DNA from: a virus
Taxonomy: Duplodnaviria > Caudoviricetes
Length of the DNA stretch: 64,000 nucleotides
Virus record (IMG/VR): IMGVR_UViG_3300043432_000485
Location: 96,001-160,000 of that record
Reading direction: 5' to 3' (one strand)
Shown in pieces: positions 1 through 64,000 of the stretch. The position numbers were made by a program, and so were the translations under genes. The notes under the pieces were generated by a model, which saw only the letters and a list, made by a program, of their open reading frames with translations, made no database searches and was not told the origin of the DNA. Every line of letters begins with the position of its first letter. Positions within the stretch are counted from its first letter, which is position 1.

Positions 1-482
1 CCGACGATCTTGTCCACGGTGTCGGGGGAACCGTCCTCGCGATAGATGATACGGTTGTCCAGGCCGGTGCACTCCAAGTCTAGGGAGCACGACCCACGCT
101 TGATGCACTCGTCCACGATCTCGTTCACCTCAGCCACTGAAGTAACCAGGCGGAACTCGTGATGCACCATCCACGGCTTGGAGATGTCCGGGACTTGACG
201 GTCCCGCTTCATGCCGGAATTTTCCAAAAAGTCGAGGGGGTCGTCGCCGTCATCCTCAACGATGGCTTTCACCATTGCAACAGGAGCCACTGGGCTCATG
301 GCTTCCTCGAAAGCCTCCACGGGGTCTTCGTTGATGTCTGTGCCGTCAGGATAGGAATCAGGTTCTGGGGTTGGTTCGGCCGCCACCACAGCAGCTGGCA
401 TGGCGGCAGGAGCAGCCGGCTCATCTTTGCCGAACATGTCTAGAAACGCGTCAAGATCTTCTTCTTCGTTCTGTTGGCTCAT
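1..482 (-). CDS. DNA polymerase (family A-like), N-terminal part with 3'-5' exonuclease domain; runs off the window edge
   Basis: Not in the ORF track; translated by hand from ATG at 482 (ATGA overlap with the upstream stop). MSQQNEEEDLDAFLDMFG, an acidic Pro/Ala linker, then WMVHHEFRLVTSVAEVNEIVDECIKRGSCSLDLECTGLDNR, which matches the ExoI DxE motif (afDtEttgld) of PolA-type proofreading domains. The frame stays open to position 3. The polymerase domain itself is not in the window. Confidence 0.7.
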   Translation of the reverse strand, partial: MSQQNEEEDLDAFLDMFGKDEPAAPAAMPAAVVAAEPTPEPDSYPDGTDINEDPVEAFEEAMSPVAPVAMVKAIVEDDGDDPLDFLENSGMKRDRQVPDISKPWMVHHEFRLVTSVAEVNEIVDECIKRGSCSLDLECTGLDNRIIYREDGSPDTVDKIV

Positions 483-889
483 GGTTCCCTTACGACAACT
501 ACGTACACCTCGGAGCGCCAGAGTTTGACGATCTCCGCAGCCATTTGTCCGGGCTCGAACCCAGTGGGTTCGAAGCACCAAGGCATCTTCTTGGAGAAGG
601 GGCTGCAGTCCTTTCTGTCAAACATCGAGCACGTTTTTTCGTGGGCGCAATGGCGTGCTGCTTGAGGCATTAGCAGCAGCTTCCCCTTTGGGGGCGGTCC
701 CAACTGGTCAACCAATGGCTTGGTCCAACCGCTTAGGGCGTGGTCCATAACCTCTTTAGTGACTGAGGGGATGTCCATCACCCCTTGCAGTCCACGCCAC
801 TCTTCCTCCCATTCTCCCGCCACTTCGTAGATCAGATAGAGCTGAATCGTGCCCATCTCCCGACTAGGGATTTGCAGTCGTCTTGGCAC
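479..889 (-). CDS. Hypothetical Cys-containing protein in the replication operon
   Basis: 136 aa, overlaps both neighbours, GAGGAG upstream of GTG. Cys/His cluster CAHEKTC..C..WC may bind metal. Confidence 0.7.
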   Translation of the reverse strand: MPRRLQIPSREMGTIQLYLIYEVAGEWEEEWRGLQGVMDIPSVTKEVMDHALSGWTKPLVDQLGPPPKGKLLLMPQAARHCAHEKTCSMFDRKDCSPFSKKMPWCFEPTGFEPGQMAAEIVKLWRSEVYVVVVREP

Positions 890-1529
890 GTGCCCTCCTC
901 ATCAATCCATCCGGAGAGATCTTCTCAGACATCTTGCTCAGCACCATGGTCAATCGTTCCTTGGCCACCGGAAGAGGCAGCGCTCCTCGGGCAAGCTTGT
1001 ACCTCGTCTGATCCAGGATGGCCCCAAACTTCAGGTGAGCCTGCAGTTCAAACTTGTCCCTATACTCGCGGAGCCTGCTCTCACACAGATTGAGCATGGA
1101 ATCAACCTCATCCTTCAACGGGTCGTACGGATCCTCCATGTCCGGAATCATGCTTGGCTCAGGTGGAGTGAGCCCGAAAGAGCGCTCAATCTGAAACAGG
1201 ATGTCGGAGAACTTGGTGGTGCCAGTGAACTTCTTCCAAAGCCCTATGACATCCCAGCGTTCCCTGCAGACGTAGCACCATACATGGGAAGGGCTGTTCC
1301 CGTCTTCAGGGTAGTACTTGGCGCTCGGCTTCTTGTCTGTGCCATGGAATGGGCAAGAGATCTGCTCCTGCTGATTCCCGCTCTTACGCAGCGTGACTCC
1401 ATTTTTGGCTAGGATGTCCCCTGCAGTCAGCTGACTGTTGATGTGCTGTTTGCGGGCGTCCATCCAGGCCCTGAACCCGGAAGACCGCGCATCTGCATTC
1501 CCGATCTCTTTTGCGTAGTCACGAGCCAT
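864..1529 (-). CDS. Primase-type CHC2 zinc-finger protein with no TOPRIM domain
   Basis: QISCPFHGTDKKPSAKYY...WCYVC is the CPFH..D..PS...CxxC zinc-binding domain of DnaG. The remaining ~100 aa look helical and show no TOPRIM EG/DxD motifs. Confidence 0.8.
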   Translation of the reverse strand: MARDYAKEIGNADARSSGFRAWMDARKQHINSQLTAGDILAKNGVTLRKSGNQQEQISCPFHGTDKKPSAKYYPEDGNSPSHVWCYVCRERWDVIGLWKKFTGTTKFSDILFQIERSFGLTPPEPSMIPDMEDPYDPLKDEVDSMLNLCESRLREYRDKFELQAHLKFGAILDQTRYKLARGALPLPVAKERLTMVLSKMSEKISPDGLMRRARAKTTANP

Positions 1530-1531
1530 TT

Positions 1532-3016
1532 TCAGAGCTGGAGAGCATCCATGTTATCCATGTTGTTTAGGAACTGATCGCAAGCATCCACGCTGAAGCC
1601 CTGTGGCTCGGATCGCTTGCCCGAGGCAATCCGACGTGGAGCCCAGTGCACATGGGCTTCGAACGGTTCGAATGCAGCGTTGTCACGGTTCTTCAGGTTC
1701 GAGAACTTGAGACGCCCCGAGTCCTTCAGCTCCTTGTTGAAGTAGGCAGCAGTGATCACATCCGCATCCTTCTCCGCGGAGTTAGCCCAGGACAGAGCGT
1801 TCATCTGGTAGATGCCGTCATTCTTGTCAGCTTCCTCTTTGCCGCTACGATTCGTCTGGAACAGCATCAGCACCGGCACCATCGCTCCCTTGTTGAAGTG
1901 GAGGGCCAGTTGCTTTGATGCGGTGATGATCGAGTTCATCTTGACCACGTGACTAGTGTCCTTGGACTCGGGGGTAACTAGCAAGCCGTAGTCGATGATC
2001 ACCATCCCCACCTCGAACTCCCTATTGAGAAGCTCCAGATTGGTCTTGATGTCTGACATCGTCCAACCCCTGTCCGGTATCACCAACTCATAGGTGCCGT
2101 ACGTGGGGTTGTTCTTGAAGTCCGGGCATACCACTTGAGTGTAGAATTTCTTCTGCTCGGGAGTCAGCTTGCCATCACGGATGTCACGATAGTCGAGGGG
2201 CTGGTATCCCTGAGCAAAGAACTTGGCATTAGCCGTGTGCAGGGCGTAGGCATTACGACGCATGATCGGCCGTGTCATTTCCAAGCTGATGAACACGATG
2301 TTGGTCTTGAACCTGGTGACCGCATTGTACGCCCAGTTGTTCGCGAACATCGTCTTACCGTGACTCGGAAAGGCGGCGTGAATCCACAACTCCCCCTTCT
2401 TGATGCCCTTGCACGCATCATCGATCTCGTTGATGCCACAGAGCACGCCGTACGAGCTACCCGGATCCGCTTCAGTCTTTTCGTACTCAGCCACCATCAG
2501 ATCTGCATCCTGTCGAATGTCTCCGTTCACCTGATCCCCTTGTTCCGGGATGAGGATCTCCTGTGACTTGCGATGAAAGTGCAGCACTGCCGCTTCAGCG
2601 CCTTTGACCACTTCCCCCGTCTTCTCGTCTTTGATCCCCTTGGTCAAGATCTCGTTGAACTCCTTCATAGCGACCCGGAGCTTCAAGCTGGCTTGCTCCT
2701 CCTGGATCGTCTTGAGGAGGTGCACGAAGTTCGTGCGTGCATACGGGCGCTCAGCCGAAATGTCATTGAGTCTCTCGATTGCCTCGATGCCATTGATGCT
2801 CTGGAAGTAGTCCTGCACCGACTGGGCCGATGGCATGTCGAAGTGCTGAGAGAAGAACCCTAACGCGAAGTTGTACAAGCTCTCATCATCGGGCCGTCCC
2901 CACTCCAAACGTCCAGCATCCACAGACCGGCGGAGCAGCTGAAAGTTACGAATGAGGTTCTCCGGGGACACCTCCTGATCGAACTCGATGATGGACCGCA
3001 AAAGACGCTTAATCAT
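1532..3016 (-). CDS. dnaB: Replicative DNA helicase, DnaB/SF4 family
   Basis: GIKKGELWIHAAFPSHGKT (Walker A), FISLEM (H1a), MVIIDYGLL (Walker B), QTNR, EKDAD and KNRD motifs appear in DnaB order. Confidence 0.9.
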   Translation of the reverse strand: MIKRLLRSIIEFDQEVSPENLIRNFQLLRRSVDAGRLEWGRPDDESLYNFALGFFSQHFDMPSAQSVQDYFQSINGIEAIERLNDISAERPYARTNFVHLLKTIQEEQASLKLRVAMKEFNEILTKGIKDEKTGEVVKGAEAAVLHFHRKSQEILIPEQGDQVNGDIRQDADLMVAEYEKTEADPGSSYGVLCGINEIDDACKGIKKGELWIHAAFPSHGKTMFANNWAYNAVTRFKTNIVFISLEMTRPIMRRNAYALHTANAKFFAQGYQPLDYRDIRDGKLTPEQKKFYTQVVCPDFKNNPTYGTYELVIPDRGWTMSDIKTNLELLNREFEVGMVIIDYGLLVTPESKDTSHVVKMNSIITASKQLALHFNKGAMVPVLMLFQTNRSGKEEADKNDGIYQMNALSWANSAEKDADVITAAYFNKELKDSGRLKFSNLKNRDNAAFEPFEAHVHWAPRRIASGKRSEPQGFSVDACDQFLNNMDNMDALQL

Positions 3017-3018
3017 GC

Positions 3019-3903
3019 TCAGTCCTCATCCATGCTGGGCAGAGAGGTTCTGGTTGGAGCCCGGCCTCCCCACGCCCTCTTGTTGTACGACTTGCGGGGC
3101 TTGGACGTTGGGAACCGGGGCTTCACTTCGGTAACGGTGGTAGTCAGCTTTTCCGGACCATCGTCCATGGACACTGCCCCCTCCTCGAAGATCCTAGCCA
3201 CCTCTTGAGTCTCCTTCTGGTTCTGAGCCACTTCTTCAGCGTCCGTACCCAGATCGATGACTTCAAACTCGGAGTCAATGTAGTTTCCAAGGTCGTAGCT
3301 ATACGCCTGATGGCCGTCTCCGAAAGTGGTACCACTTTCAGCAATCCAGACCGGCTTACTGAAGGCTTCCCGCACCATCAACGCTTGTTGCAGCACCCCT
3401 GCCATCGCCTTGTTCTTAGTAGTGAGCATACCTAGCCGGATGATCAACAGGGTGGGGTGAGAGACCAGGTCATCAAGACTGTTGTTCGTCTCAACCTCGT
3501 CGCGCTGACTCGCCGACCTCGCTTTGTAGGACTCCTTGCCGAGCCACACATCCAGCAGCCGAGCATCACCGACGATCTTGTATGTGAACCCTGGATTGGC
3601 CATTCTTTTACCGGTCAGCACCCAACGAAGATGCCGACACAGCACGGACCAACTGCCTTTGATGAAGAGATTCTCGGTGGTACGGTCACCGATCTCCTCC
3701 CCGTGTTCGTTGAAAGAGGGCATATACAGGTCACTCTTGATGTGCCGAGAGAAAAAGATCTCCGCACCCAGGTAGTCCTGATGACGCTTACGCTCCAAGC
3801 AAGAGCATGGGATAGGGACTACCCGATCTCCCTCCAGCTTGTACGACCATTGTGCGCCATGGCACTTCTGGCACCCGGATTTACTTGGCTTCTGTTCGGT
3901 CAC
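3019..3903 (-). CDS. DnaC/IstB-like helicase loader with degenerate ATPase motifs
   Basis: N-terminal CQKCHG...PCSC zinc motif as in DnaI/phage DnaC-like loaders. NLFIKG marks the Walker A position, LLIIRLG the Walker B position, and REAFSKPVWI matches R...KPTII. It lies directly upstream of dnaB. Confidence 0.65.
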   Translation of the reverse strand: MTEQKPSKSGCQKCHGAQWSYKLEGDRVVPIPCSCLERKRHQDYLGAEIFFSRHIKSDLYMPSFNEHGEEIGDRTTENLFIKGSWSVLCRHLRWVLTGKRMANPGFTYKIVGDARLLDVWLGKESYKARSASQRDEVETNNSLDDLVSHPTLLIIRLGMLTTKNKAMAGVLQQALMVREAFSKPVWIAESGTTFGDGHQAYSYDLGNYIDSEFEVIDLGTDAEEVAQNQKETQEVARIFEEGAVSMDDGPEKLTTTVTEVKPRFPTSKPRKSYNKRAWGGRAPTRTSLPSMDED

Positions 3904-5672
3904 AACTTCTTCTGTACACCAGTGGTTCGAAGGCTACGTTGCAGTTCTTGCGTGAAGCTGGACTCGCCTTTGAAATCCAGAGCGCCTACCGCGGCTTCCC
4001 CTAAGACCTTGTCAATCAAGTCCTTCTTCTTTTGGAGAATGGCCAGCGTGTAGTGGTCTATCGTCTTCCGTTCCTTCCCTACCCGCGGGCGTTCGGCAAC
4101 AAGATGCACAGCAACAACCTTCTCATGCGGAGACCCGATGCGGATGGGGCGTCCAAGCAACTGAATGTAGTTGCCCCATGACCAAGGGGCGTTGTAGAAG
4201 ATCATTGCCGACGCCGCTTGGAGGTTGATTGCCTCACTCCCTGCATCACTGATGAAGATCACCTTGACCTTGGACTTGAGGTCCTGGAACTTCTGCTGGG
4301 CTTTCAGCCGGGCGGGGTTCTTCTTGGTATCGACTACACCCCCGGTGACCGCCACGCTCTCGATGCCTTGCTTCTTGCACAGCTCCTGCAGTCTCGGGAT
4401 CAAGCTGGCAAAGCGGCAGTACACGATCACTTTTTCATCATCGAACTCTTCCGCAAGCAGATCCAAAAGGGCTTGCTCTTTGGACCCCGTGGCGGTGACC
4501 TCTGCGGCCTCGCTGAACACGTCCAGGTCGATCAAGTCTCCCTCTCCATAGCGGAGCAAGGAAAGGGAGTCCACAGTCTTCTGACAGTAGATGAGGGCTA
4601 CCAAAGCCTTGTGCTCTTCGTACTCCTTGAGTTCCCCGTCCCCCAGCGCAATCACGCCAGATAGGGCCTCTGAGTACTTGGCATCCTCGGCCGCTGACAT
4701 GGTGACCTGCACTTCTCGGGTCGTGAGCTTGGGCAGCTCGTCCGAAATGATATGCTTGGCCCGTCCCAAGAAGAATGGATCGATGCGCGCACGGAAAGCT
4801 TCCAGGTTCTTGTACCCCACCACGATCGGAATCTTGCGTCCACCAGATACACTCTGGAGCTTCGTGACGCAGTAGTCTCGTAGGAATGCGGACTTGGTTG
4901 TGAAGACCTGAGGGTAAATCACCTTGTAGATCGAGAAGCCCTCAATCAGGTTGTTCTTGAGCAGCGTTGCGGTGAGTCCGTAGCAACGATTCGCCCGAGC
5001 GGATAGGTCCCCACAGACCTGCCAGGTTTTCGTGCGATCCGATTTGAACGCCGTGGCCTCATCAAACACTACGGTCAGGTCAGGAATCTTGGACGTGATC
5101 CTATCCAGCAATCCCGGAGTGATGATCCCCTTGGGGTCAGGCTGCCCATTTGGCAGCAAGGGGATGATCTGCCCCGCGTTCCAGTCCCTTACCAGCGGGG
5201 CGTAACCGATCATCATCACCGCTTTGGTCGGTCCCTTGTGAAGAGCAAACTCAAGATAGGTTTGCTTTCTCTCCATAGGGGTGCCGTCCACGATGTAGAC
5301 GGTGATCCCCGTAGAGAACTTGTCGATCTCAGCCGCCCATTGACGCAGGGCAGACTTGGGGCACACCACGATAGCCTTGTTGTTGGGCTCCTTCTCCCAC
5401 GTGTAGCAGAGAGCCGCGATGACCATCAAGGTCTTGCCAACCCCCGTCGCATCCCCAAGGACCATCCGCTTCATTGCCAGCAGGTGGTAAATTGCTTGCA
5501 CCTGGTAGTAGCGTAATCGGAACGGCTGGGAGGTCCCGTCCAGCCCCACGAACTCTGAGCGCAGCATCGAGGTAGGCTTGAGAGCAACAGTTTTGCTCTC
5601 CCGCACCTTCTTCAGAGTCTCGTAGACTCTGGCATGCTTATCGACCACATCTTCTTTAGGAGCAGCTGCCAT
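3900..5672 (-). CDS. SNF2-family (SF2) helicase/ATPase
   Basis: LRYYQ, LGDATGVGKT, VVCPKS, VFDEA, LTATLLKN, EAINLQAAS, APWSWGNYIQLLGRPIRIG. Confidence 0.92.
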   Translation of the reverse strand: MAAAPKEDVVDKHARVYETLKKVRESKTVALKPTSMLRSEFVGLDGTSQPFRLRYYQVQAIYHLLAMKRMVLGDATGVGKTLMVIAALCYTWEKEPNNKAIVVCPKSALRQWAAEIDKFSTGITVYIVDGTPMERKQTYLEFALHKGPTKAVMMIGYAPLVRDWNAGQIIPLLPNGQPDPKGIITPGLLDRITSKIPDLTVVFDEATAFKSDRTKTWQVCGDLSARANRCYGLTATLLKNNLIEGFSIYKVIYPQVFTTKSAFLRDYCVTKLQSVSGGRKIPIVVGYKNLEAFRARIDPFFLGRAKHIISDELPKLTTREVQVTMSAAEDAKYSEALSGVIALGDGELKEYEEHKALVALIYCQKTVDSLSLLRYGEGDLIDLDVFSEAAEVTATGSKEQALLDLLAEEFDDEKVIVYCRFASLIPRLQELCKKQGIESVAVTGGVVDTKKNPARLKAQQKFQDLKSKVKVIFISDAGSEAINLQAASAMIFYNAPWSWGNYIQLLGRPIRIGSPHEKVVAVHLVAERPRVGKERKTIDHYTLAILQKKKDLIDKVLGEAAVGALDFKGESSFTQELQRSLRTTGVQKKL

Positions 5673-5689
5673 CGATGACAGCTACACCA

Positions 5690-6889
5690 TCACTTGAGGG
5701 TAGCTGCTGTTTCCTTCAACGTCTGGACCACTGAGTCAGGCAAGCTCTTGGCGTTATCTGCGAACCAGTTGACCAAGAGGAGTCCCTTGCCTCCGCGGAG
5801 ACGGTTCAGGTTCTTCTTTCCACCCTGGTGCCAGTAGGTGCCGAACACCAGCTCTGGGGCCTTCTTGCCGCCAACCTTGTAGCCAAGGAATGCTTGCGTG
5901 TCCTTCTCATCCAAGTCGTGATCTTTTCCGTTCACAACCACGGTCACCTTGAAGAAGTCACCATGGTACTTGCCACCCCAGAAATTGCTGCTGGAGTGAG
6001 GCTCCTCATAGTACCCCGGAGCCGATTGGTAGCCGATCATGCCGCGGAGCTTTAGCTCGATCACATTCTTTCGGTTGGCAACCGACGGGGCGCTACCTTC
6101 TACCTGGCCGCTCTCCACCAACCAGTGCTTGATGGACGTGGAGTTCCCAGGAGGAAGCTTCTCTCCGAACTTCCAGTCCTTGGCGTCCCGCACCTTGTTG
6201 TTGAACTTACCCTCGAACTCAAGCTCGCCGTGATAGAACTTGAGGGCCTTGGTCACCTGTGCGGTCAGCCATGCGGGGTTCTGACTCTCTTTGGCAGGGT
6301 CTTTGATCACGTAACGGAAGAGCTGGATGCCCCAGATGTCTTTGTTGGGGACTGCTGACCCCATTGAGAATTCGCGCTTGTAGTAGACGGCAACCACGAA
6401 TAGATGCAGGTCAACCTTTCGGCCGTAGGCCACGAATGCCGATTTGTTGGACGAGGATTCATCCCCGTAGAAGTTCATCGGGCTGCGTTGCCACTCGGTT
6501 ACGAACTGCCACTCGACGTCGCTCGGGACCTTGGCTTCAGCCTTGGCCTTGTCGAACGAGATGACGACCGGTTCAGGAGCTTTCTGTTGGCCACCGCCAT
6601 ACCAATGCTCATCATCCTGAGGACCCGGCCTGGATGGAGAGCCGGGAGCCGGACCCGTTTCCAGAGGCTTGGCGGGGGCATTCTTCAGGAAATCGAACGC
6701 CCGGTTCACGTCCTGCATCTTCTGGATGGATCCACCCCTATCCGGATGTGCTTCGAGCGCCTTAGTTCTCTGAGCAGCTTTTAGCTCATTGAGGGACGGG
6801 TTGGCATTGGGAGGGAACCCCAATGCCTTGAGGGCGTCCTCTCTGGTAAGGTCCAAAATCCGCGCTTCTCTGAAATCGTAGCTTGCCAT
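5690..6889 (-). CDS. J-domain (DnaJ-like, class C) protein with an unrecognised C-terminal domain
   Basis: ALKALGF...ELKAAQRTKALEAHPDRGGSIQKMQDVNRAFDFLK is a J-domain with intact HPD. A Pro/Gly linker and ~290 aa of unassigned sequence follow. Confidence 0.85.
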   Translation of the reverse strand: MASYDFREARILDLTREDALKALGFPPNANPSLNELKAAQRTKALEAHPDRGGSIQKMQDVNRAFDFLKNAPAKPLETGPAPGSPSRPGPQDDEHWYGGGQQKAPEPVVISFDKAKAEAKVPSDVEWQFVTEWQRSPMNFYGDESSSNKSAFVAYGRKVDLHLFVVAVYYKREFSMGSAVPNKDIWGIQLFRYVIKDPAKESQNPAWLTAQVTKALKFYHGELEFEGKFNNKVRDAKDWKFGEKLPPGNSTSIKHWLVESGQVEGSAPSVANRKNVIELKLRGMIGYQSAPGYYEEPHSSSNFWGGKYHGDFFKVTVVVNGKDHDLDEKDTQAFLGYKVGGKKAPELVFGTYWHQGGKKNLNRLRGGKGLLLVNWFADNAKSLPDSVVQTLKETAATLK

Positions 6890-6893
6890 TACC

Positions 6894-7328
6894 CTAGATC
6901 TCGAAGTAGTGAGTTAACCGCTGCCCTGATTCAGGCCACTGACGTTCAAACACAGTGGTGTTGGATGCTGTGACCCCAAGGGACTCCCCGATAATGGCTA
7001 TCGCCAATTGAGCATTGAATGCCTTGCAGCTGAAAGCATCCAAGCTGAACTTCCCCTGAAGGGGCCACGTGTGGATGGAGATGTGACTGGTGCTGATCAC
7101 CTGAAGCATGGACGTCCCGCCCTCATCCTCAAACGTCCCGGTCCGCTTGACGCGCTCCAATACAGAGGGGTCAACTGGCACTTCATAGAACATCGCCTTG
7201 TCGAGAGGCGTCATCTCAAGGGCTAAAATCAGCTTTGAGAACATGATTTCCAGACGTTCGCGTTCGAACACCTGGGGGTCAAGTACTAAGCCATCCATCA
7301 GGACATGCAGTCCAGCCGAGCGAGTCAT
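6894..7328 (-). CDS. Divergent pyruvoyl-dependent S-adenosylmethionine decarboxylase-like protein
   Basis: GLHVLMDG...GGTSMLQVISTSHISIHTWP...SLDAFSCK. The SH.SIHTWP self-cleavage motif and the catalytic Cys are kept. There is Thr before the pyruvoyl Ser and a ~20 aa insertion. Confidence 0.85.
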   Translation of the reverse strand: MTRSAGLHVLMDGLVLDPQVFERERLEIMFSKLILALEMTPLDKAMFYEVPVDPSVLERVKRTGTFEDEGGTSMLQVISTSHISIHTWPLQGKFSLDAFSCKAFNAQLAIAIIGESLGVTASNTTVFERQWPESGQRLTHYFEI

Positions 7329-7359
7329 TCAAGCTCCAAAGCAAGAGGGTCCTACAGGA

Positions 7360-7959
7360 TCACCACAAAGAGAAACCTACCCCGATATAGGGGCTGGAGC
7401 GCCACGTTCCCCAAGTCAGACCGTAGCCGATGTACAGCGTAACGTTCTTGGTCAGATCAAAGCCTACCCCTAGACCTACCGATCTGACGCCTACAAACGC
7501 ATTGAGGTTAGCCCACCGGTAGTAGAAACCCTCTACCAGAAGCCCGCCGTCCAAGGCGTCATAAGACTTCACCCCGGAACGAAACAGTTCGGCGCCCATA
7601 ACCCCAAAGGTAGCTTTTAGCCGCAGCCGGAAGCCCCACGTTGGCTCTACCCGCTCCGCCACAGAAAGGGTGAGGTTGGTCTTGGCGTCCAACTTGTAGT
7701 TGCACCAGTCCATGTGGACTGTATACGGGAGGTCCCCGGTGCCTGAGCCATATACTCGGCCCATCCGGTCTGTGACAATGGTAACACCGTCCGCCGTTAC
7801 GACAGGTTGCGTCTCAGCACGACACTTATGCTCCCGCGCGAGCTGCAAGAACGTCTGCAAGTCGCCCTTTGAAACGCATGTTCCTTGCGGACACACGTCT
7901 TGGGCAACGGCCATGATCGGCAAAAAAAGGAGGAAACATACAGTGAAGAACCGAGTCAT
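7360..7959 (-). CDS. Exported protein with C-terminal amphipathic beta-strands (outer-membrane beta-barrel-like)
   Basis: Sec-type signal peptide (MTRFFTVCFLLFLPIMAVAQ), four Cys in the N-terminal part, about six alternating hydrophobic strands, and a terminal aromatic beta-signal-like YIGVGFSLW. Confidence 0.65.
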   Translation of the reverse strand: MTRFFTVCFLLFLPIMAVAQDVCPQGTCVSKGDLQTFLQLAREHKCRAETQPVVTADGVTIVTDRMGRVYGSGTGDLPYTVHMDWCNYKLDAKTNLTLSVAERVEPTWGFRLRLKATFGVMGAELFRSGVKSYDALDGGLLVEGFYYRWANLNAFVGVRSVGLGVGFDLTKNVTLYIGYGLTWGTWRSSPYIGVGFSLW

Positions 7960-8585
7960 TGTGTCCCCGTTCTACGCTTGGCGGCGGCTTTGCAAGAAGC
8001 ACTGATCTTAGCCTTCTGCTCGTCACTATGCTTGTACCCCATGTGAGCTTTAGATAGTGCCTCAACTTGCTCTGGCGTGCGTACCTTGCCCTTATTGGCA
8101 ACGGAAATCTTCCTCCTAGTCTCTAATGACTTGGGTCTGCCTACATTCGAAGCGATCAGCTTGGCCAGGTGATCAGGGGATGTCGTCACGTTCTTCTTGG
8201 CAGCAGACATACTAGCCCTGTGATTGTCGGACTTTTTACGTCCCATCAGAGCCCGAGAGATCTTCTGCCGAGTCTCAGGAGTCAAAGTCTTGCCACCGTG
8301 CCCACCGGCATCCAGGTTGTATCCAAATGACTGCTGATTTGAATGCAATCTAGAGATCCAATGCTTCTCTGCAACTAAGGCGTCGTCCTCGGATGAGAAC
8401 TCAGCGACCACTTCGAATGTGAAGTTGCCCACCCCGTGCTTCTTGAGTGCAGATGCTATCACTGACCTAGGATGCTCAGATTTGGAGTTGAACACGTGAT
8501 TTCTCCACCTCTTCTTGGGGTTGTTAGCCTTTCCAACATAGGACTTCTGGTTCAGAAGATTGGTGATCACGTAAACGCTCGACAT
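7956..8585 (-). mobile_element. Free-standing GIY-YIG homing endonuclease with NUMOD3 repeats
   Basis: VYVITN...SYVGKA, R..H, EKHWI..L, GYNL, followed by about six NUMOD3-like units (LTPETRQKIS ... HSDEQKAKIS). Confidence 0.9.
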
Positions 8586-8587
8586 AA

Positions 8588-9115
8588 CTACGAGTATTTC
8601 TTGAGCAGGTCGTCCACGTGCTGGGCGCTGATGCCGGAAGAATCCTTGACCGTCACCGCAAACTTACCAGGCTGGACCACCACCACGTGCTCCACGTCAT
8701 TGGCTTTTACGCCTACCGGAAGAGCCACCTCTACCGGCTTACTGGCGCCCGGAGGAGTGAACTTCACGGTATCCGGATTGCTGAATATGCCGGGAGATTG
8801 GATCGCCACCACAGCGGCTTGAGTCATGCCTTTGGAATCAGCCTGCCCGACAGGGATCAGCTGACCTTTGGTGTCCACTCGGCCCGCCGGGATAGAGTTG
8901 GCGGTATCGATCGCCGTGTGGTCAGGGGCCTTCTTGCCAAGCAGCAAGCCAATCAAGCCCCCGACCTGGACGTTCTTCATACCCAAAGCAGCCGCGATCA
9001 CCGCACCAGCCACCAGGAGGATCACGCCTACCGGCCCGAGCAGCACATGGGCTACCTTCTTGGCTCCGGCTAGAAACTTGTCCCAGAATCCTGGTTGAGG
9101 TGCGGTGTCAGTCAT
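8588..9115 (-). CDS. Membrane-anchored protein with one N-terminal TM segment
   Basis: Hydrophobic LLGPVGVILLVAGAVIAAALGM preceded by KK, followed by a soluble beta-rich domain. 4-nt overlap with the holin-like gene. Confidence 0.7.
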   Translation of the reverse strand: MTDTAPQPGFWDKFLAGAKKVAHVLLGPVGVILLVAGAVIAAALGMKNVQVGGLIGLLLGKKAPDHTAIDTANSIPAGRVDTKGQLIPVGQADSKGMTQAAVVAIQSPGIFSNPDTVKFTPPGASKPVEVALPVGVKANDVEHVVVVQPGKFAVTVKDSSGISAQHVDDLLKKYS

Positions 9116-9522
9116 TTGCTTGGATCCTTGGGGGGTTGAGACGGTGGGCTGATGGAGTCATCTACACCGGGGAGGTTGATGTCGATCCCTTCTTTCTTGG
9201 CCAAGCCCTTCAAGAACTCGTAAGCCCACACAGAGAGCGCTCCCGCAAGTGCGAAGTAGCCCATGCTCGCCGGAAGAGACGTGATGCCCGCTTCCGGGAC
9301 CCGCCAGATCGCTCCAACGGCCATTCCAACCGCTATCGGATGCAGGGGGAGAGTCTTGCGACCCCACCAGAAAAACCACAAGGGTTTCTTGGTCTTATAG
9401 GCGTCTTTCGTGAAAATGACGTTTTTCACTACTTGCCCGATAATCATGAAGATCGCCAAAGCCGAAATAAACGGCCAATGGGGTAACACATTGTCGGTGA
9501 TTATCTTAACGGTCTCATCCAC
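9112..9522 (-). CDS. Putative holin (about 3 TM segments)
   Basis: Start moved from the track's 9597 to GTG at 9522 (GAGAGG 6 nt upstream). 136 aa with three hydrophobic segments and a charged/Pro-rich C-terminus, located after the last fibre gene. The CDS is well supported; the holin function is inferred. Confidence 0.55.
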   Translation of the reverse strand: MDETVKIITDNVLPHWPFISALAIFMIIGQVVKNVIFTKDAYKTKKPLWFFWWGRKTLPLHPIAVGMAVGAIWRVPEAGITSLPASMGYFALAGALSVWAYEFLKGLAKKEGIDINLPGVDDSISPPSQPPKDPSK

Positions 9523-9523
9523 A

Positions 9524-9545
9524 GGGCACCTCTCTCCAAGTGCCC
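9524..9545 (-). promoter_or_regulatory. Stem-loop overlapping the ribosome-binding site of the holin-like gene
   Basis: Minus strand GGGCACTT-GGAGAG-AGGTGCCC is an 8-bp stem (one G:U) ending 1 nt before GTG at 9522. Confidence 0.5.
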
Positions 9546-9560
9546 CTATATAGGAGGAAA

Positions 9561-9755
9561 CTAAGTACTTTTGACTGGTAACGTCCCGGCTTCCCATTTG
9601 GCAATCCGGCGTAGCAGCTCTGAGTACTGATCCCGCAGCTCTCTAGAAAGTGTGGGGTCAGCCAGAGCAGCTTGATACCGTGCCCTGGCTGCCATAGCGC
9701 TTAACTTCCGCTGGTGAATGGGAAGCTCAATATACGTGGCTCTTTGGAGAGTCAC
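9561..9755 (-). CDS. Small hypothetical protein
   Basis: 64 aa, fills the gap 3 nt after the 1460-aa gene, plausible helical sequence. Confidence 0.6.
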   Translation of the reverse strand: MTLQRATYIELPIHQRKLSAMAARARYQAALADPTLSRELRDQYSELLRRIAKWEAGTLPVKST

Positions 9756-9758
9756 CGA

Positions 9759-12700
9759 TCAGCTCCTTTGCGAGAGCTGGATCGCAGACGGATCCAGCTG
9801 CAGCCGGACGTTGTTGCGAACGAGGGGGTGCCCCTCGATGCGATACAAGTCCGCCGCCGAGTATCCCTCCCCAGCACCATTCGTGCTGATCGTGACAAAC
9901 CCCGGAGTTGGGTTAGGAGCGATCGCGGCCGGACGCTGGGCAGTGGTCACCACCAGCAACATCAGCTCGTCTCCGGCTGACACTTCAGAAGCTCCGACGT
10001 TGGTGACGAAGTTCCTAACCAACATGGCTCGGCCTTGGAGCAGATTGCAATGTGTCGTCTGTGCAACCACCGCTTGGTTCTGCAGCGAAAGAGTCCCGCC
10101 GGGGTGAGAACCGTTCGCTGTGAACACCGAGCCGCCTCGATAGACACGGTAGTTGGTGAGCAGACTGAAGTCGCCCTGCTCTCCATCGACATGCACGAGC
10201 AAGTCGCCTGGGGAACCGACACCACTGGAGCCAGAATCTAGGATGACCTCATCCTGCTCCAGCTGATGGCTCGCGGCCAAGCCCGTAGCCGGACCGACAC
10301 CCACGATATCTGAGTAGAGCAGAGGCGCGGGGGTAGGACCAAAGCCCTGACCTCGGAAGTCCTTGTCACGGAACAACCCGCCAAGAGGCAGGCGCTCTGT
10401 GCACCCAAGATACTCGGTGCCAATGCTTGTCACGTCATTGGTAGAGAAGTTGCCAGCGAGAACCTGAGGACGCGGGGCGACGCCAGAGTTGGGTGGGAAC
10501 ACCGCTGGGTCTTCATAGGCTACATCCCTGAAGTCCAACGCGTTCAACACCGCATCAGCCGAGTAGCGACCAGTACCCAAATCGGTGCTGAAGCTAGTGG
10601 CAGCCACCACCTCCAACAGTTTCTGATTGGGGCGAGTCAAAGCATCCGGGTTCAACGGGGTGGCTAGCTGGAACGCTCTCTGAGATTGGATCGGCCCATA
10701 AGAGTACGGGAGATCCGTGTAGCTGGTCTGGCTTCCCCAGGCATCTCCCTGATACACAGTGCGGCTGTAGTTGATCAGGATCTGATCCGACTGTTCAGCC
10801 GGTCCAGGAAGAACACCGGACACGCTAGCTACAAACTTGTTGATGTTGGCGTCTCGGCCTACCTGAGTGCCCGCTACGTTGACGTTACCAACGCCACCGG
10901 CCACGGAACTCCAACCATTGACGGTCTGAGGACGTGTCAGGACGAGACGGAACTCCTTGCTCACGTCGAAGGAGCCACGATCGAAACCGAACACTACAGC
11001 CTCGACCACGTATGTCCCTAGATCGAAGCTGGAGATGGGCGTCGGTGCTTTGGTGATGTCGATTGCATTAGCATTGAGGATGAAAGTAGAGTCTCCATCC
11101 GCATCAATCTCGATCCACATGGCCGGACCATCGTTTGGACCCATGGCTTGACGCAGGAGGTTGACTGCAGTTCCCACGCCGCCCGTTTGACGGGTATCCG
11201 TGAAAGGACTGCCAGCGACCGCATAGTCGCTTGCTTGGTAGACACCCATGATGCGCGAGACGCCATAGAAGGGAGGGAACTCCAGGCCCTTGCGATTCAA
11301 GCCACGTGTATCGGTGAAGAACCTGATACCGGCCCACAGATTGCTCTCTGTTCCAGTTACCGCGGTGTTGTAGGAGATTGGAGTAGTGTACGGGGTGATA
11401 GCAGTAACCTGACTGAACACCGAGTACTCATTCGAACCGCTGCCACCGTTGAAATAGGCGGCGTAGTTGCTCTGAACGGAGGCTCCGCTTGCACTGCGGA
11501 TCACATAGTTGATGCCGCTTACGAATGAAGCCGAGTCCACCGGGAGGATCGGGGTCCGGACTTCACCCCAACCTGGCACCAGGTACCTCGGAAGCGTCAC
11601 GTAGACACTCTCGTAGGACAGATTTGCAGGCCCGGTGAGGCTGGCCGACGTCCCGCAAAACAAACCTAGGGGATCGGTTTGAGTCCACTTGGAGGCGCCA
11701 TTGACATCACCCAAGGGCATGCAGCCCTGAGCGCTGTGGATCGTGAATGCTAGAGAAGTGCCCGACGGTACCAGGATTGGCCGATCAACCGTGATGGTCA
11801 CGCCCGGGGTGATGGCAGTGATCGTGTACGAACCTGTTCCTGGGCCGCTTGCGATGATCAAGGCGTCCCGTACTGCTGTAGTACCGGTTGGGCCAACGTT
11901 GATCACACGCCCGTTGGCCGAAGCCGCGGTGCCAGAGGTGACTACGCTACCTGCCTTAACCGCCGGAACGGGATTGGCTGCAATACCATCGATTGTGAGC
12001 GGAGTCGGGAAGTCGATGCGTCGGAAGGGAGTGACAATCAGCGTCTTGCTGCCAAGGTCAGCATACGTCTCCGCCGTAACAGGAAGGGCACCATTCAGAG
12101 GGGCTGGACGGTACTTGCTCCACAGAGGAGCCCATGCGACCTGCGCGCTCTTGTTGTTCGTGGGGATCCCAGACTGCTTGGTCATCAGGTCCGTTGAGGG
12201 GGACAAGAACGAGACCGAGTGTAGTGAGTCTGGACGCCGAGAGAGCCCGCGGCCAGGACCGTACACGACGTGCGCCCTGATGTGCAGCAGCTTAGGCGTA
12301 GGAGACGTGTTGGTCTGGTTGGCGAAGAACGGAGACAAGAAGGTGATGGTCAGATCATCGGTCGGTGTCGGGTTCGCCGGAGTGACCGAGTACATGGTTG
12401 TGGGGATGTCCCCCGTCTCACCATCGAAGCGAAGGCGAACCGCACCTGACACGCTATCGTTCAGCCAGCGCACCTGATCGGTAGAACCTGCCTGTAGACC
12501 ACCCTTGAGCTGGTTCACAGGGAGCACAATCGTATCGAGAGCCGTGAACTGTCCACCAACACTCTGCAAGGTCGTATTGACCACTAGGCCAACCGAGAAA
12601 CCAGAGACGTTGATCGGGGTTCCTGGACCCGGAGCCACGCTTGTGCCATGCGGCTGTGCAATGCACTCCACTGGCTGAATCGTAGCCGCGTCTGAGAATA

Positions 12701-14141
12701 CGGTGCGGATGTTGTCAGGGGCGTCGAGCTTGGTGACACCCATAGACACGGCCGCCGACGTGATCGAATCCTGGTAGTGGACGTACGAACCGCGAGGTCC
12801 GCCACCGGATAGCTTCCAGTTGGCGCGCAGCTGTCCGCGCAAGAGCTTGTCCAGATTGCTCTTGAGCAACGCCTGGTAGTCGAACCCGTTCGGATTGACG
12901 ACGTGACGCAAATCCAAAATGTCCGAGTTAGCGATCTGATCCGAGAACAACCCATCGGGCCGCGAGGAGATCACTTTGACGGTTGCGCCAGCCTTATGGG
13001 CCTCTGCCACTGTGCCGTTAGACCCTCTGCTACCAGCCACGATGTTGAGCGTGGTACCGGTGATGGACGAGTAGGTCATCAGCTCGTCTCCGATCTGGAT
13101 CAGCACAGGAGTCGCAGGGCTGGCTGGCAGCGGGATAGCTGTCACAGAAGCCAAGGTCATCGTGAGAGCCGTAGACGTGACGGCAGAGGCCAATGAAGGC
13201 GTCGTCGAGAACGTCTTGATCCCCGTGCGATCAACCGCCGTCGGATTCCGGTTGAAGCCGCCGTTCAGGTTCTGGCTTGGGTTGCCATTCCAGGTGACCG
13301 AGTTGCGGCGGAACACAGCCGCCATGGGGACCGCGTAGACGTAACCGTCGACTGTGCCCAAAGCATTCTGAGTTCCATCACCAGCGCGCCACAATCCCGG
13401 GTCCCCGAGCGTCTGGCGCATGTTGGCGAAGGTATACGACGTCGGTGTTGCGGCGGCGCCTTGGCCCTTCACAACAACCGGGTCAAAGCCGTCAGGGTTG
13501 TTGGAGAAGCCCACCAAGCCCTTGACCACACGAATACGGTATTGCACCTGGACACGCTGATTGGTCTCATACCCAAACGCCGGGTCAACCAGGTCATCAG
13601 CCAAGAAGCTGTTGCCGCCTTCAACGTTACCGTTGCGATAGATGGCCGAAGCCGCGGGCTTGTTGGTCACCGACGGGTTGGGCTGCACGCGCACCTTGAA
13701 CACTTCAAGGAACACGAAGTCGATCCGGAAGTCACCACTGGCCGCCGGAGGAGGGTCCAACGCAATGATGTTGGTGGTGTCGACGTTGTTGGGGCTGCCA
13801 GGGGGAGAGCCAGTCTTGGTGGCCGTCACAGGAATGAGATACCCCGCAACGTTGGCCCACATCACTCCGCGCTGCTCGCCTGAACGCTGAGGTCCAAACT
13901 TGAAGAAATTTGACCAGGTTGGGTTGGTCAGATAGCACGCCTGCAGATTGGTTTCGTTACCCAAGAACCCCGAGGGGAGCCCACGTAGCACAGAGCTTCG
14001 AACAGCGTCGATCCCCAGCTGTTGCATCAATAGGAGTTCCGAGTCTGTCGGCGGCTTACCTTGCTGCCAAATGGTAGTGACGTATTGGGTGTCGTCTGAC
14101 AGCAATACCCTGGATACCCCCGGGCCGAAGTTATCGCTCAT
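9759..14141 (-). CDS. Large tail fibre/baseplate-anchored structural protein, paralogue of 22089..24707
   Basis: 1460 aa, Thr/Ser/Gly/Val-rich. N-terminal WQQGKPPTDSELLLMQQL resembles DUF6519/DUF4815-type fibre anchors. About 300 aa are shared with the 872-aa protein. Confidence 0.8.
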   Translation of the reverse strand: MSDNFGPGVSRVLLSDDTQYVTTIWQQGKPPTDSELLLMQQLGIDAVRSSVLRGLPSGFLGNETNLQACYLTNPTWSNFFKFGPQRSGEQRGVMWANVAGYLIPVTATKTGSPPGSPNNVDTTNIIALDPPPAASGDFRIDFVFLEVFKVRVQPNPSVTNKPAASAIYRNGNVEGGNSFLADDLVDPAFGYETNQRVQVQYRIRVVKGLVGFSNNPDGFDPVVVKGQGAAATPTSYTFANMRQTLGDPGLWRAGDGTQNALGTVDGYVYAVPMAAVFRRNSVTWNGNPSQNLNGGFNRNPTAVDRTGIKTFSTTPSLASAVTSTALTMTLASVTAIPLPASPATPVLIQIGDELMTYSSITGTTLNIVAGSRGSNGTVAEAHKAGATVKVISSRPDGLFSDQIANSDILDLRHVVNPNGFDYQALLKSNLDKLLRGQLRANWKLSGGGPRGSYVHYQDSITSAAVSMGVTKLDAPDNIRTVFSDAATIQPVECIAQPHGTSVAPGPGTPINVSGFSVGLVVNTTLQSVGGQFTALDTIVLPVNQLKGGLQAGSTDQVRWLNDSVSGAVRLRFDGETGDIPTTMYSVTPANPTPTDDLTITFLSPFFANQTNTSPTPKLLHIRAHVVYGPGRGLSRRPDSLHSVSFLSPSTDLMTKQSGIPTNNKSAQVAWAPLWSKYRPAPLNGALPVTAETYADLGSKTLIVTPFRRIDFPTPLTIDGIAANPVPAVKAGSVVTSGTAASANGRVINVGPTGTTAVRDALIIASGPGTGSYTITAITPGVTITVDRPILVPSGTSLAFTIHSAQGCMPLGDVNGASKWTQTDPLGLFCGTSASLTGPANLSYESVYVTLPRYLVPGWGEVRTPILPVDSASFVSGINYVIRSASGASVQSNYAAYFNGGSGSNEYSVFSQVTAITPYTTPISYNTAVTGTESNLWAGIRFFTDTRGLNRKGLEFPPFYGVSRIMGVYQASDYAVAGSPFTDTRQTGGVGTAVNLLRQAMGPNDGPAMWIEIDADGDSTFILNANAIDITKAPTPISSFDLGTYVVEAVVFGFDRGSFDVSKEFRLVLTRPQTVNGWSSVAGGVGNVNVAGTQVGRDANINKFVASVSGVLPGPAEQSDQILINYSRTVYQGDAWGSQTSYTDLPYSYGPIQSQRAFQLATPLNPDALTRPNQKLLEVVAATSFSTDLGTGRYSADAVLNALDFRDVAYEDPAVFPPNSGVAPRPQVLAGNFSTNDVTSIGTEYLGCTERLPLGGLFRDKDFRGQGFGPTPAPLLYSDIVGVGPATGLAASHQLEQDEVILDSGSSGVGSPGDLLVHVDGEQGDFSLLTNYRVYRGGSVFTANGSHPGGTLSLQNQAVVAQTTHCNLLQGRAMLVRNFVTNVGASEVSAGDELMLLVVTTAQRPAAIAPNPTPGFVTISTNGAGEGYSAADLYRIEGHPLVRNNVRLQLDPSAIQLSQRS

Positions 14142-15043
14142 GGTGTTGTCCTCTGATCTGGTTCATGGGTGTCAACTTGATGGTTCATAGGGAGTTTCTT
14201 GAAACGCGGCATACCCAAGCGTTTCCTATACAGGTGCACACTGGCCTTGGATACACCGAATAAATCTGCCACATCAGTGTCTAGCATCGTTCCGACTGAG
14301 CTGTGCCATGGCCGTAGCGCAGGAACTTGAAGGCGCGGTTTAAATGCAGAGATCTGGGACTGAGGGCTCCCAACCACTCGGAGTTTCCATACCCTGTTTA
14401 CCGTAGAGGGGTCCGTTCTAGGAGTGGGGGTTCTCTTTTGGGTCCGTTCTCGATGACAATTAGCGCACACTACTTCACACTTAGCCGCTTCATCTAAAAT
14501 CTTCTGTCTGCTTCTCATGTGGGGGACAGGTCCTACGCGAATCCCGCGTACATGATCAAAATCCATCTGGCAGAAATGAAACGATTTGCCACAGTCAAGG
14601 CACGGATGGGACTTGAGTTGAATGACCAATCTCCGACGACTATCTTCCCACTTGGTACCAGGAACCCACGTCCTTAAGCGATGACAACAAACACAAACCA
14701 CGTCACATTTGGCAACCTCTTCTAGGATTGTCCTCCACGGAGAATTGCTCTTATTGATCAACTGAGAAACCTCATGGAGCTTGTTGGCGGGGTTCCGGTG
14801 ATCAAAATCCATCACATGCGGAGGGAAAGAAAGTGCGCAGTCCGCACAAGGGACTGACTTCAGAACATCGATGGCTGCATGGCGTTCTAGCTTCTTACGT
14901 CTTTGGGCCTCAGAGTTTTTAGTGTAGCGGGTATCTTTCCTGGCATGTTGTTGCAGGGATTCACATATTCGGCAGATCCGCCTATGCTTACGGAAGTTGA
15001 TCCCCTCTACTCCGCACTCACGGCATTGTCGATTTTCCGCCAT
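14138..15043 (-). mobile_element. Endonuclease with two tandem HNH domains and a C-terminal HTH
   Basis: Two copies of CxDC..F...MDFDH...KC.VVCxxCHR.RT, an N-terminal CxxC/CxxC, and DVADLFGVSKASVHLYRKRLG (HTH). Start moved to ATG 15043 because the track's TTG at 15073 lies inside a terminator U-tract. Visibly more AT-rich than its neighbours. Confidence 0.8.
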
Positions 15044-15071
15044 CCTTCTCAACCTACACCACACGTCAATC

Positions 15072-15105
15072 AAAGAAAAAGGGCCAGCCGGATACCGACT
15101 AGCCC
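15072..15105 (-). terminator. Rho-independent terminator
   Basis: Minus strand GGGCTAGTCGG-TAT-CCGGCTGGCCC (11-bp stem with two G:U pairs) followed by TTTTTCTTT, 25 nt after the stop of 15131..17080. Confidence 0.85.
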
Positions 15106-15130
15106 CTCCTCATGCCTAAAGCCTAAGGAC

Positions 15131-17080
15131 TCAGTGCGGATGCGCCGCTACCCAGTCAGATATAGCACGGGCTTTATGAGCGGACGTGATAGCTTGCCCC
15201 GTGGAGCTGTAGCTACCCCAAGCGCTGCCACTCGTCCACGTTCCATACAGGGTGTAGATGTTGCAAGGACCGTTCAGCTTGGCTGACAGCTGGTCCAGCA
15301 TGTACTTGTACGCGTCGTAGCTCTGAGGATTGTTCGAGAACTTGTCCGCGTTCGTGTAGTACCCACCACCCAGCTCATAGCAACCCGTCATGGGGATGCC
15401 ATAGGTCTTTGCATCGCGGGTGATGTTGGCTACGGGCTCCCCTGATACCATCCGATCCACGTCAGCCTTGAAATCGGCGAGCATTGTGGAGGATGCCCCG
15501 TCTTTGCCGCCGCCCGGATACGGGGCCGAGGCCAAGAGGTCAATCTTCTGGCTCGTTGGATTCCAGGTGCTCGACTTGTACACGCTAGCCAAAGCCTGAG
15601 TGCTGAGGTCAAGATTTCCGGAAGTAGAGAACACCCGGATCACTTTGGTGCCCATTGCAGGCTGCCCGAAGATGTTCTGGAAGATCTGGTACATCTGAAG
15701 CGCACGGTACATCTCCCAGGCAATGCCCTGGTAATACTGGTTGCCGCCCGGTAGACCCTTTGCGGCGCCTTGCGAGTTGGCGTACCCGAACTGGCTGAAC
15801 TGGCCGTTCCAAACCTCATTGGACAGCTCGATGTAGACCTTGTGATTGCTGGAGATCCGCTGATTGATGAGCGTCGCCATTTGCAGGATGTAATCGTCGG
15901 TTGCCTGCACAGGAATGTTAAACCAGCAGTCCACGTTTCCGCGGTTGCAAAGGTCAATCTGCCACTCGATCGCCACCCCAGGGGTCTTGGGCGGGGTGTT
16001 CGGATCCATGTAGGCCGCCGAGGCATTGCCCGGATCGGTCGGCAAGCGCCGCTCGCTCCAGTTCTGAATGCCGCTCCAGTTGGTGTTGTTCAGGTCCATC
16101 ATACGGAACACCGAGTAGTTCTTGAGATCGGACAAGAACTGGGGATTCCAGATGTTAACGCCCGTGGAATAAGCGGTTGCCCAGTTGATTCCACTGACCA
16201 TCAGATTGTTTCCCGTCCAGCTCCCCTGGAACCAGCTCTGAGTGCCTACTGAGAAGCCCGTGGAAGGAGCGACTCCGCCGCCAGAGCCTCCCGAGCCACC
16301 AGCCCCACCGGCGCCCGCTCCGCTAGAGCCTCCGATACCACCAGCTCCCCCAGAACCTCCGACTGGAGGAACAACAGCCGTAACGTTGAAGAACACGCTA
16401 GCGCCGTCATGCCATGCGCCAACCGAGTCCTGATAGGTCGGATAAGCTTCCCATTTACCAACGACGTCAGCCGTTGTGAAGGTCCGCGTCCCCGTGAGGG
16501 GTGCGGATCCATTTGCTGCAATGGTCGTCGCACCCAGAGTCGGCAGCATATCATCGAAAGGCCCACCAGAGTGCGTGGCGCCCGGTGCCCGAATGGCAAT
16601 CACGACCTGCTGCACGCTGATCGGAGCACTCGACGTGTTTCCGTAGGTGACCTTCCCGGTCAACGTTTGGCCTTGAGCCAATGTCGCCTTGTCGAGCGAC
16701 AACGCGGACGAAACCACGATCCCGCCCTGACCCGATGAGCCACCTTGCCCGGCCGAGCCCGCAGCACCTGCAGAGCCCCCAACCCCGCCGGCACCAGCCA
16801 CTGAGCCGCCTGCTCCTGCAGATCCAGCGACACCACCGGATCCACCTTTACCAGCTGAGCCCGCGACTCCAGCCGAACCGGCGCTTCCGCCCTGCCCAGC
16901 TGAACCAGCGACGCCACCGGATCCACCTGCACCGCCCGCGCCACCTGAACCACCTACCACGTAGGGGCAGATCATGACGGGATAGCAGGCATTCTGTTGT
17001 GCACTAACGACACCCTTGTAACCAAGGAATGCGGCTAGCGCGATCCCAAGAGCTAGAATCACGTTTCTTGTTTTGTTCAT
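15131..17080 (-). CDS. Secreted putative glycoside hydrolase (TIM-barrel, 'cellulose-binding domain protein'-like family) with Gly/Ala/Ser linkers and an Ig-like domain
   Basis: Signal peptide, two GGSGGAGG linkers around an Ig-like domain, then FRMMD..N.N.S...GVAIEWQIDLCN...WFNIP...DDY...YIELSNEVWN and GCYELGG (candidate acid/base and nucleophile Glu). Confidence 0.7.
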   Translation of the reverse strand: MNKTRNVILALGIALAAFLGYKGVVSAQQNACYPVMICPYVVGGSGGAGGAGGSGGVAGSAGQGGSAGSAGVAGSAGKGGSGGVAGSAGAGGSVAGAGGVGGSAGAAGSAGQGGSSGQGGIVVSSALSLDKATLAQGQTLTGKVTYGNTSSAPISVQQVVIAIRAPGATHSGGPFDDMLPTLGATTIAANGSAPLTGTRTFTTADVVGKWEAYPTYQDSVGAWHDGASVFFNVTAVVPPVGGSGGAGGIGGSSGAGAGGAGGSGGSGGGVAPSTGFSVGTQSWFQGSWTGNNLMVSGINWATAYSTGVNIWNPQFLSDLKNYSVFRMMDLNNTNWSGIQNWSERRLPTDPGNASAAYMDPNTPPKTPGVAIEWQIDLCNRGNVDCWFNIPVQATDDYILQMATLINQRISSNHKVYIELSNEVWNGQFSQFGYANSQGAAKGLPGGNQYYQGIAWEMYRALQMYQIFQNIFGQPAMGTKVIRVFSTSGNLDLSTQALASVYKSSTWNPTSQKIDLLASAPYPGGGKDGASSTMLADFKADVDRMVSGEPVANITRDAKTYGIPMTGCYELGGGYYTNADKFSNNPQSYDAYKYMLDQLSAKLNGPCNIYTLYGTWTSGSAWGSYSSTGQAITSAHKARAISDWVAAHPH

Positions 17081-17091
17081 GGAGTCCTACC

Positions 17092-17113
17092 GAAGAGGTT
17101 TAGAAGAGGTTTA
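17092..17113. repeat. Perfect 11-bp tandem repeat (GAAGAGGTTTA x2) between speD and the hydrolase gene
   Basis: Read directly at 17092-17102 and 17103-17113. Confidence 0.8.
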
Positions 17114-17563
17114 GGCGTTCACTCTAAGCGGAACCCGCACCCTTCGAGGGGTGGTTGGGCTGCCCTTTTGGGGCTTGATATGATTCCTGAGTTTCATGCA
17201 GTTCCCTGCAGTTAGCTCCGGGTTGAGCCCTCTGTCGATCTCCAACATCTCAAACTTTTTGGCCGTGAGACCAGTCATCAGGACGTCGTGTGACTTTTCC
17301 GGGGCGCCACTGCCACAAGTGTAAAAATCCACTGCCGCATAACCAATCTCGGGCCACGTGTGAATCGACAGATGGGATTCCTCCAGCACTACTACCCCTG
17401 TCACGCCTTGGGGTACAAAAGGGTGAAAGACCGATGCCACGATGGTCATTTGGGCGGCGCGGGCCGCTTGCTCCATCAGGGTTCGAATCTGGTCAACATC
17501 GTTAAGTGCGTCGAAATTGCATCCGGCGTACTCGACCAGTAGGTGTCTACCATTCGTGTTCAA
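17111..17563 (-). CDS. speD: S-adenosylmethionine decarboxylase proenzyme (class 1B)
   Basis: GRHLLVEY.GC...HPF.PQGVTGVVVLEESHLSIHTWPEIGYAAVDFYTCG, with the canonical E|S cleavage site. Start set at TTG 17563 (GGAGG 8 nt upstream) rather than 17608. Confidence 0.95.
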   Translation of the reverse strand: MNTNGRHLLVEYAGCNFDALNDVDQIRTLMEQAARAAQMTIVASVFHPFVPQGVTGVVVLEESHLSIHTWPEIGYAAVDFYTCGSGAPEKSHDVLMTGLTAKKFEMLEIDRGLNPELTAGNCMKLRNHIKPQKGSPTTPRRVRVPLRVNA

Positions 17564-17632
17564 CTCACGGGCCTCCAAGTTACAGGGTGAAACGTACAAA
17601 GAGATCAAGGTGCCCGATGAGACGGGGTCCGC

Positions 17633-18253
17633 TTAGTACACCAGAGACCACCCGCCAAAGTACACCCGAGAGGTGTTTGTGTTGGTGAAGCGAAGTTTCG
17701 CTGTAGCCCCTTGGTCGGCCACCGGAATGTGAAGAACGGCCCCACTAGTCGTAGGGTTGTAAGTGGCACCGCTATTGAAGGATACCTCGCACAGAATGTC
17801 ACTGTCAGAGGGGGTCTCCACGTACGTCCTGGAGAACCTCCCATCACTCGGGTCTGAATCTGAGAAGGAGAAGGTCTCCCATAGCACCACGCATTGCGTA
17901 GGACTGAGCCCTAGTGCAAACGATTGAGTGTTGAGCACACCTGACCCAAAGAGGCAAGCAGGCGCGAAGCCACCTCCCGTTGACACGTTAGAGCTGGTTT
18001 CTGTGTCAATCTCAGAGCTATTCAAGCACGCGTCAGCCACTACATTCGTAAAACCTACATACAAGGCTTGAATACCTATCGTCTTGGCAGCCAACAAAGC
18101 AGGCAAGTCCTCGGGGCCTCCGTGAATGGCGCACCCATCCGGAATTCTTACAACCAAGGAACCAGTAGAGGGGGACTCCCCTGAAGGGGCTGGCCTCACA
18201 TCGATGATGGTGCCCGGGGGAGAGAAAGGATCTACTAGATAGTGTGTTGACAT
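17633..18253 (-). CDS. Hypothetical virion/tail-associated protein
   Basis: 206 aa, beta-rich Ser/Thr/Gly composition, immediately after the tailspike gene. Confidence 0.6.
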   Translation of the reverse strand: MSTHYLVDPFSPPGTIIDVRPAPSGESPSTGSLVVRIPDGCAIHGGPEDLPALLAAKTIGIQALYVGFTNVVADACLNSSEIDTETSSNVSTGGGFAPACLFGSGVLNTQSFALGLSPTQCVVLWETFSFSDSDPSDGRFSRTYVETPSDSDILCEVSFNSGATYNPTTSGAVLHIPVADQGATAKLRFTNTNTSRVYFGGWSLVY

Positions 18254-18265
18254 CTACATTTACCC

Positions 18266-21200
18266 TTAGGTCACGATGTTATAGCTAGCCACTGGAGTCG
18301 GGATATCGCCTCCGGCATTCAAGATCGTCCCGGTGCCGGCTCCCGTGTCCTTGTTCTCCACGTGATTACTAAGTATTCTACGGGTTCCTCCGACAGCTGC
18401 GTTGATGGAGATCCGGTTGGCCGTGTTACGCCCAACCAAGGTGTTATTCACGATGCTGCCATAGGTGTTTAGGAAGGTGGCAACCATGGATCCTCCAGCG
18501 GTACCGAACCCCGTGGCAACTGTGTCGGCGTCGTTGATCATGATGTTGTTCACGAAGTCCGTGAAAGCTGCTCCTCCAGTGCAGGTGAAGAAACTTGTAG
18601 AGTTGGTATCCGTGTACCAATTCACCCTGAGGATGTTGCCCTCAATTAGGGTGTTGCTACCCTGGACTGCAAAGGAAATCCCGCCTCCGGCATTGGGGGC
18701 AGAACCGCTTGTGGGCACTGCCACATTGTAAAACTCATTGAAGAGGATTTTACAGGCGTTGCCGAAGCAGCGCAGGGCCTCCGGAGGTGTTGCACCAGAA
18801 CTCGCGGCGTGGGAAGCGACGGTTACCCGATTACGCTCCACAGTGCAAGGAGTACTTGTGGACGACATTACGATCGCCTCTAGTGCCCAGCTAGAACCAG
18901 CCTGGGCTGTGATCTTGGACCCTTTGAGGGTGCCCCCGTCCATGTTGAACACGTACCCGCATTCGGAGGCACCGACTCGAAGGTTGCGAATGTTGGCAGC
19001 GTCTACCACGGAATCCACAGACTTCACATAAGCGGTACCCCCTGTTGACGTGGGAAGGCTGTGATTAGGGAACATGTCCAGGGCGGTCAACCTGGAATCC
19101 TGTACTGTCACAAGGTCAGTGGAGAAGCTCGAACCGGCACTGGTCTGAACTGAGTCTATGATCAGTCCGTTGATGTTGGCTCCCTGAGCCTTTACGATGT
19201 GTCGATTACCTGCTCCGGTACGGCTGATGTTTATGATCGAGAGATTGTTGACTATGGACTGGGCAGCGCTGTTGACCGAAGCCAGGGGTCCTTGAATCTC
19301 AACCACACCGACATTGGTTGTGCCATTGGTGCTGAATGTGGTGCAGTTGAATCCCCCGCTTGTCCATGCGATGGACTGCAGGTCGATCTGGATATTGTTG
19401 AAGTAGCTATGCTTCTGCCCAACTTGTTCATTTAGGGTGTCGATCGCCAGAGTGGGTCCGACGTGCCAAGCAGTGATACCAGAGCTTGGCTTAGGCTTGA
19501 TTACCAACCCATCCACGATAATGGTGCCGTGGTTGGAAGACGCCCCGCTCCCGAAGCCTCCGAAGAACACGAGCGGCGTACCATTGGATCCTGAGGTGTT
19601 GATGTTACCTGAACCCACCAGCATCTTACAGTTTTTGATCGTGGCTGGCTTGGGGAAAGAGGTAGAGAAGTCTGAGCCACCGATGGTATAGAATAGTTGC
19701 TGACCAGACCCAGTTGAGGGTCCGATGAACGTGCAGTCCTCGAATGAGGCTTCCGAGGTAGTGGCCGTCGGGCCAGCCCCTGATTGCTCAAACACACAGT
19801 CACGAAATTGCGTGTTAAGAGTACCGGAGGATTCGTTCAAGGCTGCCAAAGTGGAGACGGTGTTCTGGAAATAGCAGTGCTCCACCAGCACATTCATGGT
19901 TTGCTGGATGTTGACACCATAGTAAGTGGTTGCTGTGCAAACTAGACTGCAGTCTCGCATTGTCAGAAGCGACTGCGGAGCCAGAGCAGTTGACAAGCCA
20001 TTGAAGATCAGAATAGTGGCGGCGCCGGCCCCCGTCCAGGTTACGGTAGAGTCCGTGGTGCACTGCTCCATCACGACCTTGGACATAAATTGCCCGTTGA
20101 TCTCGAACAGGTTGACGATACCTACGATATAGGCGCCGTTAGCTGTCGCAAAGATAGAGTTGCGGACGTTGATGTTCCTGATGGTGATGCCAGTGCTGAG
20201 CGCCGAGACTGCCCGGAACACGGCGCTGCCCACGTTTGTGGTTGCCCCCAAATCATTCAGGTAAATGTTCTCGAAGGTGCAGTCATTGCACCCGTTCACT
20301 TGCATCAAATCCGTGATGGTCCCGAAGTTGGGGGATGTGGTCACCTCAATATCCCGAACTGTACAGTTAGTTGCGGAAGCCATCTTGACAATTTGAAATG
20401 TGCCGCCAGCTGTTAGAGACAATCCGGTCGCGTACACCTGCTCAACTACACATGATTGACCTCCAATGTCGACCATGGGGCGGTTCAGATTCGTAAGAGA
20501 GTCTAGGGTTGCATTGCGAATCGTGTTACTGATCCCGTTCACCGAAAGTAAGCCCGTATTGAACGACGTGCCAGAGACGTGTACGGTGTCCACCGTAGAA
20601 CCAATGCCTGAGACCCGCACGAAAGCGTGCGTCACATGGGCTTGTGCACCAGCTGTGATGTACACACCAGACACAAAGCACCCGTCTCCGAAGACGCTCA
20701 TTAGGTCCTGGGATGTGGACTTGCTGCTATTAAAGTCCACCTGTTTGACCGTGTTTTTGTTCCCACCCACGTTCAACTGAGACTGAGACACGGACGAAAG
20801 GGAACTGAACTGCACCCCATCAACTAGGTAGTTATTCCCGAACACTGCAAACGTGGGGTTGCCCGGGACTTTGAGCCCGGACAGGAACTCTATATCCCGC
20901 ACCGAGCCATTAGACCCTTCACAGCCCATCTGGCTGCAGCGAACGCCAACATAGGTGTTGTTGGTGCCGATGTCTCTGATGTAGAGAGCCCCCAACGCTG
21001 TCGGAGCGAAATCAGTGCGCAGGAAAGTGCATCCGGACGTGGTGACCTGAACCTCTCCACTGACGTCAATCGCCAGCTTATCGAAGAAGTGAGCACCGTC
21101 GGCCCCACCAAGGTCTTGGATCACGATGTTACCACCAGCTGTGGTTCTGACTGAGCATGTGCTGTAGCGATTACGCAAACCCCCAATAGTCAAGTCTCCT

Positions 21201-22087
21201 GCAGAACTCAGGGAGCAGCCCGAAAAGGTGTTGTCTTGACCAGTCACTGAGCTGGCGGCGCCTCCGGAAAAGGATGCACGCTCGAAGTTGTTCCCATCCC
21301 CGAAGATCGAAAAGGCGTTGTCCACTGGGAACGCAGAGTCCGAGATGAAGTTCCCGTTACCTACCCCTAGAGTGGAAATGGATGACGCAAAACTGACACC
21401 CTTGAGTAAATTGCCATCATTGAGTAGCAAGGCACTGGAACTAGCGTCTAGGATCACATCATCTAGTGTGTTCCCATTACCGGTGAACGTCAGGCCAGCC
21501 GTGAAGGTCAACTGCACATGCTCCAGATGAGCTTGATTGCTGACAAAATCTACAGCCGTGCCAGTAAAGGTCACATTCGTGACGTCGGTGTGGTCTCCAA
21601 AACGGACAGCCCCTGAAGAGTTGATGATGACCGTGTTCTGATCAACACCAATGATCGTCACATGGTCCAAAGCCGAAGCGCTGAAGTTGGACCATGTGTA
21701 AGTTCCGGACCGCAGGAACAAGATCGGACGATGAGTACCGATAGCGGTAACAGCGTTAGTGAAAGCCGAGGCACCGACGAAATCACCCTTGTTGGCTGGA
21801 TTGGAATCCAGCACCCAAATGGGCCGAGCATTGAGCCCTTCGTATGCTCGGATCAAAGCTGCTTGCACATTGGAAGCAGCAGGATTGCTCCACGTCTCTC
21901 CGGTTAGCACCGTGGTAGAGATCGCGGTAGCGGCATGCGCCCCTGTCGGGTTAGTAATGTGTGCCTGTAGAGCCGTCAGAGGGCCTTGGCCCGGGTTGAA
22001 ATCCAGAGCATTGGCAGACACAGTTCCATCAGGCAAATGCCCTGGACCTGGCTGTACTGTAGTGACGGGTTCCTTGTTTGATGGCAT
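18266..22087 (-). CDS. Tailspike/fibre with a long right-handed parallel beta-helix (pectin-lyase-like), probable receptor-binding protein
   Basis: N-terminal AHITNPTGAHAATAIS adaptor motif and LFLRSGTY beta-helix cap, then more than 1000 aa of N/G/S/T-rich ~22-25 aa coils (e.g. GNGNTLDDV, GDNTFSGC). Confidence 0.8.
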   Translation of the reverse strand: MPSNKEPVTTVQPGPGHLPDGTVSANALDFNPGQGPLTALQAHITNPTGAHAATAISTTVLTGETWSNPAASNVQAALIRAYEGLNARPIWVLDSNPANKGDFVGASAFTNAVTAIGTHRPILFLRSGTYTWSNFSASALDHVTIIGVDQNTVIINSSGAVRFGDHTDVTNVTFTGTAVDFVSNQAHLEHVQLTFTAGLTFTGNGNTLDDVILDASSSALLLNDGNLLKGVSFASSISTLGVGNGNFISDSAFPVDNAFSIFGDGNNFERASFSGGAASSVTGQDNTFSGCSLSSAGDLTIGGLRNRYSTCSVRTTAGGNIVIQDLGGADGAHFFDKLAIDVSGEVQVTTSGCTFLRTDFAPTALGALYIRDIGTNNTYVGVRCSQMGCEGSNGSVRDIEFLSGLKVPGNPTFAVFGNNYLVDGVQFSSLSSVSQSQLNVGGNKNTVKQVDFNSSKSTSQDLMSVFGDGCFVSGVYITAGAQAHVTHAFVRVSGIGSTVDTVHVSGTSFNTGLLSVNGISNTIRNATLDSLTNLNRPMVDIGGQSCVVEQVYATGLSLTAGGTFQIVKMASATNCTVRDIEVTTSPNFGTITDLMQVNGCNDCTFENIYLNDLGATTNVGSAVFRAVSALSTGITIRNINVRNSIFATANGAYIVGIVNLFEINGQFMSKVVMEQCTTDSTVTWTGAGAATILIFNGLSTALAPQSLLTMRDCSLVCTATTYYGVNIQQTMNVLVEHCYFQNTVSTLAALNESSGTLNTQFRDCVFEQSGAGPTATTSEASFEDCTFIGPSTGSGQQLFYTIGGSDFSTSFPKPATIKNCKMLVGSGNINTSGSNGTPLVFFGGFGSGASSNHGTIIVDGLVIKPKPSSGITAWHVGPTLAIDTLNEQVGQKHSYFNNIQIDLQSIAWTSGGFNCTTFSTNGTTNVGVVEIQGPLASVNSAAQSIVNNLSIINISRTGAGNRHIVKAQGANINGLIIDSVQTSAGSSFSTDLVTVQDSRLTALDMFPNHSLPTSTGGTAYVKSVDSVVDAANIRNLRVGASECGYVFNMDGGTLKGSKITAQAGSSWALEAIVMSSTSTPCTVERNRVTVASHAASSGATPPEALRCFGNACKILFNEFYNVAVPTSGSAPNAGGGISFAVQGSNTLIEGNILRVNWYTDTNSTSFFTCTGGAAFTDFVNNIMINDADTVATGFGTAGGSMVATFLNTYGSIVNNTLVGRNTANRISINAAVGGTRRILSNHVENKDTGAGTGTILNAGGDIPTPVASYNIVT

Positions 22088-22088
22088 G

Positions 22089-24707
22089 TTAGACGGCCCT
22101 CTTGTTCAGTAGCAAACCCTTAATTCGGAAGATACTTGCAGTAGTGGTATTCCCTGGGCTCGAATCAAAGTACACGCCATTGGTTTCGTCGAAGAGCGCG
22201 TAGCGTGTGATCAAGACCAGCACCAACTGACCTTTGTGGCCCAATACGCTGTCTGCCGCAAGCTCGGCCAACAGAGGAAGCACGTTCTTGTGTCGATCCG
22301 GATTGCTCAAGTCCTGAGCGTAAGCGTTGGGAATGTAGCCAGGAGGCACGGAAGAGAAGAAAGATCGGCCTTCCACATCACCGATTACGAGGCCTGTGAA
22401 AACCAGGGCTTCTGGATTGGCAACCATCGGAACGTAGACCGGAAGCTTCAACATGCCAGTCATTGCGTTGAAGTCAGCTACTGAGATTTCAGCGCTAGCT
22501 GCAAGCTCGCTCTCGCCCGAGTAAGGCAGAGTAGAAAGAACACCGCCGGTCTGCACATACGAAGTCGCGTACGGGTATGCCTCATCCTGGGAGCCCGAAC
22601 CAGCCGTGAAAGAGTACATCTGCTGACTTACTAGCTTGGGCACTATCGAGAAGGGGCTGGACAACGAAGAAAATCTAGCCATCTGCGGCGCAGCAGCTCG
22701 ATAGTAAACGGCCATCTGTACCTCAGGCAAAGACGGGGTCAGAGCTGGGGGCTGTGGCATAGGCCTGAGCGCTGTATAAGTGATGGTTACAGTCGCATTG
22801 ACAGCCGGTACAGCATTTAGGGTCACGACACGGCCAGATGCGTCCACAGTCCCACTAGTAGCTGATGCAGGAACACAGACCACTGTTACCGTTGGGGTGC
22901 TGACTCGTTCAGGCAATAATGCGGTATTGGTCGGAGCCGTGCCGGCTCGATAGGCAAAAGAAATGCTGCTGGTCACATACTCCAGATGCGCTTCACGATG
23001 CGGGAAATCCAGCTCCCGCGCCGCCATCGCCGAGTACGACACTGGGGATGCTGTCAACGAAGGCACCAACGAGGGGTCAGTGGTCGTGAAAGCGAAGCTG
23101 TTGTTTCCGTAGTCTTGAATCGGGGTACGAGACAATCCGACTCCAGTCGGATACCCAACCAACAGGGTCACGTACAGAATTTCATTGTGACTCAGGCCGA
23201 GCGCTGTAATGAGGCCGAAGGTAATGTTCACTGGCACCACAGGGGCGGAACCCAATCCACTTACCCCGGCAACATATGGCTCAGCATCAAGATACTTGCT
23301 GTTCGCAGCCGTACCCGACCAATGAAGACTTACCACATCCAGAATTTGGACATCAGCTGGGGCAAAAGCCGCCCAGTTGTATGCAACGTAGGGGTACACG
23401 GTCAAGGCCGTTGGATCTATGATCACCGTGTCAGCATCCGTCCAAGTGCCTCCACCAGGACGTGGAAGAGCCACCGTGACAGTCTCCACGATAGCACGAT
23501 CGGAAAAACGACGCCGAATAGCATCGAATTCTCCAACGAGTGGACCACCCGGAGTTGTACCTGAAGTAGGTGACGTGCCACCGTTCACCGTTGAGATACC
23601 AATCTCGTCTTCCATCAGGAGAGTGGTACCAGAACTACCGCCTCCACCCGAGAACGAACCGATCTCGGTTCGCATAGAATTATCGAGCACCAAATTGACG
23701 TTCTTCTCCAACAACTCGGCAAGGTCCCAGCCAGTTGAAGACACTCCTTGGCGAAGATCCACAAGATCCGTAGCCGCAATGATGTCACTGAGCAGACCAT
23801 CCGGGCGATCTGAAGGACCGGGAGATGCTACGCCCCCGTTCTGATTATTGACCCGATTGAACGCGGTGGTGTTACGTCGGAACACGGCCAACAGAGGGAC
23901 CGCGTACATGTATCCATCAACCGTCCCAAGAGTATTGGTCGGATTCCCATCACCCGCGACCCACAACCCAGGGTCACCCGCCAAAGACTGGTTCACGTAG
24001 GTGAAGATTGTAGCAACACCGTTGGGGGTTGCAGCGTTTGTCGGAACGGAGAATGCTACAACCGCGGGATCCTCTAGACCGTATGGGTACGTGAATATGT
24101 CCACGCCCGTCACGACTCGGAGACGATACTGAATCTGAACACGCTTGGTGGTCTCAGCTCCAACCGCAGTATCCAAGATGTCATCTGGAAAGTTGAGGCT
24201 GAGGTCATCCGCCGGACTGGTAGTGACATTGCCTTGTTGCCAGATACGAGCAGTGGCGCTCTTACCCACCGTAGAGGGAGACGCAGAGAGTAGACGACGG
24301 AACACTTCAAGGATCACCAGATCTGTGCGCTTGGAGCCAGCTCCAGCAGGCCCAGCAGTCAAGTCCAACTGATTGAACCCGTTAGCATAGGAGTTGCGAA
24401 TATCCAACAACCAGCCATTCACGTGAGCCTTCAAGCCGTTCGGAATCTTGAGGGCGTTAGCACTCACTACGGGGGTGAAAACCGCCCCCACCGGGTCAGA
24501 CGTCGTCAGAAAATCATCAGACATCCACCCAGAGGGCATAGCTCTGCGCAGATCTTCTTGAGCCGCTCCGCCGTCCAGATCCTGGCTGAGATTCAGCTCC
24601 TTATCCAGGATCGGCTTACCAGCTTGAGTGACTACTGTCTCCCAAGACCTTCCGTCTGGAATGAGGTAACCGCTTACCGCCGGGCCATAATTTTTGTTGG
24701 TGGTCAT
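22089..24707 (-). CDS. Tail fibre/baseplate-anchored structural protein, paralogue of 9759..14141
   Basis: VVTQAGKPILDKELNLSQDL N-terminus. Shares LEVF, QYRLRVV, GDPGLW.AGDG, GTVDGY.YAVP..AVFRRN and RPDGL.SD.I with the 1460-aa protein. Confidence 0.8.
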   Translation of the reverse strand: MTTNKNYGPAVSGYLIPDGRSWETVVTQAGKPILDKELNLSQDLDGGAAQEDLRRAMPSGWMSDDFLTTSDPVGAVFTPVVSANALKIPNGLKAHVNGWLLDIRNSYANGFNQLDLTAGPAGAGSKRTDLVILEVFRRLLSASPSTVGKSATARIWQQGNVTTSPADDLSLNFPDDILDTAVGAETTKRVQIQYRLRVVTGVDIFTYPYGLEDPAVVAFSVPTNAATPNGVATIFTYVNQSLAGDPGLWVAGDGNPTNTLGTVDGYMYAVPLLAVFRRNTTAFNRVNNQNGGVASPGPSDRPDGLLSDIIAATDLVDLRQGVSSTGWDLAELLEKNVNLVLDNSMRTEIGSFSGGGGSSGTTLLMEDEIGISTVNGGTSPTSGTTPGGPLVGEFDAIRRRFSDRAIVETVTVALPRPGGGTWTDADTVIIDPTALTVYPYVAYNWAAFAPADVQILDVVSLHWSGTAANSKYLDAEPYVAGVSGLGSAPVVPVNITFGLITALGLSHNEILYVTLLVGYPTGVGLSRTPIQDYGNNSFAFTTTDPSLVPSLTASPVSYSAMAARELDFPHREAHLEYVTSSISFAYRAGTAPTNTALLPERVSTPTVTVVCVPASATSGTVDASGRVVTLNAVPAVNATVTITYTALRPMPQPPALTPSLPEVQMAVYYRAAAPQMARFSSLSSPFSIVPKLVSQQMYSFTAGSGSQDEAYPYATSYVQTGGVLSTLPYSGESELAASAEISVADFNAMTGMLKLPVYVPMVANPEALVFTGLVIGDVEGRSFFSSVPPGYIPNAYAQDLSNPDRHKNVLPLLAELAADSVLGHKGQLVLVLITRYALFDETNGVYFDSSPGNTTTASIFRIKGLLLNKRAV

Positions 24708-24723
24708 GCTGCTCGATTACCTC

Positions 24724-25371
24724 TTAGAAAGTGAGCCGCCACACAATCGTCAACGTGGACGTCGCTGGCTTATTGATGACCGCGAACGTCAGGTAGTTGA
24801 TCTGGGTGTCGAACAAAGTCAGGTTTACCGTCGGATCATAGGACCCGTTTGGAGGGAGCACTGGATTCCTGACGCTCATGTTCGTGGAGATGTTCCCGCC
24901 TAAAAGCCCCATCTCTACGAGTGGTCCCACCGCCTCAGATTCCGCGAAAGTGGTTGTGAAGTCCACGACCTTTGTTGGAATCGAGGTTGGGACACCAGCC
25001 CCGTCGATGAATTGGGTGTTGGCGAAGGTCTTACGAGCCAACTCGGAGTACAGAGAACGCTGGGTGTTGGTGGGAGCCGGAGGGCTCTGAAGGTTCCAGC
25101 CCGTGTCCCCGGTGCCTACCGCGAGAGCCAAGATACCGTGAGGGGGCTCACTGTTGTCCTTCATGAGCCTAGCGATCAAGATCGATGCGTCCAGGACCAC
25201 AAGATTGCGCAGTTCCCGGTGCTCCTGCACCTCTTGAGTCTGACCGTCGCGAAGGGTTAGGAAGACGTCGCCACGGATGTAGTAGCGCCCAAAATCCTCT
25301 TGATTCACGCTACGTACAGCGAAAGCAGGAGCCAACTCCTGTGGGGGACGTACAGTTTCATGACCCTTCAT
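24724..25371 (-). CDS. Tail-collar/fibre attachment protein (DUF3751-like)
   Basis: LAVGTGD....P.PT...L.SEL.RK.......F..SEAVG.L.EMGL.GG...YL.F..I.K pattern typical of tail-collar fibre N-domains. Confidence 0.65.
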   Translation of the reverse strand: MKGHETVRPPQELAPAFAVRSVNQEDFGRYYIRGDVFLTLRDGQTQEVQEHRELRNLVVLDASILIARLMKDNSEPPHGILALAVGTGDTGWNLQSPPAPTNTQRSLYSELARKTFANTQFIDGAGVPTSIPTKVVDFTTTFAESEAVGPLVEMGLLGGNISTNMSVRNPVLPPNGSYDPTVNLTLFDTQINYLTFAVINKPATSTLTIVWRLTF

Positions 25372-25388
25372 TTTACATCTCTCCTTGA

Positions 25389-25406
25389 GGTGAGGTAAGC
25401 CTCACC
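25389..25406 (-). promoter_or_regulatory. Intergenic hairpin upstream of an AAGGAG ribosome-binding site
   Basis: GGTGAGG-CTTA-CCTCACC perfect 7-bp stem. No U-tract, so it is not called a terminator. Confidence 0.4.
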
Positions 25407-25437
25407 AAACCAGTCATCACATAAGAGAAAACGGTAA

Positions 25438-28380
25438 TCAGAGCACAGTGCCGGTAGCCGCCACGCTGGCCGAACCAGCCATCGTAGCTTGAGAAGCCAA
25501 AAGGACATTCGCGGAGCTAGCCACGTCTGCCTCACCGTCCATGAAAATTTCCAGGTAGGTTCTGCTCGTGGTGTTCCCTGGGGGGATAGGTGCCGGAGCG
25601 GTGGCCCACCCAATGAGCCCGTTGTTCAAGTCTGGAGCTACACCAGACGGGTTGGAGATCACCACGCTGGATCCAGAAATGAACGCGGTGATCAAGAATG
25701 ACCCGTTGTTGGCTGGGGTATTTGCTCCGTAAATGGTCACAGTATTACCCACATCACTTGCTGCCATACCAACGAGCCCGGTAAGGGTCAAAAACCCGGG
25801 GGCCGCAGGAAGAATGTTTGAGAGTCCTCCAGATTTGAGTACCGCCGCCGTAATGAAGCCTGGAGGCTTGACCCAAGTGATGGCCCCATTGTTTGCGTCC
25901 GGGGCACCTACACCAAAAGGGTTGACAATCTGCACACTTGTGGGGTCCAGGAATGCCACTATTTTAAATGTTCCATTATTTCCAGAATACCCAGCCCCAG
26001 AAAGGGTCAAGAATCCCCCTAAAGAGATCACCGGAGACATCCCAGATAATCCGGTCAATGTGCCGATAGGGACAGGAGGGGACAGGGGCATCAATGGATC
26101 AACCCCAACAGTGAACCCTGAGATGCTGGCTGTAGCTCCCGTATAGGGTGTATCGGAGTTGAGCAGGTTATTGTTGAACAGGCGCCAGCTCGTGATGTTC
26201 AGCAGAGATACACGGGTAAGGTCCCAAGTCTCCGCGAGCGTGATGTCACAAATCGAATCCACAGGAGGGGGCACATGCTCGGTAGTCGAGGTGTCTGGGC
26301 CTCCTGGCACCGGGGCTGGCATGGTCAGCTCGAACTTGGCATCAACCATCCGCGGGAAAGCTGCCCACAGCGCCGCGTCTGAATTCAGGGTCGTGATCGG
26401 CGGAACATAGGGAATTGGGTCGATTCCTGCCCACTGGGCAGGGGTCCAGCTCGAAAGACCGAAGGTGACCAAGACTGGAGGGTCGATTGGCTGCGGCGGG
26501 TGGTACTCGTCAAAGGCACGGGTGCAAACGTCCACTTCTTCCACCTGAATGATGGAGTTGGGTGCCGAGTTTTGGAGTGCCGGAGAAAAGAATACCAAAC
26601 CTCCATGAATTCCATATAGTCCGTTTTGAACCTCGCCCGAAAAATCAGTAACTGAGACCTGCGTCCGAAGCGCGTTCTCCACCCACTGGAACACAGACGT
26701 GTTGGGGCTCAAAGCGACTAAAGCAGCGGTTACGATTCCTGGGTCAGTAGTGACTTGATAGTGCCGCTCATCTACTAGGTTCTCACCGAGGAGCAGCACC
26801 GTGGACCTGGTGTTGCTAGACTGCTCAGCCACCACAGACAGGATCGAGATCGCGGTGCCGTTTAAATCTGTGAGCTGATACTTCGCTGGGTCTGTCAATG
26901 CTGAATTCTGCAGCATCACATCTGAGAACACTACTCGAACCCTGGTTTTGCTCGTAGCAACCGCGAATAGCGTAGGAGAGGCAGGGACACCTACGAAGGA
27001 TTGAGACGCTAGATACGGGCTTAGAGGTTGTCCGAAGTACCCCCTAGCAGATCCAATCGTGACCGTGTACAAAGGACCAGTCAAAGGATCCGTATTCAAC
27101 AGGACTGACTGGGTGCTCTCTATTGAGATAGAGTGGATCGTGACTAGCGGAGAAATGGAGTAGTTGAACAGGGCCAGTAACCCTGGGAATCCTACGTCAA
27201 ACATGTCCGTGTACCGCACACGGACCAAGGTCTGAGACAATGCTTCTGCCGACAACAAACCGTAGGGCGGACGAGTGCCTCCGTACGGACTATTACCATA
27301 CCCGTCTTCACCCCACTCACCAAGGGTTAGAGGATCTGCATTAAGGTCCGATCCTCCAGAAAGGGTCGCGGTGATTTCTATGCGGACATAGTTTGGGCTT
27401 GGGGACAAAGAGGATGAACCGGCCATCGTGGCCTGTGCATTTCTTGACACTTTGGTGTTGGCAACAACTGCCGCTATGCCCTGCATGCTGGCAGTGACCA
27501 ACGATATAGGGTTAGCTATACCAAGGATCGAGTTACCTGCCATGGCAGAGGTAATCGCAATCGGAAGTGAGGAGGCGGACATGGCGGAGGAACCGTCCAT
27601 GGAGACCGCGGCTGCAAGCTTATTCCCCGCTGATGCGACTACCGTAGCAGTGGCATCAGCGGACCCACTAACGCTATATGTAGCAGTGGCATCCTGAGAG
27701 AAAGAAGCAAATCCCTGAGGATTAGAGTCGATCCTGTTTTGATCTGCCGCTTGAGAAGAAGAGCCAGCCATTACAGAAGTGCCAGCAGCGATCAGAGAAG
27801 CGGTGGCCGAAACCGCGGATGATCCTGCAGCAGTTGCATTGAATAGTTCGGACAGTTGAGGACTCAAGTTAGAGTCGCCAGGCATCACCGAAGTGACGTT
27901 CTCCCCTAGGGGGCCAGACAAAGAGGAGGTAGCGGGTGCTGTGGCAGTGGCACTGTAAGCTACTGTTGGGGCGGAAGTCTGAGAGGCACTGCCGGCCGCT
28001 GTCATAGCGCCAGCATAGGAAGCAGTCGGGTCGGCAGTCTGAGAAGAGCTGCCAGCTGCCGTCATAGATACAGAATAGGAAGCATCGGCAGTCTGAGAAG
28101 AGCTGCCAGCTGCTGTCATGGAACCAGCGTAGGATGCCGTCGGGCTGGCAGCCTGAGACGAACTGCCGGCCGCTGTCATAGCGCCAGCATAGGAGGCAGT
28201 TAGAGAAGAAGTCTGAGACGAACTACCGGCTGCCGCCACAGCACCAGCGTAGGAGGCAGCCGGGTCAGCAGTCTGAGAAGAGCTGCCAGCTGCTGTCAAA
28301 GTTCCAGCATATACCACATCTGGGGCGGCAGACTGGGAAGAGTCTCCTGGTAGGTTTGCATCTATCTCTACGATTGCCAT
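25438..28380 (-). CDS. Ser/Ala-rich repetitive structural protein with Ig-like domains
   Basis: 980 aa. N-terminal ~20-aa repeats, two Ig-like modules (VRVRYTD.../VRVVFSD...), and a C-terminal return to the A.MAGS.S motif. Confidence 0.75.
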   Translation of the reverse strand: MAIVEIDANLPGDSSQSAAPDVVYAGTLTAAGSSSQTADPAASYAGAVAAAGSSSQTSSLTASYAGAMTAAGSSSQAASPTASYAGSMTAAGSSSQTADASYSVSMTAAGSSSQTADPTASYAGAMTAAGSASQTSAPTVAYSATATAPATSSLSGPLGENVTSVMPGDSNLSPQLSELFNATAAGSSAVSATASLIAAGTSVMAGSSSQAADQNRIDSNPQGFASFSQDATATYSVSGSADATATVVASAGNKLAAAVSMDGSSAMSASSLPIAITSAMAGNSILGIANPISLVTASMQGIAAVVANTKVSRNAQATMAGSSSLSPSPNYVRIEITATLSGGSDLNADPLTLGEWGEDGYGNSPYGGTRPPYGLLSAEALSQTLVRVRYTDMFDVGFPGLLALFNYSISPLVTIHSISIESTQSVLLNTDPLTGPLYTVTIGSARGYFGQPLSPYLASQSFVGVPASPTLFAVATSKTRVRVVFSDVMLQNSALTDPAKYQLTDLNGTAISILSVVAEQSSNTRSTVLLLGENLVDERHYQVTTDPGIVTAALVALSPNTSVFQWVENALRTQVSVTDFSGEVQNGLYGIHGGLVFFSPALQNSAPNSIIQVEEVDVCTRAFDEYHPPQPIDPPVLVTFGLSSWTPAQWAGIDPIPYVPPITTLNSDAALWAAFPRMVDAKFELTMPAPVPGGPDTSTTEHVPPPVDSICDITLAETWDLTRVSLLNITSWRLFNNNLLNSDTPYTGATASISGFTVGVDPLMPLSPPVPIGTLTGLSGMSPVISLGGFLTLSGAGYSGNNGTFKIVAFLDPTSVQIVNPFGVGAPDANNGAITWVKPPGFITAAVLKSGGLSNILPAAPGFLTLTGLVGMAASDVGNTVTIYGANTPANNGSFLITAFISGSSVVISNPSGVAPDLNNGLIGWATAPAPIPPGNTTSRTYLEIFMDGEADVASSANVLLASQATMAGSASVAATGTVL
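27950..28340 (-). repeat. About six coding tandem repeats of ~60 bp (xxPTASYAGAMTAAGSSSQT)
   Basis: DNA-level repeats such as GCAGTCTGAGAAGAGCTGCCAGCTGC(C/T)GTCA on the + strand. One unit is 6 bp shorter. Confidence 0.85.
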
Positions 28381-28394
28381 TGCTTCACCCTTGC

Positions 28395-31300
28395 TTAGCT
28401 ATCGATGAAGATTTGGATGGAGGAAGTACCAGGGTCCCGTACAAGCCGGTAGTCATGGTATGCCCCGTCATAGAAATCAAACGGGATGCCTCCTACGGTT
28501 CTTCCGTTATTCAAGTCCACAGCCAATACATAGCGCTCCCCGAGAGGAGTGGTCACAAAAGCCAGACCAATAGTCACTCCCGGAGACGAGAATCCAACCC
28601 TGGCCTGACTGTCACCCAAACCTCCTGAAGAGTCCAGGAGGAGCTTCAGCCTGAACTTGACCTCGGTCTGCAAACCTATGGCGTCTGGAAGTGGGGTATT
28701 GTTCCTGTACGTGGTGCGCGTTCCGGTGGCATCCGTTCCATACGTCAGGACTCCAGCAAACGCAGACGCAAACTGGTGCGCAGGATTGTCGCTAGCTCGC
28801 GTCCAAGGGGACGCGGCGGTGGTGTCATTCTCCGGAAGGGTTGCTGCATCGTAGGTCAAGCACACCGTGTTCTGGAACGACAGAGGGCTAGAGGCAGGCC
28901 AGAATGTCGGTTCACACTCGTCATCGAATGGAGCGATCAAACCCGAGGCGCCGGTGGGGGTCTCAATCACCTGCAGACTGTTGTACAGGACGTCATCCGG
29001 AACCAGGATCTCAATCCTCTGGGCCGCATTGTTCAACAGGAATCCCGCACTATTGAGTACGTCTTCGGGCCTGTTGAGCCCCGCTATAGAAACGAGCACA
29101 GGGGTGGGGCGCCGCACCTCGTATGTCTGCGTTGAAGGCACCAAAGGTGTTTGGTCATTCAACAACGTGTAGGCTACGACATTCGTGTTTCTGAGCAGGT
29201 CCGGTTCAGCCTGAGGAGGCACACCTTCAGACTCGCTCCAGTAATCAGTGTGCGTATGGGCGATGTTCGTACGATGGTGCTCGAAGCTCGCCATGATGTT
29301 GCGCTGATTCAATATCTGGTGATGAGGCACAACCCCCAATGCAGACACCGAACGGACGGCCCCGTACCTGACGTAATCCCAGCTAGATTGAGAAAGGTTG
29401 GCAGGGTCAAATGCTCCCCACACGATCGAAGGGAGACCGCCAGATAGCACCCGCGCTATCCCTGCCCCACTCGGGGGAAGGTCAAGCGTGTTGTACTCGG
29501 CATGGATGAAGGGTTGGGTCACAGCGTCAAAGAAGACTGATACCCCTCCATCTGGGTCTTTCACGATTCGATACCGGTGGGCTGATGACCAATCGGTCTC
29601 AACTACTATGCGGTAGTCCACCACAGAAGGCTGGGAGGGGAAGCTGGGGGCCGTCGTAACAGAGGTGGCACCCACAGACGCGATTGTGTACACCCCTTTA
29701 TTGTCCCCAGTGTCGACCACTACCCGGTCGCCAATCTGGACTCCATTGGTCACAAAATCAGCCTGAGAATCCTGCAACACGTTGCCACTCACAGAGGCGC
29801 CTCGGCCAGCTGTCCGAAGAGGCAAATGGTACCCAGTCAAAGAGTTAGGATCATAGCCCTTCCACAACCCCACGTACTTCTTGACCGGATTGACACGCCA
29901 GAAGTTAGCGTATGCCCACAACACTGAGGACAATGACTGGACACTCAAGGGCGTGGCAGAACCAAAGGAGACCAGGCCGGTGACTGAAGAGGGAGTCACT
30001 GTGAAGTTGCTGTACGGAGTTGCTCCCAAGAAGGTGCCATCCACGAACAAGCTGACCAGGTCTCCGCCTGTGGACTTGACTGCTCGATACGTGTGAAATT
30101 CCCCATCTAACCAATCGAATGCGAACTGCCCGCCCGGAACCAGATTGCCGTCTGAATGAAGTTCCACGTAACGCAGTCCCGCAATCTCCGTGAGCTGGAT
30201 CCCGACTGAGCGGAGGCTGTCGTAAACCGAGGACATCACGCCCGCGAATCCAACCACGTCCGTTGTGTAGCTCAACACCTGGGCACGGAATTCCAAGATG
30301 TAGTCCGTGGTTGAACCAACGACACGGTTCGGGGATCCTATGATCTCGTTGTCGTCCAAGAAGTAGACAAGCCCGTCCGAAGTCGTGGTGTCGTCAATCT
30401 GGAGGTACTGACCAATCATTGTTGGGGTGGCCCCACCAGATTGACTCCACAGATACGGGGTAAATTGGTTAGGTAAAGCTCTCCCTCCGTAGCTGAACTT
30501 GGGGGATGCGGTGTCTGGGAAAAAGCTCAGCTGAATGAGCCGATCCCCATCATCGATTGCTGCCATCACGGCATTCGGGGTGATCCCGTGGGTAAACGTC
30601 CGGAGCGCCACGTTGACATCTAGCACTGTGTCAAAGGACTCAGACAACAGTGGCTCGATGCGAGAGTACCCCTTGAAGTCTCCACTGATCAGCCCAGCGC
30701 TGGATTCAGACGGTAGGTCCGTGGCACTGGTTGAGTCCAACAGCAGGGACACCCCAGACTGAATGGTCTCTGTGCCGTGGAAGCCGACTGGAGTCCACGG
30801 CTGGGACGCTGACTCAGGAGAAGTGGTTCCCTCATATGCCACGAACACCGAGGGGGCTGTCTGAAGAGGGTTGATCGGGATCGCCGTGTAACGAACGAAG
30901 CTCCACGTGGACGTGCTTTCAGCAGTCCGGGACAAGGACCCGAAGAAAGCCCCCTGCAGCTCGTTGAAAGGGGCGTTCAGCTCCTCTAGGAAAGGCAGTT
31001 CCGCCGGAAGGACTCTCAACGTAGGAACGATGGAGCCGTCCACATAGACATTGATGATGCCAGTGCGCTCTCTGAATACGCGGTAGCTCCTGACAATGGA
31101 CCAATCCAAATCTGATGGCAACCCAGTGGGGGAACCAGTCCCATCTAGTCCCCCAGTCCATGCAGAAACAGATGACGGATCATTACCGAAACCGGCCTTC
31201 AGTATGCCAAACTTTTTGGAGCCATCCTTCAGGAAGCCAATCACAACGGCCTTCTGTCCATCGGAGTAGCCGGCCGATACCCCAGTGAACACCCCCTCTG

Positions 31301-33323
31301 TGGTTGGCGTAGCATTGATCTTCATGCGCCACGCAATCGCGTAAACGTGAGGGAAGGTCAGATCGAGTTCGTGGGACCAGAAAAGAGGGTCGCCCCCCGG
31401 AAATGGACCCGTGGTGTTGTCAACCACCACAAGGTCCGAGCCAACTATGGATGCTAAGCCTGAACCTTTTCGGATCCAAGGGTCTACCGGGTCCAACTCT
31501 GGGAGCACCGTACCCTGGTAGTTCACGAACGTTTCCTCCAACGTTCTGGACATCGGAGGGAACGCAATACGATGGTTCGGGGAGTTCAGCAAAAGCAGGC
31601 TAGGGTCGTTGAGCCCGACCGAGTAGGCCCTCTCGTACGCACGATACTTCAAGTCGCGTTGCTGTGGTTGCTCGATCTCCGCCCGCATGTCCAGGGCGAC
31701 AAACGAGGAGGGCTTGACCAGCGTATTGTTGTAGCGGTACTTGTGCCGAGACACGTCGTTCGGACGATTGTTGTCCCGGTTCCAGTTGTTAAGCCGAAAC
31801 TCCTGTGAGTTCAGTCTGCGGAAGTCCACCACCGGGTTGCAAATCCAAGAATAGTCAATCTCCACGGTATCAGTTGCACTTGGCACCGTGGGAAGAACCA
31901 CCTGACCCAACAAACCGATCACCGCATCGGGAGTGACAGGGATATTGTTGACGCGCACCACCACGTCTGCCGCATCATCCGCTATCTCACCATTTCTCGG
32001 ATCGAACAAGGTCCATCCGATCGTTCCATTAGCTACATCGGGGAGAGTAAAGCTGGAGTCCAGCTTCACTACGGTGGCGGACACTCTAGAAGTGATCCGG
32101 TAAGTCCCGGCATTCAGGGTCCCGGTCAATGTGATGTAGAGCCCGACGTGCTGAGCAGTGATCACCGCCGTCGGAAGGGTCAGCTGAGTTTGGCTGTTGA
32201 TGGTAGCAGTGGCTCCACTCTGCAGAGTGAGCGCGGGCTTCGTGATGGGACCGTGGTCCGTGTAAACGGAACGAGACTCCAGCGCGGGGGAGCCAGTGAA
32301 AATCGCTTGATTGAATGTTGGATCGATCGGGTTGCCCGCCACATCGTGAGGTGTTCCGCTCGCATTCACTGCCAGGGTATAGGTCCCGGTCCCCATGCCC
32401 ACCGTGGTCAGCATGACCCTCGACGGTGTGATCGTCTGAACCGTCTTGACCTGTACCGTAGAAGGCCCTGTGATTGTGTACTCGCTCGGAGACAGAAGCG
32501 TCGGATCAATGCGCATCGTGTCCGAGAAGTCGATGATTACTTGGCCGGAAGCCAGCTGAGAAGCGGACTGCACTCTTGGCTTGTCCGAGACAGCTGTGAA
32601 AGATTGCTGATCGTTGTAAGGGGCGCCCGTGTTGGTTCCCAGGCCGGACACAAACAACGTGTAGGGTGCTCCTGAGGTGGGCTTGTTGATCGTGAGACCT
32701 ACTCCCTGCAGAGGGGACGTATGGGTCCAGGCTATCTGGCGCTCTTCAGATACAGGGTACTCCCTGTCAAGAATCACCGCCCCATCACCATTGATCCCAA
32801 CCACCCTAAACGTGAAAGTGGTAGCGGAATCCTGCAACGTGATGTAGTCCCCAATGCTGAAAGGGACTGTCGCCCCTATGGCATAGAACAACCGCGTGTG
32901 TGACGGCTGGATGTAGTCCAGGTCCGCTCGCATCCCGGAGGAACCTTGGGCATGCATCGACGTCTGATGCTGTGCCGACAAGCTCGATTGCCCGGCTAGG
33001 GTGGCTTGCCCTTGCAACAGCATCCTGGCCTGTCCTTGCATCGCCGAGTTGGCCGTGCTGAGAACATGGGCTAGAGTGGCGTTGGCCGTGAACCCTGAGG
33101 ACCCCTGAACGATACAGAAAGGGTTGCCCGAGGGCTTCCCGACGAATCCGAACCCAGTCCCGTATGTGGTGAACAGCAATTCGACGGCTTGAACCCCAAC
33201 AGGAACCGCACCCACGCCCGGCTGCACGCGATAGTGAACCGGATCCGCAGCCCCTCGGAATGCCAGAGGGGTGCTGAATGTCACGGTGAGCAAGGTGCCG
33301 TTGCTGTTTACGATCATTGTCAC
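28395..33323 (-). CDS. Large fibre/baseplate protein with Ig-like domains and four concanavalin/LamG-like modules
   Basis: 1642 aa. Ig-like FS..MR.D..LL.P.EY.ITG, then four repeats each starting Y...LP...PW and ending DW..H.YR.V....V.VFVD. Confidence 0.75.
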   Translation of the reverse strand: MTMIVNSNGTLLTVTFSTPLAFRGAADPVHYRVQPGVGAVPVGVQAVELLFTTYGTGFGFVGKPSGNPFCIVQGSSGFTANATLAHVLSTANSAMQGQARMLLQGQATLAGQSSLSAQHQTSMHAQGSSGMRADLDYIQPSHTRLFYAIGATVPFSIGDYITLQDSATTFTFRVVGINGDGAVILDREYPVSEERQIAWTHTSPLQGVGLTINKPTSGAPYTLFVSGLGTNTGAPYNDQQSFTAVSDKPRVQSASQLASGQVIIDFSDTMRIDPTLLSPSEYTITGPSTVQVKTVQTITPSRVMLTTVGMGTGTYTLAVNASGTPHDVAGNPIDPTFNQAIFTGSPALESRSVYTDHGPITKPALTLQSGATATINSQTQLTLPTAVITAQHVGLYITLTGTLNAGTYRITSRVSATVVKLDSSFTLPDVANGTIGWTLFDPRNGEIADDAADVVVRVNNIPVTPDAVIGLLGQVVLPTVPSATDTVEIDYSWICNPVVDFRRLNSQEFRLNNWNRDNNRPNDVSRHKYRYNNTLVKPSSFVALDMRAEIEQPQQRDLKYRAYERAYSVGLNDPSLLLLNSPNHRIAFPPMSRTLEETFVNYQGTVLPELDPVDPWIRKGSGLASIVGSDLVVVDNTTGPFPGGDPLFWSHELDLTFPHVYAIAWRMKINATPTTEGVFTGVSAGYSDGQKAVVIGFLKDGSKKFGILKAGFGNDPSSVSAWTGGLDGTGSPTGLPSDLDWSIVRSYRVFRERTGIINVYVDGSIVPTLRVLPAELPFLEELNAPFNELQGAFFGSLSRTAESTSTWSFVRYTAIPINPLQTAPSVFVAYEGTTSPESASQPWTPVGFHGTETIQSGVSLLLDSTSATDLPSESSAGLISGDFKGYSRIEPLLSESFDTVLDVNVALRTFTHGITPNAVMAAIDDGDRLIQLSFFPDTASPKFSYGGRALPNQFTPYLWSQSGGATPTMIGQYLQIDDTTTSDGLVYFLDDNEIIGSPNRVVGSTTDYILEFRAQVLSYTTDVVGFAGVMSSVYDSLRSVGIQLTEIAGLRYVELHSDGNLVPGGQFAFDWLDGEFHTYRAVKSTGGDLVSLFVDGTFLGATPYSNFTVTPSSVTGLVSFGSATPLSVQSLSSVLWAYANFWRVNPVKKYVGLWKGYDPNSLTGYHLPLRTAGRGASVSGNVLQDSQADFVTNGVQIGDRVVVDTGDNKGVYTIASVGATSVTTAPSFPSQPSVVDYRIVVETDWSSAHRYRIVKDPDGGVSVFFDAVTQPFIHAEYNTLDLPPSGAGIARVLSGGLPSIVWGAFDPANLSQSSWDYVRYGAVRSVSALGVVPHHQILNQRNIMASFEHHRTNIAHTHTDYWSESEGVPPQAEPDLLRNTNVVAYTLLNDQTPLVPSTQTYEVRRPTPVLVSIAGLNRPEDVLNSAGFLLNNAAQRIEILVPDDVLYNSLQVIETPTGASGLIAPFDDECEPTFWPASSPLSFQNTVCLTYDAATLPENDTTAASPWTRASDNPAHQFASAFAGVLTYGTDATGTRTTYRNNTPLPDAIGLQTEVKFRLKLLLDSSGGLGDSQARVGFSSPGVTIGLAFVTTPLGERYVLAVDLNNGRTVGGIPFDFYDGAYHDYRLVRDPGTSSIQIFIDS

Positions 33324-34828
33324 GGATGCAGGAATAGAGAAGGATTCTGCTTGATGAAGCGCTCAAGTGCGCGCCGAGCCCGAGGAGCTACACCAACCTC
33401 TTGGGTTCCCGATCTGTGGGAAAAAATATTCTCACGAAGAGCAAACCGGGCTGCAACCTTGAGTGCCAGCCTCATGACCTGCTTGCCGTAAAGGCCAGAC
33501 AAGGACAGGGCACGCTGCATACGAAACTTAGCGGTTGAGGTCAACTTCTCCGGGGCTCCCATGAACGCCACAAAAGACTCGGCAAAGTCCTCCTTCTCAT
33601 TCGTCATACCGTAGTCTGATACGATCTCAAGTTTGGCCATGGCCTCATCGACTGCCTTAGCAATCGCTGGGTCACTCTCTGACATCTCAGCTACTGTCTC
33701 TGACGGGACACCGTAATCCCCCGCCCAAGTCAGACCAAGCCTATCTGCTATTTGCTCAGCTTTTCGTGTCAAGCGCTCTTGAAAGTCCGGATCCGTTGTC
33801 TCCAACCGGAAGTTCTCTTTCATGTACCTCGCCGGATTGGATAGGAAGTCGAACACTGGCTTACCCTCCTTGGTAAGCTTCCATTGCTTAGCCGTGATCA
33901 ACGGGTTCCCCATCAAAGGGGATCTGAGCCATGCGCCGTATTTGACCTTGGCTGCTCCCTTCAACTTCTTGGCCACACGACCAATGTCCCAGTCGTTGTC
34001 CTTCAAGAGGTCGTAGAACTCCAAGCGTTCCGCATGAGTGATCTTGCCGAACAGGTCGTCCTTGATCTTTTTCTTCTCGTTGACCTCAGCCCAACCTTGA
34101 TCCCAAGCAGCTTTGGCATCGGGCGGAAGAAAATGAAGATGAACGTGATGCCCTACTTCGTGCAGGAACACCTCGTTGACCCACTTCATAAAGCGGCCCT
34201 TACCTGCGCCTGCAGCCTTGGCGGACATTTCGATCTCCCGGGCCGCAGGTATGTAATACCCGAAGGTAGTGAAGTTGCCTTGGCCTTCACCCAGAGCAGG
34301 CATCAGCCTGACTGTCGTAATGGTCTCCCTCAGGATAGGGGTCACTCCCCTTTTCTTGAACAGCGCCACCACATAGTCGACACCTTCTAGGAGCATGCGG
34401 CACTGGACTTCCCCCATGCGCTCTGGGTTTTCAATCTTGAACCCCTGGTAAGAAAAACGTGCTGGTGCGGAGCGGTCCAAAGCCCCCTGAATCTCGGCAG
34501 CATAGGCATCCAAAAGCTCAAAGAACTGAGACGGCTCCGCCTTGCCCTCAAGGACCTCCATGACCTTTCGGCCTGGTATCGATTGCATGCTAGGCATCTC
34601 GGACAAGTTGAAGCACTCGGTTAGCCATCTCTTGAAAGGGCCGTCCCATATCGGAGCCGTCCCATCGTGTCGAAACGCAAACCTCCCCAGCAGCTCTTCG
34701 AACTTCGCTATCTCTTTCTCGGAATCCGGGAGATTGTTCCGGAACTTCTGAGCCTCATCATATTTGCGCTGGAACTGCCTTACTGCATCCATCGCATCCT
34801 CAAAGAGACTGGTAGGCTTAGAAGTCAT
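33320..34828 (-). CDS. Putative zincin metallopeptidase (HExxH)
   Basis: EVFLHEVGHHVH with downstream YGMTNEKEDFAESF (third-ligand Glu and Tyr pattern of lethal-factor/MuF-associated zincins). Confidence 0.7.
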   Translation of the reverse strand: MTSKPTSLFEDAMDAVRQFQRKYDEAQKFRNNLPDSEKEIAKFEELLGRFAFRHDGTAPIWDGPFKRWLTECFNLSEMPSMQSIPGRKVMEVLEGKAEPSQFFELLDAYAAEIQGALDRSAPARFSYQGFKIENPERMGEVQCRMLLEGVDYVVALFKKRGVTPILRETITTVRLMPALGEGQGNFTTFGYYIPAAREIEMSAKAAGAGKGRFMKWVNEVFLHEVGHHVHLHFLPPDAKAAWDQGWAEVNEKKKIKDDLFGKITHAERLEFYDLLKDNDWDIGRVAKKLKGAAKVKYGAWLRSPLMGNPLITAKQWKLTKEGKPVFDFLSNPARYMKENFRLETTDPDFQERLTRKAEQIADRLGLTWAGDYGVPSETVAEMSESDPAIAKAVDEAMAKLEIVSDYGMTNEKEDFAESFVAFMGAPEKLTSTAKFRMQRALSLSGLYGKQVMRLALKVAARFALRENIFSHRSGTQEVGVAPRARRALERFIKQNPSLFLHP

Positions 34829-35633
34829 CGCTGTGGTCCTCTCCGGTGACCACTTGATTCACCTTGGTGCCAAGCCGATCTCTGTCTTTGATGCCCTGCC
34901 AGTAATGACGAAAGTCGTCATAGTGGTAGATGGACATCTTCCAACGCATGGCGTCCAGAATGCGTCCAATTGTGTCATTGGGGATGTAGGTATCCGTGAA
35001 GATGTACCGGATCCGGAACAGCGTGTGAGCTGGCCTGACCAGATCTAAGAGCTGCCTGATCGCAGAGTCCGCCTCGAAGATGTTTGGTGGGAACCCACCC
35101 CCGGGAGGAGCGATATAGTCGATGTTGAAGATGAATTCATCCGAGATGTCCAGCCCGCTCGCTCCCTGTCGGACGAGCAAGAAGTCCTCGGTCACCGTCA
35201 CGTTGCCGGAGAAAAAGAGGTCAACCACATCCTTCATCGACTGTGGCACTGAGCCCTGGAAGTAGATCCGAACCAGATTGAGGAAGAACTGACGAAACTC
35301 CTCATCCGAGAATCCAAGATCCGGGAGCTTGTTGTTGACCAGTACGAGGTACCCGACGATCGACCAGAGGAAATCGGATCTGGTGTGCTGGAAGTCACGA
35401 TCTCTATCCACGTCCTCCAAGGCAAGCTCAAGCCTGGACAGCTCCACCGCCACAGCCTTCAGAGCCTGGGTGTAGTTGGGGCCTTGAATCGCGCTAGAAT
35501 ACGAACTGGGTAGGAGATTGAGCAGGGTGGAGAAGATCGTCTGGGATCTCTGCATCAAGCGGAGGGAGTACTCCTTCCCGCGTTGTTCCACAGTGCTATT
35601 TAGCCTGTTTGAATCATAAACAAACCTAGCCAT
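34818..35633 (-). CDS. Baseplate wedge protein, P2 gpI-like
   Basis: Follows the J-like gene. DFLWSIVGYLV, FR.FFLNLVRIYFQGS, LLDLVRPAHT match gpI-type motifs. Start moved to ATG 35633 (MARFVYD), overlapping the endonuclease stop. Confidence 0.75.
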   Translation of the reverse strand: MARFVYDSNRLNSTVEQRGKEYSLRLMQRSQTIFSTLLNLLPSSYSSAIQGPNYTQALKAVAVELSRLELALEDVDRDRDFQHTRSDFLWSIVGYLVLVNNKLPDLGFSDEEFRQFFLNLVRIYFQGSVPQSMKDVVDLFFSGNVTVTEDFLLVRQGASGLDISDEFIFNIDYIAPPGGGFPPNIFEADSAIRQLLDLVRPAHTLFRIRYIFTDTYIPNDTIGRILDAMRWKMSIYHYDDFRHYWQGIKDRDRLGTKVNQVVTGEDHSDDF

Positions 35634-36351
35634 TGGCCACCACCTTCCGTGGTCGGTTCTTTGCGGCCTCTGACATACGCTGGCGCGCTTCCGCACTCCG
35701 CTTAGCGCCTAGATGAATCTCAACCAACTTAGCCATGTGTTCTGCAGTATTGGTTCTTCTGCCCCTAAGGGCACTAGCGATTTTGGCCTTAGTTTTCTCT
35801 GGCATAGGCCCGTGAGAAATCTCTCTAGCAACTTCAGACAGACGCTGCTTGTGACTGTCGCTTAGGCTCCGGCCCGACAAAGAAGCAGAGAGCTTCTTCC
35901 TCTGCTCAATTGACATTGTTCGGCCGCTAAGTGCCTCGGACATCCTGGCCCGAGCCTCGGGCGTTCGCTCACGCCCTCGCTGCGCTTCGGAGATTTTTTT
36001 CTTTCCCTCAGCGCTGATTGTGACCCCCGGCAGCCCTCTTCGTCCCCCACCCGTGCCCCCGGGTGAGTGATTGGTCAGCCTGGCTCCGCGCTCACGCTCG
36101 GTAGCGATCATCTGTATTTCTAGGGCATCCAGCTCTTCTTCAGAGCCGGCTTCACGCAGAGGCTTAATCAAGGGGGCCAAGCCCTTGTTCTTCAACTCTC
36201 GCAGCCAGTGAGAGGCGTGCCGTTTCGCCTTTAGATTCACAGCGGCCATGTGACCACGCAAACGCACCTCAAGCGGGACTATGGTTTGTCCAATGTATCG
36301 CAACTCATCAGTTAGAGGGTCGTATAACCCATAGACTACGCCGTAAGCCAT
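35626..36351 (-). mobile_element. Free-standing GIY-YIG homing endonuclease with NUMOD3 repeats
   Basis: VVYGLYDP...RYIGQT..L..R..GH, LEIQMI, LTN, followed by about seven NUMOD3-like units. Confidence 0.9.
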
Positions 36352-39300
36352 CAGCCCTCCGTGAAGTTGCGGTAGGTGACCGTTAGGATACCAAGGTCAA
36401 TGACCTCCATAGCCGAAACACTGATGTCATGGGATCCGGAGTCCCCACGGATGACATATGAGACTGCGTAGACATGGTTGGCAGGGTTGTCCTGTGGAAT
36501 GCCCGATCCTAGCAAAGAAACTGCCACGTGATTGGCCGTTCGGCGAAGGCGCTCAGCCACATACTGGTTGGATAGGAACCCTTCGCTAGCTAGGGTGGCG
36601 TCATCCGAGTACCCGGCAATGATGGCCCCTCCAGACCCAATGATGAACGCTTGGTTAGCAGCCGTTCCAACCGATGCTAGGTCAGCAGACAGGGACATGG
36701 CAATGTCATCCTGGAACACTCCCTTGTGTTCCGTGTCCAGCCCTCCCCCATCGGTGGTTGAGAACTCCAGAGGGTTGGTCAGGATGTACACCAGGTTGCC
36801 GCCGATGTCCAAAGAGCCAACGTGAGTATACGTGGAGAGTACGCCCTCCCTCAGCTTGTGGCTGCCGTCTGCGTAAGCCATGCGTGCCATGGGCAAGACG
36901 TTGAACTGCACACCAGTGCTATCGTTGATGGCCGAGTCCACATTGGACTGAGCCACACCTTGCCCGATGAGCTTCTTGTCTAGATCCAGCGATACGTTGT
37001 TGCGGATGATGGGATCCGTCTTGTCTTTGGCGGCCCCACTGGCTAGCTGCACCGTGGTCTCGATGTTGATGTCATTTTGCACGGCCTGCTTGACCAGGAC
37101 ATCAGCGGTGACGTGCCGCTTGTTGTTCAGGATCTCCTGGAGTTGCTGCAGCAACTCGTTGACCACGTAGGTCACTGTGAAGTTTTCATCATGCACGTAA
37201 TCGATCGACACCTCTTGCCCATTGGCAATCTGGGACGCTGCTGTGCGGACGATCTTGGCCGGAGTCGTAGACGTTCCAGGTATGATGTCATAGTCCGGAG
37301 TGGATGACTCGGGGCGCAGGAACTCCTGGGTTCGCTGTTCGTTGAACACTCGGATGGTAGCCGTGTTGATTCCAATCGAGTTCAGGGGCTCTTGCTCGAA
37401 CCCAATCATCACGTGCAGCTCGTTGTTGACCGTGATGGTGTCCCCAGATGGGATGCCGCCAGATGGAGTGATGGATACGTAGTTCTTGGCAATCGTGCTC
37501 TCCCCATCCAGCAGGGGGTCGTCCGTTTTGAACAGCTGGTAGTGCACGTCCGGAGTCAGAGCCCCGGATACCTCTCCAACGACTGACACCACTCTCCTGA
37601 CAGGTTGGATGGTCATGAACAACTGGTTCAGCACCTGGAAGCGGTAGTCAGCAATGACCACGTCATCCAGAGTAGTGACCGGCTGAGTGATGATGGTGTT
37701 GTCGATCGTGAATGTCTGGTAGTCGATGATGTTCACACCGGTCAGATCGTAGTCCTGCCCAAGTGTGACGTTCCTGACCCCCAACCCTTGGATCGGGTTG
37801 TTCAAGATCTCGATGATTGGGGTGTTGGGGGTGACGCGAGAGTCCAGCACTCGAAGTGTGACGAGCGTCGGGGTGATGCTCAGGACTTGGCACTGGATGT
37901 TGAGTGCCACATCGAAAGTGAATGCAAACTTGTCCTGTACCTGACGCTCCTGAACGCCTTGAACCCAGACATCGACCTTGCCTCCGATGTGCTTATGCCG
38001 GACGTCGTCATAATCCCTCATCATCAGAGGGTCGCCACTCTTGATGATCTTGGTCCGAATGACCCCAATCTTGGCAGCGGCCGTGGCGGCATACCCGGAT
38101 TCCGTTCCGGTGTCGACTGAGGCAAAGCCCAACATCGAGCGAGAGGCCAAGTCAGCGTTGGTCTCCTGATCATCTCCGAACACCGTCGCCGACTCGTTGA
38201 CAGCTTGCAGCCCGGAAACACCGATCAAAGTCTTGATGGACTTAGGAGGAACGTTGCCAGCGCTTCCCGCTGACTCTGCAACGATGGGCACCCGAATTTC
38301 GTACCTCTTCTCATCGAAGTTGTAGAATGCCTCTGCGTTGGTAGAGGGTAGCACAAACGAGCCACCGATGCGGAAACGCTGAGAGGTGATCCCAGTGGAC
38401 GCATCAGCGGTTGAGACCGCAATGGACCCAGCTGGCACGGGGATGTCTTTAGCCGGGCGCGTTGTCGTGTAGAGAGTGAGGGTGCCGGTTGATTGACGTC
38501 CACCCAAGCGAGTCTTGTTCACGTTGGCCGCCAGCTTGTCGAACTGCTGGTCAATCAAACCCTGGACCGCATTGTCGCTCGTGAAGCCAAGAGCGGACTT
38601 CAGTGCTTGCTTGTACGCACTGCTGGCCACTGGATCCGAGTCCCCGTTGCCGCTCACATTGTCGATAGGCAAGAGAGTGAGAAAGCTCTGGCTACGGTGG
38701 ACGAAGTCCAACAAGAACCAGATGCGGGACGCCTCGGACGAGAATGGATCGATGTCCACGTCCCTGGACACAGACCCAGGGATCAAAGACACTTCCGCGT
38801 TCACGCGAAGGACTGCCCTCATGTAATCGGTCGCGATGTCCGCTTGACGGCGACCAGGAAGGTCTCGGATCGTGGTGTCAATGATCAGGGGTGAACCCAG
38901 CACTTCCTGAGAGTAGGGTGTCTCAATCTCAGTGTTGGTGGAAGGGTTGAAATACACGCCAGTGACGACGTAGTACAGCGGGTCAGAAGACGGGACGCTG
39001 AGGAACTGGTCCGTGTTGATGATCCCATCCCCACCGTTTCGATCATGAGTGAACACCAGGAACTCGTCCAAGGTGTAGTTCTGCAGCAACCCTGAGAATC
39101 GTAACTTACCACCCAAGGTGGTGATGCCATGGAAGGAGTCCAAGCGGACTGCCAGTTCGTTACCGAACTCGTCCTCCTCGGAGATGCGGAGCCTCACTGT
39201 CTTGGCGGCACTGACATCCCACAAGGCTAGATCGTCGAACGATGTGATGTCCGTTTCTTCAAACTGACTAGGGGACGAAATGGGCTTGTCATTGACTCTG

Positions 39301-39836
39301 AAGTACCCAGATGCTCCGGAGGGCTCAGACGAAGCATAGAAGTTGTAGCCTAGGAAGGTGGCGGTCTGGGTGGTGACCAGGACGGCGGTCCCCGTGTCGT
39401 CTATGATGACGTTGGTCAACGGCTGCGGTTTGGCCGCCAGGATTTTGATGTGGTCCCGATACCGAAGGACCCGGATACCCGTTGGGATCTGAGTGCCGGT
39501 AGTGTCCGAGTCCACGATCCTGGTCACGATGACAGAAGAGGTTGCCGATACGCCACCAACAATGTCGATGGTACGGATCAGGATCGTGTTGACCCCGAAG
39601 TCCAAAGGCAGGCCAGTGGGGTAGACAGACAGATTGGGGATCGTGAACGTCTGCAGCACGAAGCTGATGAAGTTTGGGTCAGAGACAAAGGCTCCCCCAT
39701 TGATCGACAACTGCACCGAGACCGTGTCAGGACTCACGGTACCAGTGATGAATATGGCCTCCTCGTTGGTAGAGAAAACCAGATTCGTGGTGAACCCGCT
39801 GCCATCTCTGAGTGCTATTTGTGGTGCTGTAGCCAT
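36351..39836 (-). CDS. Extended baseplate J-like wedge protein (T4 gp6/P2 gpJ family)
   Basis: PGSVSRDV.IDP, RLGGRQSTGTLTLY, AESAGSAGNVP...I, DQETNADL.SR, GGKVDVWV motifs. 1161 aa, with N-terminal and internal extensions. Confidence 0.88.
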   Translation of the reverse strand: MATAPQIALRDGSGFTTNLVFSTNEEAIFITGTVSPDTVSVQLSINGGAFVSDPNFISFVLQTFTIPNLSVYPTGLPLDFGVNTILIRTIDIVGGVSATSSVIVTRIVDSDTTGTQIPTGIRVLRYRDHIKILAAKPQPLTNVIIDDTGTAVLVTTQTATFLGYNFYASSEPSGASGYFRVNDKPISSPSQFEETDITSFDDLALWDVSAAKTVRLRISEEDEFGNELAVRLDSFHGITTLGGKLRFSGLLQNYTLDEFLVFTHDRNGGDGIINTDQFLSVPSSDPLYYVVTGVYFNPSTNTEIETPYSQEVLGSPLIIDTTIRDLPGRRQADIATDYMRAVLRVNAEVSLIPGSVSRDVDIDPFSSEASRIWFLLDFVHRSQSFLTLLPIDNVSGNGDSDPVASSAYKQALKSALGFTSDNAVQGLIDQQFDKLAANVNKTRLGGRQSTGTLTLYTTTRPAKDIPVPAGSIAVSTADASTGITSQRFRIGGSFVLPSTNAEAFYNFDEKRYEIRVPIVAESAGSAGNVPPKSIKTLIGVSGLQAVNESATVFGDDQETNADLASRSMLGFASVDTGTESGYAATAAAKIGVIRTKIIKSGDPLMMRDYDDVRHKHIGGKVDVWVQGVQERQVQDKFAFTFDVALNIQCQVLSITPTLVTLRVLDSRVTPNTPIIEILNNPIQGLGVRNVTLGQDYDLTGVNIIDYQTFTIDNTIITQPVTTLDDVVIADYRFQVLNQLFMTIQPVRRVVSVVGEVSGALTPDVHYQLFKTDDPLLDGESTIAKNYVSITPSGGIPSGDTITVNNELHVMIGFEQEPLNSIGINTATIRVFNEQRTQEFLRPESSTPDYDIIPGTSTTPAKIVRTAASQIANGQEVSIDYVHDENFTVTYVVNELLQQLQEILNNKRHVTADVLVKQAVQNDINIETTVQLASGAAKDKTDPIIRNNVSLDLDKKLIGQGVAQSNVDSAINDSTGVQFNVLPMARMAYADGSHKLREGVLSTYTHVGSLDIGGNLVYILTNPLEFSTTDGGGLDTEHKGVFQDDIAMSLSADLASVGTAANQAFIIGSGGAIIAGYSDDATLASEGFLSNQYVAERLRRTANHVAVSLLGSGIPQDNPANHVYAVSYVIRGDSGSHDISVSAMEVIDLGILTVTYRNFTEG

Positions 39837-39847
39837 GTGATCTTATC

Positions 39848-40984
39848 TCAGCTCGACTGGGTAAAGGAACCGCTCAGGGAGCGGCGGATGGTCCCTGATG
39901 TGTTGCCCACTAGTTCCAAGGATTGGGGGATTCTCAAACCTCTGGTGAGCTGAATGGGGTCGTTAGAACGGTTCTGTATCGTGACCGTCACGAAGATGAC
40001 CGTTGGATCTTGGGTGCTCTGCTCCAGGTTCACTGAGAGCAGTCTGAACGGATACTCTCGGTCGGACACGAACTGGTTGAGGTCCGTTTCCTGCTGGTTC
40101 TTGATGGACTGCCATCGATTGAAAGCTTGATGGATGTCGGACACGATTAGGTTCTGAGCGAAGCCCCCTGCGGTCAACTTCTTGCCAATGGCTTCAATCA
40201 ACCCTGTGCCGTACCAGAGATGGAATGGGTTGCTCCCACGAATCGTGTAGAAGTCCTTCTGCAGCTCCTGAATGAGCAAAGCCTCATCCCTGACCTCAAT
40301 GACATTGCCCCCAGCATCATAGCGCCAGTCGTTCTCAAATCCTGACCCGCCGCAACGCCGGCACTCTTCCCGGACCGTCGTGTAAGAGATCTCCACGAAG
40401 TTGGACCCGCTCCGAAGTGGCGTGTCGAACACGATGAGCCGCGTTGGGCGGTCCGCCAAAGTGGTGGGGTCACTAACCAGGGTCCAACCTGGTACTAGCT
40501 GCTGACCGCGGTACTCGCGGTTGGTCTGGAATCCCAACAGGTCCGCTGCCGTAGATGTGGCGCTCAGAAAGATGCTGGACCCAGGGCCGGATTCTCTGGA
40601 CTCGAACTGCAACTTGGAGTTGGCTACCGAGAACAGCACCCCGTCTAACTGTTGGTTCAGCTTCCCTGCGACTTGAGCCGGGTCCATCTTGAAGGCCGTG
40701 GGCAGAATGGCAGTCTGCATAGGCCCCTGATTCACCTTCATCTGGATCGTGTCATTCACCCCGGAGGTGAATGAAAACGGTCCGCGCCGGGTACCAAAGG
40801 TCCGTGCCGGCAAGGCCACGCCATCTGAAGGAACGGTGATCGAATTGTTGAGCAGAACCTTCACCGAAGTGGAGGACGAGATGGGGCGGATTGGGCGGAT
40901 CGTTGCCCGGTCAGCCGAGAGGTATAGGGCTTCTTCCGAAACGGCATGTGGGCACACTTGATCTACAGCCCTATCTGAAGACAT
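39848..40984 (-). CDS. Baseplate wedge protein with a C-terminal gp25/GPW-like domain
   Basis: EVRDEALLIQELQK..YTIRGSNPFHLWYGTGLIE.IG gp25-like motif preceded by CRRCGG. It lies just upstream of J. Confidence 0.75.
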   Translation of the reverse strand: MSSDRAVDQVCPHAVSEEALYLSADRATIRPIRPISSSTSVKVLLNNSITVPSDGVALPARTFGTRRGPFSFTSGVNDTIQMKVNQGPMQTAILPTAFKMDPAQVAGKLNQQLDGVLFSVANSKLQFESRESGPGSSIFLSATSTAADLLGFQTNREYRGQQLVPGWTLVSDPTTLADRPTRLIVFDTPLRSGSNFVEISYTTVREECRRCGGSGFENDWRYDAGGNVIEVRDEALLIQELQKDFYTIRGSNPFHLWYGTGLIEAIGKKLTAGGFAQNLIVSDIHQAFNRWQSIKNQQETDLNQFVSDREYPFRLLSVNLEQSTQDPTVIFVTVTIQNRSNDPIQLTRGLRIPQSLELVGNTSGTIRRSLSGSFTQSS

Positions 40985-41679
40985 GATTCTGCTCTCTTTC
41001 TAGCGTGTACAAGCAAGGCTACCTCACGCATGCGTTCCACTCTTTCAGGTGAGAGCTTCCTGCCCTTGTTGGAGGCACTGATTTTCTCTTTTGTCTCTGG
41101 GGGGCATGGCTTGGAATTCGCTGCCGCTATTTTTGCCTTGGCCTCATCTGAATGCTTTTTGCCCATATGAGAAGAGGACATCCGGTTCTTGGTCTCCTCA
41201 GAATGATGTGTTCCTCTCTTGAGGTCCCCTATCAAGGCCTTAGATTCATCGGAATGTCTATATTTGCTAGACGCGGCTGATATTTTCCTCTTGGTCTCTT
41301 CTGAGTGTTTTCTGCCTCTATTTGCGGCTGAGATCTTGGCTCGACTCTCCGCAGTTGGTCTGGAGGACTTGCCCCCTTTGGATACATTATAGCCAACACT
41401 TCGTTCCCAGGTGCCCAGTCTATCAATCCAAGAGGCTTCCAAGGCGTCCAGCACATCTCCTGAACAACAAACACGTTCAACCACTGTCAAAGAAGGGGTA
41501 CCATATTTCTGGATGGCTAAGGTCACGAGACAAGCTCTAGATGTTCCAGTTCGTAGATGACCAGCCAGTCGGGCATCGGCACCTATGGTAGTCTGTCCGA
41601 CATACTTCTTCCCATTGGGGAAATTTAGAACATAAATCTCCCCGCAAAGCAGACCTTGAAGTAGGTTCAAACAGATCAT
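40963..41679 (-). mobile_element. Free-standing GIY-YIG homing endonuclease with NUMOD3 repeats
   Basis: EIYVLNFPNGKKYVGQT, R..GH, LEASWI, GYN, followed by about seven HSEETKRKIS-type units. More AT-rich than its neighbours. Confidence 0.9.
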
Positions 41680-41686
41680 CGATCCT

Positions 41687-42421
41687 CTACTGAGTGGGTT
41701 TCACAAAGCCTTTCAAGCTGCGTTGGTAAGTGTTGGCCTCCGCGCCCTCCCCGCCTGGGGTATACCCGGCAAAGGGAGCCCTAGCGAACTTACCGTGAGG
41801 GTCAGGGGAGTTCCCATCGTCCGTGATCGCCATGTAGCGAGGGTCCGCGGTCAAGGTCTCTATGTTGCTGATCAAGGACTCCAACGAGCCCTCTGTGTCC
41901 GTGCTGGCCTTCAGAAGCTTTAGCTGAGAGATCTCGGCGTCCAGCTGCTCAGCATAGTCGACCGCCCTGCGAATTTTCCTCTCCAGATAGTCCCTACGCC
42001 GGTGCAGATCCGCGGCAAGCCAGCCTCGCATACGCTGCATGAGGATGGCGGATTCAGCGTCTGAGAGGCCCTCAACAGCTATCACCTCTCCGTTGGACAT
42101 CAGCTGAGCAGGTTTGGTCTCATCTCCAGAGATGCGAAACACCGGCTGATTGGTCTGACGAATCTGGAGGTCGAACTCTGCATCTCCGCCCAAGGCCTCA
42201 TAAGCCCCGAACAGCTTCCCAATATAGGTGGTCGGAGGATCACCTGTAAAATGAGTAGGTAACCCACCAGAATCATAGGCAAAGGACAGATCGCCAATTC
42301 GATCACGCTCGGCCTGCAAGTGCACGATGCGAGCGTCGATAAGTGCGACTTGCTCGCGGGCATAGTCTCGAAACCGAGCGAACTGGCTTGCGCTGAAAGT
42401 GCCAAGTATTTCGTGAGCCAC
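41687..42421 (-). CDS. Hypothetical helical (coiled-coil) virion protein
   Basis: Start set at GTG 42421 (GGAGG 6 nt upstream; MAHEILGTF). Coiled-coil segments. Embedded in the baseplate operon. Confidence 0.7.
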   Translation of the reverse strand: MAHEILGTFSASQFARFRDYAREQVALIDARIVHLQAERDRIGDLSFAYDSGGLPTHFTGDPPTTYIGKLFGAYEALGGDAEFDLQIRQTNQPVFRISGDETKPAQLMSNGEVIAVEGLSDAESAILMQRMRGWLAADLHRRRDYLERKIRRAVDYAEQLDAEISQLKLLKASTDTEGSLESLISNIETLTADPRYMAITDDGNSPDPHGKFARAPFAGYTPGGEGAEANTYQRSLKGFVKPTQ

Positions 42422-42480
42422 TGAGCACCTCCCTTCACGGTTGAAGACGAAACCTACTACACAGCTCAACCATCGAACGA

Positions 42481-44679
42481 TTAGAAAAGTAGGCTGAAGG
42501 CTGTCTTGAACGGGGTGATGTCAGGAGCCACATACGCGAACGCCACACCCCCAGTGTACCCACCCGGGCCACTCGGAGGCTTGGTGCCTCCAGCGTTGTC
42601 GATCAGGGATACCCATGTGTTGACATCACCGTCGGTCTCCGGGACGCTCAAGATGAAGAACCCTAGGGACAGACTCTCGATGAAGTTGAGGATCGAGGTC
42701 AAATACTCCAGGAACCTTTCAAGGGTATCGATCTTCTGAACGATGAGGTCAATGAAAGCCTTCAGCTCAGTCATCACCCCCGAGTAGGCATCCAGTAGGG
42801 CTTGCATCTTGGCCAGCATGTCGTAGATGAGCTGACCTGACCACGGAGCTATGTCCCGTAGTACACTGACCTGGATCCAGTTGATGTCAGATCCCGTCAA
42901 TGTGAAGCCTTTGCAGAAATCCACAGCAGCCAGGACGTTGAGTCTCACCTGGGGATCAGAGAAGCACTTGCTGTACAGAACGCCAGCGGTTTGAACCGCA
43001 GCTTGTCCTGCTGCCTCAGGGTCCTGGACCTTCGTGATCTCGTAAACCAGCTCCTTCAGATTGGTTGCCGTCAACCCCGGGACCACCGGAACTCCCTTAG
43101 GGAAGGCACTCTCCATCAGGCCCTTGAAAGAGACGGCCGAGTTGGCTTGCAACATCGCAGATGCCACGATGTTAGATAGCCGGGCCGCGTTGTGCCGGAC
43201 CAAGGGCTCATCCCAAGGCGGAACCGGCAGCAAGTTGGTTGCCGGGTCTGGCTGGAATTGCGCAGTCACTGCAGTGAACCCAGAGACTGCGTCCCCTATC
43301 CTTGGGATTGCCTCGAAGGACGTTAGGGCTCCCGCTAGCTGCTCAAGGGAACTCTTCCCAATGTCCGTATTCTCAGCCGGGGAGATAGGGAGCCCAGTCA
43401 GAGAATCGAACTGGAACCCCTGAGTCAAGGGCAAGTGGAAGTTGAGCGAGAATGCAGTTTGAAAAATCCTTCGAAGAGTCTCTATGACATCGAACTGCTC
43501 CGGGTACGTCGGGATGGTCATCGCAGTGGTGGGGCTCGCTTTGCCCATTACGGGAGGATCCGCGGAATCGGTGCCCGGCCAATCTATGTACGGATTGGAG
43601 TCGATCACATCTAGCTTGGGAGCATCGAATGTCACCGACTTACCGGACACGGCAAGAGAGCCACTGAATGCCCTCACCCGATAGTAGTAGGTCTTGTTGG
43701 GTTGGACATCGGTGTCGATATACCGGAAGGTTCCCAGCTGTCCCAAGAGGAACGTGGCGGTTTGCTGGGAGGAGTCGATCACGATGTACTGCTGGAACTT
43801 GAGGAACGGATCTTGGTAGAAGTCCACCAGCTTCACGGTGCGCTGGATCAAGTCTCCTTTCCCACGCTCACGGAAATTGGTGGGAACAGACATTACCACT
43901 TGTCCAACTGCCTCAGGATCACCCAAGGCCGAAGCATCAATCTGACCTACCGCTGGATTGATCTCGCTCTTCTCAAGGAGGAACTTAGGCGGGATGAACC
44001 CAGTGGACGCTGCCTGAATGAGGTCCGAGAATCCAGGGTCCCCGGGACTTGATGCCGGAGGCAGGCTCCACTCCACCGCGATTGAGCTTGGCTGCTCCTG
44101 GAAGAGAGCGGTCAAAGCCAAGATCGGATCACCGGCGCCCGTGGGTGTGACCTTGATCGGCAAAACCTTGAAGTTGGCGGGAGCCGGATAGCGAGGGGTT
44201 GTGAACTCCTTGCCAAAGAAACGGAGAAGGACCTGGATGAGGTGAAGCAAAGCCGGCGGGCTCTCTGCGTCGGCTACGATGATGGTGAACCCACCCATGG
44301 CAGTGCCTGGGATTGGCTGCGGCCGATTGGGGTCTCTAGAGTCATATAGCCCAGCTTTGAAGCGGGTGATGAACGCGGGGAATCCACCAACGAATCGATT
44401 GAAGTTCGGGTCCACCAGCGGGTTGGGAACGTCAAACCAGCCATACACGCCGGTGCGATGCAGGGCCTCGAACAAGTCCAAGATGAGAGCCAGGAGAGCT
44501 TCAACCAACGCCTTGATCGGATTGCCAAAGTCTACCAAGAAGGTCTTGACCGTCTCCAGTACAGCCTTCGTGACCTCAAGGTAGACCATCAAGGTCTCCA
44601 TGACGTTGCGAGCCCCCTCCAACAGGTCCTCACCTGGGAGTTGGATCGCTAGAGCTTCCCAATTTGGATTTGCTGCCAT
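42481..44679 (-). CDS. Baseplate-region structural protein with helical termini and a central FN3-like domain
   Basis: 732 aa. Amphipathic helices at both ends and YIDTDVQPNKTYYYRVRAF (FN3 signature). Confidence 0.7.
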   Translation of the reverse strand: MAANPNWEALAIQLPGEDLLEGARNVMETLMVYLEVTKAVLETVKTFLVDFGNPIKALVEALLALILDLFEALHRTGVYGWFDVPNPLVDPNFNRFVGGFPAFITRFKAGLYDSRDPNRPQPIPGTAMGGFTIIVADAESPPALLHLIQVLLRFFGKEFTTPRYPAPANFKVLPIKVTPTGAGDPILALTALFQEQPSSIAVEWSLPPASSPGDPGFSDLIQAASTGFIPPKFLLEKSEINPAVGQIDASALGDPEAVGQVVMSVPTNFRERGKGDLIQRTVKLVDFYQDPFLKFQQYIVIDSSQQTATFLLGQLGTFRYIDTDVQPNKTYYYRVRAFSGSLAVSGKSVTFDAPKLDVIDSNPYIDWPGTDSADPPVMGKASPTTAMTIPTYPEQFDVIETLRRIFQTAFSLNFHLPLTQGFQFDSLTGLPISPAENTDIGKSSLEQLAGALTSFEAIPRIGDAVSGFTAVTAQFQPDPATNLLPVPPWDEPLVRHNAARLSNIVASAMLQANSAVSFKGLMESAFPKGVPVVPGLTATNLKELVYEITKVQDPEAAGQAAVQTAGVLYSKCFSDPQVRLNVLAAVDFCKGFTLTGSDINWIQVSVLRDIAPWSGQLIYDMLAKMQALLDAYSGVMTELKAFIDLIVQKIDTLERFLEYLTSILNFIESLSLGFFILSVPETDGDVNTWVSLIDNAGGTKPPSGPGGYTGGVAFAYVAPDITPFKTAFSLLF

Positions 44680-44684
44680 CTACA

Positions 44685-44861
44685 TCAGGCCCCGTACTGG
44701 AGCTTCCTCAACTTCCGGCGGAGAGCAGAGATTTCCGCCTCCGTGGACTTTACACCTAAACGGATCACTTCCTTCATCTTCTCGTTGATCGCAAACTCAC
44801 GCTTCTCCCATGCGGGGGGAGGGGTTGCGGGCTTCTCTTCTGGCTTGTCTTGGTCGGACAT
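44685..44861 (-). CDS. Small hypothetical protein (58 aa) missed by the ORF track
   Basis: Hand translation MSDQDKPEEKPATPPPAWEKREFAINEKMKEVIRLGVKSTEAEISALRRKLRKLQYGA*. It starts 1 nt after the 1948-aa stop and fills the gap. Confidence 0.75.
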   Translation of the reverse strand: MSDQDKPEEKPATPPPAWEKREFAINEKMKEVIRLGVKSTEAEISALRRKLRKLQYGA

Positions 44862-44862
44862 C

Positions 44863-47800
44863 CTAGCTCCCTTCCACTGCTAGTAGTTTCAACAGTTGGT
44901 TGTAGTTGTTGGTCTGGGCCTTGATGCGATTCGTCACCGCGGTTGTCTGCTGAACCACCAAGCCGCTCTCCAGATTGACCCGAGCGTCTATCCAGACGTA
45001 CCGTTTGTCATAGAGCTTGTCAGTGTTAGCCAAGATGTCCTGTACCTGAAGGGTGATCCCTGAGATAGCCGAGATACGGGAGGTGACCGCTGATGCCCTG
45101 GCATTCAAGTCCGTGGTCAAGGTAGCGCGTGCGAAAGCCCCAGGGTCCCCTGAGACAACCACAGGGGTGGTGATCAATGTGTTGAATGAAACTGCAGCTG
45201 CCAGCAAAGCGGCCACGGCCTGGTATAGAGAGAACAAGGCGGTGGCGGTGGCGGGGGCGACACCGAATAGGGACACCACTCGATACGCCACGCCCAAAGC
45301 CGAGAATGGGATCGCAGACGTCAAGGTGAGCTGTGTCTCGGAGTCCACGCTCTGAATCGCATAGATCCCAGCGTCCACCCCGGTCTTGATGTACACGAAG
45401 TCTGAAGGCGTGACCTTCGAGGTCACGAAGGTCGCTGCGGGATCCGTGAATGTCACTGACGCGCTCAAGTTGGTCGTGGTGGTGCCAACAGATGGGAACA
45501 CGTTGGTGAACACTTGGTCCAACGTGTCGGACAGGGTTGTCTGCTCAGCCGCGTACAGAGGAATCTCTCCAGCCAAAGCCGAGACGAGGGATGTCATGTA
45601 GTCGTTAGGAGTTCCACCATAGGTAGCCAGGGAGTTGTCCACCCGATACGAGTGCAATGTCATGTTGATCGAGGTAGCCGGAGTCACCGTGACCGTAGTT
45701 GCTGTGAAGGAGGAGATCTGACGGCGCTCACCCGTGTCAAAAGTGATGGTCCATCCAACCTGCACCCCGCTGAATGGGGAGACCCCAAACCCAACGATTG
45801 TAGTGAGAGTTGTGCCAGCTATCACGGAACCACTGATGGTGGTGCTGCTAACCGCTACCTCATACGTGAAGGGACTCGGGTCGAAAGTGAATGGCACCGA
45901 TACGGTCACGGTGCTGGCCCCCGCCCCGGAAGCTATGCGGAAGGATGAGCCGGCATTGACTCCGGACAGTATCCGAATCAGGTCGAAAGTCTGGGGAACA
46001 GGAGCCGGGAATGGTCCACCCGAGTCAGTGATGATTGTCCCCGCCAAATTCATGGTGCCAGTCGACACAAACGTCGGAGTAGTTGACGTCCGGATCAACC
46101 CAGAAGGACTGCTGATCAGCTGGTTCTCCGTGTAGAGATACCCGTTCTGTTCACAGTTTGGGTCTGGATTCTGGATGGGGAAGCTAAGGTCCCCGTCATC
46201 ATCCGAGATGCCTCCATACAGGGCTGGGAACTTGAACGGGGCGGTCAGAGTGTTGACCTGAGTCAGCTGGCCAGAGAGAGCTTCTTGGTTCGTCAGCGGA
46301 GTGGTGGACGGCGGGCTGACTATGAACGTCAGTTGCCCGGTCTCACCATGGAACGAGTAATCCAGTCCGAACACATGGTTTTTAACCCCGGCATCAGTTG
46401 GATCTTGATAGACAGTTGCACCCACCAAAGCGGTGCCTGTCAAAGGTGCGCTCAGAGACAACTGAGTCGAACTATCCACGGTAGCTGTAGTGCCTGGGGA
46501 AGACACTATGGAACCATCCTGGTTCTGAACAATGACCTTCATGCCAGTGGTGAAGAGAGGACGCAAGAACGAGCTGGAGCCGGAGGTGTTGTCAACCTTG
46601 AGGATGGAGGACCCAGATGTCAGGCTCGACTCCGTGACGATTGCCCACGCTTGCCTGGTGTGAAGGTTTGAGACGCCCGTGACATTCGTAGACCCGGTAT
46701 CGGCCACCTCATCCCCCGTATGCGGGGTGCCAGACAAGATGGTGGCCCCAAAGAAGTTGCGAGCAGTCGGATAAAGCCTGCTCAGGGGGCTTGCCACATA
46801 GTACTTCCGGTACGTCCCAATGGAAGTAGCAACGAAGGGAGGCCCTGTGAACGTATATGGGGCGTTCGAGATCTTGATCAGGTCGTCAATTTGGTTTCCG
46901 ACTGGAGGGGCTACGTTTCCAAGCACCCCATCGAACAAGAATGGACCATCGTTGTTGCCCACTACAGTGCCATCAAGTTCTCGCCGGTACTGCTCCAGCA
47001 GATTGATGGTGTCGTTGTAAAAGAGCAGGCTGGAGCGCGCCACTATGTCCTGGTTCGCTAGATGCCGCTCTGTGAAATACAAAGACTCCCTGCCCTGGTT
47101 GAACAGCTTAGGCTGAGAAGCGTTAGAAGTCTGAGGTCCGGATGAACCGCTACTGGCCGAGCTTGCGATCTCTGCCGCGTACTCCCCTCGAAAGTTGGTC
47201 ATAGTCTCGACACGGTAGAAGAAGGTGTCTGGGGACTTGATCGAGTAATCGGCAAGCAATGTCTGACCAAGCAATCCGTTAAGAGAGCTTGGGGTGACCT
47301 GGCAGGTATACGAAGAACGCAGTCTGACCCCGGCTTGAGCCACCACCCTCCCCGTGTAGAAGATCCCAAACTCCTCGTTTGGCCCAAGGGGTGTGGAGAA
47401 CACGATCCTACCCGTGTCATCAATCTTGTAGTCCGTTGGGGACGACAGAATCACCCCAAGCGCTCCTGCGACCCTCCTGTACACGACATAGGGCTGGGTC
47501 AGAACCGGAAGCCTGGAAGTGGTGACCTCCACAGTCGGGGGCTCGAAGATTGGGCGCAAAGAGTAGCTGAGGAACTGAGCTGGCAGTTGGTACTGACGAG
47601 GGGCCTTGGCAAGTAGCATCACCTTGGTGCGATCCGCGGCTGAATCGTACTCAGCTCCGGACACCTCCAACAGATCGGTGAATGTCGGACCGGCGTCCTG
47701 GAACAACACCACGGTGCCGGGTTTGTAGACTTTGCTCTTGTCCCCCGCCACGAAGAACGTGTTGCTGCCCCGGGCCACCGCCTCATAGGCCGCCATCTCT

Positions 47801-50709
47801 GGTGCAAAGTAAGTGGCGAGAGGAGTGACCCCCGAAGAGACGTAAACCTTGGGGGTCAGGAAGGAGTCCTGAAAGACTTGAGAGCCGGCAAGGGTGACGG
47901 TGGTCTGGTTGGATCCAACGTCAAAGGTTGAGCTTCCAATGAGGTAGACCTGCTCGTTCTCGATACGGAGCAGCAAGTCAGGCTGGAACACTGCGGTCTG
48001 ATCCCCGTATACCACGAACTGGTTGTTGGGGTTCCCATCCACGTCTGAGTCGCTGATGTTCACAGCTACAGAGAGCATGGGAGGCTGCAGAACCGTGAAA
48101 GTGTTCTCTCCTCCGACTGCCTTGGTGACGTAGTAATCGATGTAGACACGTTCGGAGGGTCCAATGGTGGCTCCGTGTGGAAGGGCATTCGTGATTTGCG
48201 AATCGGGCAAGAAGGTGATCGTGGAGCTAGCGGGGTCCACCACACACTGAGTGCCCAGCTTCTGAGGGCGACCACCGCGGAACACTGCCGGAGACGGGTT
48301 TGCCACTACCGGCAACCCGTCCACGTTGAAGTTCAGGGTTGATGTCGGGACAGGATGATCTTGGGTGATTTCCTTTCGGATCAGGAAGCTTGCCGCTTCT
48401 GTGATCGGAGCCCCTGGTAGAGTTGGGGGTGTGGTCGAAGGAGGAGCCACCGTATAGGTGATTCTGGCCTCTTCCCCAGAGAGCATGCGATCCGTTAGCT
48501 GAACCAACCCGAGCTGTGGCTGAATCACGTAGTCGACCTTAGGGGTCAAGACGCGCGCCCAGTAGACGTCCACCCCAAGGTCCGCGGCTACAAAGTTCAG
48601 CTCCCCAGTGGACGACTTGATCTGAACGGTCCCAGCCGGAGGGGAAGTGAAGCTTCCAACCACTACTGTGGTGGCAAACTGGGTGTCCCCCAGCCTGAAC
48701 CCCGAGCTGTTCACGTACGCGAGAGGGACGCTGAGGCGCGGAGAGTTGGAGGCCACCCCGAGTAGACGAATCCTCTCCACCTGAGTGGATGGGTCCAACA
48801 GAACCACCTCATCGAAGTAGCGATCAGCCAGTATCTCACTAGCTGAGTAGATCGTGTAATGAGCGGCTGGTTCTGTCAGCGGCGCTGGGGAGATTGGAAC
48901 AGTATCAAAGCTCGGACCAGCCGAAACCGTGTACACTCCTTTGGCCGGAGTATCCTGGATCACCACCAGATAGTCTGGCTGAACCCCATCCACCAAGAAT
49001 TGGGCTGTAGGGTCCGACAGCTCCGATAGCACGTTGCTCAAAGAGCCGATGCCTTGGGCCAAGGGCGCCGTGGTGGAGGTCAGGGATACGGCCCCAGAAG
49101 CGGCGTCCACAATCGCGTCTTGCCCAAGCACCAACGGCGTATAGACATTGGAGCCCGGAGCTGTCTCCATCTCCAACACCAAGTTCCCCGTCAAAAGCAG
49201 CGGATCAGGGAGCACCACATCAGTGGCGGGGAGCTGGATAAGGGTGAGCTGCTGATACTTCTGCTGAGCGAAGAACAGAGCCCCCGCGTCAAAGTCAATG
49301 TAGTACCCAAATCTTCCCGATGTCACGGGACCATCGAGGCGAGGGAAGTTGTCACTGGTTAGGGTGCCCTGGCCCTGAACCACCTTAACGGTCAAGGGGT
49401 ACGCAGGGTCATCAATCGGGATCGAAGGCAAGAAGACTTGAGGGGATTGGATGATGGGATCCGCCCACGTGGCTCCGACAACCGTGTAGAACTCCGTTAC
49501 GTCTTTCACGTCAGAGAGCGCCGCGTCAAGGTTTACTGGCGTGCGCAATAGGCGCACTGAAATACCGCGTTCGATCAGCAAGTCCCCAAACGTTACGAAA
49601 ACGATCTTCCCCGCATACTTGGTCTGATCCGCGGAAGAGAACTGGACGGCCCCTGTGCCTGGATTCACCTGGACCACCCCAGATTGTCCAGGTGATGAGA
49701 AGGCAGTCGTGTATGTGAACTGAGGGAACTGATAGTAGGGGTTAGCCGACGGCACAGAGAAGATCAGATCCGCCCCAATCGAAGGCAGTCCCACGATAGC
49801 GCTGGGGGAACCGATCAACCCCAAGGGCTGGGATGGCAGTGAGAGCCCAGTAGCGAACAACACTCCATCATAGTAAACGGGCAGCCCAGCAGCGGCGTCC
49901 GTTGGATTGAAGTTGAGACGGCCGGTGGTCAGTGCCCACTGAACGGTCCCGCTTGGAGGCACGGTAAAGGCGCCCTCGGTAGCCACCTCCACGGTCTGTA
50001 GATACAGCCCATACCCAAACCTCAACAGAGGGAACTGTCCCGTTCCGGGTTTGGGGCTCAGAATCAGAACTGGGTCCCCCACCAGCAACGGGGGTATGCC
50101 TAGGCGGCCGGTGGATTCCTTGGAGTCGAAAAACTGCTGTTGCTGAAAACGTACGAGCTGCCCTGAATAGGTAGTCAGGTCCCCCGTGTTCCAGTTCAAG
50201 TTGCCAGTATCGAGAGACAGTTGAACTGTGCCAGGTGCTGGAAGTGTGAATCCCAGGTCGTTAGCAACTACCGCGATGGGGAATGTGGTGCCGCTTCCAG
50301 TGGCACCCACAGAAATCCTGTAGGGAGCATCTGGGACCGGTGCCGCTTGCACTGGGGGGCGCACCTTCAGTCGAGTGGTGTTCGAGTTGCTGTCAAGCGT
50401 CCCAACTTGCGCGGGAGCAGACCCCGGCAATGGCTTGAAACTTCCAGCCGCGGCGGCATACCCAAAACGATCCACGATCTCGTTCTTGGTCCATCCGAAG
50501 TTGGCGGACGTGAGCAACCCCGGGCGCGGGGCTCCTTCCCCCGTCACCATCACCAGGTATTCGGTCCGCGGTTGGTCCTCCGCCGATGGGTACGCGGCAT
50601 CAAAGGCGATCGCATCGGACACCAAATTGTCCGGCGTCTGGGTGAAAGGGGAGTTGGATTGCCCCACCCTGATCGACTCAAGCACATATCCGCTGATCTT
50701 GAAGCTCAT
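44863..50709 (-). CDS. Very large baseplate/tail structural protein with repeated beta-modules
   Basis: 1948 aa. Recurrent GTVQ...TG.LNF / V.D..SG.V.F motifs and a helical C-terminus. Confidence 0.75.
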   Translation of the reverse strand: MSFKISGYVLESIRVGQSNSPFTQTPDNLVSDAIAFDAAYPSAEDQPRTEYLVMVTGEGAPRPGLLTSANFGWTKNEIVDRFGYAAAAGSFKPLPGSAPAQVGTLDSNSNTTRLKVRPPVQAAPVPDAPYRISVGATGSGTTFPIAVVANDLGFTLPAPGTVQLSLDTGNLNWNTGDLTTYSGQLVRFQQQQFFDSKESTGRLGIPPLLVGDPVLILSPKPGTGQFPLLRFGYGLYLQTVEVATEGAFTVPPSGTVQWALTTGRLNFNPTDAAAGLPVYYDGVLFATGLSLPSQPLGLIGSPSAIVGLPSIGADLIFSVPSANPYYQFPQFTYTTAFSSPGQSGVVQVNPGTGAVQFSSADQTKYAGKIVFVTFGDLLIERGISVRLLRTPVNLDAALSDVKDVTEFYTVVGATWADPIIQSPQVFLPSIPIDDPAYPLTVKVVQGQGTLTSDNFPRLDGPVTSGRFGYYIDFDAGALFFAQQKYQQLTLIQLPATDVVLPDPLLLTGNLVLEMETAPGSNVYTPLVLGQDAIVDAASGAVSLTSTTAPLAQGIGSLSNVLSELSDPTAQFLVDGVQPDYLVVIQDTPAKGVYTVSAGPSFDTVPISPAPLTEPAAHYTIYSASEILADRYFDEVVLLDPSTQVERIRLLGVASNSPRLSVPLAYVNSSGFRLGDTQFATTVVVGSFTSPPAGTVQIKSSTGELNFVAADLGVDVYWARVLTPKVDYVIQPQLGLVQLTDRMLSGEEARITYTVAPPSTTPPTLPGAPITEAASFLIRKEITQDHPVPTSTLNFNVDGLPVVANPSPAVFRGGRPQKLGTQCVVDPASSTITFLPDSQITNALPHGATIGPSERVYIDYYVTKAVGGENTFTVLQPPMLSVAVNISDSDVDGNPNNQFVVYGDQTAVFQPDLLLRIENEQVYLIGSSTFDVGSNQTTVTLAGSQVFQDSFLTPKVYVSSGVTPLATYFAPEMAAYEAVARGSNTFFVAGDKSKVYKPGTVVLFQDAGPTFTDLLEVSGAEYDSAADRTKVMLLAKAPRQYQLPAQFLSYSLRPIFEPPTVEVTTSRLPVLTQPYVVYRRVAGALGVILSSPTDYKIDDTGRIVFSTPLGPNEEFGIFYTGRVVAQAGVRLRSSYTCQVTPSSLNGLLGQTLLADYSIKSPDTFFYRVETMTNFRGEYAAEIASSASSGSSGPQTSNASQPKLFNQGRESLYFTERHLANQDIVARSSLLFYNDTINLLEQYRRELDGTVVGNNDGPFLFDGVLGNVAPPVGNQIDDLIKISNAPYTFTGPPFVATSIGTYRKYYVASPLSRLYPTARNFFGATILSGTPHTGDEVADTGSTNVTGVSNLHTRQAWAIVTESSLTSGSSILKVDNTSGSSSFLRPLFTTGMKVIVQNQDGSIVSSPGTTATVDSSTQLSLSAPLTGTALVGATVYQDPTDAGVKNHVFGLDYSFHGETGQLTFIVSPPSTTPLTNQEALSGQLTQVNTLTAPFKFPALYGGISDDDGDLSFPIQNPDPNCEQNGYLYTENQLISSPSGLIRTSTTPTFVSTGTMNLAGTIITDSGGPFPAPVPQTFDLIRILSGVNAGSSFRIASGAGASTVTVSVPFTFDPSPFTYEVAVSSTTISGSVIAGTTLTTIVGFGVSPFSGVQVGWTITFDTGERRQISSFTATTVTVTPATSINMTLHSYRVDNSLATYGGTPNDYMTSLVSALAGEIPLYAAEQTTLSDTLDQVFTNVFPSVGTTTTNLSASVTFTDPAATFVTSKVTPSDFVYIKTGVDAGIYAIQSVDSETQLTLTSAIPFSALGVAYRVVSLFGVAPATATALFSLYQAVAALLAAAVSFNTLITTPVVVSGDPGAFARATLTTDLNARASAVTSRISAISGITLQVQDILANTDKLYDKRYVWIDARVNLESGLVVQQTTAVTNRIKAQTNNYNQLLKLLAVEGS

Positions 50710-51291
50710 CTAGATTACCGTCCCGAACCCGACACCGGAGCTGCCCACAATAGAAGGGGTCCCAACAATGGGAATGCCAGGCTGCACGAATGAAGCGAAA
50801 ACCATGTCCAAGGCTGTGCCGATGGCTTGGGCCATCTTGGTTGGCCCAATGCCAGTCATCCCCACCGCAGAGAAACCAGCCAACATGGCCGGCACCGCCG
50901 TGGGTCCAGTGATACGAGCTACACCTGCGCCGACGCCAACGGTGGGGTGATTGGTCTGCAAAAGAGCAAGAGCGAGCCACCCCGTGCACAAACCCGTCGT
51001 CAAGCCCTGAATGAACAGCGGCGCAAGGGTTCCAAGGATGCCCACAGACACGAAACCGGTAACTAAAGAGGATTGCACCAAGGGATTGGGCACGATCAAT
51101 GGGATGATGCCCGTCCCTACCCCAAGAGTCCCAGCGTCCACCGTGGTCACCTTGGATTCTATGGTCAAAAACTGACACACCCCCATCGAAAGACCGAGGG
51201 CAAACTTGGGCACACCAGTCCCTAGATTCCCTGTGGAGATCAGGTTGGGGGTGATGAACCCGGCAGCCAGAGCTGGAGGATTCAATGGCAT
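50710..51291 (-). CDS. Gly-rich hydrophobic protein with three internal repeats; candidate spike-tip protein
   Basis: 193 aa, first structural gene after the spike. Three ~60-aa repeats (see findings). Confidence 0.55.
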   Translation of the reverse strand: MPLNPPALAAGFITPNLISTGNLGTGVPKFALGLSMGVCQFLTIESKVTTVDAGTLGVGTGIIPLIVPNPLVQSSLVTGFVSVGILGTLAPLFIQGLTTGLCTGWLALALLQTNHPTVGVGAGVARITGPTAVPAMLAGFSAVGMTGIGPTKMAQAIGTALDMVFASFVQPGIPIVGTPSIVGSSGVGFGTVI

Positions 51292-51782
51292 CGCCCCTCC
51301 TTCAGGTAGTTTGCCAGCCGAATGAATACTTCCGGGTCAGTGCAATCCTGCTTGATCGTGTTAGCAAGATGGCTGATTACCGCAATGTTACCTGGAACGT
51401 ACCCGAGGGCTGGAATGATGCGATCCAGTGTCATGGATGTGGGTCCAACCTTCCTTACCCCACGTTTAAAAGGCACCAAGGTGATCGGGCAGCACCCGTC
51501 TAAAGGTATGACCTTGCGGATGTCCTCGGCAGTTATACCCCACGGAAGGTTCTCTTTTCTCGCCCTTTGCTTTGCACACTTCAAGAGTAGGATCTCTGGA
51601 TTTGCTATGTAATATTCGCGCTCTTTGTTTCGGACCTGCTCCAGATGTTCCTTGCGATACTGTTTGGCATCAGCACGGAATTTGTCGGAATGATCAGCGT
51701 AGTATTTAGTATTGTAGGCTCGTCTACTCTGACGATGAGCGTCCAACTCTTCTACGGACATGGAGGATACTGGTTTAGTCAT
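51282..51782 (-). mobile_element. HNH-like (His-Me finger) homing endonuclease
   Basis: Basic helical N-terminus, then CPITLVPF...TLDRIIPALGYVPGNIAVISHLANTIKQD. Overlaps both neighbours. Confidence 0.8.
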
Positions 51783-53938
51783 AGGAGAGACCTAAATGTA
51801 GCTGAACCAGCCAGAGGCAAACCGGTTATCCAGTCCAGGCTAGGGGATCCTGGGGGCATCATAGGGCTCCCGCGGCAGACGCCCAGAGAAGCTCCAGCAC
51901 CTCCAACCATGACCTGAGCAGACGTAAGAGTGATCGACGTCGGGGCGGTCAGATTCATGGTGGTCCCAGCGTTCACCGACACCGCTAACCCGGCGGTTAC
52001 CGTAACCGATCCTGCTCCTGACGAGAGGGTCATGGAACCAAGGGCAGTGGAAATCGATACGGACCCTGTACCCACCGACACCGTGTACGAGCCGGCGGCT
52101 ACCGTGGTGGACATCGAGCCTCCCAGCACATTGATCGTGCGGTCCCCCACAACTGCAGTCTCAGTCAAGCCACCAGACAAGATTGTGGATGTCTTGCCTC
52201 CTGTGACGATCGTTTCGGTGACCGCCTGAGCGTACTGGAACTGGCTCTTCCCTGAACTCAGGACATCGATGCTGCCAGTGTTCAGCGCGAACCCAGAAGG
52301 GGAGTTGATGCTGAGCCGATCGGCCAAGATGGAGTAGCCACCACTGACATTCGTGATCTTGGCTCCGTTCACTCCTTCTGTGCTATCCGCGGATGTGAAC
52401 GACTCTCTGTTCCCTTGGAGTTGCTCAGAGTATGCGACGTTGTTGTTGTCAGGCACCCCCTGAGCTTCTATCACGTAGGAGGAATGGGTCCTGAACTTCA
52501 AGCCAGCACCAGAGGAACCCCCGCGGAAGTCGAAAATAGCACCGCCATCCAGGGTCAAATGCAGAGCTATGTTGTCTGGCTTGGCGGCACCAAGACGCAT
52601 CTTCAGAGCGCCTTCCATGTTGATTTCAGCCGATACGTTCTTGGTACCAGATGGGTAGTTCTCTACCCTAGATCCGGGAATGTTGACGAACAGCTTACCT
52701 TGCTTAGACACCGCTGCCGCAAAGGCGCTGATGGTGTCGGAACGCCCAGCGGGGTTGGCTGGAGGGGTTATCCTGAGCAAGTAGGCGCCGGCTGTTGTGT
52801 ACGCCTCAGTATCGTCTAACGGGGACCTGGCAATGGCCTCCGTGGTGAACGTAGAGAGCCCGGTAGCTAGGAAGTCGTCGAAGAGCTTGGGGCGTAGAAG
52901 CTGGCCGTATTGCTGCAACCCCGTATCCGAGGACGTGTCGTTGCCAATCAGGGTACCCATCACGCGTTCGATGTAGATGGCTTTGCGGTCCATCTGGAAC
53001 CCATCGATCTCTTCCCGCACCTCCTGCACCAAATCAGTGGTGTGGGTCATCTCAACGCGGTCTTCCGTGTAGGGCTCCGCCCCAGCACCGGTATCAGGGT
53101 CCTCGAAGTTGACTCCGGAAAATGTGCTCTGGTAGTACGCCTGACGCCCATTCGAGAATGTGACCGGCGGCGATGCTGTTGAGTCGTTGATCGTGTCGAA
53201 CACGGTGTTCTCGCTGACCGTGAGACGCTTCAGGACGGTATCCCCGAAGAAGCGCTGTGCACTCGTCTTGAGAGTCTTGCCGTCGGCAAAAATGTCTGGT
53301 GGCAAGAAGAACCCGGAGCGCCTGGCTGGCCCGGACATTCGAAGAATGCCCGCCTCGTTGTCGACACGATGGACGGATTGAGACACTAGGGTGCGATCGG
53401 AGTCCCGGATCTCCAACAGGTCACCCGCTCGGTTGGCCATCTTGACGTCGTTGGACAGCACAAGCTCAGATCCGCCAGACGACATGCCTCCTACGTCTCC
53501 TGGGCGCAGCTTCAAACGCTTGTAGCGAATCTGAGGGGTGAAAATCTTGCTGTAGTTGTCAGCATCCTCTGGGGAAATCTCAGATGGGTCCGACGGGCTG
53601 AACGGATCGAAACGCATCGCTGACCGCTTGCCAGCGATCGGCAGGTAACCGAGTATGACGGCTTCATGCAGCTGCTTGTGCTTCCGACGATACCCGATGA
53701 TCACCATCGAGTTTACTTCGGGGATGCCTCCCCAGAAGCTACGCGGCCCAACTTGGGCTTGCGTCAGGTCAATCTCGACGCGCTCCCCTCCGCCAGTGAT
53801 CACCTTGATGTCACATTTCAGCTCTTGCTCATCCACACGGGTGATGATGCCGATCTTCAGGCCATAAGGGGCTCCCGTGTCCACGAACTCAGAGCCCGGG
53901 ACGTATCCTGAAGGATTCTTTGGTCTGTAGTCTGACAT
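51779..53938 (-). CDS. Baseplate central spike (gp5/gpV/VgrG-like)
   Basis: N-terminal OB-fold (GIITRVD...GGIPEVNSMVIIGY) and C-terminal short beta-repeat stack (TIVTGGKTSTILSGG...VSVGTGSVSISTA). Directly after the hub gene. Confidence 0.8.
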   Translation of the reverse strand: MSDYRPKNPSGYVPGSEFVDTGAPYGLKIGIITRVDEQELKCDIKVITGGGERVEIDLTQAQVGPRSFWGGIPEVNSMVIIGYRRKHKQLHEAVILGYLPIAGKRSAMRFDPFSPSDPSEISPEDADNYSKIFTPQIRYKRLKLRPGDVGGMSSGGSELVLSNDVKMANRAGDLLEIRDSDRTLVSQSVHRVDNEAGILRMSGPARRSGFFLPPDIFADGKTLKTSAQRFFGDTVLKRLTVSENTVFDTINDSTASPPVTFSNGRQAYYQSTFSGVNFEDPDTGAGAEPYTEDRVEMTHTTDLVQEVREEIDGFQMDRKAIYIERVMGTLIGNDTSSDTGLQQYGQLLRPKLFDDFLATGLSTFTTEAIARSPLDDTEAYTTAGAYLLRITPPANPAGRSDTISAFAAAVSKQGKLFVNIPGSRVENYPSGTKNVSAEINMEGALKMRLGAAKPDNIALHLTLDGGAIFDFRGGSSGAGLKFRTHSSYVIEAQGVPDNNNVAYSEQLQGNRESFTSADSTEGVNGAKITNVSGGYSILADRLSINSPSGFALNTGSIDVLSSGKSQFQYAQAVTETIVTGGKTSTILSGGLTETAVVGDRTINVLGGSMSTTVAAGSYTVSVGTGSVSISTALGSMTLSSGAGSVTVTAGLAVSVNAGTTMNLTAPTSITLTSAQVMVGGAGASLGVCRGSPMMPPGSPSLDWITGLPLAGSATFRSLL

Positions 53939-56900
53939 CAGGTGCTCAGTTTAGCTCGATTGTTCTGAATTTGGGCTTGCAGGTCTGCAATCTGCTTGTC
54001 GATGGAAGCAATCTGCCTAGTGAGGTCGATGCCAACCACGGACACAGAGGTGTTCTTTTCGTGCTCCAGCTGATTCCGGGCAGCAGTAAGACGGGCAACG
54101 CTATTCTGATCCTGACTGATCTGGGTTGACAGATTGGCCTTCTCCGCATTGGATCTAAGCCCGGCCCCAAAGTCACTCCACGCCTTGGAGATGTTGTTGG
54201 CATTTGTCTGCACTGATCCCACCGCCGCGTTGGCATCCCCCACCATGAATCGGTTGGAAGCCGAGAATGGAGGAGCGAATTCAGAAGGCGGGTTCGATAC
54301 AGCGGCATTCAGGTTGGATGTGTCAGCCGCTTGCCCAGGTAGTAGGTCTCCTCGAATGGCCTGCTCGAACTGTTGATGAGCCAAGTCCAAAGCCGAATAC
54401 AGGTGGGTCAGGAACTGGTCCACACGGGAGACTGTGTCTGGGGAAGATGGGTTGAGAAATCCGCTGGAAGGCACCGGATTGATCCGAGAAGCATTCAGCT
54501 GTTCCTCTGCAGCGTTCAGCTGTTGTTCCAAGGAGGCCACCTCTGCTAGGGCCTCCTGCACGGCTTGCTTCTTGGCAGGATTGGTAGGATCGGCTTTAGA
54601 AATGTCAAACAGTGAGTTGGCTCTCTCGATGGCCTGCGTTTGTTTGGCTTGCAGGATCGCGACTTGTTTCTCCTGCTCAGGGATAGAGTCGGCGTGGATG
54701 CTGCCCCCATCCACGCTAGACACCCCAAGGTTCTTCAGGGTAGACACATCTGCAGACGCCGGATTGTTCAGAGTCTTCACTTGGTAGTCGGTGGCCATGA
54801 ACGCCAGATCCGCACGCCCCGTGACGCACACACAGTCCTCATCGGGTTTCGTGTTGGCATCCTTCACAGACATCTCAGCCAAGGTCAGAGCCCGAGAAAG
54901 TTGGGAGGCCTCTACCGAAGGGGAGCCCTTTTGCTCCGGTGACCCAAGGGTGGCGGTAGACACGAAGTTGTCCCCCACATCCACAAACTTTGGGGTACCC
55001 ATGTCCAATACGGCAGCGGTCTGGCTGTCATCTGGAGTCATGGCTGAAAGAACAGAGGCAGGATCGGCGTACCCAGTGCTGACCGTAGAGAGACCTTGAG
55101 ACTGTGCAGTCAGCATCTCACTCAGCCCGCCGGAAAGCGCGAGCTGCAGGTCCACCGTCGCTCTCTGGCTAGAGTCCTGAGTAATCAGGCGTCCATCTTT
55201 GAGGGACACGCGCCGCCCGTATTGAAAGTGTCCAACGACTTCGAATCCCCGCTCATCACTTACGGGACGAATGAGGGCTGTCTGACTGGTTGGGATGTCA
55301 ATTACAGCTTTGTCCTTTGGGGTCACAGTAAGGTTGGCCCCTGGTAGCACCAACATCTCACTGATCACCCCGTTACCAGCCGAGGAGTCATGAGCATAGA
55401 TGAACACCCCAGCGGAGTTCAAGCCGTACTGATACCTGTTGCTGAGGTACTTACCCCTGATCGAATCGTCAATGTTGGTCAAGAACATGTTCTGGAGATG
55501 CTGGCGATACGCGTCCCGGTTCTTCAGCGCGATGGCTTGCTGACTCTGAGCCACGTTGGGATTAGGGGCGGTGGACGACTTCTGTCCCGCTTGATCGCTG
55601 AAATCCACGGGGTTGAAGGGTCGGGTATAGGCCATTACCACATTGGGATAGCCAACGATCCTCCCTGTCTTTGGGTGGCGCAGAATGAGCGGCTCATTGG
55701 GATCGGTTGCTCCAGTCTCAGAGCCAAACGCGCTGGATGAAGATGGGATCGATGCCGCATTGGTCACGTCTAGCTTGAACACTCCGTGTAAAGCTAGCTG
55801 TTGGGAGCTGAAACGAAAGGCGCGTGGCAACCCATCCTTGTCTGGTTCCGGGACCCCGTTGAACTTGTCGAGCTTCAGATTGCCGATGCCCTTAGGGGCT
55901 ATGAACTTCACTCTTCGAGCGGTTAGGGTGAGGGTCGTGGTGGCACGGCCTCCAAACGCAATGCTGTGACTGATACCCGACACATACCAAATCTGATCCT
56001 TGTCCTTGGAAGCCAAGTAGATGGGGAATCCCAGGCGCAACTCAGGACGCATCGGGATAGTGACTGACCCCCGGAAGCGCTTGGAGTTGATTCGGTCCAG
56101 GACGTCCAGCCCATGGAAGAACATGAGCTGCGGGTCCTTCAAGAACTCGCTGTTGTACGGATGCGTGCGCCAGCCGTACTTCCGCAACAGATGGTAGTCT
56201 GTGACGGTCGTGAGAGGAGTGATCTCCTCACCCGTTCCGTAATCGGTAGTGCCGCCATAGCTACCCTGCATTGTCAGCTGGGTGACCACTTCAGACTCAG
56301 ACTCGGAGAACTCCCAATCAATGACATCCACATCCTGGACCCAGGAGATCGGTTTGTTGCTCAGTACATCCAGGTTGTAAAACGGGGGCTTGAATACGAT
56401 GTCCCCAGTGACGTCCATGTAGAACTCAAATCCGATCGCCTCCTTGGCGGCGTTGGCAAGCTCAAGCTTGGTCTGGTACTCAGACTGCCAAAGCCCTATC
56501 TGACCAGCATTGGACGTGACCGTTTTGAACGCAGCCACTTTGTTGGACGCCGGGTCGAACACAAATTGCCCGCCCTCGCTAGACGTAGCATCTCGTACCG
56601 ATGTGGAAGCGATGTGAGCAACATCTACCACACCCTTCTTCTGAGAGTACTCCTGGAACAGCTTGTCCCCTCGAACCGAGACTCCGCTGGCCCCGTACAG
56701 GACGAGGTTGTTTCGCATCCTAGCGAATCTCTTTTCCCAGTAGAGCATCATGTCGGAGAGGGCAGAGTCGAACGTCTGTTGCTGGGTGGTGTCCCGCACC
56801 AAAGCGTTCATGGACCCCGTGCCAACAATGACATCACCGAAGGACTGATTGGCTAGAGAGAAGATGATGTCATAGGGGTTCGAGGAAGCGAACACGTTTC

Positions 56901-57399
56901 CTACGAGGTTTCTTCCCTGCTGCCCGGATGAAGCCGTGTACGCTGGGTTGATATTGATCTTGCACAATTCCCACCATTTCAGGATGTCACTCGCGTGTAT
57001 CGAAACAGTGTGCTCCCCACTGGAATAGCTATCAGTGACCTCCGTAATGATACCCCAGAAGATCGGGTAGTACTGCGGAAGGCCCTCCACCAAGTAGTAG
57101 CCCTTGGCATAGATTTCGATCTCCATCATAGTAGTGATGACTGGACTACCGTCGAAGTAGAAGTCGTCGATAGTGTGCCTGGGTATAGCCAGGGATATAT
57201 TGGCACTTCCTGGAGAGCTTTCGACGCTCAAATCCATCTGAATGTTTGTGATGTACTTGTTCAGATCAAAAGAACGGGAGCACTGTGGGCATCCTATGAT
57301 CTCCATCTCCCCATTGATGTAGACCACGGCATCAGGAGCCGTGGCAATCGTGGGTCTCACGTTAGGCTGGAATGTGCCTTGAAAGGGACTACGAGGCAT
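53938..57399 (-). CDS. Baseplate hub (gp27/gpD-like) with a long C-terminal extension
   Basis: YYPIFWGIITEV, FEFYMDVTGDIVFKPPFYN, RGSVTIPMRPELRLGFPI, YVSGISHS...ATTTLTLT motifs. Coiled-coil tail. Confidence 0.82.
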   Translation of the reverse strand: MPRSPFQGTFQPNVRPTIATAPDAVVYINGEMEIIGCPQCSRSFDLNKYITNIQMDLSVESSPGSANISLAIPRHTIDDFYFDGSPVITTMMEIEIYAKGYYLVEGLPQYYPIFWGIITEVTDSYSSGEHTVSIHASDILKWWELCKININPAYTASSGQQGRNLVGNVFASSNPYDIIFSLANQSFGDVIVGTGSMNALVRDTTQQQTFDSALSDMMLYWEKRFARMRNNLVLYGASGVSVRGDKLFQEYSQKKGVVDVAHIASTSVRDATSSEGGQFVFDPASNKVAAFKTVTSNAGQIGLWQSEYQTKLELANAAKEAIGFEFYMDVTGDIVFKPPFYNLDVLSNKPISWVQDVDVIDWEFSESESEVVTQLTMQGSYGGTTDYGTGEEITPLTTVTDYHLLRKYGWRTHPYNSEFLKDPQLMFFHGLDVLDRINSKRFRGSVTIPMRPELRLGFPIYLASKDKDQIWYVSGISHSIAFGGRATTTLTLTARRVKFIAPKGIGNLKLDKFNGVPEPDKDGLPRAFRFSSQQLALHGVFKLDVTNAASIPSSSSAFGSETGATDPNEPLILRHPKTGRIVGYPNVVMAYTRPFNPVDFSDQAGQKSSTAPNPNVAQSQQAIALKNRDAYRQHLQNMFLTNIDDSIRGKYLSNRYQYGLNSAGVFIYAHDSSAGNGVISEMLVLPGANLTVTPKDKAVIDIPTSQTALIRPVSDERGFEVVGHFQYGRRVSLKDGRLITQDSSQRATVDLQLALSGGLSEMLTAQSQGLSTVSTGYADPASVLSAMTPDDSQTAAVLDMGTPKFVDVGDNFVSTATLGSPEQKGSPSVEASQLSRALTLAEMSVKDANTKPDEDCVCVTGRADLAFMATDYQVKTLNNPASADVSTLKNLGVSSVDGGSIHADSIPEQEKQVAILQAKQTQAIERANSLFDISKADPTNPAKKQAVQEALAEVASLEQQLNAAEEQLNASRINPVPSSGFLNPSSPDTVSRVDQFLTHLYSALDLAHQQFEQAIRGDLLPGQAADTSNLNAAVSNPPSEFAPPFSASNRFMVGDANAAVGSVQTNANNISKAWSDFGAGLRSNAEKANLSTQISQDQNSVARLTAARNQLEHEKNTSVSVVGIDLTRQIASIDKQIADLQAQIQNNRAKLST

Positions 57400-57913
57400 G
57401 GCATAGCCCCCTAAGATGTCGAACTATGGACTCAAGTTCTTCGAGAGTGGCATCCGATTTGATCCTATTGGCCCTCCAGGAGACCACTTCTACGTTACTT
57501 TTGACGTAACCGAGGGCCGGATTGATTCGATCAAGAGTAGGAGAGTTCTGGCACATTCCTCCTGAACCATTGCCCCTGAATAGAGGCAACCCTAGCACCG
57601 GGCAGAGTTCTGGTATAACTATATCCTGTAGTTCCAGGGAAAACTCTAAGCCCTTCGTTTTTGCCCTATGGGCCGCAGCCCTTAGCATCCTATCCTCAGT
57701 ACTCCTGTTTCGAGAGCGAGCCTTTGCATTGGGGTGAGAGTTGCCTAATGCGGTAGATACCCTGCCCTTGGGTGACTTCTTGTACGCAGAGTTGTCTTGG
57801 TTGTGGCAGCCCTTGCACCAAGAGGCCCGGCCATCCCTTCGTCTCTTGTCTTTACTGAACTCCACCAAGGACTTGGACTTCAGGCATTTTGAGCATTGCT
57901 TTTCCATCGTCAT
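57389..57913 (-). mobile_element. HNH-like (His-Me finger) homing endonuclease, paralogue of 51282..51782
   Basis: CSKC..K...F...WCKGC zinc motif, then CPVLGLPL...TLDRINPALGYVKSNVEVVSWRANRIKSD. Confidence 0.82.
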
Positions 57914-59718
57914 CCAAGAAGGTTGTCAGGATTGTTCAAATCCCCCAGAGCGTCCGGAGGAGGAGCTACACCAGGACTAGGTTGAGCGTTGTTGCCTCCA
58001 AACGTAGGGCTATTGGTGGTCCCTACGGCCAAGGGGGAGGTTGTCGGTTGTCCATAGGTATATTGGGCGTCGTCTAGATGATCCAGAAGGTACCAAGCCC
58101 TGACTGTAAATGAGAACGAGTACTCTAGAGAGAATGGAGTGGTCTCTGATTCCGTGAGGCTGAATGTATCGAACGAACCGATGTACAAGATGTCATCATA
58201 GTACAGGTACACTGAACCAACCACCGATAGGTTCTTGACTCTGGCCCCTTTTGGGGAGAGTGGATCTGGGAACCATATCCCAGCGTTGTTTTTGTACAGT
58301 AGCCACAGGCTCAGCAGGTTCTGGTAGCTGGCCGAGAACTGGCGGGCCGTACGAGTCAATCCAGGGCCATTGGCATTCAAGGCATCCATTGAGTAGAAAG
58401 CCGCGACCTTCCCGGACCCTTCAATCTTGTCCTGGTCCTCTCCCCAATGCTCGATGATTGGCCCACTACGGGACCAGCTGCCATCCGCGATGTGCTTGTT
58501 TGCCTGCACCCGGAAGGATTGCGGGTTCACCAACAATCGGAGCGGGGGAGTCTTAGCCATCGTGTTCAGGGCATCCTGCATCATCAGAATGGTGGCCTCT
58601 TGCTGATCCAGGAACTTCTTGCCTAGATTCTGTTGGTTCAGAGTCTTGTACTGGACCAGTGCAGCATTGCGTGAAGACTCCTGCGCATTGAACTCGCCTC
58701 GCGCCTGCCAGGATTCCTGGGTCGTAGTCACCGCATCAGAGCCCACAGGGGCTGCCTCTGAACTGGGCTGCTCTCCCAGCCGGGCCTTAGCTGAATCAAT
58801 CGCGGCTTGGAACTTGGGGTTCAACGAATTCTTGGCCACGCGCTGATCGAGGTCTGCGGGAGTGATGTACCCCTTGTAGTGGGGTACATCCAAGGGTTGA
58901 TTCTGTTGATAGGCTAGCTGCTGGAACGCTGGGTTCTTGTATGTCGGAGCTGTTGCCTTTGAGCTGTAGATCGAGCCGTCAGGATTGTTGAATCCACCAA
59001 ACGTGATGGCCTTCAACTCTGATGCATTCTTCCCCCTGGCTCGACCCTGATAGTACTTCTCGACCCAGAACAGCTGGGAAGTGTTGTCGGTGTTCTCGAA
59101 GTTGTTGTACTGCTCCTCAGTCATGCCCAATCCAAGAGCTGTCTTCTTGGTCAGCTGGTTGAGCCCTTTGGCCACCACGTGCGGTTGCCCGTCCTTGCCT
59201 TTGCGAATAGCCGGTACGGATCCATCGAAGCTACTCTCCGATTGAATCACCTTAGCAAGCTCCTCCGGTTGGCAACCGAGGCGATTGCACATCGCCACAT
59301 ACTGGTCCCAGAACTCCGGGCTACTAGTCGATGTTGGACCCGTAGGAACGGTAGTGCTGGTTGCGACTCCGCTTGTTTGACCGGGAGTGTCTCCAGTGGA
59401 AGATGAACCAACATCCGGGTTGTTAGAGATGATGGTACCGTAGCTCCCATCCAAAGCCTGGACAGATGCAGTGCGATCCAGAATCCTTCCCGTCACACGA
59501 GATGAAGGGGGGATCAACCCAACCGCGAAGATCTTGACCTCGCTAGGGCTCCTCTGTGGAACAGTGGTCAAGGGGATAAACTGACCATCCAACGGCTCGC
59601 TCTGGTTCTCCAGGGCGTGGTAGAAGGACAACAGTTCATACACGGCCGGCTGATACAGGTCCGAGTCAAGCTCGATCTGCTGAGCGATGCTCTGAGCCTG
59701 GTTGTTATCTGTTGCCAT
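57910..59718 (-). CDS. Tube-initiator-like baseplate protein carrying a lytic transglycosylase (lysozyme-like) domain
   Basis: ELAKVIQSESSF...GLNQL...A..LG...QLFWVEKYY (SLT-type catalytic Glu, GL.Q). The C-terminal LLVNPQSF...IEHWGED..I..SG domain is paralogous to 59718..60395. Confidence 0.75.
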   Translation of the reverse strand: MATDNNQAQSIAQQIELDSDLYQPAVYELLSFYHALENQSEPLDGQFIPLTTVPQRSPSEVKIFAVGLIPPSSRVTGRILDRTASVQALDGSYGTIISNNPDVGSSSTGDTPGQTSGVATSTTVPTGPTSTSSPEFWDQYVAMCNRLGCQPEELAKVIQSESSFDGSVPAIRKGKDGQPHVVAKGLNQLTKKTALGLGMTEEQYNNFENTDNTSQLFWVEKYYQGRARGKNASELKAITFGGFNNPDGSIYSSKATAPTYKNPAFQQLAYQQNQPLDVPHYKGYITPADLDQRVAKNSLNPKFQAAIDSAKARLGEQPSSEAAPVGSDAVTTTQESWQARGEFNAQESSRNAALVQYKTLNQQNLGKKFLDQQEATILMMQDALNTMAKTPPLRLLVNPQSFRVQANKHIADGSWSRSGPIIEHWGEDQDKIEGSGKVAAFYSMDALNANGPGLTRTARQFSASYQNLLSLWLLYKNNAGIWFPDPLSPKGARVKNLSVVGSVYLYYDDILYIGSFDTFSLTESETTPFSLEYSFSFTVRAWYLLDHLDDAQYTYGQPTTSPLAVGTTNSPTFGGNNAQPSPGVAPPPDALGDLNNPDNLLG

Positions 59719-60395
59719 CAGACTCCCGGGCCTCCGATGGTAGTGTTGGACTTCTGGAAATTCGGCACGTTCAGGTAGTCATCTTTGCCACGGGCCGATG
59801 GCGTGATAGCAGTCCCAGGAATCTTCATCATCTCCTCTTCCACCTTGAAGGTCCAAGATACCTTGAAAGCGAAAGGCTGGTCATCGGTTTCCTCAACCTC
59901 AAACGAGCGGAAGTACCCTAGGTAGGTACCCCGATCGTACATGAGCATAACTTTTCCCTGTAATACGATGTTGCCAGAGGGATCATACACGCTGCCGTTG
60001 TTCCTGTACAAGTCATGCAGGTCCCGGTAGCGGTCCCATGCAATGGTCTTGTGTCTCAACGCAGAGCTGAGCCCTGTGTAGATGTTGACGAAGGCTCCCG
60101 TGCTGCCGTCAGCGGTGATCTCAGTCAGGTCATCCCCCCAATGCTGCTCTACCCAACCCCCACGCGTTTGGATACGCTCCACCTTCTTGGTGTGGCTCTC
60201 CGCGAAGTTCTGCGGGTTGATGTGCATCACCAAGGCATGCGGCAACAGAACCCGACGGCTGTTGAATGGGCTGGTGATCTGGAAGGCGATCGGAATGAAG
60301 CTCTTCCTCTGCTCCAGCCCGTGACTGTAGTTCGGGTTGTCCGTTGGGACTGTCAGATGATCGAAGTCAGGATTAGCTGATGGGATGTGAGGCAT
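59718..60395 (-). CDS. Tail tube initiator / baseplate tube-like protein (gp48/gp54-like)
   Basis: MHINPQNF.E...K..E..QTRGG.VEQHWGDDL..I..DG...Y.GYF.SF...E....PF.F...W.F pattern. Immediately after the tape measure gene. Confidence 0.7.
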   Translation of the reverse strand: MPHIPSANPDFDHLTVPTDNPNYSHGLEQRKSFIPIAFQITSPFNSRRVLLPHALVMHINPQNFAESHTKKVERIQTRGGWVEQHWGDDLTEITADGSTGAFVNIYTGLSSALRHKTIAWDRYRDLHDLYRNNGSVYDPSGNIVLQGKVMLMYDRGTYLGYFRSFEVEETDDQPFAFKVSWTFKVEEEMMKIPGTAITPSARGKDDYLNVPNFQKSNTTIGGPGV

Positions 60396-60402
60396 TCAGT
60401 TC

Positions 60403-63400
60403 TCAGCGCAGTCGCTTGTTGCGATCGTGCTCGGCTGCCCCCTCTACTACGCGTGCCTTGATGAACTGCTTCAGGTCCCCCTTAAGCTCCAGCTGAACAT
60501 TCATGTTACCAGCTGACGCTACTGCAGCATTGCCACCTGCAGGAGTGTATCCTCCGGCCGGGCCTTTGTACCCGGCAGATTCGGTCAAGCTAGAGAGTGC
60601 GGTGGCTGGGTCCACTCCATAGCGGCCCATCTGTTGAATGCCCCGAGGATCTACGCCCGCGCTTATAGAAGCGGCCACAGATTTCCTGTCTAGGCCTGAG
60701 TACATGTAGTACTCGAACAGAGCTTGAGATGCACCGTCATAGACTGACTTGGCCATGGTGTCACCCAGCGGCCCGGTGATCGTTGACTTGTCAATCTTGA
60801 TCCCTGATGTCTCCATTGTTCGATTGACATCCTGAATGCCGGAGACAGTAGCGGCCTGCTGGGTGGCTGTCGGAGCCTCTTTGGCAGCCTCAACTACCGC
60901 CGGATGAGTGGCCGCCACCGCTGCAGCGGGGGATGTTCCTGGAGCAGCATGCCCAACGCCCGCCGCTTGAGCAGTCTTGACCGCCTTCTCCAGATTGTTG
61001 AGGGTCTCGAACGTCTGATGAGCCCCTCCTTCCATCGAGTACAGGCTCTTCTTCGTGGTTCCGCTATAAGCAACAGCACCTGCCAAAGCCTTCTTTTTTG
61101 CTTCTAACGCGGCGATCTTGTCGTTGTCCCGCCCGGGACCCATGATGCCCTTCTCAGTCTCCAACTCCTGGGTGACCTTGCCAAACTCCTTGACGATATC
61201 CGGCAACTGTTTGAGCAAGGCTGCCCCCACAGTATCAACAGCGGTGTTCTTGGCTTTGGTAAGGTCCCCATTAGCTCCCGCAAAGGCCGCCATGATCCCG
61301 GCATTCTTTGTCTTGGCAGCCGCAATCTGCTCCTTCTGGAACGCCTGCTCCTTAGCTGACCGTCCGAAGGCCCCCGCAGTCATGAAGTGCACAAGCTCGG
61401 AAATGAGGTCCGTGAGACCTCCGATGGACTCCCATATCCCTGTCATGATGTTGTAGATCTGGTTCATCAGGATGTCGGCAATGATCCCGATTTTGTCGAG
61501 AGCGCTGGTCTGGAATCCAGAAGTCTCCTTCTGGTAGTCGATCTCTGTCGCTGAGTCGCTGAGAAGCTTCTTCTGGTTGTCGTTCATGCTGGCCACGAAC
61601 TTCTTGTTCCCAGGGTCCTTCTGTATCGCTTCTCGGATCCCAGCTACAGTATCCGCGGTATTGGACTGATCATACTTGATGTTCAGCTTGGCGAGCTGAG
61701 CTATGTCATCTTGCGTGACGTTCCCCGACTCGACGCGAGCAATCAGATCCTCTTGAGCGGTGATGATCCCTTGAGTGTACTTCTGGTATGCCCTAATCTC
61801 TTGTGCGGACGCGATGCCGGCTTGCTCCACTGCCAACAGATCCAACCCAGACAGTTGGTCAAACCCTTTGCCCGTCAATCTCTTGACTTCATCTTGGGTC
61901 ACATCCATCTTGGCCAACGGACTCAGCTGATCGATGATTGACGCGGTGTCGATCTCGTTACCAGAGGCAAGCTTGACCTGCATGTTAGCGGCATCCAACA
62001 AGCTGCTCATGATGGGACCGGAGATCTTGGTCTGATACTTGGCCTGCCATTTCGCGATGGCCCGCGGGTCTCGCTTAGGGTTCTTGATCAAGTCCAGAAT
62101 CTCTTGGGTGGCATCTTTCGTACCGGGTTGGTTACGACCCAGAGCTGATGCTATGTCGTCCCCTAGCCCGGACAACCGGTCATTGAGGTCCTCTTGGGCG
62201 CGAGCCCTAACCTTCTCTGGGCCGGCCACCACGGTGTGCTTGAGGTTGTCAGCCAATCCACCACTGAACTTCGAAGATATGGTGTGCAGGAACTTAGACG
62301 CCTCACGAGGATCCATGGTCTTACCTAGCGTCTTCATGACACCTGTCAGCTCTTCCATGCGAAGCGTAAACAAGGTCAGGTCAGCAGAGAAGGAGCGGAT
62401 GATTCCGAAGAACTTGTTGGATGCGATACCAGCCTGATTGGCGCTCTTGACCATGTCCTGGAAGCTGGCTTGAACCGAGTCCAGGCTAGCCCCCATATCG
62501 GACATCATCTCTCCCTGCAACTGTGAGATCTCATTCAAGCTGACCCCGAAGGCGCGCGAATAGGCCACGCCCATCTGGATCACAGAAGCATGGTCCTTGG
62601 CATACCCGGTGGCGATCTTGGTCTCATCCCCAAGCTTTGAAAGGGACACTCCCTCTGCGGTCAAAGCGCTTTGGAATGCCACTGCAGTGTCCTTGGAAAT
62701 GCCCCACTGAACATTGCTAAAAGCCATCGCCCCATCACGAGCGGAATCTAGACTCTCTTGCAGGGCTTCTGCTCCGGCCCCTACATTGCGCATGCCCTTG
62801 TTCAAGAACTCGGAGGTGCCTGTGGTGGAGAGAAGCTGCTTGTTGTAGTCCTTGGCCGCGGACTCAGCGTCAATCATGATCTTCACGAAGGACATCATGA
62901 ATGAGCTGGCCACAGAGAGGATGGGGCCTAGTTTGGCAAACGTTCCGAGGATCGGGCTCAGTACTTTGGAGATTCCTTCCAGCCCTTTCAGTCCCATGCC
63001 AGCAGCCTTAGCGGCTCCGCCCTTAGCCATCAGTCGATCACCGTGTCTGCCAAGAGCGCCGCCACCTGCTTCCACTCCCTTTTGAAGCTTGCCAGCAAGC
63101 TTGCCAACCGTCTTGTCCAGCCCCATGGCAAGGAGGCTAGAGTAACGCTTGAACATCGCAGGGGCATCCTTTCGGAAGACCTCGTTCAATGGCTCGGCCA
63201 GAGCTTCACCCGCCTCTTCGGCGCGATCATGCAGCTCCTTCATATTGAAAGCGGACTCGTTAGCATCCTTCAAGGCCGCCTTTACGGTTCCGGACGCAGG
63301 GTCATCCCCTGTGCCTTGGGCTTGAATCTTCTCCCTGGTTTTTGCTGCCTCTTGGAAGGCTCGGATCCGAGCGAACGCTTGCTTGCGCTCCTCTCCCGTA

Positions 63401-63690
63401 GTTCCCTTGATGAGCTTACGCATGTCCTTTAGGACGTCGATGTCCTTCTGGATGCTGGCACCCAAGGTTCGATAATGGGTGGTGAGTTCCTTGACTCCCT
63501 GGTCCTGCTTACGCATCCCCTGCACATGGCGGATGAACTTCATCATCCCCTTGTCGAGCTTGGTGGTCTCCTTCTCCGCATCCTTCATGCGCTTAGTGAA
63601 GCCCTTAGTGAAACGGCTGATCTCCTTGACCGCGTTGCCGGGGGAGACGCCAATCTCAAACTCTAGTAAGGTCTTGTCTTTTGCCGCCAC
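60403..63690 (-). CDS. Tail tape measure protein
   Basis: 1095 aa, helical and Ala/Gly/Lys-rich with hydrophobic patches, ending in the typical MNVQLEL...IKA.V motif. Canonical position before tube initiator and hub. Confidence 0.85.
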   Translation of the reverse strand: MAAKDKTLLEFEIGVSPGNAVKEISRFTKGFTKRMKDAEKETTKLDKGMMKFIRHVQGMRKQDQGVKELTTHYRTLGASIQKDIDVLKDMRKLIKGTTGEERKQAFARIRAFQEAAKTREKIQAQGTGDDPASGTVKAALKDANESAFNMKELHDRAEEAGEALAEPLNEVFRKDAPAMFKRYSSLLAMGLDKTVGKLAGKLQKGVEAGGGALGRHGDRLMAKGGAAKAAGMGLKGLEGISKVLSPILGTFAKLGPILSVASSFMMSFVKIMIDAESAAKDYNKQLLSTTGTSEFLNKGMRNVGAGAEALQESLDSARDGAMAFSNVQWGISKDTAVAFQSALTAEGVSLSKLGDETKIATGYAKDHASVIQMGVAYSRAFGVSLNEISQLQGEMMSDMGASLDSVQASFQDMVKSANQAGIASNKFFGIIRSFSADLTLFTLRMEELTGVMKTLGKTMDPREASKFLHTISSKFSGGLADNLKHTVVAGPEKVRARAQEDLNDRLSGLGDDIASALGRNQPGTKDATQEILDLIKNPKRDPRAIAKWQAKYQTKISGPIMSSLLDAANMQVKLASGNEIDTASIIDQLSPLAKMDVTQDEVKRLTGKGFDQLSGLDLLAVEQAGIASAQEIRAYQKYTQGIITAQEDLIARVESGNVTQDDIAQLAKLNIKYDQSNTADTVAGIREAIQKDPGNKKFVASMNDNQKKLLSDSATEIDYQKETSGFQTSALDKIGIIADILMNQIYNIMTGIWESIGGLTDLISELVHFMTAGAFGRSAKEQAFQKEQIAAAKTKNAGIMAAFAGANGDLTKAKNTAVDTVGAALLKQLPDIVKEFGKVTQELETEKGIMGPGRDNDKIAALEAKKKALAGAVAYSGTTKKSLYSMEGGAHQTFETLNNLEKAVKTAQAAGVGHAAPGTSPAAAVAATHPAVVEAAKEAPTATQQAATVSGIQDVNRTMETSGIKIDKSTITGPLGDTMAKSVYDGASQALFEYYMYSGLDRKSVAASISAGVDPRGIQQMGRYGVDPATALSSLTESAGYKGPAGGYTPAGGNAAVASAGNMNVQLELKGDLKQFIKARVVEGAAEHDRNKRLR

Positions 63691-63696
63691 TGCTGG

Positions 63697-64000
63697 TTAC
63701 CTTCTGAAGGGGGTCGTTGGGGTACGGGGTCTGACATTCAAAGGCACCGCATTCGTGGTATCCCGATCTGTAGTGGAGACTTCCGACGAAACCCCCTCCG
63801 AACCGATCATGCCCCACCTATCCAAAAACTGTTCCGTACGCTCGTCCGGAGCCTCCGGATGAACCTGTGCGCGTGAGGCGGCCTGTGCCTGTAGTTGCTT
63901 CCTCCGAGCGATGCGCTCCATCACCTGTGCCTGGGTAAGCCCTTCTATAGATGAAGTGCCGACAACCGAGTGATCACCAAACTGCGCAGCACTTCCTTTC
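63697..64000 (-). CDS. C-terminal part of a probable tail assembly chaperone; starts outside the window
   Basis: The track's 75-aa frame is open to the window end (KGSAAQFGDHSVVGTSSIEGLTQAQVMERIA...). The function is inferred only from its position before the tape measure gene. Confidence 0.45.
   Translation of the reverse strand, partial: KGSAAQFGDHSVVGTSSIEGLTQAQVMERIARRKQLQAQAASRAQVHPEAPDERTEQFLDRWGMIGSEGVSSEVSTTDRDTTNAVPLNVRPRTPTTPFRR

Follow-up and report, generated by a model that had tools for sequence, protein, structure and literature searches.

The region described here belongs to an uncultured huge phage and lies within a 64,000-nucleotide stretch of DNA that was analysed as a whole (hereafter the window); it probably closes the late genes with a set directed at the host envelope. 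With corrected limits it holds four phage genes on the minus strand, for a 64-aa protein (9561-9755), p136, p175 (8588-9115) and p199 (7360-7959), with a further gene at 7956-8585 between the last two. A large tail-fibre gene (roughly 1300-1530 aa) lies directly upstream of the envelope genes in all eight loci that we compared: the window, L002, L003, L004, L005, L011, L017 and the P0110 contig. The features of the region are:

7360-7638, minus strand: p199 C-domain, residues 108-199 plus stop codon (AlphaFold2 pLDDT 93-97)
7639-7902, minus strand: p199 periplasmic N-domain, residues 20-107 (alignment, AlphaFold2 model)
7903-7959, minus strand: p199 signal peptide, residues 1-19, SPase I type without lipobox, cleaved between AVA and QD
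7956-8585, minus strand: free-standing GIY-YIG/NUMOD3 homing endonuclease between p175 and p199 (Pfam, PHROG)
8588-9115, minus strand: p175, bitopic inner-membrane protein, 175 aa (hydropathy, alignment, AlphaFold2 model)
9112-9522, minus strand: p136, holin-like small membrane protein, 136 aa, starting at GTG 9522 (homologue alignment, Shine-Dalgarno sequence)
9561-9755, minus strand: 64-aa soluble, Arg-rich helical protein, a separate gene with a GTG start and an AAGGAG Shine-Dalgarno sequence

An earlier, sequence-only reading had described consecutive genes for a 3-TM protein, a single-TM protein and a signal-peptide protein with beta-strands. All of these features are present, and the genes are real and conserved, with many homologues. 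That p175 and p199 are consecutive is true of the relatives, where both genes abut, but not of the window, where a GIY-YIG gene separates them. This gene matches GIY-YIG (E 2.4e-14) and NUMOD3 (E 3.8e-14) in Pfam and PHROG 314 (E 1.9e-42), and it is missing from the p175/p199 junction in L002, L003, L004, L011, L017 and the P0110 contig. Judged by its family matches and its distribution, it is a mobile, selfish insertion and no part of the p175/p199 system. The 64-aa gene comes after the fibre gene in most relatives and has homologues in the same slot in L002, L003 and L004 (34-86% identity). Hydropathy reveals no hydrophobic segment in its product and the gene is absent from the P0110 contig; the protein probably stands outside the membrane module. 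A scan for promoters and terminators returned counts at background, the sole strong terminator being at 15075-15111.

Searches with blastn and tblastn using the region, p175 and p199 gave zero matches among 50,697 GenBank phages, and no relative turned up when the p199 and p175 profiles were run in two scans against the GTDB representative genomes, so that a host clue and a cellular homologue are both absent. Neither protein matched Pfam or PHROG above threshold, and profile searches of PDB sequences found no match. The closest phage records by SNF2 similarity, LR745208.1 (485 kb, 38.6%) and Tunturiibacter phage Tunturi_5 (29.7%), do not match the p175 or p199 profiles, and the gene order upstream of the SNF2 gene differs in LR745208.1.

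The p175/p199 pair is downstream of the fibre gene in 8 of 8 loci, and no relative lacks it, even at about 34% DnaB identity. In L003, L004, L011 and L017 the two genes either abut or share 4 nt, and in L005 they form a fusion; this adjacency of the spanin type is broken in the window only by the inserted homing endonuclease. Identities across relatives are 70/60/53% for p175 and 69/58/44% for p199, compared with 74/55% for DnaB. At least 10 of the 120 family representatives, from independent clusters, are in-frame p175-p199 fusions, and a sister clade encodes the pair as a single ORF; the N-terminal halves of the fusions match the p175 profile with an hhalign probability of 99%. Most fusions retain an internal signal-peptide-like segment, and in L005 a TTG preceded by a purine-rich stretch is a possible internal p199 start. 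One fusion, P0169, has no internal signal peptide and would therefore form one polypeptide that carries the inner-membrane anchor at its first end and the barrel at its second. Together, the synteny in all eight loci and the recurrent fusions support a functional tie between p199 and p175. A complex prediction for p175 (62-175) with mature p199 (20-199), run without controls, gave ipSAE values of 0.27, 0.67 and 0.28, with the median under the mark, and favours neither binding nor its absence.

p175, which has 93 homologues at 49-77% identity, contains a single strongly hydrophobic TM segment at about residues 21-45 (KD about 2.6; 2.5-3.3 across 45 relatives). Its N flank carries more K/R residues than its C flank (3.2 vs 1.6, mean of 45 relatives), so that the positive-inside rule predicts an N-in/C-out orientation, matching the type II, single N-terminal TMD arrangement of i-spanins. 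Immediately after the TM segment lies an invariant Gly-rich amphipathic motif, KNxQIGGLLGxLFGKK (residues 47-62). In the AlphaFold2 model (pLDDT 76.6) this is followed by a conserved, low-confidence flexible linker (about 62-100), a small beta domain (100-156) and a C-terminal helix (164-174), and the model has no periplasmic coiled coil, a defining i-spanin feature. Fold searches (VIA wide, Foldseek against PDB, AFDB) returned only a helical hairpin or weak OB-like rows, with nothing above noise. Hydropathy and charge bias agree with the earlier description of a single-TM protein with a periplasmic-type domain. The opposite orientation, N-out/C-in, would suit the fusions that retain an internal signal peptide and is disfavoured by the charge distribution and by P0169. 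We ruled out a SAR-endolysin, as the TM segment is strongly hydrophobic (KD 2.5-3.3) and no domain is hydrolase-like, and an analogy to ExbB/ExbD or TolQ/TolR, as acidic residues are missing from the p175 TM segment and p136 is not large enough.

p199 (199 aa), for which we found 66 close homologues and, by exhaustive profile search, 120 cluster representatives, begins with a signal peptide of SPase-I type, MTRFFTVCFLLFLPIMAVA followed by QD, and its AxA site before Q is kept across the family. Cysteines 23, 28, 46 and 86 are kept in 38-39 of 39 relatives and imply two disulfides. There is no lipobox cysteine; the first mature Cys is at +4, within a CxxxxC loop, and p199 is accordingly no o-spanin lipoprotein. 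Besides this loop, the N-domain comprises an amphipathic helix (31-49) and small strands, including a hairpin (78-95) that has charged faces and is part of the soluble domain. Six long amphipathic strands of 8-14 residues each follow (108-121, 136-147, 150-157, 160-168, 173-182 and 188-197), and the chain ends in ...YIGVGFSLW. One face of the C-domain is bulky and hydrophobic (about 29 residues, +2.0 to +3.3), while the other is Gly/polar (-2.2 to 0.0) and bears the invariant residues R111, R113, K115, E143, N151 and D168. The strands are joined by short turns on one side and by longer, more variable loops on the opposite side; within the barrel domain, variability peaks in the first predicted outward loop (122-135). 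The signal peptide, Cys-rich N-part, six amphipathic strands, aromatic end and missing lipobox that had been read from the letters alone are all seen.

In the AlphaFold2 model of p199 the C-domain is predicted with confidence as a barrel-like fold of six strands, similar to outer-membrane barrels both designed and natural. VIA aligned it with the designed six-strand barrel 9xzt 'BBn6' (Z 9.3), the designed transmembrane barrel 6x9z (Z 6.3) and OmpA, OmpW, NspA, OprF, KdgM and Tsx (Z 4-5), and Atlas matches were PagL and OMP_b-brl models, so that besides designed proteins every named structural neighbour is an outer-membrane barrel. Foldseek found nothing in PDB at E<=1e-3, and an 'autotransporter domain' match in AFDB had a TM of only 0.2. 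In Pfam, barrel matches (BBP7, DUF2490, Porin_4) were all sub-cut-off and came from few members, and there was no match to the Ail/Lom family at E<=0.1. The planctomycete porin family BBP7 (PF07585) was rejected, as its score of 20.7 bits lies below the gathering cut-off of 26, only 3 of 39 members match at E<=1, and the likeness is taken as compositional.

p199 carries both marks of a BAM substrate, a Sec signal peptide and a C-terminal aromatic beta-signal. The terminal residue is F or W in 38 of 39 close relatives; among 106 full-length representatives of the wider family, 45 have an aromatic end and 35 more have an aromatic plus one residue, mostly ...F-N. Closing a barrel within one chain takes at least eight amphipathic strands, and p199 has only six, so that a closed membrane barrel would take oligomerisation. 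The even number of strands places its N-domain and C-terminus on the same, periplasmic, side. The proposal that a partial barrel replaces a lipid as outer-membrane anchor stands as regards export, the six-stranded barrel-like domain and the lack of a lipid anchor. These same properties imply a diderm host, as had been suggested.

The gene upstream of the pair had been read as a holin-like gene. We find that it does encode a membrane protein with hydrophobic segments, but that its length is most likely 136 aa and not 161 aa: a start at GTG 9522 agrees with its alignment to homologues, which are 121-146 aa long, and has a GGAGAGAGG Shine-Dalgarno sequence (9529-9537) 6 nt before it. Hydropathy of p136 (29 homologues) reveals one strong and two weak hydrophobic segments; the first loop is very basic (KNVIFTKDAYKTKKPLWFFWWGRK), the C-terminal tail is charged and Pro-rich (K/D/E/P-rich), and the predicted topology is N-out/C-in, like that of class I holins. 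The protein combines the properties of a class I-like holin (small membrane protein, charged tail, lysis context), and lies next to the envelope pair, with the candidate endolysins encoded elsewhere. It matched no holin or other family in Pfam and PHROG, and its language-model similarity to Phage_holin_5 clusters, at only 0.85-0.86, is a weak lead. A holin-like gene directly upstream of the pair, as first proposed, is found in most relatives: p136 relatives fill this slot in most loci, with a 2-TM family in their place in L005 and L011. The two 2-TM proteins are 47% identical to each other and align to p136 with an hhalign probability of 0.4%. The slot is thereby shared by two unrelated families of small membrane proteins with charged tails, a non-orthologous replacement of the kind typical of holins.

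We also examined the 203 kb of sequence available for this genome, which is 43% complete. Two candidate soluble endolysins lie about 47-49 kb away, a Phage_lysozyme protein (33.2 bits, E-x8-D-x5-T motif) and a Peptidase_M15_4 protein (40 bits). Both fall outside the window, for which the statement that no endolysin is visible was correct, and neither has an export signal, so each would need a holin. A six-frame lipobox scan of the 203 kb of this 43% complete genome found no Rz/Rz1-type or unimolecular spanin. ORFs 8309-8830 and 7677-8273 of the genome do not fit a canonical spanin, nor does an 84-aa lipoprotein (59444-59698) beside a TM-less coiled-coil gene. A further small 3-TM ORF is present at genome positions 190700-191029.

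Our preferred reading, which we put forward tentatively and at somewhat less than even probability, is a T7-like lysis module of fibre, holin and envelope pair in which the pair is a barrel-anchored spanin analogue. In T7, the holin and spanins likewise follow the tail-fibre gene and the amidase is encoded elsewhere. According to this model, p136 would build up in the inner membrane and permeabilise it, and the soluble lysozyme and/or M15 peptidase would reach the wall. p175, anchored N-in, would span the periplasm via its conserved linker and small beta domain, while p199 would be exported by Sec, disulfide-bonded and BAM-inserted in the outer membrane through its six-stranded domain, probably completed by self-association. 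The p199 N-domain would face the periplasm and meet the C-terminus of p175, and after wall degradation the p175/p199 tether would disrupt the outer membrane, standing in for a spanin with a barrel anchor in place of the lipid anchor. Several observations argue for this model: the complementary topology signals of p175 (TM segment, N-in charge) and p199 (signal peptide, cysteines, barrel-like domain); the invariant position of the pair after the fibre gene, with core-gene-like conservation and fusions; and the replacement in the holin slot, the hydrolases without export signals and the lack of a canonical spanin in 203 kb. A narrower proposal, possible but held with more reserve, is that the pair represents a third architecture of outer-membrane disruptor, a lipoprotein-free 'barrel-anchored spanin' made of a BAM-inserted, self-associating partial barrel and p175, whose KNxQIGGLLGxLFGKK motif would perturb the membrane after wall loss.

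Several points weaken the lysis model. Homology links none of p136, p175 and p199 to a holin or spanin family, the coiled coils that power spanins in the periplasm are missing from p175, and the pair is much better conserved than usual lysis proteins. With the genome 43% complete, a canonical spanin could lie elsewhere; the extra 3-TM ORF and the aromatic ends in only 45 of 106 representatives also count against it. The internal signal-like segment of most fusions is hard to reconcile with the topology of an N-in p175, unless there is an internal start for p199 as well. On the P0110 contig the pair comes straight after the fibre gene with no holin-like neighbour, and exclusion genes are found just as typically beside receptor-binding genes. 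The main alternative, which we consider unlikely but not far-fetched, is a device for receptor masking or superinfection exclusion, in which an outer-membrane p199, tethered or regulated by p175, would block the receptor or the trans-periplasmic DNA entry of the adjacent fibre, so that the infected cell would be protected and progeny would not be lost on debris. T5 llp neighbours its receptor-binding gene, phi80/N15 cor adjoins tail genes and lambda lom is flanked by J and stf, positions comparable to that of the pair, which is always directly downstream of the long fibre gene. The variable outward loop of p199 and the P0110 contig also suit exclusion, as does a report of 1,603 beta-barrel OMPs in huge phages in which a Lom-LamB block is discussed as a model (Yuan & Chen 2026, 10.64898/2026.10.24.761521). 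However, exclusion genes are usually accessory and patchy, whereas this pair is in every relative and conserved like replication genes; known receptor blockers act alone, without a fusable inner-membrane partner, and holin-like genes flank the pair in most loci.

Other roles in the envelope are distinctly improbable: p199 might be a small channel or remodel or stabilise the outer membrane during a long infection, with p175 as chaperone or tether and p136 a mere neighbour. Six-stranded OMP-like proteins of huge phages and cyanophages have been reported outside lysis, in phosphate-uptake and virion-assembly loci, with dimers forming 12-stranded barrels predicted (10.64898/2026.10.24.761521), and the invariant R111, R113, K115, E143 and D168 of p199 would line a lumen or interface. 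Yet no transport gene adjoins the pair in any locus, p199 has no detectable kinship to the cyanophage PF24653 family, and the coupling and fusion with an inner-membrane protein would be left unexplained. Still more doubtful is that the p199 C-domain is not membrane-inserted at all, being instead a soluble periplasmic small barrel or a virion/fibre-assembly factor whose OMP likeness is compositional. Its top structural match is the small designed barrel 9xzt, the Foldseek PDB search was empty, the Pfam barrel matches are sub-cut-off, natural monomeric outer-membrane barrels have at least eight strands, and many distant relatives end in ...F-N. Set against this, about 29 bulky residues on the hydrophobic face are far beyond the core of a six-strand soluble barrel; strand length, the Gly/polar opposite face, the short turns versus longer loops, the aromatic end of close relatives and the named natural structural neighbours all speak for the outer membrane, and the signal peptide and disulfides disfavour a cytoplasmically assembled virion part.

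The pair is not an Rz/Rz1 spanin, being neither coiled coil nor lipoprotein. As in two-component spanins (lambda Rz/Rz1; T7 gp18.5/gp18.7; T4 PseT.3/PseT.2), adjacent, translationally coupled genes encode inner- and outer-membrane-targeted partners, whose periplasmic parts could jointly span the periplasm, and the order of tail fibre, holin-like gene and envelope pair with a distant endolysin parallels T7 genes 17, 17.5, 18.5 and 18.7. In contrast to spanins, p199 relies on an SPase-I signal and a barrel-like domain of six strands rather than a lipobox Cys and lipid anchor, and p175 has a flexible linker and small beta domain rather than coiled coils; there is no sequence similarity, and p175/p199 are far more conserved than is usual for spanins. 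Fused p175-p199, especially P0169, recalls the unimolecular spanin T1 gp11 in having one end per membrane, with polarity reversed: the TM segment is N-terminal and the outer-membrane anchor C-terminal, this anchor is a beta domain and not a lipid, and most fusions keep the internal signal-like segment.

p199 also resembles the PF24653 Phage_OMP family (IPR056410, 'DUF680'), with its signal peptide, six amphipathic strands in about 100 aa, terminal aromatic and 'incomplete' barrel, which in the cyanophage protein is predicted to be completed by dimerisation; proteins of this type also occur in virion-assembly loci of huge phages (10.64898/2026.10.24.761521). Unlike them, p199 carries a further periplasmic domain of 88 aa, held by disulfides, and its inner-membrane partner is obligatory. 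The PF24653 HMM had no match in the phage genome at E<=10, whereas it detects Syn9 and P-SSM2 at E 1e-32 to 5e-52, and hhalign of p199 with the Syn9/P-SSM2 members gave a probability of 4.7%. Lambda Lom, T5 Llp and phi80/N15 Cor are likewise outer-membrane phage proteins encoded beside a tail-fibre or receptor-binding gene, but they are built differently, Lom as a monomeric Ail/Lom barrel of eight strands and Llp and Cor as lipoproteins; all of them lack a partner in the inner membrane and are accessory, whereas p175/p199 are clade-wide core genes. Trimeric autotransporter anchors and TolC share with p199 too few strands per chain for a closed barrel and an N-terminal soluble domain; they have four strands per chain against six, with no sequence or significant fold match.

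To our knowledge, the sole alternative to spanins is the phiKT gp28 'disruptin'. One preprint puts the share of Gram-negative-host phages without a recognisable spanin at about 15% (bioRxiv 10.1101/515445). p175/p199 is a clonable candidate for another solution to outer-membrane disruption, with natural fused forms, in a huge-phage clade with contigs of up to about 470 kb; were its role receptor masking instead, no earlier device of that kind would share its use of a partner in the inner membrane. The two proteins define two new families, with about 120 (p199) and at least 93 (p175) cluster representatives, and the six-stranded outer-membrane-type domain of p199, which marks the host as diderm, is of interest for BAM biology.

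All large genes of the window lie on the minus strand, and start and stop codons overlap or abut throughout the run from a fibre-like gene to DnaB.

Genes of the fibre-to-DnaB run, in order of transcription
9759-14141, minus: fibre-like gene, 1460 aa
9561-9755, minus: soluble 64-aa gene
9112-9597, minus: membrane-protein ORF, likely producing a 136-aa protein (p136) from GTG 9522
8588-9115, minus: 175-aa gene (p175, a bitopic inner-membrane protein)
7956-8585, minus: GIY-YIG/NUMOD3 homing endonuclease, 209 aa
7360-7959, minus: 199-aa gene (p199, a secreted protein)
beyond p199, minus, in order: AdoMet decarboxylase, J-domain protein, SNF2, helicase loader, DnaB

The sequence-only reading had taken the three membrane-associated genes to be consecutive. 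The p136 ORF does adjoin p175, but p175 and p199 are split by the GIY-YIG/NUMOD3 gene. This free-standing gene sits exactly between conserved genes that normally abut and is absent from all relatives examined, indicating a mobile insertion in the window.

The genes themselves are real and conserved. A profile search run exhaustively over 1.84 billion proteins gave 120 representatives of the p199 family, with 66 close homologues at 43-69% identity; p175 has 93 homologues (49-77% identity) and p136 has 29. All are metagenomic, many on contigs of 100-470 kb, and no relatives were found in GTDB representative genomes or GenBank phages. The p175-p199 pair follows a fibre-like gene (1300-1530 aa) and precedes replication genes in eight loci, the window included. 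Between the window and the related loci L004, L002 and L003, p175 is 70%, 60% and 53% identical and p199 69%, 58% and 44%, alongside 85%, 69% and 59% for SNF2 and, for L004 and L002, 74% and 55% for DnaB. Judged by these identities, the conservation of the pair is core-gene-like.

The slot upstream of the pair is more varied. Relatives of p136 occupy it in most loci, while L005 and L011 carry a charged-tailed protein with two TMs (47% identical between the two) that is unrelated to p136 by hhalign (probability 0.4%), and one 335-kb contig leaves the slot empty. In L005, a distant relative in which p175 and p199 are fused, genes for a response regulator and a histidine kinase (2041-3490) separate the fibre gene from the membrane module.

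Ten family representatives are fusions of 302-410 aa with the p199 region in the C-terminal half. A p175-like N-terminal half was present in all eight that were read, and hhalign of two such halves against p175 gave probabilities of 99.4% and 99.1%. Most fusions retain a hydrophobic segment and an AxA site at the junction; that of L005 also has a TTG there, with a purine-rich stretch upstream, which could start a separate p199. A 335-aa fusion (P0169) lacks the internal signal-peptide segment, the CxxxxC loop and the QIGGLLG motif, and on paper would run as one chain from an N-terminal inner-membrane TM to a C-terminal barrel domain, although it is suggestive only because its source is a 1.3-kb JGI contig. 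The fusions tie p175 and p199 together functionally, and they hint at proximity between the p175 C-terminus and the p199 N-domain.

The fold of p199 and the topology signals of all three proteins are computational predictions. p199 carries an SPase-I signal peptide (AVA|QD) and, as the sequence-only reading had noted, no lipobox; each of its four cysteines is kept in 38-39 of 39 relatives. An AlphaFold2 model built with a 39-row alignment (mean pLDDT 87.7; 93-97 for residues 110-199) places a helix (31-49), short strands and a hairpin (78-95) in the N-domain, followed by six long strands at 108-197, in agreement with the roughly six amphipathic strands proposed earlier. Across the family, one strand face is bulky and hydrophobic (mean Kyte-Doolittle +2.0 to +3.3) and the other Gly/polar (-2.2 to 0.0), the latter bearing invariant R111, R113, K115, E143, N151 and D168. 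Strands are connected by turns of 2-4 residues on one side and by loops of 3-14 residues on the other, the first loop being variable. In the model, these faces and connections have the layout of an outer-membrane barrel.

Exhaustive structural comparison of residues 109-199 returned a designed six-strand barrel (9xzt; Z 9.3, rmsd 2.4 Å, 80 aligned residues), a designed transmembrane barrel (6x9z; Z 6.3, 2.9 Å, 80 residues), and OmpA, OmpW, NspA, OprF, KdgM and Tsx (Z 4-5, 2.9-4.9 Å, 63-87 residues). Named Atlas/AFDB neighbours are outer-membrane barrel families too, with low TM-scores; Foldseek against the PDB gave no significant match, and Pfam barrel-family matches were all sub-threshold and confined to few members. 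Six strands are too few to close a conventional membrane barrel, so p199 likely self-associates, and their even number would leave the N-domain and C-terminus on the same, periplasmic, side.

As previously described, p175 contains a single TM, which is strongly hydrophobic. Over 45 relatives, flanking K/R residues average 3.2 on the N side and 1.6 on the C side, which favours an N-in/C-out orientation. After the TM comes a near-invariant Gly-rich amphipathic motif, KNxQIGGLLGxLFGKK (residues 47-62; 8930-8977, minus), then a conserved linker of low model confidence, a small beta domain and a terminal helix. The motif recalls viral fusion peptides and cationic antimicrobial peptides, a resemblance offered as an idea only.

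For p136, GTG 9522 is the most likely start, since homologues (121-146 aa) align from there and a Shine-Dalgarno sequence, GGAGAGAGG, lies 6 nt upstream. Its description as a 3-TM protein holds for the number of hydrophobic segments, but only one is strong and two are weak; the first loop is very basic and the tail charged and Pro-rich. The positive-inside rule predicts N-out/C-in, the topology of class I holins, and no Pfam or PHROG family matched. An inverted repeat (9524-9545, minus; GGGCAC / GTGCCC, 10-nt loop) ends 1 nt ahead of the GTG, holds most of the Shine-Dalgarno sequence in its loop, and may exert translational control of the holin-like gene.

No endolysin is encoded in the window, as first reported, but the rest of the IMG/VR record (203 kb, of which the window is bases 96001-160000) contains two candidates.

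Candidate peptidoglycan hydrolases (whole-record coordinates)
54543-55091, minus: Phage_lysozyme protein, 33.2 bits (cut-off 22.3); PHROG 7 'endolysin', E 2.4e-11; E-x8-D-x5-T motif
56931-57446, minus: Peptidase_M15_4 protein, 40 bits (cut-off 25)

The module is ~47-49 kb away from both, and no membrane-protein gene adjoins either. As they lack signal peptides and TMs, they would depend on a holin. When all six frames of the 203 kb were scanned for lipoboxes, only two credible lipoproteins emerged, and neither forms a spanin pair. One is a 208-aa zinc protease. The other, of 84 aa (MKTLSLIMVLGLVGC...), starts at an internal ATG (59444) of an ORF that overlaps by 37 nt the gene of a 146-aa coiled-coil protein without TM; the two genes together occupy 58992-59698 (plus) in an arrangement like that of Rz/Rz1, except that no inner-membrane anchor is present. 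With the record only 43% complete (CheckV), the missing spanin pair is weak evidence.

We rate a lysis module as the most likely reading of the region, and hold it tentatively. p136 would act as the holin; p199 would insert into the outer membrane and bind p175, the two forming an envelope-spanning tether that, with expression presumably timed to suit, would disrupt the outer membrane after degradation of the wall. Gene order in T7 runs from fibre (17) through holin (17.5) to spanins (18.5/18.7), with the amidase elsewhere, and is paralleled here by the fibre gene, holin-like gene, pair and distant endolysin candidates. Counting against the lysis module, p175 lacks a coiled coil, the pair is unusually conserved for lysis genes, one relative has no holin-like neighbour, and fusions retaining a signal-peptide-like segment have a puzzling topology. 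The main rival, receptor masking or superinfection exclusion, strikes us as rather unlikely; in its favour, the genes of the known outer-membrane precedents Lom, Llp and Cor all adjoin receptor-binding genes. Such roles are also favoured for beta-barrel OMPs of huge phages, of which 1,603 have been reported (preprint 10.64898/2026.10.24.761521).

If the region is a lysis module, the pair would work on paper as a two-component spanin does, close to the non-lipoprotein spanin system first proposed. It nevertheless lacks two defining features, a lipoprotein o-spanin and a coiled-coil i-spanin, and thus falls outside that family. Among described proteins, p199 comes nearest to the six-stranded cyanophage OMP-like family PF24653 / IPR056410, whose predicted dimer is a 12-strand barrel (preprint 10.64898/2026.10.24.761521). 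The six-strand architecture is common to both, with no detectable homology, and p199 has in addition a periplasmic domain with disulfide bonds and a partner in the inner membrane.

Several neighbouring features are recorded here. Two AdoMet-decarboxylase-family paralogues are encoded at 6894-7328 and 17111-17608 (minus; Pfam E 1e-15 and 4e-38). The former, directly downstream of p199, is missing or replaced in some relatives: its slot holds a 308-aa gene without Pfam match in L003 and an aminotransferase in L017, and is empty in L011. A 649-aa protein (15131-17080, minus) has a signal peptide but matches nothing in Pfam or PHROG at E<=0.01, leaving a glycoside-hydrolase identity unconfirmed; the hairpin after its gene (15075-15111; 17 pairs and a T run) is the sole strong terminator-like one within 5000-18000. 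The clade is rich in selfish endonucleases: the gene of an HNH endonuclease (14138-15073, minus; PHROG 3106, E 1.9e-41) separates the 649-aa gene from the fibre gene, and in relatives SNF2 or DnaB contains inteins or LAGLIDADG domains instead.
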